A DNA stretch of 62,829 nt, filler included, from Nemertoderma westbladi (taxonomy: Eukaryota; Animalia; Xenacoelomorpha), in NCBI GenBank assembly GCA_032718475.1. It is 4 parts of 4 records of this genome, joined end to end, with 100 filler letters (N's around TTAATTAATTAA, not from the genome) between each part and the next. Parts side by side here need not be neighbours in the genome. Positions count along the whole stretch, not along the records: positions 23,812 to 49,004 come from JAUCBJ010005347.1; 3 more parts are not named here. The stretch is one strand, 5' to 3'. Within the stretch, counting starts at the first letter, position 1, and each line of letters opens with the position of its first letter. The notes below the pieces were generated by a model. It made no database searches, had not been told where the DNA came from, and saw only the letters and a program-made list of their open reading frames with translations. Shown one piece after another: positions 1-62,829 of this stretch. The translations under genes and the position numbers were made by a program.

Positions 1-497
1 TGACAATTGTGTTTCGGGATGTCCTTAATAAGTCCAGTCAGTTCTTCATAAAACTTGACTGCTTGTTCTGGCTCTGACGCATTGGTTGGACTGTAGCAAC
101 ATATAACTGTTGTCTTGGGATTCCCATCAAATGTTGCGATCATAACCCTGGAATTTATAGATTCGATGTTGTTTAGGGTCTTATGTGCAAATGGGCTTAG
201 CAGAATTCCTACTCCACCAATTGATGCATTGGCCAAGTTTCTTACTGCTGAGCTTGTTACTAACGTCCATCCATTTCCAATGTCATTGTACTTCATGACA
301 GTGTCTTCATGACAAATCCGATGTTCTTGGATGCAGATGATATCGATGTTATATTCCATTGCCAGAGCGACCATGTCACCCTGTTTGCTCTGTGCTTTCA
401 GCGTGCGTGCGTTCATTGTTGCAATCTTTAGTGTCTTTTTACATTTCAACAGGTTGGTTCTTCTTTCTTCTCTGTCTTCTGTTCCAGTAGCCAATTT
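1..497 (-). mobile_element. RTE-clade LINE, apurinic endonuclease (APE) region, running off the window start
   Basis: Manual minus-strand translation (not in ORF track): KTLKIATMNARTLKAQSKQGDMVALAMEYNIDIICIQEHR...NASIGGVGILLSP...NSRVMIATFDGNPKTTVICCYSPTN, typical LINE APE motifs (N, QE, GVG, YSPT). No stop down to base 1. Confidence 0.85.
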
Positions 498-3230
498 ATG
501 AGCAACGAGCAACAATGAGCAACAATGAGCAACAACGAGGCAACAATGAGCAACAACGAGCAACAATGAGCAACAACGAGCAACAATGAACAACAACGAG
601 CAACAACGAGCAACAATGAGCAACAACGAGCAACAATGAGCAATAATAAAGTACAACAATGACCAACAATGAGCAACAATGACCAACAACGAGCAACACT
701 GAGCAACAACGAGCAACAATGAGCAACAGCGAGCAACAATGAGTAACAACGAGCAACAATGATCAACAACGAGCAACAATGAGCAACAACGAGCAACAAT
801 GAGCAATAATAAATACAACAATGAGCAACAATGACCAACAATGAGCAACAATGACCAACAACGGGCAACAATGAACAACAATGACCAACAATGAGCAACA
901 ATGACCAACAACGAGCAACAATGAGCAACAACGAGCAACATTGAGCAATAATAAAGTACAACAACGAGCAACAATGAGCAACAATGACCAAGCGCAACAA
1001 CGAGCAACAATGAGCAACAACAAGCAACAATGAGCAACAACGAGCAACAATGAGCAACAACGAGCAACAATGAGCAACAATGAGCAACAACGAGCAACAA
1101 CGAGCAACAATGAGCAACAACGAGCAACAATGAGCAACAACAAGCAACAATGAGCAATAATAAAGTACAACAACGAGCAACAACGAGCAACAATGAGCAA
1201 CAACGAGCAACAATGAGCAATAATAAAGTACAACAATGAGCAACAATGACCAACAATGAGCAACAATTACCAACAACGAGCAACAATGAACAACAATGAC
1301 CAACAATGAGCAACAACGAGCAACAACGAGCAACAACGAGCAACAATGAGCAACAGCGAGCAACAATGAGCAACAACGAGCAACAATGAGCAACAACGAG
1401 CAACAAGGAGCAACAACGAGCAACAACGAGCAACATTGAGCAACAACGAGCAACAATGAGCAACAACGAGCAACAATGAGCAACAACGAGCAACAATGAG
1501 CAACAACGAGCAACACTGAGCAACAATGAGCAACAATGACCAACAATGACCAACAACGAGCAACAATGAGCAACAACGAGCAACATTGAGCAATAATAAA
1601 GTACAACAACGAGCAACAATGAGCAACAATGACCAAGCGCAACAACGAGCAACAATGAGCAACAACAAGCAACAATGAGCAACAACGAGCAACAATGAGC
1701 AACAATGAGCAACAACGAGCAACAACGAGCAACAATGAGCAACAACGAGCAACAATGAGCAACAACGAGCAACAATGAGCAATAATAAAGTACAACAACG
1801 AGCAACAACGAGCAACAATGAGCAACAACGAGCAACAATGAGCAATAATAAAGTACAACAATGAGCAACAATGACCAACAATGAGCAACAATTACCAACA
1901 ACGAGCAACAATGAACAACAATGACCAACAATGAGCAACAACGAGCAACAACGAGCAACAACGAGCAACAATGAGCAACAGCGAGCAACAATGAGCAACA
2001 ACGAGCAACAACGAGCAACAATGAGCAACAACGAGCAACAATGAGCAACAATGAGCAACAACGAGCAACGACGAGCAACAATGAGCAACAACGAGCAACA
2101 ATGAGCAACAACGAGCAACAATGAGCAATAATAAAGTACAACAACGAGCAACAACGAGCAACAATGAGCAACAACGAGCAACAATGAGCAATAATAAAGT
2201 ACAACAATGAGCAACAATGACCAACAATGAGCAACAACGAGCAACAACGAGCAACAACGAGCAACAATGAGCAACAGCGAGCAAAAATGAGCAACCACGA
2301 GCAACAATGAGCAACAACGAGCAACAAGGAGCAACAACGAGCAACAACGAGCAACATTGAGCAACAACGAGCAACAATGAGCAACAACGAACAACAATGA
2401 GCAACAACGAGCAACAATGAGCAACAACGAGCAACAATGGCCAACAATGAGCAACAACGAGCAACAATGAGTAACAACGAGCAACAATGAGCAATAATAA
2501 AGTACAACAACGAGCCACAATGAGCAATAATAAAGTACAACAACGAGTAACAATGACCAACAATGAGCAACAATGAACAACAACGAGCAACAATGAGCAA
2601 CAACGGGCAACAATGAGCAATAATGAGCAATAATAAAGTACAACAACGAGCAGCAATGAGCAATAATAAAGTACAACAACGAGTAACAATGACCAACAAT
2701 GAGCAACAACGAGCAACAATGACGAACAATGACCAACAATGAGCAACAACGAGCAACAATGAGCAACAGCGAGCAACAATGAGCAACAACGAGCAACAAT
2801 GAGCAACAATGAGCAATAATAAAGTACAACAACGAGCAACAATGAGCAATAATAAAGTACAACAACGAGCAACAATGAGCAATAACGAGCAACAATGAGC
2901 AACAATGAGCAATAATAAAGTACAACAATGAGCAACAATGAGCAACAACGAGCAACAACGAGCAACAATGAGCAACAACGAGCAACAATGAGCAACAAAG
3001 AGCAACAACGAGCAACAATGAGCAACAATGAGCAATAATAAAGTACAACAACGAGCAATAATGAGCAATAATAAAGTACAACAACGAGCAACAATGAGCA
3101 ATAATAAAGTACAACAACGAGTAACAACGACCAACAATGAGCAACAACGAGCAACAATGAGCAACAACGAGTAACAATGACCAACAATGAGCAACAACGA
3201 GCAACAATGAGCAACAACGAGTAACAATTA
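498..3230 (+). repeat. Satellite array, 10-bp unit GAGCAACAA(T/C) with interspersed GAGCAATAATAAAGTACAACAA variant
   Basis: Directly visible tandem array of ~2.7 kb. The long L/V/A/C ORFs on the minus strand result from the lack of stop codons in the unit. Confidence 0.97.
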
Positions 3231-3853
3231 TCGGACAATGAAATTAATTCTAGAATGACCGATCATAATCGTAGAATTCACTCAATCAAAATTCAGTCGA
3301 CACCCCATAAGGAGTATCTATTGGACATTTTGCTTTATTTCATTTAGAATTGTAGAAGATACATTTCCTTCAAACGGTGTTTTTTTTAACATTATATTAT
3401 ATTGTACAGACGGTACTTTGCCCAATGTTTCGTTTTTCGTTATTAGGCTGCTCTGCATAGGCGTGTAATTTATTGCAACAATATTATATTGATGATATCC
3501 ATCCATTATTGCAAGCTCTCGATGGCAAGCTTGTAAATAAATAAACCATTAGTTTAATATGTTATAATTGTTAACTCTTGGTTTGGTTATTTTCGAAAAC
3601 CAATACAGGTAGTGGTGTAGTTAATTACAATTAAAAATAATTTTTTGTTTTTCGAAAATATACGAGAATTAAAAATGCACCGATTAAACTAATCGTTTTT
3701 TCAAAAAATCTATTATTTTTGAGCCAAGAGTTTTTTGTTGTATATATAAAGAAACAAAAAACACAACCGGTGTCCAGCTAAACTAATAATAAACTCTAAA
3801 ACTATTGAAAACTCATTCCGAAACCTATTCAAAACCTATTCAATCCTAAAAAA

Positions 3854-4630
3854 TCATTCCGTTACCGCCAGTCCTTTCATTGTGAGATAATGGAGCTGAG
3901 TTTTGGTGAGGAATTGTTTGGTATCTTTATGGATAGTAATTTTAATCATAGAGAACTGCGAATCATAGTTTGCTAAACACTGACCAAGAAAGTGTATATA
4001 TATATTGCCAGCTTTTCGGTTTGGTGTTCCATCTTTTTCAAAATAATCCCAAACACCAACAGTTTTCACGACCAGTTTATCAGTGAAGTTTAAGAAGTTG
4101 ATACGGCATTGCTCACATCGGCTAACCTTGGCCGGACAATTTTTTGTATCCGCGCGTGACACAAGTAGGTATTGATTAGAGACACATCTATCTGGATCAA
4201 TGGCGGCAATTTCTTCGGAATCCGCTGGGTAGTTGTGATCACTGTGAACAACCTCCTCATTTACATAATTACCCTGTTCCAGACTGATAATTTCCGCAGA
4301 CTGATTGCTGCTACATGGAATTGGCGAGACGCGATCAATAAACAAATCAGGCTCCGGCTGGGTAGCACGTTTATTGGAGTGCTGTATTGAAGAAGACTTC
4401 TTGCCTGCCCCCATAGGTTTGTAAAACAACTCAAGAGTTGTTGGTCTAAACGAAAAGAAGGCATTAATCAAATCACTTTTCTTACCATAACCCAAACAAC
4501 ATAACCCACAACCCGTTTTCAGTTCAAGTTCCTCAGGATTGCAAAGAAGCACATTTAAAATAGTTTTAGAATCCCATGATTGCTTTCCGCTGCTGGCAGT
4601 AACTGATGCCAATTCATCCCCATCCTCCAT
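3854..4630 (-). CDS. Uncharacterised 258-aa ORF with C-terminal CxxC...HxxxxC zinc-finger-like domain; probably a transposon-derived remnant
   Basis: Non-repetitive ORF. VSRCEQCR...NIYIHFLGQCL resembles PARP-type zinc-finger tails seen on invertebrate transposase-associated ORFs (from memory, unverified). Confidence 0.35.
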   Translation of the reverse strand: MEDGDELASVTASSGKQSWDSKTILNVLLCNPEELELKTGCGLCCLGYGKKSDLINAFFSFRPTTLELFYKPMGAGKKSSSIQHSNKRATQPEPDLFIDRVSPIPCSSNQSAEIISLEQGNYVNEEVVHSDHNYPADSEEIAAIDPDRCVSNQYLLVSRADTKNCPAKVSRCEQCRINFLNFTDKLVVKTVGVWDYFEKDGTPNRKAGNIYIHFLGQCLANYDSQFSMIKITIHKDTKQFLTKTQLHYLTMKGLAVTE

Positions 4631-4723
4631 TATAAGGGTCAGGTAGTTTCAGATTTTATAAAATTTTATATTAGATAGCCCTACATTATACTACACTACA
4701 TTTCATAATACACTTATAACTTA

Positions 4724-4908
4724 TGTTGGGCACAGCTTTTGCAAAGTCAGCGAGTTTACCTGCTCATGGCCTCTCATCAGTCAATACCATCCTATGATGC
4801 CACTGTGCTCAACCCTACAGTACTAGGGCTACAGAATTCCAAGCCAGAGGTCACCAGTTCGATCCCATCCGGACGACATTGCCGACTTTGCAAAACCTGT
4901 GCCAAACA
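4724..4908. mobile_element. Two head-to-head partial copies of a SINE-like element (5S-like part on minus, tRNA-like part on plus)
   Basis: Inverted ends TGTTGGGCACAGCTTTTGCAAAGTCAGC / GCCGACTTTGCAAAACCTGTGCCAAACA; B-box-like CAGTTCGATCCC; both halves match the element at 61312-61570. Confidence 0.55.
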
Positions 4909-6144
4909 AAAGTAATAATAATATGAAACCACAGATTCACTCATAACACCAATAATAAATAATACCCTTGTATGGCATGACAACAAATAAGCTATAGTAC
5001 CAACGTCAATATGGTGTCGTCGCGTTACGGCTACTGACGCGCTACGGCTACTCTAAAAGTCGCGTTATGGCAATTAATTGTCGCGTTACGGCTAATCTAT
5101 TGTTTTGGTTTTACATAGGGAATCATTATCAAATTGTTCCAAGTCAAAAGAAGCCCGTTATCTTACTACATATATATCTACTTGTGGCGGTTAACTTCAA
5201 AGTCCTCGTCTTAAGTTCCTGTCGCAGTCTCTAATTATATTAATACATGTTGATAAAGAAATAATAAGCTAATAAAATTTATTGGTTTTCATAATTTTTA
5301 ATTTAATAGCTGTGTGTGTATATAAAAAATTCACATAATTTCAGAATTTAGAAATAGTAAGTTACAATAATGTACTTGATATTAATTATATTAATTATTT
5401 GTAATTACAATATTAATTAATTATATATTAATATATATATATTAATAGCATTCGTAAACTATGTACATCATTTAAGATAATCGGGCCTATCAAAAGTATC
5501 ATTTTAGATGTTTTATACAATGGGTGTAGTTGACTACTTGACTTCCAGGTTCTTCCAGGTTGCCAATACGAGTCAAAGTAGGAACTGGACTCCATGTGGA
5601 TCCAGGGGAAGTCATTTTGACGTTGGTACTGTAAGTCTGTCGTTTGAGGCGTAGGTCCTATTTCTAACGTTGGCACAGTCACGATTCGGGTACCTACAAA
5701 TGTAATAGGTACAGAATACTACTGTCAGACTGTACTAAATTTTGTACTAAAAACTAACTGGGCAAAGTCTACTGAACAGACCTTTTGCTAAATCGACAGA
5801 ACCCGTTGACCGGACCCATGGCCATTTAAAGGCAGAAAGGAGCAGGCAGCAGATTAGTAAAGGACCGGGTTACAGAGGCGTGTTCCTGTGTTGGCGTTGG
5901 TGGGAACCAAAACAATAAACGAAAGTTAAGACATGTTACAAGATTATGGGTCCGGTCACAAAAAGCTCAGGTAATAAGGGTCCGGTCCAATAATACACAA
6001 GTAAAATATAAATCAAATATAAAGCTTCAACATATAAATAAAAATTTAATAGACCTAAAGTAAATAACAAATCCAATACAAAATAGGCTTGGCCTGCCCC
6101 ATCCCACAAGCTATACAGTAGTCTGTAATATAGAACGCCAGGCA

Positions 6145-7038
6145 GACAACGAACAACAATGAGCAACAACGAGCAACAAAAAGCAACACTGAGCAACAAC
6201 GAACAACAATGAGCAACAGCGAGCAACAATGAGCGACAAAGAGCAACAACGAGCAACAATGAGCGACAAAGAGCAACAATGAGCAACAACGAGCAACAAT
6301 GAGCAATAACGCGCAACAATGAGCAACAACGAGCAATAGTAAAGTACAACAATGGGAAACAATGAGCATCAACGAGCAACAATGAGCAACAACGAGCAAC
6401 AATGATGAACAACGAGCAATAATAAAGTACAACAACGAGCAATAATGAGCAACAACGAGCAACAATAAGCAACAACGAGCAACAATGAGCAATAACGCGC
6501 AACAATGAGCAACAACGAGCAATAGTAAAGAACAACAATGGGAAACAATGAGCATCAACGAGCAACAATAAGCAACAACGAGCAACAATGATGAACAACG
6601 AGCAATAATAAAGTACAACAACGAGCAATAATGAGCAACAACGAGCAACAATAAGCAACAATGAGGAACATCGAGCAATAATAAAGTACAACAATGAGCT
6701 ACAACGAGCAACAATGAGCAACAACGAGCAATAATGAGCAACAATGAGCAACAACGAGCAACAATGATCAACAACGAGCAACAATGAGCAACAACGAGCA
6801 ACAATGATCAACAACGAGCAATAATAAAGTACAACAACGAGCAATAATAAAATACAACAACGAGCAATACTGAGCAACAATGGGCAATAATAAAGTACAA
6901 CAACGTGCAACAACGAGCAACAATGAGCAACACCAATCAACAATGAGCAACAATAAGCAGCAATGAGCAACAACAATCTACAATGAGCAACAATGAGAAA
7001 TAACGAGAAATAATAAAGTACAACAACGAGCAACAATG
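6145..7038 (+). repeat. Second, more diverged array of the 10-bp GAGCAACAA(T/C) satellite
   Basis: Same unit as 498-3230, more variants. Confidence 0.95.
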
Positions 7039-7192
7039 ATACTTATGCAGCATAATGTATCCCAGTAATCCCGAATATATATGTAGGATATAAATAAATT
7101 CCCAACCAAGAACTTAATAAATAAGCTTCCATACCCGCAATGTCACAATACTGCTATACTGCGACGATTAATCAGTTTACCTGATTTCAGTC

Positions 7193-7459
7193 TTGTTACT
7201 CGTTGTTACTCGTTGTTGTACTTTATTATTGCTCGTTGTTGATCATTGTTGCTCGTTGTTGATCATTATTGCTCGTTGTTGATCATTGTTGCTGGTTGTT
7301 GCTCATTGTTGGTCATTGTTGCTGGTTGTTGCTCATTGTTGGTCATTGTTGCTCATTGTTGATCATTGTTGCTGGTTGTTGCTCATTGTTGGTCATTGTT
7401 GCTCATTGTTGATCATTGTTGCTGGTTGTTGCTCATTGTTGGTCATTGTTGCTCGTTGT
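7193..7459 (-). repeat. Third array of the 10-bp satellite, inverted orientation
   Basis: (TTGTTGCTCA/TTGTTGCTCG)n is the reverse complement of the upstream arrays. Confidence 0.93.
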
Positions 7460-7831
7460 GCATTTTAGCACTTACCCTAGTTACTACGTATTACGTGTGT
7501 TGAATGTTTGTGGTATGAGTGAGTATGTGTGATGGAAGTACTTAAATTTAGATTGTTTTTGCTATTATGTATATATAATATATATTATGTTCGAGTACTT
7601 TACGTACTGGGTTCAACTACAGTATGTATTTCTTTTCTAAATACTCCGGTATTGTAGCGTGCAGTTGGTACTACTGTACTTTGATCTCAACAATAGCCTT
7701 AATTGGCTTGTTGGGATGAACAATAAACAATTATTTAGTATTTCAACACCAGTGATGCCCTATTACCTTGACAAAGGAGGACACAGGTAGGCAGACATCA
7801 AACGATGACGATGCAAGAATAATCAATTCTT

Positions 7832-7931
7832 NNNNNNNNNNNNNNNNNNNNNNNNNNNNNNNNNNNNNNNNNNNNTTAATTAATTAANNNNNNNNNNNNN
7901 NNNNNNNNNNNNNNNNNNNNNNNNNNNNNNN
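7832..7931. other. Assembly gap linker (N44-TTAATTAATTAA-N44)
   Basis: 100-bp N run with a six-frame stop cassette; artificial. Confidence 0.98.
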
Positions 7932-8365
7932 CTGAAAGTGAAATCGTTGTCGTCGTTATGATATTGACATAACTTTGTCGAATTTAAAGCTGCCAAGTTG
8001 AAAATTTGTTTTGTTGAAAATCAGTTCAACAGTCACCCGCTATAGGACTACTTTATGCCTGAAAGTGAATAGATTCTCCCGTCTCATTGATTTTAATCAG
8101 TTTAAGCTGAATCTTGCCATATATTCTGGACCACATGCTGCGTCTTTGTGGGGGGGGGGGGGAGATTTAATCGGTCTGCCGCTATACGACGAAATTTCTG
8201 AAAGTGAGATCCGTCTCTCATTTCGTTATCCGTTATTCAAGATGAAACTTGGCCGATGTACGTATGTACTATTCATCCATAGGCTGTGTCTTTGTGGGGC
8301 TGGAGACCCTAATCCATCTTCAGTTCTCACTATACCGCTAGAGTCAGAAATGTCTGAATAGAAAT
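7932..8365. mobile_element. Dispersed repeat, related to ~30960-31480; possibly Helitron/Helentron-derived non-autonomous element
   Basis: GTTGTCGTCGTTATGATATTGACATAACTTTGTCGAATTTAAAGCTG...AAAATTTGT matches 31067-31144; recurring GAAATxTCTGAAA motifs in both. Superfamily is a guess. Confidence 0.45.
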
Positions 8366-8784
8366 GAAAGAGGTAAAAAGTGATTAGGCGAAATCTGCTT
8401 AAAATTTGCTAATACAGTAATACTTTCGAATTAGTACTTAAATTAAATTTAAGTCACGTGCTGCGCGAAGGCCCCACTTCGTGTAATCATTGTGTTCCGA
8501 AACACAATGTAAAAGTCATTGCTGGTGACCTGAATGCCAAAGCCAAATTTACCCATGACATCAATCAATGGTCGCTCTCACTCACTCATATAACATACCA
8601 GTTCGGGCAGAATAAGTTGTAACCAAAGTCGCTCCTTGGTTGCTTCCTTCTTGGCCTTGGTCTATTGGTTACAGGGTTAGTTGCAAACTGAACTTATTTA
8701 TTCAGTTTTCTTTCAAATTTTACATTTATCAGTTTGAGTTTATCACAAAGTAATAATTATTGTATAGGCCTAGCGACAAACGTA

Positions 8785-11697
8785 ATGGCGGGATTATTCG
8801 ACCAATATGAGGCAGCCAGTGTTGCGGACAATCGAAATCGACAAACGCGAAACATCGAAACGTCAACATACGATGCAGAAACAACATCATCCGGTAAACC
8901 ACGGGTGATGAACCCGATATTCAGTAAACGGCGAATCAACTTCCGACCCCAAGCTCCAATATCTCATCTAGTTGTTGGGAATGGTAACCTCTTAATCGCC
9001 CTAACCAACAATACCTTGATACGTATAGATACAGAGAAGCCAGACAGTGAACAACAACCAATCGAATTAACTCGGCCTTACGATGAAAAAATTCACTCGA
9101 TATTCCTGGACCCAACAGGACACCATTCTTTGATCTCACTCGTCTCCCAAGATGTTCTCTATTTATACAAAAACTCACAGAAATATCGCCATCTTCCGAA
9201 ATTAAAAGGGCTGGTGATCGATAGCGTCGGATGGAATCGGGGTTCATCAGGGCCGCAGGGAACAGGTGAGATTCTAATCGGAACAAATAAAGGTGTCATA
9301 TGGGAGACGGAACTCCTAGCACCGGACGACCACAAGATATTTATAGCGAGCGCGGTTGAGCAGTACGCTAAGCAGGTGTTTAACTTAGGGAGGGATTCCT
9401 CGGTTTCTATAACGTCATTGGCGTTCGAAAGACTTCCCTCTACAACCTCCGATAGACGCTACTTTATTATCCTAACGACCCCGGATCGTCTTTACCAATT
9501 CATCGGTTCTGTTCCCCAATCCGTCGATCCACCTGTGTTCCTCAACATCTTCATGTACGAAGGGAAACCCGCAAGTTTCCTAGAATTACCTGGAAGTTTC
9601 GGATATTCCGAGTTGAAGTTGTTTCATCCGGTGTTCAAGGATTTACCTCGGAAATTTGCGTGGTTGGCGGGACCCGGAGTTTACTACGGGCTGATGGACA
9701 CCGATGTAGAGCCGGGTTGTCAGACCGTTACTAAGGACGCCGAGTTGTTCAGCTACCCGGTAACAACCAACACAAACCCGCTATCGATACTCCTAACTGA
9801 GTTCCATATACTGTTACTCTACGAGGACTGCGTGCGTATTATGTGCGTTCTAAACGGCCAACTCGTCTTGGAAGACAATTACCAGAGCCGTTACGGGAGT
9901 ATGAAGCGAATAATTCGGGATTCGATCAAAGGGACCATATGGAGTTACTCGGATCAACATGTCTTCAAATACTCGGTAGAAGACGAAACCAGAGATGTCT
10001 GGAAGATTTACTTAGAGATGGAGGACTTTAGTAGCGCGTTGAAACATTGCGATGGGAACGTCTCGCAGATGAACCAGGTTCGTTTAAAGGAAGCTGAATA
10101 TTTTTTTAATCGAAATGAATTCTCTAACAGCGCAGAATGTTTCGCTAAAACCGACGCTTTATTCGGGGAAACCGCGTTAAAGTTTCTCAGCGTTGGGAAC
10201 GACGCGGCGTTACGAGTGTTCCTTGTGCGGAAACTCGAAGGATTGCGACTGGGCGATCGCGCGCAGGTGGCGATGCTGCTGTGCTGGCTGGTCGAGTTGC
10301 ATCTGGACGGGATGGCGGGCTCTGATCGCCTTGCCGTGCAGTCGGAATTGCGTCGGATTCTCTCTCTCCCATTAGTTAAACCCGTTCTATCCGACTGCCA
10401 ATCAACCATATATAATCTAATTAGTTGCCACGGGAACACGGAGGATTACGTTTATTTCGCGTCGCTTATTAAAGACGCAGATCGGGTCGTCGCTCATCAT
10501 TTATCGCGATCTGAATTCCCCGCGGCGATAAGTTACTTAATGAAATACGGCGACGTGAACCTCATCTATAAGTTCTCCCCGACACTAATGGAGCACGCGA
10601 GTAGCGCCTGTGTGGACGCGTTCATCCAGCTGCGAGGGCGACTGAACCCCCGGGAACTGATGCCGGCCTTGGTGCAGTACGAGACGAGTGGGGCCTCCTC
10701 CCGGAACCAACAGAACCAAGCGATTCGCTACCTAGAGTTCGCCGTCTCGTCTCTCTCGCACACGGACCCCGCTATACACAACTACCTACTGAGCCTCTAC
10801 GCTAAATACCAACCCGATAGACTCCTGGACTACCTGAAGGCCAGTCAGGAGCCCCGATACGATGTTAAGTACGCGCTGCGTCTCTGCGACCAACTGGGAC
10901 ACAAACGCGCTTGCGTTTATATCTACACGCTGATTGGTCAGTACGAAGAGGCGGTGGACACGGCGTTAACATTCGATGTCGATCTCGCGAAATTAAACGC
11001 CAATCTCCCTGAGGACGACGACGAACTGAGGAAGAAACTCTGGTTGAAAATCGCGAAACACGTTGTGCAACACGATAAGAAGGTGGAGGCGGCTATGGAG
11101 TTCCTAGGAGAGTGCGAGTTGCTAAAGATTGAAGATATTCTTCCATTCTTCCCTCCGTTTGAGACTATAGAACACTTTAAGGACGCCATCTGTCAGTCCC
11201 TCGGCGAGTACAACCAACACATCGATAAGCTAAAGGACGAAATGAAAGAAGCGACCGAATCAGCACAAAGAATCCGCGACGATATTCTCGATATACGCAA
11301 CCGACACGTCGTTGTAAAGGCCACTCAGAAATGCTGCTCTTGCGATTATAATCTAATGGCGCGGCATTTTTATGTGTTTCCATGCCAACACGGATTCCAT
11401 ACGGATTGTTTGTTGGACGAGATTTCTGAATATATAAGTCCGGCAAAGAGATTGCGTATAGAGGCATTGCAGGCTCGAGTAGCGTCGGAGTTGGTACCGG
11501 TTGTTAGGTCGGTAGAAGTCGAGACTTCCAGTTTGAATTCATCCGCGTTGCTCGCGGCTACAGACGGACCTCATGAGGAGTTGGTGGATCTGATAGCGAG
11601 CGAGTGCGTTTACTGCGGGGATTTAATGCTGCGATCCGTTGACAAACCCTTTATTCCTTGGGATAACTACGAGAAACTAATGAAAGATTGGCTGTGA
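8785..11697 (+). CDS. VPS18: Vacuolar protein sorting 18 (HOPS/CORVET subunit), uninterrupted CDS, 970 aa
   Basis: First ATG at 8785 (MAGLFDQYE...). Pep3/Vps18 motifs IFLDPTGHH, ILLTEFHILLLY; clathrin-repeat region AIHNYLLSLY, LRKKLWLKIAKHVV, LLKIEDILPFFP; C-terminal RING (FYVFPCQHGFHTDCL...ECVYCG). Confidence 0.97.
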   Translation: MAGLFDQYEAASVADNRNRQTRNIETSTYDAETTSSGKPRVMNPIFSKRRINFRPQAPISHLVVGNGNLLIALTNNTLIRIDTEKPDSEQQPIELTRPYDEKIHSIFLDPTGHHSLISLVSQDVLYLYKNSQKYRHLPKLKGLVIDSVGWNRGSSGPQGTGEILIGTNKGVIWETELLAPDDHKIFIASAVEQYAKQVFNLGRDSSVSITSLAFERLPSTTSDRRYFIILTTPDRLYQFIGSVPQSVDPPVFLNIFMYEGKPASFLELPGSFGYSELKLFHPVFKDLPRKFAWLAGPGVYYGLMDTDVEPGCQTVTKDAELFSYPVTTNTNPLSILLTEFHILLLYEDCVRIMCVLNGQLVLEDNYQSRYGSMKRIIRDSIKGTIWSYSDQHVFKYSVEDETRDVWKIYLEMEDFSSALKHCDGNVSQMNQVRLKEAEYFFNRNEFSNSAECFAKTDALFGETALKFLSVGNDAALRVFLVRKLEGLRLGDRAQVAMLLCWLVELHLDGMAGSDRLAVQSELRRILSLPLVKPVLSDCQSTIYNLISCHGNTEDYVYFASLIKDADRVVAHHLSRSEFPAAISYLMKYGDVNLIYKFSPTLMEHASSACVDAFIQLRGRLNPRELMPALVQYETSGASSRNQQNQAIRYLEFAVSSLSHTDPAIHNYLLSLYAKYQPDRLLDYLKASQEPRYDVKYALRLCDQLGHKRACVYIYTLIGQYEEAVDTALTFDVDLAKLNANLPEDDDELRKKLWLKIAKHVVQHDKKVEAAMEFLGECELLKIEDILPFFPPFETIEHFKDAICQSLGEYNQHIDKLKDEMKEATESAQRIRDDILDIRNRHVVVKATQKCCSCDYNLMARHFYVFPCQHGFHTDCLLDEISEYISPAKRLRIEALQARVASELVPVVRSVEVETSSLNSSALLAATDGPHEELVDLIASECVYCGDLMLRSVDKPFIPWDNYEKLMKDWL

Positions 11698-12457
11698 TGT
11701 ATTTATTAGTATATTTTATTAGATGTAGTTTAATTAAAGCCACTAATTTATTAATTATTGTTAATTTGCAGTTAAAGTTTTCTCAATATTTATTTCGAAA
11801 TTCCGCAGAAAAATAATTCGGTATTAATTGATATTTAAATATTAATATTTAAAGTAAATGACCTGTTGACATGGGTAATAGAGGGCCCATAAAACTATAT
11901 TGTAATGGTAATTATGTACCAACACCGTCCACATCATTTTGGATTTACGGACAGGACTGACTAGTAGAAGTGCGGCATCATAATGCTAAGGATCTATCCG
12001 CTAAGTGAATGTCAATCATTTGTTATTTATAATTTGTGCGCTACCTGGAGGAGTGGCGGCTTTCTAGTGATCCGCTACAGTAACTTTCTATAAGTTTTGT
12101 CCTTTCTATACTGCAACGTTTAAAATAATGCTCAAATTACTCTCTGCTAGAATTGAATGTAAGTTGTAGTAGAACTATGTCGACTATTACAGTCTAGCTA
12201 GACGGGGGGGTGGGGGGGGGGGGGGGGCTTGATGCAAATCACATCTCTGAAATAATTTATCGCCACCACAATGTTAAATTATCTATTAAGGGAAAGGAGC
12301 ATATTACAGTACCTCGTTATTCTAACCAAAACAATAAACTAAAGTCGATAGAACAGGTTACAGTTTTACTTTCGGGAGTAATCAGCTGTTATTTGCATCG
12401 ATTGTCCCCCCGCCCCATTCCCTTCTTCTATCCGAGTTTGGGTAACTCTAATTTTCT

Positions 12458-12870
12458 AACTTTCTAATAACTCTCAATTTTTTTTCATTAGAACCTTGTA
12501 TGAATGATAGTACCGGTACCAACAGGCCCTCTGTAGTTAAACTTTCTAATAACTCTCAATTTTTTTCCCATTAGAACCTTGTATGAATGATAGTACCGGT
12601 ACCAACAGGCCCTCTGTAGTTAAACTTTCTAATAACTCTCAATTTTTTTTCCATTAGAACCTTGTATGAATTATAGTACCGGTACCAACAGGCCCTCTGT
12701 AGTTAAACTTTCTAATAACTCTCAATTTTTTTTCCATTAGAACCTTGTATGAATGATAGTACCGGTACCAACAGGCCCTCTGTAGTTAAACTTTCTAATA
12801 ACTCTCAATTTTTTTTCCATTAGAACCTTGTATGAATGATAGTACCGGTACCAACAGGCCCTCTGTAGTT
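12458..12870. repeat. Tandem repeat, ~82-83 bp unit, 5 copies
   Basis: Unit TTTCTAATAACTCTCAATTTTTTTCCATTAGAACCTTGTATGAATGATAGTACCGGTACCAACAGGCCCTCTGTAGTTAAAC. Confidence 0.95.
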
Positions 12871-12983
12871 ACTTATAATGTAATGACATCCAAAGGAACC
12901 AACATTATGACGCATTTTGTGATGATTAATTATCATGTCAACATATCATACTGTATGGATTTCTGCTGAGACGTCTATGTATA

Positions 12984-13572
12984 CACCATGTCCTGGAATG
13001 TAGTGTCGTTATTGAGGTACCTGGACCCCCCCCCCCCCCCCCCACCCAAATTTTTCTACAAATCGTAATGAGATTGCATGAAATTTGAAACAGATAGTTT
13101 CACCTCCCTCCTCCTTGCTGGGTGAGCCATAATTTTTATTTTTGCTTTCATTCTTTAGGTACAAGCGTTTGAAAAAGGTTATTGCATTGTTGCCCAGCTA
13201 CGTATGGGATAAAGCAGGTGTAAAACCATGCAACTTTAGAATGCCCATATCTGCGCTATTTTACGACGAAATTCAGATTGTGATACATATTTGGAATCCT
13301 TGCATGGCCAGCTTTCTGTCAATATCAACAAATCGCTATAAGGTTGAATAATAACTGCGGTGTAACTGGCTCAATACCGACGGAGACACCTTTTTTAAAC
13401 GCTTGTAGCTAAAGATTGAAAGCAAAAATAAAAATTATGGCTCACCCAGTCAGTGGTCGGGAGGTGAAACTATATCTGTTTCAAATTTCATGCAATCTCA
13501 TTACGATTTGTAAAAAAATTAGGGGGGGGGGGCAGGTACCTCAATAACGACACTATATTCCAGGACATGGTG
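12984..13572. mobile_element. MITE with ~200-bp TIRs and TA target-site duplication (Tc1/mariner-like)
   Basis: TA|CACCATGTCCTGGAAT...ATTCCAGGACATGGTG|TA; inverted match extends ~200 bp each side; second copy at ~23178-23587. Confidence 0.85.
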
Positions 13573-14150
13573 TAGTGTAATCAATCATTGAATATAGGCC
13601 TACTGTAATTCACTGAATCACAATTTTGTAGAATGGATTTCGTAAATATAAGATAATACAACCAGGAATTTAAGATTGGTATACTATAGATTGGTATACT
13701 ATAGATTGGTATACTATAGATGCAACGAAATCGTATTGAATTAATTTTTTTTTAATTAATTTAACTCAACAAAAATCTGCATTTAATGACTGAATTAAAT
13801 GAAATCAAATGGCTTTATCCTTTTGGTTTATTAATTAACCTCACTCGATAAAGCTATTTATTTTCCGTGTAACAAAGAAAGGCTACGGCTACATACAAGA
13901 TACTTGTATGAGTTCAAGTATTTATTATAATAGAACAATAGAAACACACAACCAATACGACTATTGCACTATAATGAATAAAAATAAGTAATAAAATAAG
14001 TCAAATTTAAATATAAGAGGCCTACATTGGATCAAATGATTGCCTAACTCGGTATTTACAATTCATTTACCGGTAGTATACAGTAATATTAAATATTTAT
14101 AATAATATCAACATTTTTTCAAAAATTAATAATTATCAATTTCCACATCA

Positions 14151-14768
14151 CTACTCCATATAATCGAAATCCTCAGGTATCCCAAACTGCTCGTCGACTA
14201 AACTAGCTTCGCAATTAAACTGGTTCTTTATCCATGACCTGAGAGAGAGAACATTATCCGTCCACCGATTTGTCCCTTCCTTGGCGACACCTGTCTCGTC
14301 GTCGACTGCTGCGAGCACTGCGGGATCACACTCCCTGTATAAAGCTAATTCCTTCTCCAAACTCCCCATCAATATCTCCTTATCCGATATTTCGCTGAGT
14401 AGTTTATTCCGCTTGACGCTGTCTTCCTTACCTACACTAGCCGCTGCTATTACCTTCAATAGGTTTTGTAGTTTCGCCTGGTTTTCCTCAACAGATTTTT
14501 CTAGTTCCTGTTTCTTTTGCTTCCTGATGTTCAGAGCTTTGCTCGGGAAAGCCCAAAAGTAATTGGAAGTTCCGATTTTATCGAACTCCAGCAGATTGTC
14601 GTCTACAAGCCCCTGAACAAGATCCTTCACAACCATAGAATTGATCCCCTTCTCTTTAGACGCAAGTTTTTCAACCTCTTTCAGCTGGAAAAACTCTTGT
14701 TTTTCGAGGAAGATAGACATAATACGAGAACGTTTCTCTTCCAAACTTAAACCCTTTCGTTTTGACAT
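14151..14768 (-). CDS. MND1: Meiotic nuclear division protein 1, uninterrupted CDS, 205 aa
   Basis: MSKRKGLSLEEKRSR...FFQLKEVEKLASKEKGI...DKIGTSNYFWAFPSKA...TNRWTDNV...FGIPEDFDY; ATG at 14768. Confidence 0.97.
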   Translation of the reverse strand: MSKRKGLSLEEKRSRIMSIFLEKQEFFQLKEVEKLASKEKGINSMVVKDLVQGLVDDNLLEFDKIGTSNYFWAFPSKALNIRKQKKQELEKSVEENQAKLQNLLKVIAAASVGKEDSVKRNKLLSEISDKEILMGSLEKELALYRECDPAVLAAVDDETGVAKEGTNRWTDNVLSLRSWIKNQFNCEASLVDEQFGIPEDFDYME

Positions 14769-15010
14769 CTTTACCGGTACCGGTATGAACAGTACTGAAA
14801 TAAATTTATAAGCTTCACTCTTGTCAGGTACACAGCCTTCTAAACAAAAATTGCCAAAATTGCACGGTACATTACGGCGGTGAATTTGAATTTCAAACAA
14901 TCGGACTAATTATTATAAGATCAATAAAATGGTATCGTAAACGTAGGTCTGAGCTGAGTCTGAGTGAGTACTTACTGGTAAACCGCAGGCATCCATTTTG
15001 AATTACAGTT

Positions 15011-15705
15011 TACCACCCCAACCCCCACCCGCTAAATATTTCAGAAATTTGTTTTTTATTGCATCTAGAGCAGAATTTAATGGTGATTTCAAATCTGAAA
15101 TCGGCTTGGAGAGATCTCTTTTAGTTCAAAAATAGAAAAAATAATCAGATACTATTAACCAACCCATACAGGTAGTTTTGCGCGGGAAGGTTTGAACTTT
15201 GAAGGCGATATGACATTTTGTAGCGATTACTCCTCCGCCATTTCTTTACCGTTTTTTGCAGTTTCTGCTTTATATAAAAGGTAATTTCATAAGCTTCAAT
15301 AAATTTCACGCACTTTTCTTAAATTAAAAGTATTTCCCAATTTTTTGAACGAAAAATTACAAAAAATGGGTTGTTTCAGTTTTAAAAACATTTTGATTTT
15401 TTTTAAAAAAATGCCAATTATCAGAAATAGAAAACGACAATAAAAAAAAGAATTTGATGAAAATGAACATGCTGGTTCCAAAAAAGGTGGTATCGGAAAA
15501 TAAAAAAGGAAAATACAGTATCGGAGGACATTATAGTGAAATTTTTTAAATTTGACGCAGGCCACTAGGGGGCGCCAAAAAATTTTTTTTTAATTTTTAT
15601 GTACATTAATTTTGATGATTCTCCTTTCGATGGTATATCGTTTCCTATGCATTTTTCAACCACATTCATTGGAGACATTTACGAAGCACCCACCCACCCA
15701 CATTA
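15011..15705. mobile_element. Degenerate Kolobok-like non-autonomous element between MND1 and RPA1
   Basis: 15040-15128 (TAGAGCAGAATTTAATGGTGATTTCAAATCTGAAA...TCTCTTTTAGTTC) closely matches 55155-55243 of the TTAA-flanked element. Ends are eroded, so boundaries are approximate. Confidence 0.6.
15560..15577 (+). promoter_or_regulatory. CTCF-consensus-like motif GGCCACTAGGGGGCGCCA
   Basis: Matches the canonical CTCF core CCACYAGGGGGCGC. Sequence match only; binding not shown. Confidence 0.4.
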
Positions 15706-15883
15706 AAAATGAATATTTAAAAATCCCGCTCTCACTTATTGCTTGAGATTGTAGATCTACTGTACTGCTGTACTGTCTGACTGCACATTAGAATTCTGGC
15801 AACCGGGTAGCGCCGATAAGCTGAGAGGTTACCGGTATTCATTAGAAGTTGGCCTATCTCTAACAAATTAAAATTATTTGAAA

Positions 15884-17770
15884 ATGAACACGAAACAGCT
15901 CTCTTCCGGTGTTTTAAAAACAATAATCCATGGGGGAGAAAGTCCATCCAACCCGGTTGTTCAGTTACTGGGGCTAAAGAAGATTGGTGGTCCGGGACAG
16001 GCGGGACCCAACGACCGTTGGAGACTACTGGTCTCGGACGGTCTCTACCAGTACTCGTCGGCTATGATAGCAACCCAACTGAACGACCACGTCACCAACG
16101 GTCTCTTAGAAACCAACACCGTCATGAAGATGGATAAATACGTTTGTAACACCGTCGGTCAGGGAGACAACATGAAGAAAGTTCTAATTATTCTGGAATA
16201 TTCCATGGTCATTCCCGGGAAAGAAACCGGGAAAATCGGGAATCCAACTAATCTACCGAGCGGCGGTCCCCCACCTCCGCAGTCGGCGGTGTCGCCACAG
16301 CAACCTCGACAACCGCTGACCACGACGCAACCTCCGCAACGGACCGTCTCCAGCGGCGGCTTCTACGGGGCCCCAAAGCAGGGAGCGACAGATAGCTACC
16401 GTGGCAACCAATCGAGCGGATACCCCGGCAACCAACCGAGTGCCTACCAACCCGCCACACCGGCATCCAGCGTTATCCCCATCGCGGGATTGAACCCCTA
16501 CCAATCCCGATGGACGATCCGTGCTCGCATAGAAACCAAAGGATCCGTGCGCAACTACAGCAACGCGCGTGGCGACGGACGGTTGTTTAACGTGACGTTT
16601 ATCGACGGAAGCGGCGAGATTCGAGCGACCGGATTCAACCAGGAAGTCGATAAATTCTACGACCTTCTGGAACCCAACCGCGTCTACGAGGTATCCGGAC
16701 TCCAAGTTAAACCCGCGAACAAACAATTCAACAACCTAAAGAACGATTACGAACTTACTTTTAACGCGAACAGCGTAGTCACGGTAGCAGACGATGATAA
16801 ATCCATACCGGCTTTGAAGCTCGACTTCGTAAAAATCGCAGAAATCGATAAACTTGCGGCGCAATCCAACGTAGATCTCCTAGCCGTTGTTAAACAGGTC
16901 GGGGAGTTAACTTCCGTAGTCGGGAGACAATCCAACAAGGAGGTGAAGAAGCGGGACGTTCAGTTGGTCGACGATTCGTCTACTTCGGTTCAGTGCACGT
17001 TGTGGGGGTTGGAAGCGGAGCAGTTCGAGGGATCGGGGAACCCAGTGGTCGCGTTTAAAGGGGTCCGGGTATCGGATTGGAACGGGAAGTCGTTGAGTTT
17101 AATGGGCGGGGGTTCGATGTACGTGAACCCGGACGTTGTGGAGGCGCATCGGTTGCGGGGCTGGTGGGATACGGTGGGAGTGGGGGTCACTGTCTGGGGG
17201 AATCTCAGCGGGGGGATGGGAGGAGGGGGGGCCGAAGGCGGAACGCCCTGGAAACCCATCGCGGCGATAAAGGAGGAGAAATTGGGGTTGGATAAAGCGG
17301 ATTGGTTGAGCGTGGTCGGGACTGTGGTCTACTTCCGCAGGGAGAATTGTCTGTACCAGGCGTGCCCGCAGGACGGTTGCAATAAGAAGTTAGTGGATCA
17401 GCAGAACGGGTTCTATAGATGCGAGAAGTGCAACCAGGAGTACAACGAGTTCCGTTACCGACTCATCCTCGGCTGTAACATCGCGGATTACTCAGACAAC
17501 CAATGGATCACGTGCTTCCAGGACTCCGCCGAGACCATTCTCGGAGTCCCAGCAGCCGAGGTCGGGAGACTACGGGAGGCAGACCCCCAAGGCTTCGAGA
17601 ACATATTCGCTAAGGCCAACTTCCGAACGTATCAGTTCAAACTGAAGGCGGTGTTGGAGAATTACAACGACGAACAGCGGCTAAAATGTGTCGCGATGAA
17701 CGTGAAACCAGTTGATCCGGTGGAATACGGGCGGAAGTTGTTGGGAGAACTGAAAGAGTTACTCGGTTAA
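15884..17770 (+). CDS. RPA1: Replication protein A 70 kDa subunit, uninterrupted CDS, 628 aa
   Basis: N-terminal OB fold (RWRLLVSDG), P/Q linker, DBD-A (LNPYQSRWTIRAR, DGSGEIRATGFN), DBD-B (CTLWG), DBD-C zinc ribbon (YQACPQDGCNKK...RCEKC); first ATG at 15884. Confidence 0.98.
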   Translation: MNTKQLSSGVLKTIIHGGESPSNPVVQLLGLKKIGGPGQAGPNDRWRLLVSDGLYQYSSAMIATQLNDHVTNGLLETNTVMKMDKYVCNTVGQGDNMKKVLIILEYSMVIPGKETGKIGNPTNLPSGGPPPPQSAVSPQQPRQPLTTTQPPQRTVSSGGFYGAPKQGATDSYRGNQSSGYPGNQPSAYQPATPASSVIPIAGLNPYQSRWTIRARIETKGSVRNYSNARGDGRLFNVTFIDGSGEIRATGFNQEVDKFYDLLEPNRVYEVSGLQVKPANKQFNNLKNDYELTFNANSVVTVADDDKSIPALKLDFVKIAEIDKLAAQSNVDLLAVVKQVGELTSVVGRQSNKEVKKRDVQLVDDSSTSVQCTLWGLEAEQFEGSGNPVVAFKGVRVSDWNGKSLSLMGGGSMYVNPDVVEAHRLRGWWDTVGVGVTVWGNLSGGMGGGGAEGGTPWKPIAAIKEEKLGLDKADWLSVVGTVVYFRRENCLYQACPQDGCNKKLVDQQNGFYRCEKCNQEYNEFRYRLILGCNIADYSDNQWITCFQDSAETILGVPAAEVGRLREADPQGFENIFAKANFRTYQFKLKAVLENYNDEQRLKCVAMNVKPVDPVEYGRKLLGELKELLG

Positions 17771-19620
17771 ACAGTGTATGACTATCAGTTAGGTCGGTAT
17801 TGTATTTCCGCTCTTCAAATAACTCAACTTGATGAATTTTTCGCCGGCCGAGATCATGAATACTGACATATTGTGGTGGTTCAAAGTGTCCAATAGAAGT
17901 TGATTCAAAATTATAAGCCTTTCCTTGGAGTCGTGGATATTGCGATTACTGACTCAACCAACGTGTAAATAAAAGGTTTTTTGGACAGGTTTGGATCTCC
18001 CTAATTACATTATATACAACCCATTATTAGAGTATTACAACCTACCGTGTTTACGTACCATTTTGTAAGATATTATTACATTGAAGTATTTTGATCTCTC
18101 TTTATCATTATAGTTAATCCCGTTGTGTGTACTTTGCGCGGACGAATTGACACTTAGAATGTGGAGAATTGCGCTCCAAAGTGTGAGAACGTATCACTGA
18201 GTGAAATCGTCTGTAGTTTCTACGACACACATTACCTACGGACAGACAATGCCCTATTGACATACTATATGCTACTTCAACTTGGATACTGATCTCGTGG
18301 CTCGCCCCACAAGTATAGACCCAGACTGGTATTATTATGAAGTTATCTTCCTTTATAGTTCACTATAATCGATATGATTCTTAATTTAATTTAATATTCT
18401 GTAGAAGTTAGTCGTATTTTTGTATTAAGTAATTCTCTACAACAACATAAAAAATTTTTAAAACCATATATATAATTTAAATCAATGTTATATTTTAATT
18501 TTATTTTTCCAAAGAAAAAAAATCATACATCTTGTCCGGGTTGTTACAAAATAATAATTGATTTTGCACCAAAGCTTGACATGTAATACATTCGCACACT
18601 CGGACTCGGACTTCGGACGTTTTTTTTTACTGCATTTGCTTGAAAATTAAAATATAACAAACTTATTTATCTGTTTTCCACCAACTTCTTACATTACACC
18701 TACACGATTGCTTAACCTGTAACGGACAAAGACTTTGAATCGTGATTACCACTGTAGTTTATATGATAACAATCTTGCAATACGTTACTTTTGTGCTTTT
18801 CTACTTGTGTATATTAAATAATCCATCATGTGTGAATCGATGTTCAGACAGAATCTGGGATGTGGCAATATAATTTAAATGCATACTTATTATGAATATT
18901 ACACTATCACACAATTCTTTACTTCACGATCCCCATGTTTCTTATTGTACAAATATGTTATCTTATTCAGTGAAACTTAATAAATATATTCATACCATAT
19001 TTTCAAAGTTTTTCTTTGACAAGCGAAGGAATCACTTTCAATCATTCGTTAACTTTGAATGCGGTTGAAAATAAAATAATTAAGTATTTATTATACATGC
19101 CCGATATTAACTTACTGATCATGTCTGCTAACTTAATATAATTGAGTGAGCGAACCAGAACTTGTTCGCTAAATAAACAATGAGGATTCCATGTCATCTT
19201 TAGGGTCTCAATACAACACACCAAATAATACATATTATAGCTAATCAATCCAACGACAAAGTGCCCCTAAAGAGCTTCATTTTCAGCTTATATCCAAGGG
19301 GGTCCGTTCTATTCTTGGTTACAAATACAATATTACAACCACGCTAACCTAAAACTAAAATAAAAAAAATATAATCAAGCATTAAGTTGTAGGCCTACTC
19401 GATGTACAACCTTCAGAGAGTAACAATGTCCGACTCTGCGATAAAGATGTAAATACGTACACGCACAAATAATAAACTCGCCAAATAAAAACATAAGTAT
19501 CTGTATAAATTTTCAAAAGATTTCAAGTTCGAGAGGTAAAAAGGCAAAACGGTAAAGCCAAATCATTTTTCCCACATCAAACCTATTCCAACCTCATATC
19601 CCTCTAATCTGAATTCAATC

Positions 19621-20460
19621 CTACAATAAGAACTGGTATGTACAATCATCCCATTGCATCTCCCCGCAATAATCTCGATCCTTACATTCCGTTCTAATGC
19701 TGCGGTCTATGTAATCAACCTGGTTGTCCCAGTCCACCAGTACAACGGTAGACGATGTCGTACCGTACCTCCCGAACGGCGTGTCACAGGCCGCCACGTG
19801 GATGCTATTAATATCTTCATATAATCTCGGTTCCAATACCTCGTGCCCGTATTTAGTAGAGTTTCCCAAAATAACAAGTAACATTTTTATAAATTTAGTT
19901 TTATCTACGGCTTCTGGGTGACTGAGAGAATCCGAAAATAAGCTCCTTCCCACTTTCAGTTTAGTCCAGGGGGTGTCTAGACTCGAATTACTTAAACCGT
20001 GGGTTTCGCCAGGTTCCAGTTGAATTACTTCGTTATACTTGTTGCCATAATAGGATGCAGTTACCGGGCAACGAGCAGCTCCGATATCCATAGCAACTAT
20101 ATTGAACCCACTATGTGGAGAATCCACCTCGAAGTTCTTTAGATCCTCGCAATACTCGCTCGGTGATTGGTTGCCAAGCAGGTAGGTAGGGACTAGTGTT
20201 CCGCGGGGGAGCAGCATCTGGGGTCCTGCGGACCAGTTGGTTAAGAAGGAGAGACGTTTCACCGGTTCTGTACAAAGGCCTAACCACGTGCCGCCTTCCC
20301 GGCCTTCCGTGCGGTCCTGGCCCGCCAGGATTGGATGATTATCCCACCAATGGACGGCCGCGCATGGTCGAGAGAAATACTCATCCCGATTAAAAGCCAA
20401 TACCAACTTATAGGGGAAGTAGGCGGGCGAAGTGCCAATGTGGAACCAGGAAATACACAT
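19621..20460 (-). CDS. TANGO2: TANGO2 / NRDE-family protein, uninterrupted CDS, 279 aa
   Basis: MCI start, NRDEY motif, GGTWLG, RGxLV, GFN, HGLSNSSLDTPWxK, YGTTSSTVVLVD. Confidence 0.93.
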   Translation of the reverse strand: MCISWFHIGTSPAYFPYKLVLAFNRDEYFSRPCAAVHWWDNHPILAGQDRTEGREGGTWLGLCTEPVKRLSFLTNWSAGPQMLLPRGTLVPTYLLGNQSPSEYCEDLKNFEVDSPHSGFNIVAMDIGAARCPVTASYYGNKYNEVIQLEPGETHGLSNSSLDTPWTKLKVGRSLFSDSLSHPEAVDKTKFIKMLLVILGNSTKYGHEVLEPRLYEDINSIHVAACDTPFGRYGTTSSTVVLVDWDNQVDYIDRSIRTECKDRDYCGEMQWDDCTYQFLL

Positions 20461-20711
20461 TGTACTGGCCTAGGTAAGGTACCGGCAAACCGGTACGGTA
20501 CGGAAGCTACAGGCCTAGGTAAGGGATATCAATAATAATTATTTTAATTAACATTACAATAAATTCAATTAAGCCTACCAAGTTGTTCTGTGTGAAAGTG
20601 GAATACGTCCTAGCCCTTTCATTTACAATGGTTTCCAGGTAACAAATCTAATTTACAAAGGTTTTTCCGAAGCCTTAGTCTCCCAAGGAGCAGGTTACAG
20701 GGTTCCCCGGC

Positions 20712-20998
20712 TTTAGATCCTAGAGCACCTTAGATCCTGAACGAACTTAGATCTTGGGTGAACTTAGATCCTTACCAATCGAACTTAGATCATTTCTTAT
20801 AGGAACTTAGATCCTTCCCATACGCGCTTAGATCCTTCCCATACGAACTTAGATCCTTCCCATACGAACTTAGATCCTTTCCCATACGAACTCAGATCCT
20901 TCCCATACGAACTCAGATCCTTCCCTTACGAACTTTAGACCCTTCCCATACGAACTTAGATCCTACCCATACGAAACTTATATCCTCAACATACGAAC
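20712..20998 (+). repeat. Left subterminal array, ~21-bp unit GAACTTAGATCCTTCCCATAC
   Basis: Directly visible, about 12 copies. Confidence 0.9.
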
Positions 20999-21589
20999 CA
21001 GTGGCGGATTTAGTCTCAGCCACATTATTACCACTAATAACCCACCCCCCCCCCCCCCCCCCCCATCTCTGCCATCATCGTTGTCTGTAAATGTGGCCTT
21101 GGAACTTCGTCATAATGGAAGCAAGGGGAGCCTAATTGACCACAGCAGGAGGGCGCCTCATTGATATTGCTGTTCAGCACTGTGGGAACAGTGGGGAACA
21201 GCATTGAGGTTTTGACTCCATCTGTGTCATGGAAATCGATCAACTTGCTTACTGGGCGGCAAAGCCAACCAACCACCAAGGTTAAGGCAGAATCACCAGC
21301 CGATCGCCTCCATATGGTTATGGAAGGCCCACTTTGAAAAGTTCCTCAATAATGACGGGGTATGACGGGATATTTTAAAATACTGGCTACGGGCCTGTAA
21401 ACTACTGTAGTACTGCAAAAACAAATTATATATATTAGCTATCTCTATTTCTAATTTCATTGGGGGGGGGGGGGGGGGGGGGGGGGGTAACATAATGCAG
21501 GATATGAGAGGATTATGTGTACGGTATTTATAAAAAGTGCCCCCCCCCCCCCCCCCCCCCCCCTTCATCAATTCCTAGATCCGACACTG
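20999..21589. mobile_element. hAT-like MITE nested in the left array
   Basis: TIRs CAGTGGCGGATTTAG ... CTAGATCCGACACTG; 8-bp TSD ATACGAAC / ATACGAGC. Confidence 0.75.
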
Positions 21590-22261
21590 ATACGAGCTAA
21601 GATCCTACCGACTAAATTAGCAACGAATTAGCTATTAATTTGCAAATTAAATCACCGCACCAATACTAATGTCTTCCTATCATTGTATTACAGTACTACA
21701 GTAATTGACCTTTTTAATTAGGACAAAACAGCAGGGGCATGTCTTCAAAACAAAGAGGTTATTCTAATAGCGTTGTACAAACACATACAGAGTTAATGAT
21801 ATACAGTAGCGATACTTATGTATGTCAATATATAATATAAAAGTTGATATCAATGAACCCCTGCTGCCCTGCTGTTGCCAACTAACTGTACTCTATGTAT
21901 ATGCACATTAACATTAATTTATGAACGAAGTCAAACTTTATTTCCCTACACTTGAATATATTTTATGACAGTAATTAATATTATACATAATAAGTTATCA
22001 AATCAAATTCATCTCCTCATTCTTTCATTCTCAGTATAATAATAATAACTACTGTATAAACTTTCAAGACGTACTATAAAAGACCATCTGGTGGCCGACA
22101 CTTTAGGGCCAGTTTTTCCTACGATTAATTTTATAACTGCTAATAATTGTAATAACTTTTGTTAACGGTACATTTAAAATTATTAAAGTTATTTAGTAAG
22201 TAGTAAAAAATTAAACATAGGAAAAACTGGTCCAAAGTTTCCTTGTTAAAGTTCAACCAGA

Positions 22262-23120
22262 TAGGATCTAAGTTCACCTAGTTAGGATCTAAGTTCACCG
22301 AGTTAGGATATAAGTTCACCTAGTTAGGATCTAAGTTCACCTAGTTAGGATCTAAGTTCACCTAGTTAGGATCTAAGTTCACCGAGTTAGGATATAAGTT
22401 CACCTAGTTAGGATCTAAGTTCACCTAGTTAGGATCTAAGTTCACCTAGTTAGGATCTAAGTTCACCGAGTTAGGATCTAAGTTCACCGAGTTGGGATCT
22501 AAGTTCACCTAGTTAGGATCTAAGTTCACCTAGTTAGGATCTAAGTTCACCGAGTTAGGATCTAAGTTCACCTAGTTAGGATCTAAGTTCACCGAGTTGG
22601 GATCTAAGTTCACCGAGTTAGGATCTAAGTTCACCTAGTTAGGATCTAAGTTCACCGAGTTAGGATCTAAGTTCACCGAGTTAGGATCTAAGTTCACCTA
22701 GTTAGGATCTAAGTTCACCGAGTTGGGATCTAAGTTCACCGAGTTAGGATCTAAGTTCACCGAGTTGGGATCTAAGTTCATCTAGTTAGGATCTAAGTTC
22801 ACCTAGTTAGGATCTACTTTCACCTAGTAAGGATCTAAGTTCACCTAGTTAGGATCTAAGTTCACCTAGTTAGGATCTAAGTTCACCGAGTTGGGATCTA
22901 AGTTCACCGAGTTAGGATCTAAGTTCACCGAGTTAGGATCTAAGTTCACCTAGTTAGGATCTAAGTTCACTTAGTTGGGATCTAAGTTCACCTAGTTAGG
23001 ATCTGAGTTTACCTAGTTAGGATCTAAGTTCACCGAGTTAGGATCTAAGTTCACCCAGCTAGGATCTTTGTTCGCAAAGATCTAAGTTCATCAAAGTCAG
23101 GCCTTGCAGGATCTAAGTTC
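22262..23120 (-). repeat. Right subterminal array, 21-bp unit AGTTAGGATCTAAGTTCACC(T/G), ~38 copies
   Basis: Directly visible; core is the reverse complement of the left array core. Confidence 0.96.
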
Positions 23121-23177
23121 GTTTTACCGGTTGCAGAGGCGTGTTGGGGGAACTACAAGATTAATACAAGATGACGT

Positions 23178-23587
23178 CTTGGAATATACAGTAGTGTCAT
23201 TATTCTGGTACTGTACATGCCCCCACCCCCCTCACCCCTCACCCCCCACAAACGTATGGTGTACTCTATTTTTCAACGAATTTGAGATTGTTTTACATAT
23301 TTGGAATCCTTGCATGGCCAGCTTTCTAACAGTACCAACAAATCACTATAAGGTTCAAGAATAACTGCGGTGTACCTAGTGCAATATCGTCGGAGATCCC
23401 TTTTTCAAACGTTTGTGGCTAAAGAATGAAAGCAAAAATAAAAATTCCGACTCACCCACTAAGGAGAAGGGAGAGGAAACTAACTCTGTTTCAAATTTCA
23501 TTCAATCTCATTAAGAAATTTTTTTTTTGGGGGGGGGGGGGGGGGTCGTGTCATTGAATTACGACACTATTATTCTGGGCTATGGTG
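23178..23587. mobile_element. Internally deleted, diverged copy of the 12984-13572 MITE
   Basis: Shares CATATTTGGAATCCTTGCATGGCCAGCTTTCT core and the right TIR ending ATGGTG|TA. Confidence 0.8.
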
Positions 23588-23711
23588 TACAGTACACCAT
23601 ACATGTGTAGTAATCCCTAACGTTTTTTTTAACTACTGTATGGTTTTCCATAGTAATATATAATCCATATTGGCCTCCTACGTCGAATTCATGGCAACTG
23701 AAGGAACAGAT

Positions 23712-23811
23712 NNNNNNNNNNNNNNNNNNNNNNNNNNNNNNNNNNNNNNNNNNNNTTAATTAATTAANNNNNNNNNNNNNNNNNNNNNNNNNNNNNNNNN
23801 NNNNNNNNNNN
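23712..23811. other. Assembly gap linker
   Basis: N run with TTAATTAATTAA. Confidence 0.98.
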
Positions 23812-23828
23812 AATCAATGACAGGTACA

Positions 23829-24426
23829 ACTACTACTACTACTACTAGGATCGGCATGCTGCATTGCAGCTGCATTTTTAAGAATGCTGTGCCGGCTTGT
23901 CGACAAAATTGCGCCGCCACAACTCCCTATCACCATCATCTGCATCTTCAAGGCCAGTGTCCTTTAAGATGCGTCTCAAGAAAGTGACGGACTGTCCACC
24001 ATGCTTATTCACTCCATGAGGCTGCCAAAGTACAAGATTATGCAATGGCTGGTCCTCACGGCGAAAGCAATGTCCTGCAAAGCGGAGGCGATTTTGTTCT
24101 AGTGTCAAGCTTGGGGGAACCAATGATACACCTCCAATGTTATATAGTGTTTGGTTAGAGATGTGTGCATTGTACTTGACACAATGAACCCGGCGTAGCA
24201 TTCTTGTGAATGTGCCATCCAGAGATGTGGTGTCCTCAGCAGTTAGAGCCCAGCATGGACTCCCATAGAGGAGTACTGGGACTACTGCTGCTCTAAATAA
24301 TCGGACCTTAAGTTTCCGATTAATTGTCGGTGACTTCCAAATCCTTGAAAGCCTATTCAAGGCTACCCATGCCTTTCCCTTACGTATTCGAAGGTCCTCA
24401 CATGACTTCCGGATCCATGATCCCAT
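23829..24426 (-). mobile_element. RTE-clade LINE 3' fragment with (TAG)n tail
   Basis: GSWI...RKGKAWVAL...LKVRLFRAAVVPVLLYG...RLRFAGHCFR; near-identical to 47777-48375; (ACT)n tail on plus strand. Confidence 0.9.
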
Positions 24427-25488
24427 CATCATCACGTACAACAAGTGACAGCAAAATAAATATACAACCCATTCTAGTACCTATATTCACAATTGTTCGG
24501 ATCACGAGAAATTTGAATAGAAAACAAAAATTACAGTATTACAGTAGCAGCTGTAGGGTAGACACCGATTCCGGTAATTAACTACATACAATACTGCAAT
24601 ATAAAACCAATACCGGTCCGGTTCGTGTCGCAATATCAACAATAGGTCGATAGAATTTCATTAAATTTCAAATTCCCCCCTACTCAATAAGAATTTCCAA
24701 ATCCAACCAATGAATGGGTTGGCCTCTTTGGAGCGCTGGGTGCAGTAGTGTGGTGCACTTGGTGTGTGGTCATGAGGAGGTCAAACTGAGTGGATGACTG
24801 GGTTATCAGGGGTGGAGGATGGCTGTCTCCATTTGGGAGTCCTGCAGGTCTGGGCGACAAGCAATAATGGTACTGAGTTTTTATGAACGACCCCTGGGGG
24901 CTAATATTAATAATTATTTGATAATAATAATTTGAAAAAACAGGTTACAAAATTGTGTTTAGTTTATTGTTTTGGTTAAAATAACGTGCCACCTACTCCT
25001 TTCCCTAAATTGAGAATATACCATTGAGAATATTATTTCGCCAAGGCGGGTTTTGCGTCCAGTTACCCCCCCCCCCCCCCCCCTTACTCATTGGTTGATA
25101 AGACCCAAACTTTTATTTAAACAACGCTTTTTAGGTTTGGATACAGTCCACGACATTTATGGTTCAACATACCGACTTTGAATGCCCGTATCTTATAGAG
25201 CCACTTATTATATGGCGACATTTTTTTCGTAACCAAGCTGAATAATTGCAGATTCTTAAAATCTGATTGATTGGACACAATTTTGTAGAATATTAGTTAT
25301 GAACTGAATTTTACTAAAAGGGACAATTTTCGTAATTTATAACAAAAATTATATTTGCTGCTTTCCCAATCCCACTCTCTCTCTCTAATTATCCCAGGTG
25401 CTAAATGTTTAGTGCTAAATTTAGTAGCTAATTAAATGCTTTTACAGGAAATATATAACACTATTACCATTTAAGACTGAATTAATAG

Positions 25489-25624
25489 TTATTTAATTGT
25501 GTTACTGAGTGCAACTTTGCATATCTGAATCCGTGTTTCCATATTCTTTAGGGTACGTGCAGCCCGCCGTGTTTTCTTGCTGTTAACATCTGTGTAGGTT
25601 GTTTGAATGTGGTTTCCAAGCTTT
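25489..25624 (-). CDS. HAUS4: Candidate last exon (exon 5) of HAUS4-like gene
   Basis: Acceptor TTTATTTTGATTCTTAAATTTTAAG, phase-compatible with the exon 4 phase-2 donor; encodes KLGNHIQTTYTDVNSKKTRR...IQICKVALSNTIK*, only weakly similar to the HAUS4 C-terminus. Confidence 0.45.
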
Positions 25625-25965
25625 CTTAAAATTTAAGAATCAAAATAAACTTTATTGCAAGTCGTCGAGTAGAAGCAGAATTATCCAATGTGATACATTT
25701 TGGTAACATTTTGGCTACTATTTGTGTTTCAGGCAGTATCAAGCAAGCAGTCGGCCGAAGCCGGAGGCGACTCGAAAGCTCCACTTTCGATAGCTGCTAC
25801 CCGATGGTAGGGGTGGGTGCTACTCTTATCCCAAGAATTGCTCCCAGTTATTTAACTGGTACTCATTCAGACAATATAAACTTTGAAATTAATTGAGATA
25901 CTGTATTCAATTTACTTAAAGTAATGTATTTTACTTTCGAGCGGCGCGGAATGCGGTATTATTAG

Positions 25966-28900
25966 GAGTCCACCTAGCGTCCACTAACCGTATTTGTCTG
26001 CGTCCACCTAGCGTCCACTAACCGTATTTGTTTGAGTCCACCTAGCGTCCACTAACCGTATTTGTTTGAGTCCACCTAGCGTCCACTAACTGTATTTGTC
26101 TGCGTCCACTAACCGTATTTGTTTGAGTCCACCTAGCGTCCACTAACCGTATTTGTTTGAGTCCACCTAGCGTCCACTAACCGTATTTGTTTGAGTCCAC
26201 CTAGCGTCCACTAACCGTATTTGTTTGAGTCCACCTAGCGTCCACTAACTGTATTTGTCTGCGTCCACTAACCGTATTTGTTTGAGTCCACCTAGCGTCC
26301 ACTAACTGTATTTGTCTGCGTCCACTAACCGTATTTGTTTGAGTCCACCTAGCGTCCACTAACCGTATTTGTTTGAGTCCACCTAGCGTCCACTAACTGT
26401 ATTTGTCTGCGTCCACTAACCGTATTTGTTTGAGTCCACCTAGCGTCCACTAACCGTATTTGTTTGAGTCCACCTAGCGTCCACTAACCGTATTTGTTTG
26501 AGTCCACCTAGCGTCCACTAACCGTATTTGTTTGAGTCCACCTAGCGTCCACTAACCGTATTTGTTTGAGTCCACCTAGCGTCCACTAACCGTATTTGTT
26601 TGAGTCCACCTAGCGTCCACTAACCGTATTTGTTTGAGTCCACCTAGCGTCCACTAACCGTATTTGTTTGAGTCCACCTAGCGTCCACTAACCGTATTTG
26701 TTTGAGTCCACCTAGCGTCCACTAACCGTATTTGTTCTGCGTCCACTAACCGTATTTGTTTGAGTCCACCTAGCGTCCACTAACCGTATTTGTTTGAGTC
26801 CACCTAGCGTCCACTAACCGTATTTGTTTGAGTCCACCTAGCGTCCACTAACCGTATTTGTTTGAGTCCGCCTAGCGTCCACTAACCGTATTTGTTTGAG
26901 TCCACCTAGCGTCCACTAACCGTATTTGTTTGAGTCCACCTAGCGTCCACTAACCGTATTTGTTTGAGTCCACCTAGCGTCCACTAACCGTATTTGTTTG
27001 AGTCCACCTAGCGTCCACTAACCGTATTTGTCTGCGTCCACTAACCGTATTTGTTTGAGTCCACCTAGCGTCCACTAACCGTATTTGTTTGAGTCCACCT
27101 AGCGTCCACTAACCGTATTTGTTTGAGTCCACCTAGCGTCCACTAACCGTATTTGTTTGAGTCCACCTAGCGTCCACTAACCGTATTTGTTTGAGTCCAC
27201 CTAGCGTCCACTAACCGTATTTGTTTGAGTCCACCTAGCGTCCACTAACCGTATTTGTTTGAGTCCACCTAGCGTCCACTAACCGTATTTGTTTGAGTCC
27301 ACCTACCGTATTTGTTTGAGTCCACCTAGCGTCCACTAACTGTATTTGTCTGCGTCCACTAACCGTATTTGTTTGAGTCCACCTAGCGTCCACTAACCGT
27401 ATTTGTTTGAGTCCGCCTAGCGTCCACTAACCGTATTTGTTTGAGTCCACCTAGCGTCCACTAACCGTATTTGTTTGAGTCCACCTAGCGTCCACTAACC
27501 GTATTTGTTTGAGTCCACCTAGCGTCCACTAACCGTATTTGTCTGCGTCCACTAACCGTATTTGTCTGCGTCCACTAACCGTATTTGTTTGAGTCCACCT
27601 AGCGTCCACTAACCGTATTTGTTTGAGTCCGCCTAGCGTCCACTAACCGTATTTGTTTGAGTCCACCTAGCGTCCACTAACCGTATTTGTTCTGCGTCCA
27701 CTAACGTATTTGTCTGCGTCCACTAACCGTATTTGTTTGAGTCCACCTAGCGTCCACTAACCGTATTTGTTTGAGTCCGCCTAGCGTCCACTAACCGTAT
27801 TTGTTCTGCGTCCACTAACCGTATTTGTTTGAGTCCACCTAGCGTCCACTAACCGTATTTGTTTGAGTCCACCTAGCGTCCACTAACCGTATTTGTTTGA
27901 GTCCGCCTAGCGTCCACTAACCGTATTTGTTTGAGTCCACCTAGCGTCCACTAACCGTATTTGTTTGAGTCCACCTAGCGTCCACTAACCGTATTTGTTT
28001 GAGTCCACCTAGCGTCCACTAACCGTATTTGTCTGCGTCCACTAACCGTATTTGTTTGAGTCCACCTAGCGTCCACTAACTGTATTTGTCTGCGTCCACT
28101 AACCGTATTTGTTTGAGTCCACCTAGCGTCCACTAACCGTATTTGTTTGAGTCCACCTAGCGTCCACTAACCGTATTTGTTTGAGTCCACCTAGCGTCCA
28201 CTAACCGTATTTGTCTGCGTCCACCTAGCGTCCACTAACTGTATTTGTCTGCGTCCACTAACCGTATTTGTCTGAGTCCACCTAGCGTCCACTAACCGTA
28301 TTTGTTTGAGTCCACCTAGCGTCCACTAACCGTATTTGTTTGAGTCCACCTAGCGTCCACTAACCGTATTTGTCTGCGTCCACCTAGCGTCCACTAACTG
28401 TATTTGTCTGCGTCCACTAACCGTATTTGTTTGAGTCCACCTAGCGTCCACTAACCGTATTTGTTTGAGTCCACCTAGCGTCCACTAACCGTATTTGTTT
28501 GAGTCCACCTAGCGTCCACTAACCGTATTTGTTTGAGTCCACCTAGCGTCCACTAACTGTATTTGTCTGCGTCCACTAACCGTATTTGTTTGAGTCCACC
28601 TAGCGTCCACTAACCGTATTTGTTCTAGCGTCCACTAACGTATTTGTCTGCGTCCACTAACCGTATTTGTTTGAGTCCACCTAGCGTCCACTAACCGTAT
28701 TTGTTTGAGTCCACCTAGCGTCCACTAACTGTATTTGTTTGAGTCCACCTAGCGTCCACTAACCGTATTTGTTTGAGTCCACCTAGCGTCCACTAACTGT
28801 ATTTGTCTGCGTCCACTAACCGTATTTGTTTGAGTCCACCTAGCGTCCACTAACCGTATTTGTTTGCGTCCACCTAGCGTCCACTAACCGTATTTGTTGA

Positions 28901-30226
28901 GTCCACTAGCGTCCACTAACCGTATTTGTTTGAGTCCACCTAGCGTCCACTAACTGTATTTGTTTGAGTCCACCTAGCGTCCACTAACCGTATTTGTTTG
29001 AGTCCACCTAGCGTCCACTAACTGTATTTGTCTGCGTCCACTAACCGTATTTGTCTGAGTCCATCTAGCGTCCACTAACCGTATTTGTTTGAGTCCACCT
29101 AGCGTCCACTAACCGTATTTGTTTGAGTCCACCTAGCGTCCACTAACCGTATTTGTCTGCGTCCACCTAGCGTCCACTAACTGTATTTGTCTGCGTCCAC
29201 TAACCGTATTTGTTTGAGTCCACCTAGCGTCCACTAACCGTATTTGTTTGAGTCCACCTAGCGTCTACTAACTGTATTTGTCTGCGTCCACTAACCGTAT
29301 TTGTTTGAGTCCACCTAGCGTCCACTAACTGTATTTGTCTGCGTCCACTAACCGTATTTGTCTGAGTCCATCTAGCGTCCACTAACCGTATTTGTTTGAG
29401 TCCACCTAGCGTCCACTAACCGTATTTGTTTGAGTCCACCTAGCGTCCACTAACCGTATTTGTCTGCGTCCACCTAGCGTCCACTAACTGTATTTGTCTG
29501 CGTCCACTAACCGTATTTGTCTGCGTCCACTAACTGTATTTGTCTGCGTCCACTAACCGTATTTGTTTGAGTCCACCTAGCGTCTACTAACTGTATTTGT
29601 CTGCGTCCACTAACCGTATTTGTCTGAGTCCATCTAGCGTCCACTAACCGTATTTGTTTGAGTCCACCTAGCGTCCACTAACCGTATTTCTTTGAGTCCG
29701 TCTAGCGTCCACTAACCGTATTTGTTTGAGTCCACCTACCGTCCACTAACTGTATTTGTTTGAGTCCACCTAGCGTCCACTAACCGTATTTGTCTGCGTC
29801 CACTAACCGTATTTGTTTGAGTCCACCTAGCGTCCACTAACTGTATTTGTCTGCGTCCACTAACCGTATTTGTTGCGTCCACTAACCGTATTTGTTTGAG
29901 TCCACCTAGCGTCCACTAACTGTATTTGTCTGCGTCCACTAACCGTATTTGTTTGAGTCCACCTAGCGTCCACTAACCGTATTTGTTTGAGTCCACCTAG
30001 CGTCCACTAACCGTATTTGTTTGAGTCCACCTAGCGTCCACTAACTGTATTTGTCTGCGTCCACCTAGCGTCCACTAACTGTATTTGTCTGCGTCCACTA
30101 ACCGTATTTGTTTGAGTCCACCTAGCGTCCACTAACTGTATTTGTCTGCGTCCACCTAACGTCCACTAACCGTATTAGTTGGAGTCCATCTAACGTCCAC
30201 TAACCGTATTTGTTTGAGTCCACCTA
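25966..30226. repeat. Satellite, 34-bp unit GAGTCCACCTAGCGTCCACTAACCGTATTTGTTT (with 23-bp short variants), >120 copies, derived from the HAUS4 exon 4/intron 4 junction
   Basis: Directly visible; the terminal unit overlaps the coding exon end (GGLKQIR) and the GTTAGT donor. Confidence 0.97.
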
Positions 30227-30404
30227 TTGTTTTATGATTGTACGTGTCGTAACGTAACTCCAGCTCTAATTTCCGTAATTTACTACAGAGGGCGTCGGTG
30301 CGAACTTTCAACCAATCAGCGATCACGGTTATCTGTTCCCCCTGTACATACACAATCTCCATGGTTATCACATTTTCCAGAACTCTTATATAGTCCATGG
30401 CAAC
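30205..30404 (-). CDS. HAUS4: HAUS4-like exon 4
   Basis: TTCCAG|VAMDYIRVLE...ADWLKVRTDALCSKLRKLELELRYDTYNHKTIGGLKQIR|GTTAGT; resembles the HAUS4 segment YLEVKCGAMILKLRMEELKILSDTY...HRLIR as remembered. Confidence 0.8.
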
Positions 30405-30490
30405 CTGGAACACAATACAAACAGATAAAATAAAATATCCACTCATTCCTTATAGCCAGATAACTAAAACGCTGCGAGAGCGGCGTGAAC

Positions 30491-30538
<48 letters not shown>

Positions 30539-30744
30539 CCCCCGGGACAAGTTACTACATAGCATAACTCCAGCAACTCGTCTCTATTACAAGCCGAATT
30601 AATTTCGCTCATCCTGTACATATCGTCACAAAAGTGTAGATTATAACATTCCACTACCGGTACTGAACAAAATCTGGTGTGATCAATAATATTCGAAACC
30701 AGGTGGTTTATAGGAATATATCCAACGCAGTGCTCGTCTTCATT

Positions 30745-31480
30745 ATAAGCCTCATTGCGTTCGTCCTAAACGCAGACTGACGACCTTCATGTGAAGTCTC
30801 GAAGCTGTGCGAGTAACTGCTGATTTATGGCAGATGGATACATACATACATACATACACATACATACATACACATACATACATAACATACATAGATAGAG
30901 AAAAACTTTTTACAAAATACTCCCTCTCCGCCTATAGGCATACATGCAGGTTCGTTATCATTCCACATTTGTGGGGCGAGCCACGGATTTGGCGAAGCCT
31001 TAACTTGTCAACTGTTAGGTTAGTTAACTTACACTGTTATGGGGCTGGGTGAATTTTAGCAAACAGTTGTCGTTGTCGTCGTCGTTACGATTTTGACATG
31101 CTAATAACTTTGTCGGATTTAAAGCTGTCGAGTTAAAAATTTGTAGGCATCGATTATTAAACGACCAAAAGTTAAGATCTTTGAGAGACTATCAGAAACC
31201 GTCAATTCAATAATTTCATACTTTTAATAATTTGCTACATATTAAATGATTTCTTTGCTTTTAATCCGTTCAAACAGAAACTTTGCCGTGTCTTTAAATG
31301 GAGTCTAATCCGCATGCAGTTCTCCAGTCTCCAGCTAGAGGGCGAAATGTCTGAAATCGAAAACCCTATCCCATTCCCGTGATTTTTTTCCGTTTTAATA
31401 TGAATATTGTAATGCACGAGTCTTTGTGAGGACGCTGATCCATCTACAGTTCTAAAGCCTGCCGCTGCAGGGCGAAATGT
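30745..31480. mobile_element. Dispersed non-autonomous repeat with (ACAT)n microsatellite, within HAUS4 intron 3
   Basis: Shares sequence with 7932-8365 and the TGTGGGGCxAGCCACG motif with ~46466; boundaries approximate. Confidence 0.4.
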
Positions 31481-31865
31481 GAAATGTATGAAAGTAAAAA
31501 CCTTTTTCTCACTTCGTTATTTGTTATCCGTCCAAGCTGATGCTTGGACGGATAAATTTAATATAACGAATAAATTTATACGAACGAACGTAGTGAGTGA
31601 GTGCAAACAAAGATTCGAGGATTCCACAAAATTGTATCTTTACTCATAACGGACTTTTATTATATTCCTACATATGGAAGGATCGAAGTGAAACAAAGGA
31701 AAACTGATTTTCTTAAAAAATTTCACTTTCAACTAAATTTGGCATAATTTCCTAAAACTGACAGACGTTCCTATTTGTTCGAGATAAAACTATATTTACA
31801 AGGACTTTAGGATTCTGTATAAAATCCTGACTGCAGCACTAACTCACACTCACCACCTGAATTAC

Positions 31866-32114
31866 CTTGAAGTATTGCTGAAGCAGACGGGACTGATTAA
31901 TTCTTTTGAATCTCAGGTTTTTAGTGAGTTGCTCCACATCACTGCGATCTCTGTTAACTAGTCCGGCTAGCTTGGCCACCCGTAGACTCCTCCCAGCGCC
32001 AGCACTGTTGTCGTTGGTCGCTGATTGGGATACATAGAAATCGACAAACTTGTGGGATTTCTGTTGTAACATGGCCTCAAACATTGGGATGGTTTGAAGA
32101 ATGACATCTGGATT
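31866..32114 (-). CDS. HAUS4: HAUS4-like exon 3
   Basis: TAG|NPDVILQTIPMFEAMLQQK...LRVAKLAGLV...LLQQYFK|GTAATT, phase 0/0; an alternative in-phase donor GTGAGT would end the exon at 31854. Confidence 0.7.
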
Positions 32115-32446
32115 CTACTTGGTGAAGAAAAATTGAAAAGTAACAGTCATACGCTGACCAATCGTTTTAACTTACGCACAATTTGAAAAAAAAACCGTGA
32201 ATTTTTAATATAAATTGTTGCATTATGTCTACGACATGGGTATAGTCATCATCGTAAAAAGATATATTAGCCTAATTCAAAAATTGTATTGCATGGATAG
32301 AAACATTTGAAACTCATGTATGTCCGGACTGTATATGCACAGACATAACTCACAGAAATACATTTAGTTAGCCTGAAGAAGACCTAGTGTATTGTTAATT
32401 TCTACAACATAATTCGGACCTCTTCGAATGAGGTACCGGGACTCAC

Positions 32447-32680
32447 CTCGTTAAATTTAGTATAATCCCTCAGTTGATCCAACGACACTCCATACGGAAT
32501 ATTTGTGTCACCGGAATATTCTTCGATACATTCCGCAGCAGTCAGGGTTTGTTCCAACCAACGAACTACGCTCTCATCTAGTCCACTTGACTTCGATTCA
32601 AACAACATCTGTTTAATACACTCCAGCAGGATACAATTTTCCAAGTATTGTTGTTTCCGGCTGTCCAGTAGAGAATGTGA
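32447..32680 (-). CDS. HAUS4: HAUS4-like exon 2
   Basis: TTTCAG|SHSLLDSRKQQYLENCILLECIKQMLFE...WLEQTLTAAEC...TKFNE|GTGAGT, phase 0/0. Confidence 0.75.
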
Positions 32681-33009
32681 CTGAAAAAGAATGTGGACAG
32701 TAATTAATATGTCCAGATAGGGGGGCTTCAAAATTCATATCTCGCATGAAACTGTAACCATTGGTTAAAATAAAACTTGTTACCTGTTACCTTCTTCTAG
32801 CCCTGAATTGATAAATTACTTTGATAATTCGTTGAGACAATGTACTATATCGCTGAGATGGAATTTGCGTGAATTTTCTTTAACTGAGTCAATAACGCTG
32901 TCCTGTCCTGATTTGCATGTTCTTCGCATTTAATAACATTACCGAGTTTAGCGGCATGTACTAAGCTCTTGATTAATGCCCGATTCAATGATATAGGGTA
33001 TCGTCTTAC

Positions 33010-33117
33010 CTTTGACAACATTGAGGCAGCTTTGGCACTGCTACATCCCTGCTGATTATCAAGTCGTTTCCGAATCTCCACCAATAGGTTACCAAACGAA
33101 TCATTGCGTCTAGACAT
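33010..33117 (-). CDS. HAUS4: HAUS4-like (augmin subunit 4) coding exon 1
   Basis: MSRRNDSFGNLLVEIRKRLDNQQGCSSAKAASMLSK|GTAAGA; similar to HAUS4 FSKLLLNLSQHVDESGLS as remembered. Confidence 0.65.
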
Positions 33118-36100
33118 TGCCAATCGTTTCAATAAGTATATATAGAAAGGAAAGAGTAAAGAGTCAGGCCTATCACCAATCACGGTTTACAGTTTGGTCA
33201 GTTGGTTAGGGTTGTTAGGCAGGCATTTAGGTCTCGACTATCGACCCCAATAAAAAGTGTACAACTGCAGCACTGCAGCAGGCTACCGGTACGGATCACC
33301 TGCAGCTACGCTACAACCACACGCACACACCATATCAATCATATCATGATCATGAACAAAACTCACACAAATTGGTAGGCCTAATTTCCAGTTCGATTTT
33401 TGTGTGGATACTGGACTACCTGCAGTACAGCAGTACAGTACAGACAGTCTAGACTAAGAGATTACAGCCAGAGAGCGCAGATTACATCGCCACCCCACCG
33501 ACAAACCGCGATCAACCGGGAGTATTTTCCACTCCAACTGTCCGAACTCCATTAGCATTACGCACAGACAAAACTAACGGAACGACTGTAGGAGTAGGTA
33601 CAGTCTGACAATACCAGTGTCAGCCAGTACCCAGGTACCGGTGCGGTACTTGATGTAGGCGCACTATCAGTCAGGCAGTAGCAGTGTATGTCATTGTCAA
33701 TTTCAATAATTTGAATTTCCCCCCAAAATATCCAGCCTGCAAGCTGGCTATAAGAAGACCGTCTATAAGACAACAAAACCGAAAAAAACTAAATCTTAAT
33801 TCCGTTTCTGTGTTAGACCGAAGCGTAAATATGAACAAATATTTAACCATATCCAAATTTCCCATAAAAAGTCGACCGAGAAGTGAAATCCTGGTATTCT
33901 TCACATGGGCGATCCTGGCATCACTATGAAGCAACCAATTTAATATAAGCATTCTCTCGATAATGGTTTGGTTAATAATACAGTATAATGGAGGTAGAGA
34001 GTGGGGGTGTCATGTCAATATAATCGTCCAGTATCAATATAAGTCTGCCCGACAGCTGTTATGATTATAGCTGACTGATTGTTTAGTAGAATATTGGTTT
34101 GAACGAAGACAGAGTTAAAGCTGCACATATACATACTTGACATCCCAACATGTAGAACACGTTCACTTCCAAGCCAATATCAAAGTGCACGCACACACAC
34201 AGACAAACAAATAAACTGGCAGCAAGAAGCTCTAACGATCTCTAATTTATAATAAATTAAACAATAAATTATTGTTTTAGATCGACAATTTTCAATTAAT
34301 TTATTGAATATTGTTGTCTAATTTTATAAGGAAATGTACAGGCCAGACACCGTAACATAATTTTTTTCGATACTTTTTTTTCCACATGCTGGGGTTGAGC
34401 TGCGTCGATTGATATAACTTTCATTGACGGACGAGCTATTGCTTCGGAGGAGTTCATCTCTGCCTTGCAATGTAAAAAGACCGTAAGTCGCATTTTTCCA
34501 AAATTCACTTTTTCACTTTTTCTGGGTCTAAAAAATGCGCTCTATCTAATGGTATAATCGAGAACACCGTATCTAAGTAAGTAAAATTACCCTGAAGTCA
34601 AAATATTAATGAAAAGTGAAAAATAATCACGTAGAAAAATTTCCCACCCCCAATTGCGTAGGTTTAAGTTTAAAATTAGTAATTTACGGAGATTTTAAAC
34701 CAACAATCTGAAGGCAAACACTAATTTGCGTTTTACTCGAAATGACTTTTTGTGACTTGCGGTCTTTTTACATTCCACGGCAGATTAATATATTATTCGT
34801 ATATCATATAATAAACGTACAGTAGAGGTAAAAATACGATTTGTGGAATAAAATTAACGAATTGTAAGAAAACAGTTGTATTCTTTCTTATGACTCCTTG
34901 ATGTTTAATTGATAACTCCTCCCGCTCGGCAAGTTATACATATCGGGTTCATCCGGAAAAAGCAAATTTGTTTTTCGTAAATAAATATAATTGTATAAAA
35001 TTATATATGTACAGTATGTACAGGTATACCTTTTTATAAAAGTCCTCGTATCTTCGAACCCCAAATAATGCTGCAATCCGTTAGTATTGGAAATATATAA
35101 ATTAAAAGGGATGACTGGAATTATTACTACAGTTAAAAAAGTTGAAAATGAATTTATTTAAATTCCAATATGTGTTATAATAGTTGGATTGAAATTATAT
35201 ATATTAATATTATATTGTATTAAGATATTAACGACTAATTCTTCGATATATACACATTGAATCTCAAATAATCCAATATATACAACAACACATTAAATAT
35301 ATAGGGTAATTGTTATGTTCTCATTCACTTCTGTTATTATTCATAAGTAATTTCAAAAATTCGAAGATTTTCATTACATAAAGCAAATGCATAAAATTTC
35401 CTAAGTAACGAATATTACAGTACAAAATTATATCCCATTCAAAAAGGTTAACACATTCGATTCCTAAATTATACATAATAGTAAATTAGATATTACATTA
35501 ATGTAGACCTTCCTCTATATTTGACTAATCTCTACTTGAAAAATCAATTAGTATTCTGTAGTTCAAAGCTTTGAGAAAAAAGTTAGAAACTAACTACAAA
35601 AATAAATTCGGTAGACAAACAGTAGTTCAGACTCCTGTAAGAACAACGGACAACGTGAGGTTTTATCGCGGCGCTATAAACGGCGCTTCTTTGTTATTTA
35701 TAAAATATTAACTGAACTTCCGTTCAGTTATGATGAGTTTCACTCACTTATACCTTCGCGCATTCGTAATACACACATTGTATTGTAATAAATGTAAGAA
35801 TTATAATTCATATTATGGCCTACATAAGCCTCTCGTAATTTTACACAATAATATTGGTAATAGTGCCAATAAATCAGTAAAATTTAAGATTAAGTTTCTT
35901 ATAATATAAGGTCTACTGCAGTCAATAACTCATAGTCGCACGTATTTAACACTATTTGACCGCAGAAGCAGTATTGGGAAGTATTTTTAATGAGCTTTTA
36001 ATATACAGTACAGTAATTAATGTAGGCCTATTATATAATCCAGTACATCAGGTTTGTGGGTGATTTAATTTTAAGTGTAGCCTACAGTTTACAGTAGTAG

Positions 36101-36269
36101 GCCTACGTACATTGCCCACCGCCAAGTCTAAACTACAATAACAAAGATACAGTACAAGTAATATTACAGAATATTTATTGAGAAATAAATAGTTGTTAGA
36201 TATATTTCGTAATATTTGATTCGACTTTCATATAATGTTGTACCGGTAGCGGTATAGTTGAAGTACCGT

Positions 36270-36599
36270 TTACTCCTGGTTGTTCGACAGGAAGGTGCAG
36301 TGACAGATGCGCTTCCGATGAACTTCAGAGGCTTTCAACCCAATGTCATCCATCACCTCCCATTTCTCTTCTTTCAGACAATAGATACGTACGACCCCTA
36401 GTGCCTCGAAAACATAGAGTTTATCTTCCATTAGGTATGTGGCGGTGGCCGCTAGAGGCGCTGTGGGGATCTGGTGGAACCCGCAGAGTCGCGTCCATTC
36501 GCCCTCCTTTTTGTTCCAGGAGAATATCCGACTAGCGGTGACCAGGAGAACTGAAGACTTGTAACTCGTTATATCGAACTGGGTCTCAGCTTCGGGGAA
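36270..36599 (-). CDS. Terminal exon of a kelch/beta-propeller-like gene (absent from ORF track)
   Basis: TTTGTTAG|FPEAETQFDITSYKSSVLLVTASRIFSWNKKEGEWTRLC...MEDKLYVFEALGVVRIYCLKEEKWEVM...NNQE*; 109 codons open; kelch-like Y/W spacing. Confidence 0.7.
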   Translation of the reverse strand, partial: FPEAETQFDITSYKSSVLLVTASRIFSWNKKEGEWTRLCGFHQIPTAPLAATATYLMEDKLYVFEALGVVRIYCLKEEKWEVMDDIGLKASEVHRKRICHCTFLSNNQE

Positions 36600-36984
36600 C
36601 TAACAAAACAATAAATATGTCGTGATAAAAAGAGTTAAATATAGTAGTAGTAAAATTTAGTTGATGAAAAACTGCAGCTATTGTTTATTTTGTTTGTGGA
36701 AATTTTAAAGTAGTTTTATTGTACCATAAAGTAGTTTTAGTTTTAGTGTAGTTCTGTAAATATACATATAAAAATATATCCAGTTTTATTTGATGAAAAT
36801 GTGCTTTTACATTATTGCAACGGCAATTAAAAATTATCAAAACCTTTTTATAGAATGATAATTATGTACTACTCAGCCTTAATCTTACTTAATCAGACTT
36901 AATCGAGAAAAAAAGGAGTGGGTGCCCAAAACAATTTCGCAATTTATCCGTACCATAATTTTTAAATCTATACATTATTACACT

Positions 36985-37548
36985 ATACTATTACTATACT
37001 TTTTTGCTTACATTGCTATACATTATGCTTACATTACTATACTTTTTTGCTTACATTGCTATACATTATGCTTACATTACTATACTTTTTTGCTTACATT
37101 GCTATACATTATGCTTACATTACTATACTTTTTTGCTTACATTGCTATACATTATGCCTACATTACTATACTTTTTTGCTTACATTGCTATACATTTTGC
37201 TTACATTACTATACTTTTTTGCTTACATTGCTATACATTATGCTTACATTACTATACTTTTTTGCTTACATTACTATACTTTTTTGCTTACATTGCTATA
37301 CTTTTTTGCTTACATTGCTATACATTATGCTTACATTACTATACTTTTTTGCTTACATTGCTATACATTATGCTTACATTACTATACTTTTTTGCTTACA
37401 TTGCTATACATTATGCTTACATTACTATACTTTTTTGCTTACATTGCTATACATTATGCTTACATTACTATACTTTTTTGCTTACATTGCTATACATTAT
37501 GCTTACATTACTATACTTTTTTGCTTACATTGCTATACATTATGCTTA
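36985..37548. repeat. Intronic minisatellite, 43-bp unit TACATTGCTATACATTATGCTTACATTACTATACTTTTTTGCT, ~13 copies
   Basis: Directly visible; explains the three overlapping low-complexity ORFs at 36922-37625. Confidence 0.95.
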
Positions 37549-38296
37549 TTACCTTGCTAATACTCCAAAAAATCTATAAAAATTTAATATGCGGATCACT
37601 TTCAATTTCATGTTTTTTTTCGTAGCAACATGAATTTTACATAGCAATAAGGTAACTATTTGGTGTGGTTTTCCCCAAATTTGGTACAGAAATTATTCTT
37701 TAGTCCACTGACTATCGATAGACTTTCGACCAATTTAGTTTCCAGAGCAACGGAAATTTGTCTAACCATATTTATCTTACCATTATTTGGCTAGTGCCAT
37801 ATACTGTACAGTAGTATGTAGTGCAGTAATGCAGTAGTGCAGTAGTGTAGATTATTTACACAACTTCGCTACTAAACAGGGGCATGTAACCTCGTCCATC
37901 GAATTTTTCGTTCTCAAAATAAGACTATTTTCTCCAAAAAATATAACCGTTATATCATACACTGTCGATTTTAAACCAAACAAATAATTAAATTACACCT
38001 AAAATCCAATACTGCAAAGGTAATTTCATTATGTGAAAAATCGACGCTCACATAGTGGAAATCATTAAATTTCCTTGTTGTGAATTGTATAATTTATTTT
38101 TGAATCGACTATTAGGCTGCGGTAATAACGATGTTGTCTGGCAAAGAGATAAGTAGCAGACTAGACTCATAACAAGCAAATTATTTGTAAATTATTATTT
38201 AGCCAAGACCTAGGCATATAGGCCTACATAGTTAATTCAATAGATTGTAACTTTTCAATCTCCTAATATAAGTTATAGGATTATGATTTACAGTAC

Positions 38297-38653
38297 CTGA
38301 ATAGAACGATCCCATTCGCCACTAGTGACGTCGTATGTTATCACCCTTGTCTCAGATAGATTCTCTGCGTGTTTGTAGAATATCCATATAAGGTCATCAC
38401 CTCCGCATATGTTAGATTCCTCAATGTCTATGTTGCTCGTTGTAACTACAGCCCATTCGTCCTTAATGATGTCATATTTAAAAATTTCGCAAATTTTTTT
38501 CTCTTTACTAAACACTTTGCCAACAGATGCTGTAAAAAATTTAAAATTATGATACAACAGAACTGCTTGAGCTATGTGCTGTCGGATAATTTCTGGCCTG
38601 GTGGAATCATATGCACTGAATTGAAAAACCGCAGAACTGCATTCACTCATCAT
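38297..38653 (-). CDS. Upstream exon of the kelch-like gene; 5' part uncertain or disrupted
   Basis: IFKYDIIKDEWAVV...DDLIWIF...VITYDVTSGEWDRSIQ|GTACTG; phase 0 donor compatible with the acceptor at 36599. Confidence 0.6.
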
Positions 38654-38814
38654 GAATATAGCACTAAGTTTCCTTCATATCCATTGAGGCAGCCAGCGCC
38701 TTTAACAAAAAAATCATGGAAAAAGCAATCCAGGATATGCCTAATGGGAGGACAACATCATCTACACGAAGATACTACTGCAGGTCTTATATCATCCAGA
38801 ATCAAGCTCAACTG

Positions 38815-40950
38815 ACTACTAGGTACTACTACTAGGTCGAGCGAACTCGGATAGTGGAAATGAGATCCTTCCAGGCTTCCCGATATTCCATAGTTGTCGC
38901 AATTTCGTTTCTCCCAAGTTCAGTATCCCTTTCAAGTTGATCTATATATGTTATGGCCGGTCGTCCACGACTACGCTTTCCATGAGTTGGTTGCCAGAAA
39001 AGTAGATCTGGCATGACCTCGTCTTTACTTCGCCAGCAGTGCCCACTGAATCTTAATCTGCGTTAACGGAGGGTGGTTGATACAGGTGGTATTGTACCAT
39101 AAAGCTCGGCGTTTGTCATGTGTTGTCTCCAGCTGATGTTTAGGGCTGCCCTTAGTAGTCTTGTGTAGCAACCATCAATTCGTTGTTCAAGTGATTTAGT
39201 CAGTGTCCAGGTCTCACCCCCGTAAAAAAATACACTTTCCACTGTGGCGCGAAAGAACTTAGTCTTCAGGTGCCTGGAGAGATCTGAATTCCAGATGGTA
39301 TCCATTTTTGATAGAGCTACCCAAGCCTTTGCTTTCCTAACTTCTATTTCCTTTTTGCTACTCTCTATCCATGATCCAAGGTACTGGAAGTCGTCGACCT
39401 TCCTTAGTTGATTATTATCAATGGTTGTCAAGTTTCCATCAACATTAAAAGTCATGAATTCGGTCTTGGTAGCATTTATATGCAATCCAACCACCATAGC
39501 AGCCCTCTCCACTTTATTTAGTAGAAGCTGTGCATCTGCTAGCGTATTAGAGAGCAGGGCGATGTCATCCGCAAAGTCGGTGTCTGTGACTCTAGTTGCC
39601 GGATATCTACTACTTCTGTGTTCTTGAAGTGTGAATCACAGATCTTCACCCTTTGTGGCCGTCCTCATTGCGTAATCCAGCACAATCACAAATAGTAATG
39701 GTGCCCCCTTGCAGTACGCCAGCCAGGATTGATAAAAACTCAGTTTCACCATCTGGTGAGAGTACCTGTGCTTCTGTGTCACAATATAACAAACCAATGC
39801 CAGTCACAATTACTTCTGGTATTCCATAAGCACTTAGGATTTCAAGCATTTTACCTCTATGGATGGAGTCGAATGCCTTCTTGAAGTCCACAAAAGACAT
39901 GACCGCGGGGAGATTCTTTGACTTAATTCCTTCAATCAGTCTCCGTTGTGCAAGTATCTAAGCTATTGTTGATCTACTTGGTCGAAATCCGTTTTGGCTC
40001 TTACGCAGTAGTTTCTCTATGTGAGACCTAATCCTATATAGAATCATTTTATTGTATATTTTGGCAGCTACCACAAGCAGACAGATCCCACGATAGTTTG
40101 TTGGTATACCGAGGTCTCCTTTCTTGGGGAGATGCTTTAGTTGACCTTTAGTCCAAATTGGTGGTGGCTTTTCCCCTTTTAACATCCGGTTGCAAACATT
40201 CAATAATGGTCTGTTTAGCACTCCTGTTTTCCATACCTCCGCTGGGATTTCATCTAATCCACTCGCTTTATTATTGGACATGCTTTTAATGCTTCTTTGG
40301 AGTTCGGCAGGTATGAAGTCCCCTGTTTCTATAGGTAGTGTCTTGTCATATATTTTCCTTGTAGGGCTTACCTCGATGTTTGGTGGCTGCCCAAGCAAGT
40401 TGCTGAAGTGATTTTTCCACTTCCCAACACGTTCTTCAGGACTATCGGCTTTGAGGCGCCCCTTTGCACAACTTTTCCGACCAGATCTCATTTACAGTTT
40501 GCCAGGTAAGTCTTGATTGTTGCCTTATGTGAGCAGTTGTAATTGCTTCAATTTTATCCTGTATGTACTTTTCCTGGCTGATGTTGGAGGCCAATTTAAG
40601 ATCGTCCTTAGCTTTCTCAACCTTGTTAAAGTTTTCGGTTGTTGGTTGTTCGGTTTTTACTTTGTAGGCTATCTTAAGATCTTCTCTCTTACAAGTAACC
40701 TCAGAGTTTTGCCATGGCACATACTGTTTTCGTTTGGGTTTCTGACGGATAAGCCTCTTAGCTGATTCCTTGTGGGCTTCTATTATATTCTGGTATATTG
40801 AATCGGTGTACTGGTCTTCATTCATTGACTGAAGTGCTTCAAAGCGGTTTTGAACTTCTACTGTGTAAGTATCCTTTACTACATTGTCAGTTCTGAGTTT
40901 CTCCCAGTCATAGTTGATTTGCTTGCTTGTCCTGGGTTTGCTGGCTCTGC
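38815..40950 (-). mobile_element. 5'-truncated, frameshifted RTE-clade LINE
   Basis: ORF pieces with NYRGICLL, FVDFKKAFDSIHR, GVLQG, DFADD, DFQYLGSWI, RFSGHCWR; (ACT)n tail at ~38815-38833. Confidence 0.93.
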
Positions 40951-41135
40951 GGCCGCGCTCTCACAGCACTGTCACCGCGCTCTAACAGCACTGCCACCGC
41001 GCTCTAACAGCACTGCCACCGCGCTCTCACACCGCTGCCGCCGCGCTCTCACAGCACTGCCACCGCGCTCTCACAGCACTGCCACCGCGCTCTCACAGTG
41101 CTGTACCGTGGTATCACAGCACTGCCACCGCCTCA
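40950..41135. repeat. Minisatellite, 22-bp unit CCACCGCGCTCTCACAGCACTG, ~8 copies
   Basis: Directly visible; abuts the RTE 5' truncation point. Confidence 0.9.
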
Positions 41136-41547
41136 CTTAGAAGTGTTAACTTACTGTTAACTGGGCTGGCTGGGCTATATATTATGTACACCAAGTTCAG
41201 ACGAGTGGAAAGGTACCCACTTAGGGTCGCGTCGTCGTCATCATTGTTATTATTATTATTAAGGGTTGGTACATTCACAGTGATTACCAGTGGCACACTC
41301 ATTACCAGTGACAAAATATTTATTATGGCATAGTCTCCGATAACAACTAATCAATTTGAATTTTAATGTACGGTCCTTCAAATAGCCAAATACCACACTT
41401 GGTGATAGTTGCCAAAAGCAAAAGTAATACAGGCTAGGCTACATTGAAGGATTGTGTAACTCAGGTATGATGATGACATTTAATATAATCAGCGATTCAC
41501 TGGAAAATGAAAACCGAAATACAAAGTTCTAACTAAATATTAAAATA

Positions 41548-41721
41548 GTAGCATTTATTAATTTAGGATATGACATATTAGTATTTATTAATTTAGGATA
41601 TAACAAAAATAGCATTTATTAATTTAGGATATGACAAGTTAGCATTTATTAATATAGGATATGACATATTAGCATTTATTAATTTAGGATATGACAAATT
41701 AGCATTTATTAATTTAGGATA
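41548..41721. repeat. Tandem repeat, 30-bp unit AGCATTTATTAATTTAGGATATGACAAATT, ~6 copies
   Basis: Directly visible. Confidence 0.9.
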
Positions 41722-42305
41722 AGAAACCATTAGTTTTCATAATACATAAAATTTAGTTAAAAATACATACTGTATAACTCTTCATCAACTTTATACTGTA
41801 CATACAATATAATTATAACATACCTAATCATATTAGATTTATCATACAGTTCTACAGTTACCGTATCATTACTGCTATAGACCTACACTGGGCTCGTAGT
41901 CAGAATTCCGAATGCCTAAGTACTGAAGTATCGCTATATTAATATTACAATTACTGTATTTACATCTGAATGTCATTAATCATACTTATGTGTTTCCCTT
42001 TCTATTATATTGTACCCTTATCATTAGTATTTGTTAACCTACCTATATCTGATGAAGCACCGCCAGTCGGTACGAAATATATTATAATACTGTTATAATC
42101 TCGCAACAAATTGAATTATTATTTATACAAAGTTCTTTATGAAAAACATTGTGGTATCTTATCTTGTGGTACAGAATGTATCTTGTTATTGTCGCAGTGA
42201 GTTATGATATGACTATTTTTAAGTTGCAATTATTTCATATTATACTGTTTTAAACACTCCCTTACAACACAGCACAATATCTTGCAAATTAAACAAAATA
42301 CCATC

Positions 42306-44777
42306 ATGGACTCTGCCCAAGCTGCAGCTAAATTTGTGGATGATCAGCTTTTACAATTTAAAAAAATAGGCCTGTGTGAGCTTGGCGAAACCGGTTGGAA
42401 AGTTTCTCAAATTGTTACTTCGTGGTGGAATGATAGATTATATTCAGAAGATGTTTACCATCAACTTATATATGCAGCATTTTACGTTTTAACTCCTGTT
42501 GCTACTGGAGGTATTGCTTGGTACTTCGGTTGCGACATTTTTCGCGGGGTCGCGTTTGGGTGCAAGTTAAGTAAAAAGATTGTGGAATTCTTTAAGAAAA
42601 ATGTGTTCCATACATCGACAACTGCGACTGATCTAAAAGGAGTATTTCAGTACTTCGACCTGAAGACCGATTGTACCGATAAGCAGTTGGATCAGCGTTA
42701 TAAAGAAATGATGTCAAATTGTACAGAAGATGACGTTGTTGGTATGTTAGAAATATCCAGAAAAGTTGCTATGATATATGGTATCAGACGGCAAAAGGAG
42801 GCTACCACGTTTTTTGAGTTGGAGTCGGATTACACAGATGAACAGTTACATCATCGTTACATTGATTGCATTTCAAAATGCAAAGATACCGACTACAATG
42901 GAATACTAACTATATGTAGAAAAGCTGCTATTCTCTATGAGGCCAAACACAATCGTCGATATACTGCTGACGCCAACAACTTCATTTATGGTATGAAGGA
43001 CCAGCTGGATCTAAGTTACAACGAACGAATTTCATATTGGGAAGAAGGTTTACGTAGATGTTATCTCATTACTACAGAAGAGCTAAAAGATGCTTACAGT
43101 TACTTTAACTTGGAACCCCATTGCTCAAATGACCAGTTAGAACAAACGTACAATATACGCATCTCTGAATATCACAAGGCAAAGAATAGATGTTGTCAAG
43201 CAGCAAACGCTAAAACAGAGGCATATAAGTTTTTTGACTTGCAGCCACGATGTACATTATATGAGGTAGGCAAACGGTACAGTTTTCTGAAGTTAGAATG
43301 CAGTGATGGTAAAAAACGATGGGATCGAATTACAAATGAGCTAAAAGAGGCATACAAGGCTTTTGGATTGAAACTAAACTCGTATTCAAACAAAGAGCTA
43401 CAAGATCATTACGACCTACGAATTTCTAGGTGTAAAGCGGCATTTGAAAAATGTCAAAGTACTAAAAAAGAGGTTTGTGCCGCCTACAAAGACATAGGTT
43501 TGAAGCCTAATTGTACAAGTGATCAATTAAATCAACACCACAAAGAACTCGTATCAACACTTCAAGATGCATTAAACGCATGTCGTAAAACCACCAAGCA
43601 GCTAGACGAGGCTTATAAGTTCTTTGACTTGCAGCCAGATTGTACAGATGACCAACTGCAGCAAAATTATATCGAATATATGTCCAGGTGTAAAGACGCA
43701 AGACGCAGATGTCTTCGGACAATAAAGTCTGCAGAAAAGGACGAGTTAGGGATTTCTCGATCCAGTGAGAATGGAGTGAGATGTTGTTCTTCAAAGGAGC
43801 TTGAAGCATGCAAATTCTTTGACTTGCAGCCAGGTTGTACAAAAGAAAAGGTGGTTCAATCATACAACAAATATATCTCACGTTGTCAGAAGTCAATGGA
43901 AAGATGCCATTATACTAGAAAAGCTAAAAAAACAGCATACAAGTTCTTCAATTTGCTACCAGATTGTGCGAATTTTGAGGTGGGCGAACGTTACAATCAG
44001 AGGATATTGAAGTATCAAGAGGCCTTACTCAGGTGTCATTGTTCTACAGAACAACTAGTAAAGGCATACAAGTTCTTTGCTTTACAACCTAAATTGCTTT
44101 GTACAAATTCCCTTCAATATTTAGGGGAATACAAGCTAACCGAAAGTTACAAGGGATGTCTTGTACATTATGAAAATACTTTAAGGATATGTCTACGTAC
44201 TAAAAAGATGCTAGAATATGAGTGCAAGGTTTTGAATCTAAAGCCAGATTGTTCAAATGACCAGTTACATCACGCTTTGAACTTCCGGTTATCAGATTTA
44301 GACAATGCCAGAGTGAAATGCTGCTATTCGGCGAAGGAGATGGAAGAAGCGTACAAGTTATTTGACTTAGAACCGGAATGCACAAACGATCAGCTACATC
44401 AACGATATAAGGACCTCATTTCGAGTTGTAAATCGGCAATGGAAAGATGTTGTCGTTTAACAAAGCAGCAAATGGAGGCGTACAAGTTATTTGACTTACT
44501 TCCTAATTGTACCAATGAGAAACTGCAGCAAAGATTTAGTGACCGGATCGCAGAATGTAAAGAGATGAAAGAAAGATGTCGTCGTATAAGAAAGGAACAA
44601 ACAGAGGCATATGAGTTTTTTGATTTGCCTCAATATTGTACAAATGAGCAGCTGGAACAACGTTGCATCGACCAAATTTCGAAATGCGAAGAAAACAGAG
44701 AAAAATGTCAACGTACTACAAGAGAGTTAGAAGAGGTTTACAGTTTCTTTAACTTGCAGCAAGATTGTAGGCCCTAA
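42306..44777 (+). CDS. Uncharacterised intronless ~823-aa protein: N-terminal hydrophobic segment plus ~16 tandem ~43-aa J-domain-like (HPD-lacking) Cys-rich repeats
   Basis: Open 2.47 kb in AT-rich DNA; ATG at 42306; repeat consensus EAYKFFDLxPxCTxxQLxQRYxxxISxCKxAxxRC; repeats are diverged at DNA level yet the frame is preserved. Confidence 0.8.
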   Translation: MDSAQAAAKFVDDQLLQFKKIGLCELGETGWKVSQIVTSWWNDRLYSEDVYHQLIYAAFYVLTPVATGGIAWYFGCDIFRGVAFGCKLSKKIVEFFKKNVFHTSTTATDLKGVFQYFDLKTDCTDKQLDQRYKEMMSNCTEDDVVGMLEISRKVAMIYGIRRQKEATTFFELESDYTDEQLHHRYIDCISKCKDTDYNGILTICRKAAILYEAKHNRRYTADANNFIYGMKDQLDLSYNERISYWEEGLRRCYLITTEELKDAYSYFNLEPHCSNDQLEQTYNIRISEYHKAKNRCCQAANAKTEAYKFFDLQPRCTLYEVGKRYSFLKLECSDGKKRWDRITNELKEAYKAFGLKLNSYSNKELQDHYDLRISRCKAAFEKCQSTKKEVCAAYKDIGLKPNCTSDQLNQHHKELVSTLQDALNACRKTTKQLDEAYKFFDLQPDCTDDQLQQNYIEYMSRCKDARRRCLRTIKSAEKDELGISRSSENGVRCCSSKELEACKFFDLQPGCTKEKVVQSYNKYISRCQKSMERCHYTRKAKKTAYKFFNLLPDCANFEVGERYNQRILKYQEALLRCHCSTEQLVKAYKFFALQPKLLCTNSLQYLGEYKLTESYKGCLVHYENTLRICLRTKKMLEYECKVLNLKPDCSNDQLHHALNFRLSDLDNARVKCCYSAKEMEEAYKLFDLEPECTNDQLHQRYKDLISSCKSAMERCCRLTKQQMEAYKLFDLLPNCTNEKLQQRFSDRIAECKEMKERCRRIRKEQTEAYEFFDLPQYCTNEQLEQRCIDQISKCEENREKCQRTTRELEEVYSFFNLQQDCRP

Positions 44778-45264
44778 GTAATACTATGAAGATTAAATGA
44801 ATAATAATTCGCATGTATTCGCACGATGTTATTTGTCGATCAAACAAACATATTATTTGTAAAAGCTTTCAAGATGAAAATAATATTGACTTTTATTAAT
44901 GAAGACAGACTTTTGAAGGTTTTTGTACTTTTTAATGCATAAGAAGAACTCTTATACTTTTGACATAGTTTTTGAGTTGTCTTTTGAAAATGAATTGTCT
45001 GACACAATTTGTACTATCTGTACAAATTTGAGATGCTTTACGTAGACTATTTTGGTGTATTTTCTTAGTTTACTTTGATATATTTATTAATGTCTGGAAT
45101 TATTTTTCTTTTATTTGTTAATTATTTTTAACTCTTAGATTTTTTGACTGAGTCTAAAATTTATATTGTTACTAGGTTGGATATTTTGTGCGTGAGAAAT
45201 ATTCTATATATGTAGAGTGTACTGTAGTTTAAGGTGTAGGTAGGCCTACACCTATAACAGGCTT

Positions 45265-45463
45265 GGATATTTGGGAGCCAGTCAATTAGGACCGGACAAT
45301 TGGGACCGGAGAATTGGGAACTAGTAATTGGGAAACGGGCTAAGTGGGAGCCGGGCAAGGGGAAGGAAGCCGGACATTTGGAACCCAGACAATTGAAACT
45401 CAATTTAAAAAACATAAATTTGATGTGGTTGCCAATTGTCCGGGGCCCAATAGTCCTATATCC
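45265..45463. mobile_element. Small degenerate MITE with GGACAATTGG-type subterminal repeats (Mutator-like architecture)
   Basis: CCGGACAATTGGG on the left, CCAATTGTCCGG...CCCAATAGTCCTATATCC on the right; no TSD established. Confidence 0.4.
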
Positions 45464-46099
45464 AGTTTTAATTTATGGTGATAGTATTGCATTGGATGTT
45501 CTTCTTATAAATTAAAGGAAAAAACCAAATATAGTGGCGACTAATTCTAACCAAAACAATAAACTTATCTCAATAAAACAGCAGATTTTTCAGGTATTCA
45601 GCTGTTTTTTTCGTTAATTTTCCCTTGGAGAGGAATGAATTTTAATCGTATAATTAAAATCCTTGGACGAAGTTGTTGCGTTCGTTTTAGATTACCAAAT
45701 CTAAAAGGCGACGAAAGAAATCTAGATTGTTTAATGTTTATCCTTATGATAAATAAATTTGATTTTATTCACTGCACAATAAATAGGAAACGTTTTATTA
45801 TTTGGAAATTATTGTTGATACTTGTGACTTTTTTTAGGAACATTTGTAGATACACTATTAGCTTTACATTTTATATATTTACATACATATATAGTTGGCT
45901 GCACTGCGGTGCAGCGCCGTTAGACCTAGAGGCCACACCGCCCCATATCACTCAGTCTATCAACTACAGCCCGACAGTTATGTGCTTGGCATAACCACAA
46001 ATGCGAACATTGTGTAACATTCGAGTACGCCATTCAGAGTTATTGTTTCTTCTGCTGTAAGAGCTCAGCAAGGACTTCCAAAGAGCAGCACAGGCTCCA

Positions 46100-46225
46100 C
46101 TACTACTACTACTGTACTACGATCGATGTGCTGCATTGCAGCTGCATTATACATATATATTAAGAATGCTGTGCCGGCTTGTCGACAAAATTGCGTCGCC
46201 ACAACTCTATCACCCATGACATTTG
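46100..46225 (-). mobile_element. Short 3' end of the same RTE family as 23829-24426 and 47777-49004
   Basis: TAAGAATGCTGTGCCGGCTTGTCGACAAAATTGCG and (ACT)n tail. Confidence 0.8.
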
Positions 46226-47776
46226 CTAGATCATTCGCATCTTCATAATTTTATATATGCCATTCTTTTTCTCATTTTTATAATAGCTGAATGTATATTA
46301 TATTATGTTCAACTCGTTTACATCCGCTTCTCTTAATAAATTATATGATCTACTTTATGTAAAATAAAATATGCATTGGTTTATATATTACATAAAATAT
46401 ATTTTTTATATTCCTCACAAATTTTTTCCTAGTTTTGCTCACTCTGTTTCTCTGATGATGTAAATGTGGGGCAAGCCACGAAAGTAAGCGAGCTAGGCGT
46501 ACGGGTAGAACTATCTCAATCGGTGTGTCTGTCGATCAGTAGATCTGTCGTTCTGTAGATCTGTCGTTAGGTACATCCGTGGTTTTAGATGTTAATTACT
46601 CATCTAATCTTCGATGAAATCTATCCAAACTTGTTACACACGTTGTTTGGCAAAAGTTTAGAAACTTTCCAAGTTGAATTTGCGTGTGGCCTTCGAGAAG
46701 CTAAGATAATACCAGTTAATTAGTTAATTAAGTTGATTACTGTAAAAACATCATTTTCTGCCTGTCCTTTAAAGGAAATTAATGATTTTCTAGTTTAATA
46801 TTTAAACATTTATACTTGAAAATTATACAGCTGTAATCCCAATACCCTATTCCATTATAGCTTTTAATTAGTTCAAGTGATTTGCTGTAAGAAATGTGTT
46901 TTTAATTGATCTAAACGTAATTAACTAATTAAATTACCTCCTTATTAAAATGCCCCGTCTCTTCAAGCTTCCTCATCCCATGGCATGCTTGCTATTGCCA
47001 AGCTGGGAACCAGTCAAACCTCACCTCTACTGTAGCAAAAGCGTAATTACATCTATACAGTTGAACAGGCAGACAGTAGTGTAAGGAGCCAGACTAATAA
47101 GACAGCTCCTTGCTTATTATTTATCTCGCAAAATGATTGCCTGAGTATTTAATCGTGATTCTTTAGAATAATAATTAGCTAAATTATTTCGTTGAGGCAT
47201 CCAGGTGGAGAGCGCAAATGGAGCATTTGCGCCATGCGAGTGCATGGCCGACGGCGTTGGCCATGTGGTATTGTTCTAGAATATTACCGTATTATTAATC
47301 CCATGTAAGTTAAAAGTTAAAGCCCAAGTTGCTGATGGAAAATAACAAATGCCTACCTTGATTTTGTTAAGGTCAGTTTTGTTTATACTTGAAGTCTTAC
47401 ATATATAAGTATACATGGGCATAATATTCCAAATACTTTTGTTGCGCCTGTCGATTCGTATAAATCGACAGGCGCATAGACGCCGACCCCCCCCCCCCCC
47501 CCCCCCCCCAATTTATATTACTTGTGTACTATTTTATTTGTGGAAGTAACACATAACCCTAAGCTGGTGGAAGTGGAGGTCTTTTGGAACACACCAGAGA
47601 TACCAGAGAACATTATATAAAATATAATTCTTTGCACTAAAGTGAATTATTCTTGAAATTATGTGCAAAATTTTCAACCATGCATACGAATCAGTAGTCA
47701 TCAATAATAATATATACAGTATTCCACAACAATTAATTATTGTAAATATATGTTAAGTGAAACATTTTTTTGGTGC

Positions 47777-49004
47777 ACTACTAGGATCGGCATGCTGCAT
47801 TGCAGCTGCATTTTTAAGAATGCTGTGCCGGCTTGTCAACAAAATTGCGCCGCCACAACTCCCTATCACCCATGACATTTGTTAGATCATCCGCATCTTT
47901 AAGGCCAGTGTCCTTTAAGATGCGTCTCAAGAAAGTCATGGGCTGTCCACCATGCTTATTCACTCCATGAGGCTGCCAAAGTACAAGATTATGCACTGGC
48001 TGGTCCTCACGGCGAAAGCAATGTCCTGCAAAGCGGAGGCGATTTTGTTCTAGTGTCAAGCTTGGGGGAACCAATGATACACCTCCAATGTTATATAGTG
48101 TCTGGTTGGAGATGTGTGCATTGTACTTGACACAATGTACCCGGCGTAGCATTCTTGTGAATGTGCCATCCAGAGATTTGGTGTCCTCAGCAGTTAGAGC
48201 CCAGCATGGACTCCCGTAGAGGAGTACTGGAACTACTGCTGCTCTAAATAATCGGACCTTAAGTTTCCGATTAATTCTAGGTGACTTCCAAATCCTGGAA
48301 AGCCTATCCAAGGCTGCCCATGCCTTTCCCTTACGTATTCGAAGGTCCTCACCTGACTTCCGGATCCATGATCCCAGGTAACAGAAGTCGTCCACATGCT
48401 CAAGCATACCATCCTTTGAGCTTATGCTCATCCGATCAGAGACTTGCTGAGGACTTTCAAAGTTAACTGTCAGAATTTTGGTCTTTCTGGAGTTAATAAA
48501 AAGACCAACACTAGAAGCAGCATGTTCTAATGAACTGAGGAGCCGCTGGGCTCCCTCTAATGATTCTGAGAGTACTCCTAAGTCATCAGCAAAGTCTAGA
48601 TCAGTTAGGTACTTGGCAGGATTTCCTCGACTTCTGGAGCCAGTAGGTGGAGTTATCATCACCCCATCATCATTATGATTATCTAAGGACATGCGTAGAA
48701 CATAGTCAACCACAATAATGAACAAGAATGGTGCAAGTGTGTCTCCTTGGAGGACGCCCCATAACACTTCAAATGGTTCGGTGTCACCGTCAACAGTAGA
48801 CACAAATGTTGTCGAATCATCGTATACTGATCTGATTGCTGCAATAATTTCATCAGGAATCCCATATAATGAAAGTATGCTGAACATACGTGAGCGAGAG
48901 ACTGAATCAAAGGCCTTGAAGAAGTCAACAAAGATAACAGCCAGATGCCTGTCTTTCTTTTTTGATAACTCTTCAATTATCCTTCTAAGTGCCAAAATGG
49001 GCTC
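47777..49004 (-). mobile_element. RTE-clade LINE reverse transcriptase, open frame (393 aa) cut by an assembly gap
   Basis: FVDFFKAFDSV, GVLQGDTLAPFLF, DLDFADD, DDFCYLGSWI, RLRFAGHC. Confidence 0.95.
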
Positions 49005-49104
49005 NNNNNNNNNNNNNNNNNNNNNNNNNNNNNNNNNNNNNNNNNNNNTTAATTAATTAANNNNNNNNNNNNNNNNNNNNNNNNNNNNNNNNNNNNNNNN
49101 NNNN
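49005..49104. other. Assembly gap linker
   Basis: N run with TTAATTAATTAA. Confidence 0.98.
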
Positions 49105-49105
49105 T

Positions 49106-52100
49106 ATGAAAAATTACAGCAAAGAACGCTTTTTAAGTTTGTTAGTTAATTCTGACTGGGAACCCTGTTTTAAGGCCGCTGACATTAACCTTGCGTACAC
49201 TGTTTTTAAAGATATATTTGTAAAGGCACTTAATACTGTAGCACCAATTAAAGAAATTAGTCTTAAACAACGCACTGAGCCCTGGATGACCTCGGGTATT
49301 CTTAGTAATATCAGAGAAAGAGATAACTATTTGTATAAATTTAGGAAATACCGTGTTTTAGCTGATTATAATAATTACTGCAAATATAGAAACCTTGTTC
49401 AACGGGAAATAAAAAAAGCTAAATCTGAATATTTGTACAACAAAATAAGTGATAATAAAGATAATCCTATAAGTCTATGGTCTACCCTAAAATCTTTAGG
49501 TTATAAAAACCTTAAATCTAAATCGAATATTGTTCTGAAAGATAACGGTGAGCTGATTCATGATCATACTCTAGTTAGTAATTTATTTAATAATTATTTT
49601 ACTAATGTTGCCTCTAATTTAGTTAAGAAGTTACCGTTATCAAGTAATAAATATAGTATAGGGTCCGAAACTCTAAATAATTTTTATTTAGAAAAGTTAC
49701 AAAATTCAGAAAAGTTATTTTTAAAACCCGTTTCTGAGGATTTCGTTTTTCAAAATCTACTTAGCCTATCAGCCTCAAAAAGTACCGGTCTAGACCTAAT
49801 ACCTGCCCGTTTTCTTAAGGATGGTGCTGAAGTACTTAAAGTGCCTATTACTTTTATTATTAATTACTCTATCGTAGATAATGTAGTACCAGACGAACTG
49901 AAATTAGCTAAGGTTGTTGTTCCTCTGTATAAATAAAATTGTAAAGTAGAACCCTGTAATTACAGACCGATTAGTATCTTAAGTATTGTATCTAAAATTC
50001 TAGAACGTTCTGTTTTTCTACAGCTGGAAGCACATCTCAGTCCGGTTTTCGTAAATCATATTCTACAGACACCTGCCTGATTAACTTAACTGATACAATT
50101 AGATGTAATAACGCAAAGGGTTTACAGTATGTACTGGTATGGTAATGTTGGACCTACAAAAGGCTTTCGATACTGTAGATCATGAAATTATGCTTGGTAA
50201 GTTAGGCCTGATGGGTGTAGGTTCTATAGACTGGTTCAAGTCCTACCTGTCAGACAGAGGTCAAACTGTAGTCATTAGCAAATCGCAGTCTACTTTACAA
50301 GAGATTACCTGTGGTGTACCGCAAGATAGTATATTAGGTCCTCTGCTTTTAGTATGCTATGTAAATGATATGATAAGTAGTATAGATCCCGATTTTAAAC
50401 TCATTTTATATGCCGACGACAGTGCTCTTATTTTCTCTCATAAAGATCCTATCCATATTTCCCAAACGTTAAGTGCAGTTCTAGAATCCTGTAATGAGTG
50501 GTTGGTTGATAATAAGCTATCCATTCACTACGGTAAGACTGAAAGTATTTTGTTTGGTTCCAATAGAAAGTTAAAGAAGGTAACTAAGCTTTAAGTCACT
50601 AGTAATGGACATAAGATTGAAAATAAAAAGGAAGTTAAATATTTAGGCGCCACATTGGATAACTGCTTATCAGTAGAAAGCACAGCGAAAAATATTTTCT
50701 CGAAAGTTAATAGTAGGCTTAGGTTTCTATACAGAAATAACAATAGTTTAAACAACGACTCCCGCAAGTTACTTTGCTCTTCTTTAATACAGTGTCTCAT
50801 GGACTATGCATGCTCTTCTTGGTATGAAGGCTTAACCCTATTTAACCCGGGGGGGGGGGGGGGTCAATATGACCCCCCGGGTTTTTTCGGAAGAGGGTGC
50901 AAAATGTGGTGCTAGCACCAAATTTTGAAAACCATGAAATATATCAATTGATTGTGTCACCTTGTTTCTTGCGTTATACGGGTTTGTGAGGGTTCTGAAT
51001 TCAATGGAATCAGTAAAAATTTCATAAGAGTTTTCAAACTTGTATTTTTCGGCGGTGGGTGAAAATTGTTGTACCAGCACCAAATTTTTGAAAATAAGCA
51101 AATTGATCAGTAGATAGTATCATCTTGTTTCTTACGTTATACGGGTTTATGAGGATTCTGAATCCGATGGAATCAATAAAAACAGCACTGGACATCGCAA
51201 ACATGTACTTTTTGGTGATGGGTACGAAATTTGGTGCTAGCACCAAAATTTGCCAAGTTACGCCGAAAAATACAAGTAACAATAGTTTAAACACCGACTC
51301 CCGCAATTTACTTTGCTCTTCTTTAATACAGTGTCACATGGACTATGCATGCTCTTCTTGGTATGAAGGCTTAACCAAACAGCTTAAATGTAAATTACAA
51401 GTAGCTCAGAATAAAGTAGTACGATTTATTAAAGACTACAAACCTAGGCACCACCTAACTCCAGATGACTTTTCTGAATCTGGACTACTTAACTTAGATA
51501 GTAGAGTTAAGCAGCTACGCCTTAACCATGTGCATAAAGTGTATAATGGTAAATGTCCCAATTACCTAAAACACAAATTCAACAGAGTACGCGATACACA
51601 CTCTTACAGTACCAGAGCTAGTGCTTCAAACTTCTACCTCCCGAATTGTAAATCCTTCGAATCTGATACTTTCTTTTTTAACGGCATTAAAAATTGGAAC
51701 GATCTGCCTAATGAAATAAAAAACCTAAATAATCAACATTCTTTTAAATCTGCAGTTAAGTCTCACCTCCGTGTGCAATGTATAAATAGGTACAATAGTC
51801 CTACAGTAAGTTATTAGTTTATTAATTATTTACTATTTATACTGTAAATACGTTTTATAATAAATTGTTCTGTACATTACATCTTTATCGTTGAGTCGGG
51901 CATTGTCACGCTCTCGGTAAAGTTGTACATGTACATAGTGTAATTACGTTTTATATTGGTTTTAGGTTAGCGTAGTGTAATATTGTATTTGTAACCAAGT
52001 AACATAAAGGACCCCCTTGGAAATAAGCTGCAAAGCTTTAGGGGTAATCCTATATGTTATGTTGGACAATACCTTTATACCGGTACTTTGTTTGGTGTAT

Positions 52101-52135
52101 TTGTTATTGTTTTTACATAATGTATAAATAAATCT
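49106..52135 (+). mobile_element. Degenerate CR1/L2-group (Crack/Daphne-like) LINE ORF2 with 3' UTR
   Basis: [53 protein letters not shown]; 3' motif AGGACCCCCTTGGAAATAAG...TAATCCT; several frameshifts and stops. Confidence 0.88.
50836..51274. mobile_element. One-ended piggyBac-like MITE fragment inserted at TTAA within the LINE
   Basis: TTAA|CCCTATTTAACCCGGGGG... start; internal ~160-bp repeat; other end missing; flanked by a ~100-bp duplication of LINE sequence. Confidence 0.5.
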
Positions 52136-52149
52136 ATATATCATAGAAC

Positions 52150-53400
52150 ATTTTTTGTTAACCCAGAAGAAAAAATTATATTGCGCATTTGTTGATCTGA
52201 AGAAAGCATTCGATCTACTGTAGTTAGTAGATTGGCTCTATGGTTGAAATTGGTGCAACTAGGTGCACGTGGAAATAACTATTTACATACTTGTGTGTAA
52301 AGTAGCACTTTACGGTGTGATGATCCGAGTGGCTTTGTTACACGAACGAACGTTAGTGAGTGAGTGAAAATAAAGCCACGAGGATCAGAACACTGTAAAG
52401 TACTTTGCAACAAGTATGTATGTAGTTTTATTCCAAAATTTTAACATTACGAAATGATTGTACATATATCATAAGTGATAGAAACTGCACAAATTAAAAT
52501 AGTTGCTGTATAAATAAATGTAAAAATTACATAAAGTATGTTATAAATAAGTTAGCTTATATTTATGGTGGTGTTTGGGGCCATGTTAATTGTTTATAGC
52601 TACTGGTTATTAATAGCTATATCCCGCCTACCGGTAGTTAATGCAGTAGGCCTATCTGGCTGTCAGGCAAATACCACGTATTGTTTACGTGGTAACCAAT
52701 GACGGCGTTAAGTAATGTCCACTGAGGGGACATTACTTAACTACGAACACCAAAAACATTACTAAATGAACAGGCTGTAATGTCCTCTAAAGTTGTAAAG
52801 TGCTAAATAACAACTCGCTGTTAATACTAACGGCGTTGAGTAATGTCACAATTTTCGAATAAAGTGTTTAATATAATTAAGAATCTGTATAGCAGGGTAA
52901 AATCTTGTGTATCTTTTGTACGAGCAAACTGTGTACCTTATCAGAAATGTTTATAGTATCAAATTGTGTCAGACAAGGGGAGTGTTTATCCCCTCTGCTC
53001 TTTAGTATTTTTATAAATGATCTAGAAAATGATCTACAACATGGTGGTATAGAGGGTATCCCTGTTGGTACTCTGAAACTGTTTTTATTACTCTTTGCAG
53101 ATGATATTGTTATAGTGGTGGAATCTGCGTCGGCTTTACAGCAATCTTTAGTAATTCTTGAACATTATTGTAAATATTGGTGTCTCGAAGTAAACTTAGA
53201 TAAATCAAACGTGGTGGTGTTTGGAAACGGAGGACGAATATCAACTGGTCAGTTTTACTACAATAGAAAGGTGATGCCCAACAACCAGTACACATATCTA
53301 GGTATTATGGTATTATTTTTTCGGGGACTGGTAAATTTTGCAAGGCGCAGAGTAATATAGCAGAACGGGGTAACAGAGCATATTTTTTATTATTAAAATA
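52150..53400 (+). mobile_element. Old LINE RT fragment (RTEX/CR1-like), interrupted by an insertion at ~52285-52860
   Basis: LYCAFVDLKKAFD at ~52176 and VRQGECLSPLLFSIFINDL...LLFADD...YTYLG at 52905-53360. Confidence 0.75.
52285..52430. mobile_element. Crypton-like terminal motif/hairpin region
   Basis: CGAGTGGCTTTG...ACGAACGAACGTTAGTGAGTGAGTG...AAAGCCACGAG; the same core motif occurs at ~31581-31603. Family assignment from memory. Confidence 0.3.
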
Positions 53401-53544
53401 TAGAACCAACCGCTCTACTCTTTTTTTGGAGGTTTCTACCCTGTAGGTTTTGGAGGAGTCTGTAGGTTTATTATTAGTATTATTTTCAGTAACTAATAAT
53501 ACATTTCAGAAAAAAATAAGTATTAAGTAAATGACTAATAAATT

Positions 53545-54850
53545 TCAGTAATAATATTCTATTGATCCCACAGAATCAAACAGCACCATTTGAACCGCAA
53601 GTTCGAACCGCCATTTAGTTGGAGTAGAAACCTCCAAAAAAAGAAAAGAGCGGTTAGTTCTCGACTTTAAACTAAGACAAGAGCCCACAAGTTTGGCGAA
53701 GTACCACTTGATCCAGTGGTGCGCCGTGTGCTCAAATTCTCCAGGAGAACTTCCAGGAGGATCGAAGCTTCGAAAACAGGCGCCAAAACTGACAATCGTA
53801 TTATCACGCACTTTCAACGCACCCCGTAAAGCAGGAGAGTCAATAGTAGAAAGTTCAATACCAATATCTGCTGGTGATTGTCCATAAAGGAAACTTGATG
53901 GGGTTGTCTCTGGGTCATCAGATATAATAGTTAAGGGTCGGAGGTTAACAATAGCCTCAATTTCACATAATACAGCTTCTAATTGATGCGTGGTCAACTT
54001 AACTTTCCGACATACAGAACGTAGGGAGAATTTCATAATACTGATAAGGCATTCGTAGAAGCCATCCCATTCTGGGATCCGAGCGGGAATAAAACTCCAA
54101 TCGATTGAGTTGGCGCATCACTAATAATTTGCGAAGTGTTCTGTATTATCTGAGTGGATCTCTGTTTTGATCAACTTTTGGTCGAACTAGGCGACCCAAT
54201 GACTTTCAGATAGATATAAGAGTGGTTGGAGCTTTCATATCGCTATCCTTCAGATAGAGAGGGCAAAATAAGTCAATGCCCAAAGTTCTGAAAGGAGTAA
54301 TTGGTAGAGTCCGAAATGGTTTCAATGCTGACTCTGCGCTATTGTATGGAAGTACCCGATATCTATGACAACTAGGACAATTAAATATTATCTTTCTTAC
54401 CAGTGGACGGCCTCGAGGAAACCAAAAGCGAGAGTGAATTTTACCAAGGGTGCTATCATACCCTAGATGACCTAATATGATATGGGTTGGGTATGCATCA
54501 CCACTAAATAAGTTAAATGGCTCTTAGAAGGAAGCAATGGTAGGTTGCTGGCAACACGGGATCTTGGCACAATGACTAATAAACCATTAAAAACATGAGG
54601 ATGAAACCTCCACATGGGTGATGATTTGGTCAATGGCTGATCACCATAGGACAATACTGTAACTGGAGTTTGGAGCTAAAATATTGATGTTGATCGGCTG
54701 AAATCAAAACTTCCAATGCCGAGGTACACTCTTCATTACTTAATGGATCACTGGAAGGGGATCGAATATGGCGACAGTTCTGAAGAAATCGCAATACAAA
54801 ATCAATCACATTTATCAACTTTACTAACGATGAAACTTCTTTAAAGGAAC
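53545..54850 (-). mobile_element. BEL/Pao LTR retrotransposon integrase-region remnant
   Basis: LEAVLCEIEAIVNLRPLT, WSFIPARIPEWDGFYE, PFRTLGIDLFCP, VIDFVLRFLQNCR; many stops and frameshifts. Confidence 0.85.
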
Positions 54851-55123
54851 AGGAAACTCAATATCGTTGATCGTTGGCTCATCAGTAACCACTAACTGGG
54901 ATAATGCCTACAGGTGTAGGCATCGACAGAATGAATGAGTTACTGTTAGTCCTACCTCAGCGTGAACGTGCTGTTCAATCGTACTGTAAGTGTAAGAATA
55001 ATTTTACTTTATTTCACATCGTGACACAGGATATAGCACCCCATAATCCATCACTCAATTCTCTTTATTTCACGGCGTATTTCACTCCGAAATGAAAATA
55101 CAACTGATTGATTTCAATATTAA

Positions 55124-57759
55124 GGGGGGGGTACACCCCCCCTGGGTCAAAATTTTCAAAATTTTGTTTTTTATTTCACTTAGAGCAGAATTTAATGAGG
55201 ATTTCAAATCTGAAAACGGCTTAGCGATATCTCTTTTAGTTCTGGAGTTATAGCCGTTTGTCCGTTCATATGTCTGTCATTCTGTCCAACAATATATAAG
55301 AAACCATATGACGTACTCATATTTTCGTTTTGGCAGTTGTTATTGGCGTTGGCTTCATTTCCGAAGTTAGTTTTGATGTTTGGTGGAATCAAGTCCATCT
55401 ATCTGTCTTCCTGCCTGGTTGTCTGTTCGTGTGTCTGTCTGTCTGTTTGTGTGTCAGTCTGTCCATCAATTTATAATAAAATACACCACCTAGCTGAAGT
55501 TTTCGATATGGGGGTTTTCCTAGTCAGTGATTCCATTTCCAATGTCAGTTGTAATGTTTTGTGAAATGTAGTTGGTCTGTCTGTAGGTTTGATAGGTAGG
55601 GCAGACAACCGACAGAAAGATATGCAGACTCCCAAGATTCCATCGAATATGAAAATTTCCATCGAAACATGACCTTCTAAACAAGTTATTGATGTTTAGA
55701 AGGCCATGCATCGAAATGAAACAGCCAAGTTTTCATGTTTGATAGAATCTTTTTTTTAGAAAATTTTGGCGAGGTTGCGTGCTTTCTTATGTTTTGACAT
55801 ATAGACCTGTAAACTGACATAAAGACGGACAGACAGACCAACCGACAATGTGAAGTCAGAAATAAAAACTGAGATCGGAAATGAAATCGGCGACCTGGAA
55901 AACCCCTGTAACAAAAATTTTGGCGAGGTTGCGTGCTTTCTTATGTTTTGACATATAGACCTATAAACTGACATAAAGACGGACAGACAGACCAACCGAC
56001 AATGTGAAGTCAGAAATAAAAACTGAGATCGGAAATGAAATCGGCGACCTGGAAAACCCCTGTAACAAAAATTTTGGCGAGGTTGCGTGCTTTCTTATGT
56101 TTTGACATATAGACCTATAAACTGACATAAAGACGGACAGACAGACCAACCGACAATGTGAAGTCAGAAATAAAAACTGAGATCGGAAATGAAATCGGCG
56201 ACCTGGAAAACCCCTGTAACAAAAATTTTGGCGAGGTTGCGTGCTTTCTTATGTTTTGACATATAGACCTATAAACTGACATAAAGACGGACAGACAGAC
56301 CAACCGACAATGTGAAGTCAGAAATAAAAACTGAGATCGGAAATGAAATCGGCGACCTGGAAAACCCCTGTAACAAAAATTTTGGCGAGGTTGCGTGCTT
56401 TCTTATGTTTTGACATATAGACCTATAAACTGACATAAAGACGGACAGACAGACCAACCGACAATGTGAAGTCAGAAATAAAAACTGAGATCGGAAATGA
56501 AATCGGCGACCTGGAAAACCCCTGTAACAAAAATTTTGGCGAGGTTGCGTGCTTTCTTATGTTTTGACATATAGACCTATAAACTGACATAAAGACGGAC
56601 AGACAGACCAACCGACAATGTGAAGTCAGAAATAAAAACTGAGATCGGAAATGAAATCGGCGACCTGGAAAACCCCTGTAACAAAAATTTTGGCGAGGTT
56701 GCGTGCTTTCTTATGTTTTGACATATAGACCTATAAACTGACATAAAGACGGACAGACAGACCAACCGACAATGTGAAGTCAGAAATAAAAACTGAGATC
56801 GGAAATGAAATCGGCGACCTGGAAAACCCCTGTAACAAAAATTTTGGCGAGGTTGCGTGCTTTCTTATGTTTTGACATATAGACCTATAAACTGACATAA
56901 AGACGGACAGACAGACCAACCGACAATGTGAAGTCAGAAATAAAAACTGAGATCGGAAATGAAATCGGCGACCTGGAAAACCCCTGTAACAAAAATTTTG
57001 GCCAGGTTGCGTGCTTTCTTATGTTTTGACATATAGACCTATAAACTGACATAAAGACGGACAGACAGACAGACCGACAATGTGAAGTCAGAAATAAAAA
57101 GTGAGATTGGAAATGAAATCAGCGACCTGGAAAACCCCCATAACGAAAATTTTAGTGAGGCGGCGTGCTTCCTTATTTAGAGACATAAATTTGACAGACA
57201 GACAGACAGAAAAACAGAAATAGACACCAGAAAGTTTAATTGCGTTTTTCTCAACTTTATAATTTTGCACTAAAATAGCTTTTATTCAGCCATTTCTTGG
57301 CGAAATTTAAAAATTTTTTTTTTCCCTGAAAGGTCCCACGGAGACGCAACTTTCCATAAGAGGAATTTTTAAAATTTGGCCTATTTCGTCTTTTATGGTA
57401 CTTGGAGCTCCTACAACACCTAAAAATTTATTAATATACACGTGTACTGCGACCTAGAGCAGATATCAAAAAATCCTCTTATGGAATTTTAAAGTTACTC
57501 AAGGTGATTATAGCGCAAAAAAATTTTTTGAAAAATATTGGGAATTGGTGGAGAAATTTCGTTTCAAAAAATGTATCTCTATTTTTGTGATTATTGCTGT
57601 GGCGCCCCCTAGCGGCCAAAATTGTTGATTTTTTTTATTTCAGTTAAAACCAGTTTTTATTCCTCTATCCGATGATATATAGAGGTATGGCGTGCCGCCT
57701 ATATTTTTGAAGATATATAACATTATAAAAATGTTGGTATTGGGGGGTGTACCCCCCCC
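55124..57759. mobile_element. Kolobok-like non-autonomous DNA transposon with TTAA TSD
   Basis: TTAA|GGGGGGGGTACACCCCCC ... GGGGGGTGTACCCCCCCC|TTAA; RR...YY termini; internal 154-bp array; CTCF-like motif at 57601-57617. Confidence 0.85.
55761..57210. repeat. 154-bp tandem array, ~9.5 copies, inside the Kolobok-like element
   Basis: Identical ORFs recur every 154 bp (55961, 56115 ... 56731); inner copies near-identical, last copy diverged. Confidence 0.97.
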
Positions 57760-58367
57760 TTAAAACTGATTGAAATTAAACAATAATTGAATGAATACAC
57801 AAATTCACTTGTGATTCCATACTCTACCCAAAATCTATCCTACAATAAAACATATTATCTTATCTTATGCTAATACAGCATAGACGTCTAGACTATAATA
57901 GTCTAGAAGTCTATAATATAATATTATGCAAATGCGACAACCTACATTGTGTGTCTATACGCAGTGCATTATATATACTCAACAAAGTAACAAAGTGCTA
58001 ACATTGAATTCTTTGAATAGAGCGGTAATGGCAATCAATAGCAAACAACACCGGCAGAAGTATAAAACACAGAGATGAAATATATTTCATCCATTAGTTA
58101 TATTTCCTTAAAGAGAAAAATATATATTGTCGACAACTTGATAAGATTACAGTTCTCATCTCAAAAAATCGGATAAAGCGTTTAAACTCTCGCAATTTAA
58201 AAGGTCTCGTACTCGTACTACAGTACTGTACCACGTACCCAATGTGTGTAGGCCTACTGCCTAAATGTAACTGTTACCTCTACCAAACTAAATTTAAGCC
58301 GAATATTCAGCATCTAATGTCCCACGATATTTTATTTCCTCATTGGATCTAAAGTATCGTTTTTAAT

Positions 58368-59519
58368 GGATCTAGGACACTTGCCCCCCGGACACTTGCC
58401 CCCCAGTTAAAGTGTTAAAATTAATCTGGGTGCATCAAAGCAATAAACAAAAGTTAAAGATGGTTACAGGACAAGTTGTATCTAGACAAGTTTTTTCAAA
58501 ATTATAAAAGAAACATTTTTATAGTCAAATTTTGTTTGTTTTTCTTTTAATTGGGGGCTGCCGCCCCCAAACCCCCGCTTCTTTTGTTGGAGGCTGCCGC
58601 CCCCAAACCCCTGCTTCTATTCTTGGGGGCTGCCGCCCCCAAACCCCCGCTTCTTTTCTTGGGGGCTGCCGCCCCCCAAACCCCCGCTTCTTTTGTTCGG
58701 GGCTGCTGCCCCCAAACCCCGGCATTTCCCTGTGTGCCCGTGGTGAAAGACTTTGAGACCGTTTTGAAATAATCAATTCATGTTTGTATCATCAGATAAT
58801 AAATTGACTAAGCCTAAAGTAGGAGCTGTATTGAATGTTAACCAAATTAATATATAAATTACTACAATATTATATAATTCAACAAAATCCTATTAAAAAT
58901 ATTGCAAGTAACCAGGAAATTTAATATGTAGTGTGTATAATATCTATATAGTATGTATAGTAATATATGTATATCAATAAGTAATTCTGAACACAGAATA
59001 CATGTCGACGCATGTCGATTTTACACTGGAGAGGTATAATTTTGATTGCAACAATAATATTCATCCCCATCTGATACAATTTGAAGAAGACTATTACATA
59101 ATAATACCTATAATTAAAACAATTAATTATTATAATTCTATAGTTAATAAAAACAGTATATCATTCGGGGGATGGAATTTATAGGTCATCTAATTAATTG
59201 TTTAAAGATTAGCAAACAATACGATGTAATTGCATTGATAAAACCCATAAATAAAACTTGGATATAAAATGTAAAATCGGGATGCAAAAGATCACTTTCT
59301 GAGCTACGAAAGGAAATTTGGATACAACTTGTCTGGATACAAGCGGTCCGTTTACCTTACAAAATGAAAAATACGAATGTGCGAAGTTAAGAACAGTCGG
59401 GGGGGGGAAGTGTCCGGGGGGGAAGTGTCTGGGGGGGAAGTGTCCGGGGGGGAAGTGTCCTACTTGAACGGGGGGAACTGTCCGGGGGGGGGGTGTCCGG
59501 GGGGAAGTGTCCGAACACC
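58368..59519 (+). mobile_element. Mutator-like MITE with 9-bp TSD
   Basis: GTTTTTAAT|GGATCTAGGACAC...GTGTCCGAACACC|GTTTTTAAT; subterminal GGACACTTxCCCCC repeats; internal ~36-bp repeats at 58550-58725. Confidence 0.85.
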
Positions 59520-59546
59520 GTTTTTAATTACCCAAAGTGGCGCAAT

Positions 59547-60292
59547 TAATTGTAGCAGATGGGGATGAATATTATTGTTGCAATCAAAATTATACCTCTC
59601 CAGGGTAAAATCGACATGCGTCGACCTGTATTCTGTATTCAGCATTACATATTGATATACATATTACTACTATACATACTATATAGATATTATACAGACT
59701 ACATATTAAATTTCCTGGTTACTTGCAATATTTTTAATAGGATTTTGTTGAATTATATAATATTGTAGTAATTTATATATTAAATTGGTTAACATTCAAT
59801 ACAGCTCATACTTTAGGCTTAGTCAATATATTATCTGATGATACAAACATGAATTAATTATTTCAAAATGGTCTTAAGTCTTTCACCACGGGCACTCAGG
59901 GAAATGCCGGGGTCTGGGGGCGATAACCTCCAAGAAAAGAAGCGGGGGTTTGGGGGCGGCAGCCCTCAAGAAAAGAAGCGGGGGTTTGGGGGCGGCAACC
60001 CCCTAGAAAAGAAGCGGGGGTTTGGGGGCGGCAGCCCCCCATTAAAGAAATTAAAAGAATTAAAGGATTTAAAAGAAAAACAAACAAAATTTGACTATAA
60101 AAATGTTTCTTTTATAATTTTGAAAAAACTTGTCTAGATACAACTTGTCCTGTAACCATCTTTAACTTTTGTTTATTGCTTTGATGCACCCAGATTAATT
60201 TTAACACTTTAAATGGGGGGGGGAAGTGTCCGGGGGGGAAGTGTCCTACTTGGGCGTGGGGGAAGTGTCCGGGGGGGAAGTGTCCTAGATCC
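59547..60292 (-). mobile_element. Inverted, truncated second copy of the Mutator-like MITE
   Basis: Reverse complement of 58368-59080, ending GTGTCCTAGATCC. Confidence 0.85.
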
Positions 60293-60974
60293 CCTGAGCC
60301 AGCTATGATTGGCGAGATAGTTAGGCCTAGCCCCTTGTAGGACACTACACAGGTTGTCAGCGGTAGACAAGGGGGATAGTTGTTACCAACATAAACAAAT
60401 TTAATTCTACAATTTAGAAAACTTTGAAAGTAATTCTTGCAGGATTCCCCAGATACCATAGGAGTTTATCATAAAGGTTAGTATCGGTAACCAATAGTGT
60501 CGAGGACCTTTTTTTAGATGGATATAACACACAATAGCATTTGTTTTGTTTTTGGACTAAGTATTTGTTCATGTTTTCTACAAATGATAGCAAAGCTTGA
60601 GATATAGTAGATTTCTGTGGATATCGGTGGTGTGCTTTTCATTTTGTATGCAGTGTATTTTTATATTATCTGTGACAGAATAATAAAAAGAAATAGGCGA
60701 GTTTAAAAAAAAGATTTTGGGAGAAAGCCGAATTTATAATTGGACAGTAGTCCGTATGGACTATCTCCAAACTCCAAGGCGTCGGTACTCAGGTACGATT
60801 TGAACGGATTTACGTGTGTCAGGGTGCAAGCCTTGAGTCCATCCTGGAATGTGGTGTAATAATTCAAGGATACTCAGATAGGGTTCGGTAGTACAGTACT
60901 TTAGCTACTGAGGGATATGGGGATAAGATCCTCATATGGTTGGTTTTCTTCCTTTCAGTGTCCAGTTGCAAGCA

Positions 60975-61660
60975 TCTAATAATGGTCTGTTTAGCACTCC
61001 TGTTTTCCATACCTATGTAGGGATTTTATCTAACCCACTCGCTTTTTAATTAGATATGCTAAATGCTTTTCTGGAGTTCGGGAGGTGTGAAATCCTCGGT
61101 TTCTATAGGTAGCGTCTTTTTCAGTATTTTCCTTGTAGGGACTGACCTTGATGCTTGGTGGCGGAAAGTTGCTGAAGTGACATTTACTTCTCCCAACACG
61201 TTCTTTTTCTTTAGCATTCACAACCTTGTTGATGCTTTTGGTTTACTGTTTACGTTTGGGTTTCTGGGAATGTGTCAATTGGCTGCTTCCTTTATGGGCT
61301 TTTATTATATTTTAACTTTTTGTTGGGCACAGCCTCTGCAAAGTCGGCAATGACGTCTAGGTGGGATCGAACTGGTAATGTCCGGGTTGGAAGTCTGACG
61401 CTCAAACCATCCAGCTAGCGGCCCAGGTAAAAGATAGACCCGGAAATACTATCTGAGACTTTGCAGGTCCGCAAATCGCCTCCTCACGGCCTCCCATCCG
61501 ACAGTACCACCATATGCAGCCACTGTGCTCAACTCATCACTTGGCCGTCTTCAACCACTGCACTCGCCACAATGAAAGGTCAGTTCTGAGTTTCTCCCAG
61601 TCAAAGTTGAGTCCCTTGCTTGCCCCGTGTTTGCTGGCTCTGAAACACCTACAGTTACGA
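60975..61660 (-). mobile_element. Old degenerate RTE fragment related to 38815-40950, split by a SINE-like insertion
   Basis: AATGGTCTGTTTAGCACTCCTGTTTTCCATACCT matches 40204-40237; FRASK...FDWEKLRTD matches 40886-40948. Confidence 0.75.
61312..61570 (-). mobile_element. Composite SINE-like element: 5S-rRNA-like segment followed by tRNA-like segment and A-rich tail
   Basis: Minus strand: GAGTTGAGCACAGTGG...GGTACTGTCGGATGGGAGGCC (5S A/IE/C-box-like), then GGGCCGCTAGCTGGATGG...CTTCCAA...CAGTTCGATCCC (tRNA A/B boxes, TCC loop). Confidence 0.55.
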
Positions 61661-61846
61661 TTCTGTGGTCTGAACCTATTAGGTTGAACTATTAGCCTTG
61701 CAGTTAATCCTGCTATCCATCCACTTTTTGTTGTTAAGGATGGGTACTTCTGCAGTATACCCCCACACCTTGATATATGTTTTATCACTTTCCTTTACTA
61801 CCACTATGGTGACTAGATTCTAGAACACAATAATTATTGTGGCAAA

Positions 61847-62746
61847 ATGTCTTTAGGCAAGTTAAATTTGCGTGAATTGGTGCTACGTACAAGTACTGTA
61901 GCTGATTCATTACAGCTATGCAGAGACAATTTTCTGTTGACAACCAGCAGTACTTGCTTGTGTGGTAGTGATATGAAACTTAGGGCGACGAAGCGCTGCA
62001 AGGATGGAGAAATTTGGCGTTGCCCACGTCCCTGCATGAAGGAGAGCACAATAAGGAAAGGTTCTTTTTTCGCTGGAAGTAATTTACCAATAAGTACACT
62101 TCTTGAATTCTCGTACTATTGGGCCTATGAAGAAGTGTCCATGGAAAAGGCGAGGCGGGAATTCGGAATGAGCGACCACACCACTGTTGATTGGAAGAAC
62201 TTTCATCGAGATATTTGTGCACAGTCGTTATTAAACAATTCAGCAAAAATTGGTGGTAGTGGGCACATTGTGGAGGTGGATGAGAGCCTTTTTGTTCGCA
62301 GGAAACACAATGTTGGACGCGAAGTGGGCCAGGAATGGGTGTTCGGAGGCATTGATGTGAGTACAAGGGCATGTTTTTTGGTACCAGTTGCCTGCCGTAA
62401 TGCTGACACTTTGCTCCCTATTATACAAGAGTACATTCTCCCAGATACATTAATCAGGTCCGATCTCTGGAAGGCATACAATGGGATTGAAAATCTTCCT
62501 GAGGGCTATTCACACGAAACCGTGAATCATAGTAAGAACTTTGTTGACCCAGAGAGTGGAGCCCACACGCAGAATATCGAGAACTTGTGGATGCGTGCCA
62601 AACGCAGGAACACACCAGAGTGTGGAACTCATAGATCCTTGTTACGCACATATTTCATTGAATTAATGTGGCGAGAATCAAAGAGAAAGGAAGAAAACAA
62701 ATTTGAACATTTAATAAATGACATAGTACAATTGTATAAATGTTAA
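61847..62746 (+). CDS. Merlin (IS1016/IS1595-ISXO2 family) DDE transposase, 299 aa
   Basis: N-terminal Cys cluster (CLC...WRCPRPC...SxRKGSFF), VEVDES, WVFGG, SDLWKAY, HETVNHS..FVDP..GAHTQNIENLW; frame intact. Confidence 0.93.
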   Translation: MSLGKLNLRELVLRTSTVADSLQLCRDNFLLTTSSTCLCGSDMKLRATKRCKDGEIWRCPRPCMKESTIRKGSFFAGSNLPISTLLEFSYYWAYEEVSMEKARREFGMSDHTTVDWKNFHRDICAQSLLNNSAKIGGSGHIVEVDESLFVRRKHNVGREVGQEWVFGGIDVSTRACFLVPVACRNADTLLPIIQEYILPDTLIRSDLWKAYNGIENLPEGYSHETVNHSKNFVDPESGAHTQNIENLWMRAKRRNTPECGTHRSLLRTYFIELMWRESKRKEENKFEHLINDIVQLYKC

Positions 62747-62829
62747 GAAATTGAGAGTATACTGCAGAAGTACCTAAGGATGTAATCCAGCTGTGCTTTG
62801 GTTCCATTATAATATTAAAAGGTCCACAG

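What the first reader, a model, noticed from the sequence alone, without database searches (positions are those of the whole stretch)
25966..30226. 4.3-kb satellite born from an exon/intron junction: >100 copies of the HAUS4 5' splice site
Seen: on the gene strand the 34-bp unit reads AG-GTGGACTCAAACAAATACG|GTTAGT-GGACGCT, i.e. the last ~21 nt of exon 4 (GGLKQIR) plus its donor. The first unit is the real exon end (30205), so the intron starts with >120 near-identical competing donors, each also preceded by TAG|GT. Read-through hits a stop at 30156, and the second donor would shift the frame by 34 nt. Inference: the spliceosome must pick the first donor over many identical decoys closer to the acceptor, or the array tunes expression (NMD, U1 loading, recursive splicing). 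It is also an unusually traceable satellite origin.
Basis: partly seen in the sequence, partly recalled or inferred. Interest (0 to 1): 0.82.

Follow-up and report, generated by a model that had tools for sequence, protein, structure and literature searches.

The report
Splice-donor minisatellite in HAUS4 intron
The end of one exon of an invertebrate's HAUS4 gene, splice signal included, is repeated about 136 times (4.3 kb) into the next intron, yet the one spliced transcript seen is cut at the first signal, so this is likely a harmless example of a repeat type already known from human and lancelet genes.

Summary
The array is real: 25966-30226, 137 donor-like sites, main unit = last 22 nt of HAUS4 exon 4 + first 12 nt of intron 4. 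One public run that behaves as RNA gives a 1,883-nt contig joining exon 3 to exon 4 and leaving at the first donor, 30205. It continues into a HAUS4-like last exon that is absent from the window, so the proposed acceptor at 25624 is wrong. The intron position is shared by 8 of 8 informative HAUS4 loci from other animals, none with a junction repeat: the array grew on an old junction. No internal donor keeps the frame and no copy has an acceptor-type pyrimidine tract, which argues against recursive splicing or a useful isoform. The kind is known: human F7 intron 7 VNTR (PMC1557585) and lancelet 'mirages' (PMC3087553). This scan already noted 14 such findings on other pieces of the same genome, mostly larger (unchecked notes). 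Verdict: new member of a known kind. What stays open is why this genome makes so many.

The parts
33010..33117 (-). HAUS4 exon 1, coding part (ATG at 33117, 36 codons, phase 0)
   Evidence: canonical donor, in frame with exons 2-4; no Pfam hit on its own. Exons 1-3 (591 nt) plus a 46-nt leader account for the 637 nt before exon 4 in the X4 contig (inferred from record positions).
32447..32680 (-). HAUS4 exon 2 (78 codons)
   Evidence: AG/GT ends, in frame; no Pfam hit on its own.
31866..32114 (-). HAUS4 exon 3 (83 codons)
   Evidence: PF14735 40-110, E 7.7e-4; its 3' end is the loose end joined to exon 4 in the X4 contig.
30205..30404 (-). HAUS4 exon 4 (200 nt, ends in phase 2 of an Arg codon); its last 22 nt are the template of the repeat
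   Evidence: PF14735 115-177, E 3.3e-8; covered exactly by the X4 contig, 30204-30410; 22-nt identity to the unit.
30199..30207 (-). Authentic 5' splice site of intron 4 (cut between 30205 and 30204)
   Evidence: X4 contig leaves the window here; same position and phase in 8 of 8 informative HAUS4 loci of other animals.
25966..30226 (-). Tandem array of 34-bp and 23-bp units, 137 donor-like sites; a degenerate last unit runs about 10 nt further, to about 25955
   Evidence: repeat units present at high depth in DNA runs of two samples.
30165..30173 (-). Second donor (first intron base 30170), same 9-mer as the real one; its use would add 34 nt and shift the frame
30156..30158 (-). In-frame stop met on read-through, inside the second unit
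25489..25624 (-).
   Evidence: No HAUS4 Pfam hit; 0 of 11 residues in register with two relatives against 3 of 11 for the transcript's continuation; no BLASTP alignment to P0123.
23712..23811 (.). Scaffold join (44 N, 12-nt linker, 44 N) that ends the HAUS4 contig next to a LINE fragment; the true exon 5 likely lies in or beyond this gap
   Evidence: exon 5 absent from the window. Its location is inferred, not shown.

Best explanation
This is a minisatellite made of the last 22 bases of HAUS4 exon 4 and the first 12 bases of its intron, repeated about 136 times at an old, conserved splice junction; the one spliced transcript seen uses the first donor, and the array likely arose by local slippage and likely persists as tolerated intron filler. 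Steps. Shown: unit anatomy; first donor used in one assembled transcript; intron position older than the array; every internal donor would give a truncated protein. Inferred: a first small duplication across the junction, perhaps helped by a motif shared by the exon end and the intron start 23 nt apart; growth and homogenisation by slippage or unequal exchange, with the 23-bp units made by 11-bp deletions between two internal copies of that motif; first-donor choice by the 5'-to-3' rule shown for human F7, helped by the lack of any acceptor in the array, so that no copy can be defined as an exon. Inferred reason such arrays survive: copies added downstream of a donor leave the coding exon and the first donor intact.
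For: Anatomy. First donor used: X4 contig of 1,883 nt, depth 1133, covers 30204-30410 only, with exon 3 on one side and a new HAUS4-like sequence on the other; no X4 contig was laid on the repeat part 30150-30197. That continuation reads R-D-I-L-D-K, in register with R-S-E-L-D-K in relatives' last exon. Old junction: 8 of 8 loci that reach this position (7 distinct sequences; of 18 loci returned, 1 was a high-GC false hit and 9 do not hold this exon end) have GT at the same place and phase, and TRF finds no repeat at it. No useful internal donor: only the real donor keeps the frame before the stop at 30156. No acceptors in the array. Ordinary tandem-repeat turnover: the exact main unit rises from 11 to 17, 21 and 26 of 34 units by quarter away from the exon, and both end units are degenerate, as described for mirages (PMC3087553, passage). 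Seed similarity between exon 4 end and intron start: 514 of 20,000 shuffles reach the score, against 19,988, 13,479 and 6,014 for exons 1-3. Precedent: F7, CBS, 6-16, lamin B2, PDGF (PMC1557585, abstract and passages); mirages do not disturb splicing (PMC3087553, PMC3902484, passages).
Against: One RNA-like run, as contigs: contigs drop rare variants, so minor use of donors 2, 3 and beyond is not excluded. That run is labelled 'DNA?' by guess; I read it as RNA because it skips intron 3 at canonical ends and holds 0.29 of the words where exons make up 0.40. In human 6-16 and CBS two pseudo-sites are used besides the real one (PMC1557585, introduction), so leakage is common in this class. The seed similarity is modest (about 0.026 for one of four junctions tried) and could be a product of the array rather than its cause. 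Plain slippage does not by itself explain why this genome would carry so many such arrays (unchecked notes). Array length rests on one assembly that shows small differences from all three DNA runs in the flank (25690, 25739).
Confidence: 0.75

Rival explanations
1. The array is a dosage device: a share of transcripts would use internal donors, be truncated or degraded, and array length or unit type would tune HAUS4 levels; or the many U1 sites would protect the long intron from early cleavage.
For: 107 internal copies carry the same 9-mer as the real donor. Donor 5 onward lies 76 nt or more past the stop, far enough for NMD under the recalled mammalian rule. Pseudo-sites are used in human 6-16 and CBS (PMC1557585, introduction); repeat length tracks splicing at many human loci (PMC10078293, abstract start and passages). 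Weakened donors (A at -1) are commonest near the exon: 11, 8, 2, 4 by quarter, which could reflect selection on leakage.
Against: No X4 contig carries repeat units. Donor 2, the main competitor, is not weakened. Donors 2 and 3 would give truncated protein without NMD if exon 5 is last, which is a cost, not a control. The array is absent at the same junction in 8 of 8 loci from other animals, though these are distant. The gradient of weak donors is also what neutral, polarised turnover gives, and units are not independent.
Confidence: 0.08
2. A process tied to splicing or transcription at exon edges (for example RNA-DNA hybrids, paused polymerase or RNA-templated repair at splice sites) would seed and amplify junction repeats across this genome, and the HAUS4 array would be one product; harmless, but not plain slippage.
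For: The array starts exactly at a conserved donor and grows only into the intron. The scan's notes list 14 findings of this kind on other pieces of the same genome, at donors and at acceptors, up to about 2,100 copies (unchecked, picked by readers for this very feature). The mechanism of mirage formation is called unclear in PMC3087553 (passage).
Against: No genome was available for an unbiased count. This window holds many other tandem arrays with no shown link to an exon edge, so the genome is repeat-prone in general. Survival bias (duplications starting in an exon survive only if they run across a donor into the intron) and reader bias could both produce the pattern. Local microhomology offers an ordinary seed here.
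Confidence: 0.12
3. The array is partly an assembly artefact or a dispersed satellite: the assembler inflated it or jumped inside it to another locus, which would explain why exon 5 is missing.
For: Exon 5 is absent from the whole window. The window is four contigs joined by artificial linkers. Depth ratios in sample S2 suggest 12-23 copies of a junction word that the assembly holds 60 times.
Against: Repeat units are present in DNA runs of two samples, and X2 and X3 contigs run from exon 4 into the first unit and stop where repeat words begin. In X1 the same word has a depth ratio of about 50 against 60 in the assembly (rough, X1 may be the source, and lower single-copy values in X1 would raise it to about 110), which fits one array and not thousands of copies. 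The unit matches a coding exon end at a conserved junction, and occurs nowhere else in the window. The missing exon is simply explained by the gap at 23712-23811.
Confidence: 0.05

Closest known systems
Human F7 intron 7 37-bp VNTR, with the 6-16 (25 pseudo-sites), CBS intron 13 (15-20 units), lamin B2 (10-15) and PDGF intron 4 (16-18) minisatellites (PMC1557585; abstract, section list and 12 passages seen)
   Same: First unit spans an exon-intron boundary; the donor is reiterated into the intron; the most upstream donor is the one used.
   Different: About 136 units against 5-25; the unit is mostly exon (22 of 34 nt) whereas F7 has 4 exonic nt of 37; two unit lengths; mechanism not tested here, and not a mammal.
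Amphioxus 'mirage' minisatellites in Adh3, globins BflGb6 and BflGb9, troponin C, PGBD5 (PMC3087553, 6 passages; PMC3902484, 1 passage)
   Same: Tandem copies of an exon-intron boundary in an invertebrate; normal splicing persists; inner units homogeneous, end units diverged; several genes in one genome.
   Different: Far more copies than the 3-6 units reported for BflGb6; here the intron position is ancestral, so the proposed intron-gain role does not apply; length instability not shown here.
Human splicing-associated tandem repeats (spl-TRs; PMC10078293, abstract start and 7 passages seen)
   Same: Tandem repeats near splice sites can alter splicing with length.
   Different: The passages seen do not describe reiterated donors; no length-splicing link was tested or seen here.

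Membership tests
Junction-spanning minisatellite (F7 intron 7 type; lancelet 'mirage') | First unit spans a real exon-intron boundary | tested here: met
   22 exon nt + 12 intron nt; boundary used in a spliced contig and conserved in 8 of 8 informative loci.
Junction-spanning minisatellite (F7 intron 7 type; lancelet 'mirage') | Head-to-tail copies reiterate the splice site in the intron | tested here: met
   137 donor-like sites, 108 identical 9-mers.
Junction-spanning minisatellite (F7 intron 7 type; lancelet 'mirage') | Normal mRNA is made from the most upstream donor | tested here: met
   One contig of one run; minor isoforms not measurable.
Junction-spanning minisatellite (F7 intron 7 type; lancelet 'mirage') | Length varies among alleles | tested here: inconclusive
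   Depth ratios about 50 (X1), 23 (X3), 12 (X2) for a word held 60 times in the assembly; X2 and X3 are one sample and differ twofold, and depth is not a copy number.
Junction-spanning minisatellite (F7 intron 7 type; lancelet 'mirage') | Downstream pseudo-sites work when the first is disabled | not testable with these tools
   Needs minigenes, as in PMC1557585.
Dispersed or large-block satellite DNA family | Many loci or very high genome-wide copy number | tested here: inconclusive
   No genome to search; unit absent elsewhere in the window and from metagenome contigs; depth ratios fit tens of copies.
Recursive splicing sites | AG|GT preceded by a pyrimidine tract | tested here: not met
   0 of 306 YAG sites exceed 53% pyrimidine or 27% T upstream; real acceptors 67-80% and 47-60%. 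The criterion itself is recalled.
Intron gain by tandem duplication of a splice site | Intron at a new, lineage-specific position | tested here: not met
   Same position and phase in 8 of 8 informative loci from other animals.
Regulated unproductive splicing coupled to NMD | Alternative site used at a regulated level and giving an NMD substrate | tested here: inconclusive
   No internal-donor contig seen; stop-to-junction distances 19, 53, 76 nt for donors 3, 4, 5; no raw reads or NMD-block data.

The most novel reading that the evidence does not exclude
This animal has a mutational process aimed at splice junctions that seeds and amplifies exon-edge repeats in many genes; the HAUS4 array is one product, small enough to span with single long reads, and selection is weakening the decoy donors nearest the exon while the main unit is kept identical to the coding exon end by sequence exchange.
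Probability: 0.15. Interest if true: 0.65.

Novelty: new member of a known kind. Interest (0 to 1): 0.2.

Why it matters
Alone it matters little: the kind and the first-donor rule are in print, and the same genome seems to hold much larger cases. Its value is as a clean data point. The junction is shown to be ancestral, the template exon is intact, the transcript is seen, and at 4.3 kb the array can be spanned by one long read, so it suits a test of donor leakage, allele length and unit turnover outside mammals. If an unbiased count showed that arrays in this genome start at splice junctions far more often than survival bias allows, that would link splicing to the birth of tandem repeats, a step that PMC3087553 calls unclear.

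Tried and rejected
No whole genome is held, so locus-specificity could not be tested by search. Run search: no RNA holder listed; 4 of 6 rows hold the stretch. Word-indexed homolog search with exon 4 found nothing among 12 candidates; the full HMMER scan gave 3 hits, 2 HAUS4-like and 1 unrelated leucine-rich-repeat protein, P0121, which I dropped. PDB: only human HAUS4 (7sqk_D) at E 0.92. Search for exon 5 in the window: 52 downstream minus-strand ORFs gave no HAUS4 Pfam hit; a 20-nt motif of the transcript's continuation with up to 3 mismatches gave 0 matches; short exact sub-motifs gave 0; a C-terminal profile from two relatives gave best E 1.0 among 2,661 ORFs while the N-terminal control found exon 4 at 3.6e-13; tblastn was too weak to count, since it found exon 3 only at E 8.8. 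Laying runs on 23812-26030: no contig bridged the far end of the array, 25884-25957 had no cover in any run, and X4 had no cover on the 25624 candidate; holes are common there and prove nothing. The unit found no exact match in metagenome contigs and no look-alike among earlier findings. Literature: seven searches ran; none returned a paper on genome-wide junction repeats in a xenacoelomorph or other non-chordate invertebrate, but the library lacks most subscription papers and no supplements were read. Rejected readings: exon 4 ending at the upstream TAG|GT (the transcript covers the exon to 30205); recursive splicing; intron gain by the array; a processed DNA copy as the source of the X4 contig (depth 1133 with no flanking intron cover on either side of the exon).
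Full report
Observation. On the gene (minus) strand it breaks into 136 intervals between donor motifs: 99 of 34 bp, 28 of 23 bp and 9 of other lengths; 75 are one exact 34-mer. There are 137 donor-like sites, 108 identical to the real donor 9-mer (itself included), 25 with A at position -1, and 4 other variants. The unit is the exon's last 22 nt plus 12 intron nt. The read-through stop (30158-30156) and the second donor at +34 nt are correct. The TAG|GT motif occurs 93 times, not before every donor, and matches only 4 of 9 positions of the recalled donor consensus against 6 for the real donor and 7 for the gene's other three donors.

Gene. Exons at 33117-33010, 32680-32447, 32114-31866 and 30404-30205 have AG/GT ends and join in frame. 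Exons 3 and 4 match Pfam HAUS4 at profile positions 40-110 and 115-177 of 235, so about 58 profile positions remain for a later exon. The host is an animal with no close relative among the hits: the neighbouring MND1 is 59% identical to a sea urchin protein and 55-56% to lancelet proteins. No whole genome is held.

Which donor is used. Four public runs hold the locus, all labelled 'DNA?' by guess. Run X4 holds 0.29 of the words of 31800-33200, where exons account for 0.40. Laid on 30150-30485, X4 gives one 1,883-nt contig of depth 1133 covering 30204-30410 only. Its loose end on one side is the end of exon 3 (31872-31901), so intron 3 is spliced out and the run behaves as RNA. On the other side it leaves at the first donor and continues R-D-I-L-D-K. 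No X4 contig was laid on the repeat part. This shows first-donor use; it cannot measure minor isoforms, since contigs drop rare variants and this is one run.

The acceptor. The continuation is not the 25624 candidate. In register with two HAUS4 relatives it shares 3 of 11 residues with each, the candidate 0 of 11, and it lines up with R-S-E-L-D-K at the start of the last coding exon in metagenome-derived animal loci. It is absent from the window: 0 matches for a 20-nt motif with up to 3 mismatches, and a C-terminal profile finds nothing better than E 1.0 among 2,661 ORFs while its N-terminal control finds exon 4 at 3.6e-13. The window is four contigs joined by N-linker-N blocks; the HAUS4 contig ends at 23812 beside a LINE fragment, so exon 5 most likely lies in or past that gap and intron 4 would be longer than 6.3 kb (inferred).

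Age of the junction. A scan of metagenome contigs gave 18 loci: 1 is a high-GC false hit, 9 do not hold the relevant exon end, and 8 (7 distinct) do. All 8 have GT after the first two bases of the same Arg codon, and TRF finds no repeat at that junction in any. In the 4 that hold the next exon, it carries the rest of the protein to the stop. So the array grew on an old junction and did not create the intron, and exon 5 is likely the last coding exon. These loci look like few lineages (7 of the 8 are 52-69 of 69 nt alike to each other), so this is a small number of independent witnesses.

Is the array real in DNA? Repeat units appear at high depth in X1, X2 and X3 (two samples), and X2 and X3 contigs run from exon 4 into the first unit and stop where repeated words begin. 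A word that the assembly holds 60 times has depth ratios of about 50 in X1, 23 in X3 and 12 in X2. The tool warns that depth is no copy number, X1 may be the source of the assembly, and X2 and X3 are one sample; the figures fit a single array of tens of units, perhaps shorter in the second sample, and do not fit a genome-wide satellite. All three DNA runs differ from the window at 25690 and 25739, so the rare 22-, 24-, 25- and 32-bp units may include consensus errors.

How it most likely works. Origin (inferred): the intron start resembles the exon sequence 23 nt upstream more than shuffles usually give (514 of 20,000; the other three donors 19,988, 13,479, 6,014), a modest sign of a slippage seed that could also be a product of the first duplication. 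The 34-mer holds two copies of that motif 11 nt apart, and the 23-bp units are what an 11-bp deletion between them yields (inferred). Turnover is polarised: the exact main unit makes up 11, 17, 21 and 26 of 34 units by quarter away from the exon, and the first two and the last units are degenerate (the permutation value of 1e-4 overstates this because units are not independent). Splicing (part shown, part inferred): the first donor is used; no copy has an upstream acceptor (0 of 306 YAG sites above 53% pyrimidine; real acceptors 67-80%), so no copy can be an exon or a recursive site. Any internal donor is a loss: only the real donor keeps the frame before the stop; the stop lies 19, 53 and 76 nt before donors 3, 4 and 5, so by the recalled mammalian rule donors 2 and 3 would give truncated protein and only later ones would feed NMD. 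This fits a tolerated passenger better than a control device.

Against this reading. Leakage is untested, and in two human genes of this class nearby pseudo-sites are used (PMC1557585, introduction). Weakened donors cluster near the exon (11, 8, 2, 4 by quarter), though donor 2 is intact. The main unit is identical to the exon over 22 nt while the two nearest copies differ from it at 4 of 34 positions each, a weak hint of recent expansion or exchange with the exon that I could not test.

Comparison with what is known. PMC1557585 (abstract, section list, 12 passages) describes minisatellites whose first unit spans an exon-intron boundary in F7, 6-16, CBS, lamin B2 and PDGF, and shows with 50 constructs that the most upstream donor wins. 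PMC3087553 (6 passages) and PMC3902484 (1 passage) describe lancelet 'mirages' that leave splicing intact, with an unclear origin. This array meets the three features of that class that I could test, with more copies. The scan's own notes list 14 distinct findings of this kind on other pieces of the same genome, most far larger; these are unchecked AI notes, selected for this feature, and I did not test their loci. Seven literature searches returned no paper on such arrays genome-wide in a non-chordate invertebrate; the library is incomplete.

Verdict. Observation confirmed, acceptor corrected, regulatory readings unsupported. New member of a known kind, interest 0.2. The bold reading, a junction-aimed repeat-making process in this genome, stays possible at about 0.15 and can only be tested genome-wide.

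Noticed in passing
window 7832-7931, 23712-23811, 49005-49104: Three identical scaffold joins (44 N, a 12-nt linker with stops in all frames, 44 N): the window is four contigs whose order and linkage are not shown, so gene neighbourhood across them is uncertain.
   Followed up: partly
window 8785-11697 (+), 14151-14765 (-), 15884-17770 (+), 19621-20469 (-): VPS18, MND1, RPA1 and TANGO2 each sit in one unbroken ORF, beside an intron-bearing HAUS4; MND1 and RPA1 are head to head about 1.1 kb apart. In exon 4 of HAUS4 an intron found in the relatives (after L-K-I-K/R) is also absent, hinting at heavy intron loss in this lineage.
   Followed up: partly
window 20760-20998 and 22249-23067: Two 21-bp arrays share a 12-bp core in opposite orientation about 1.3 kb apart, like the ends of a foldback-type element. 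Not classified.
   Followed up: no
window 12458-12871: Five copies of an 83-bp unit holding a T-run followed by an AG, an acceptor-like motif on the + strand, between the 3' ends of VPS18 and MND1. No exon was identified next to it; a possible second junction repeat.
   Followed up: no
window 36990-37552 (-): A 43-bp array (13 copies) inside an intron of a kelch-like gene begins at a donor-like motif that follows a possible 21-nt microexon. Speculative.
   Followed up: no
window 42216-44777 (+): An 853-aa ORF of repeated cysteine- and tyrosine-rich modules with weak DnaJ and RPT hits (E 0.0015 and 7.6e-10); function not examined.
   Followed up: no
window 503-3228, 6146-7039, 7193-7459: Long 10-bp arrays of one family, the last in opposite orientation to the first two.
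   Followed up: no
window 23812-24477, 24922-25069, 25736-25883: High-copy dispersed repeats in HAUS4 intron 4: a LINE fragment and two short elements with summed depths thousands of times above single-copy sequence.
   Followed up: partly
window 30250: One base differs between the window and the X4 transcript inside exon 4; X2 and X3 agree with the window. Different sample, so most simply an allele.
   Followed up: no
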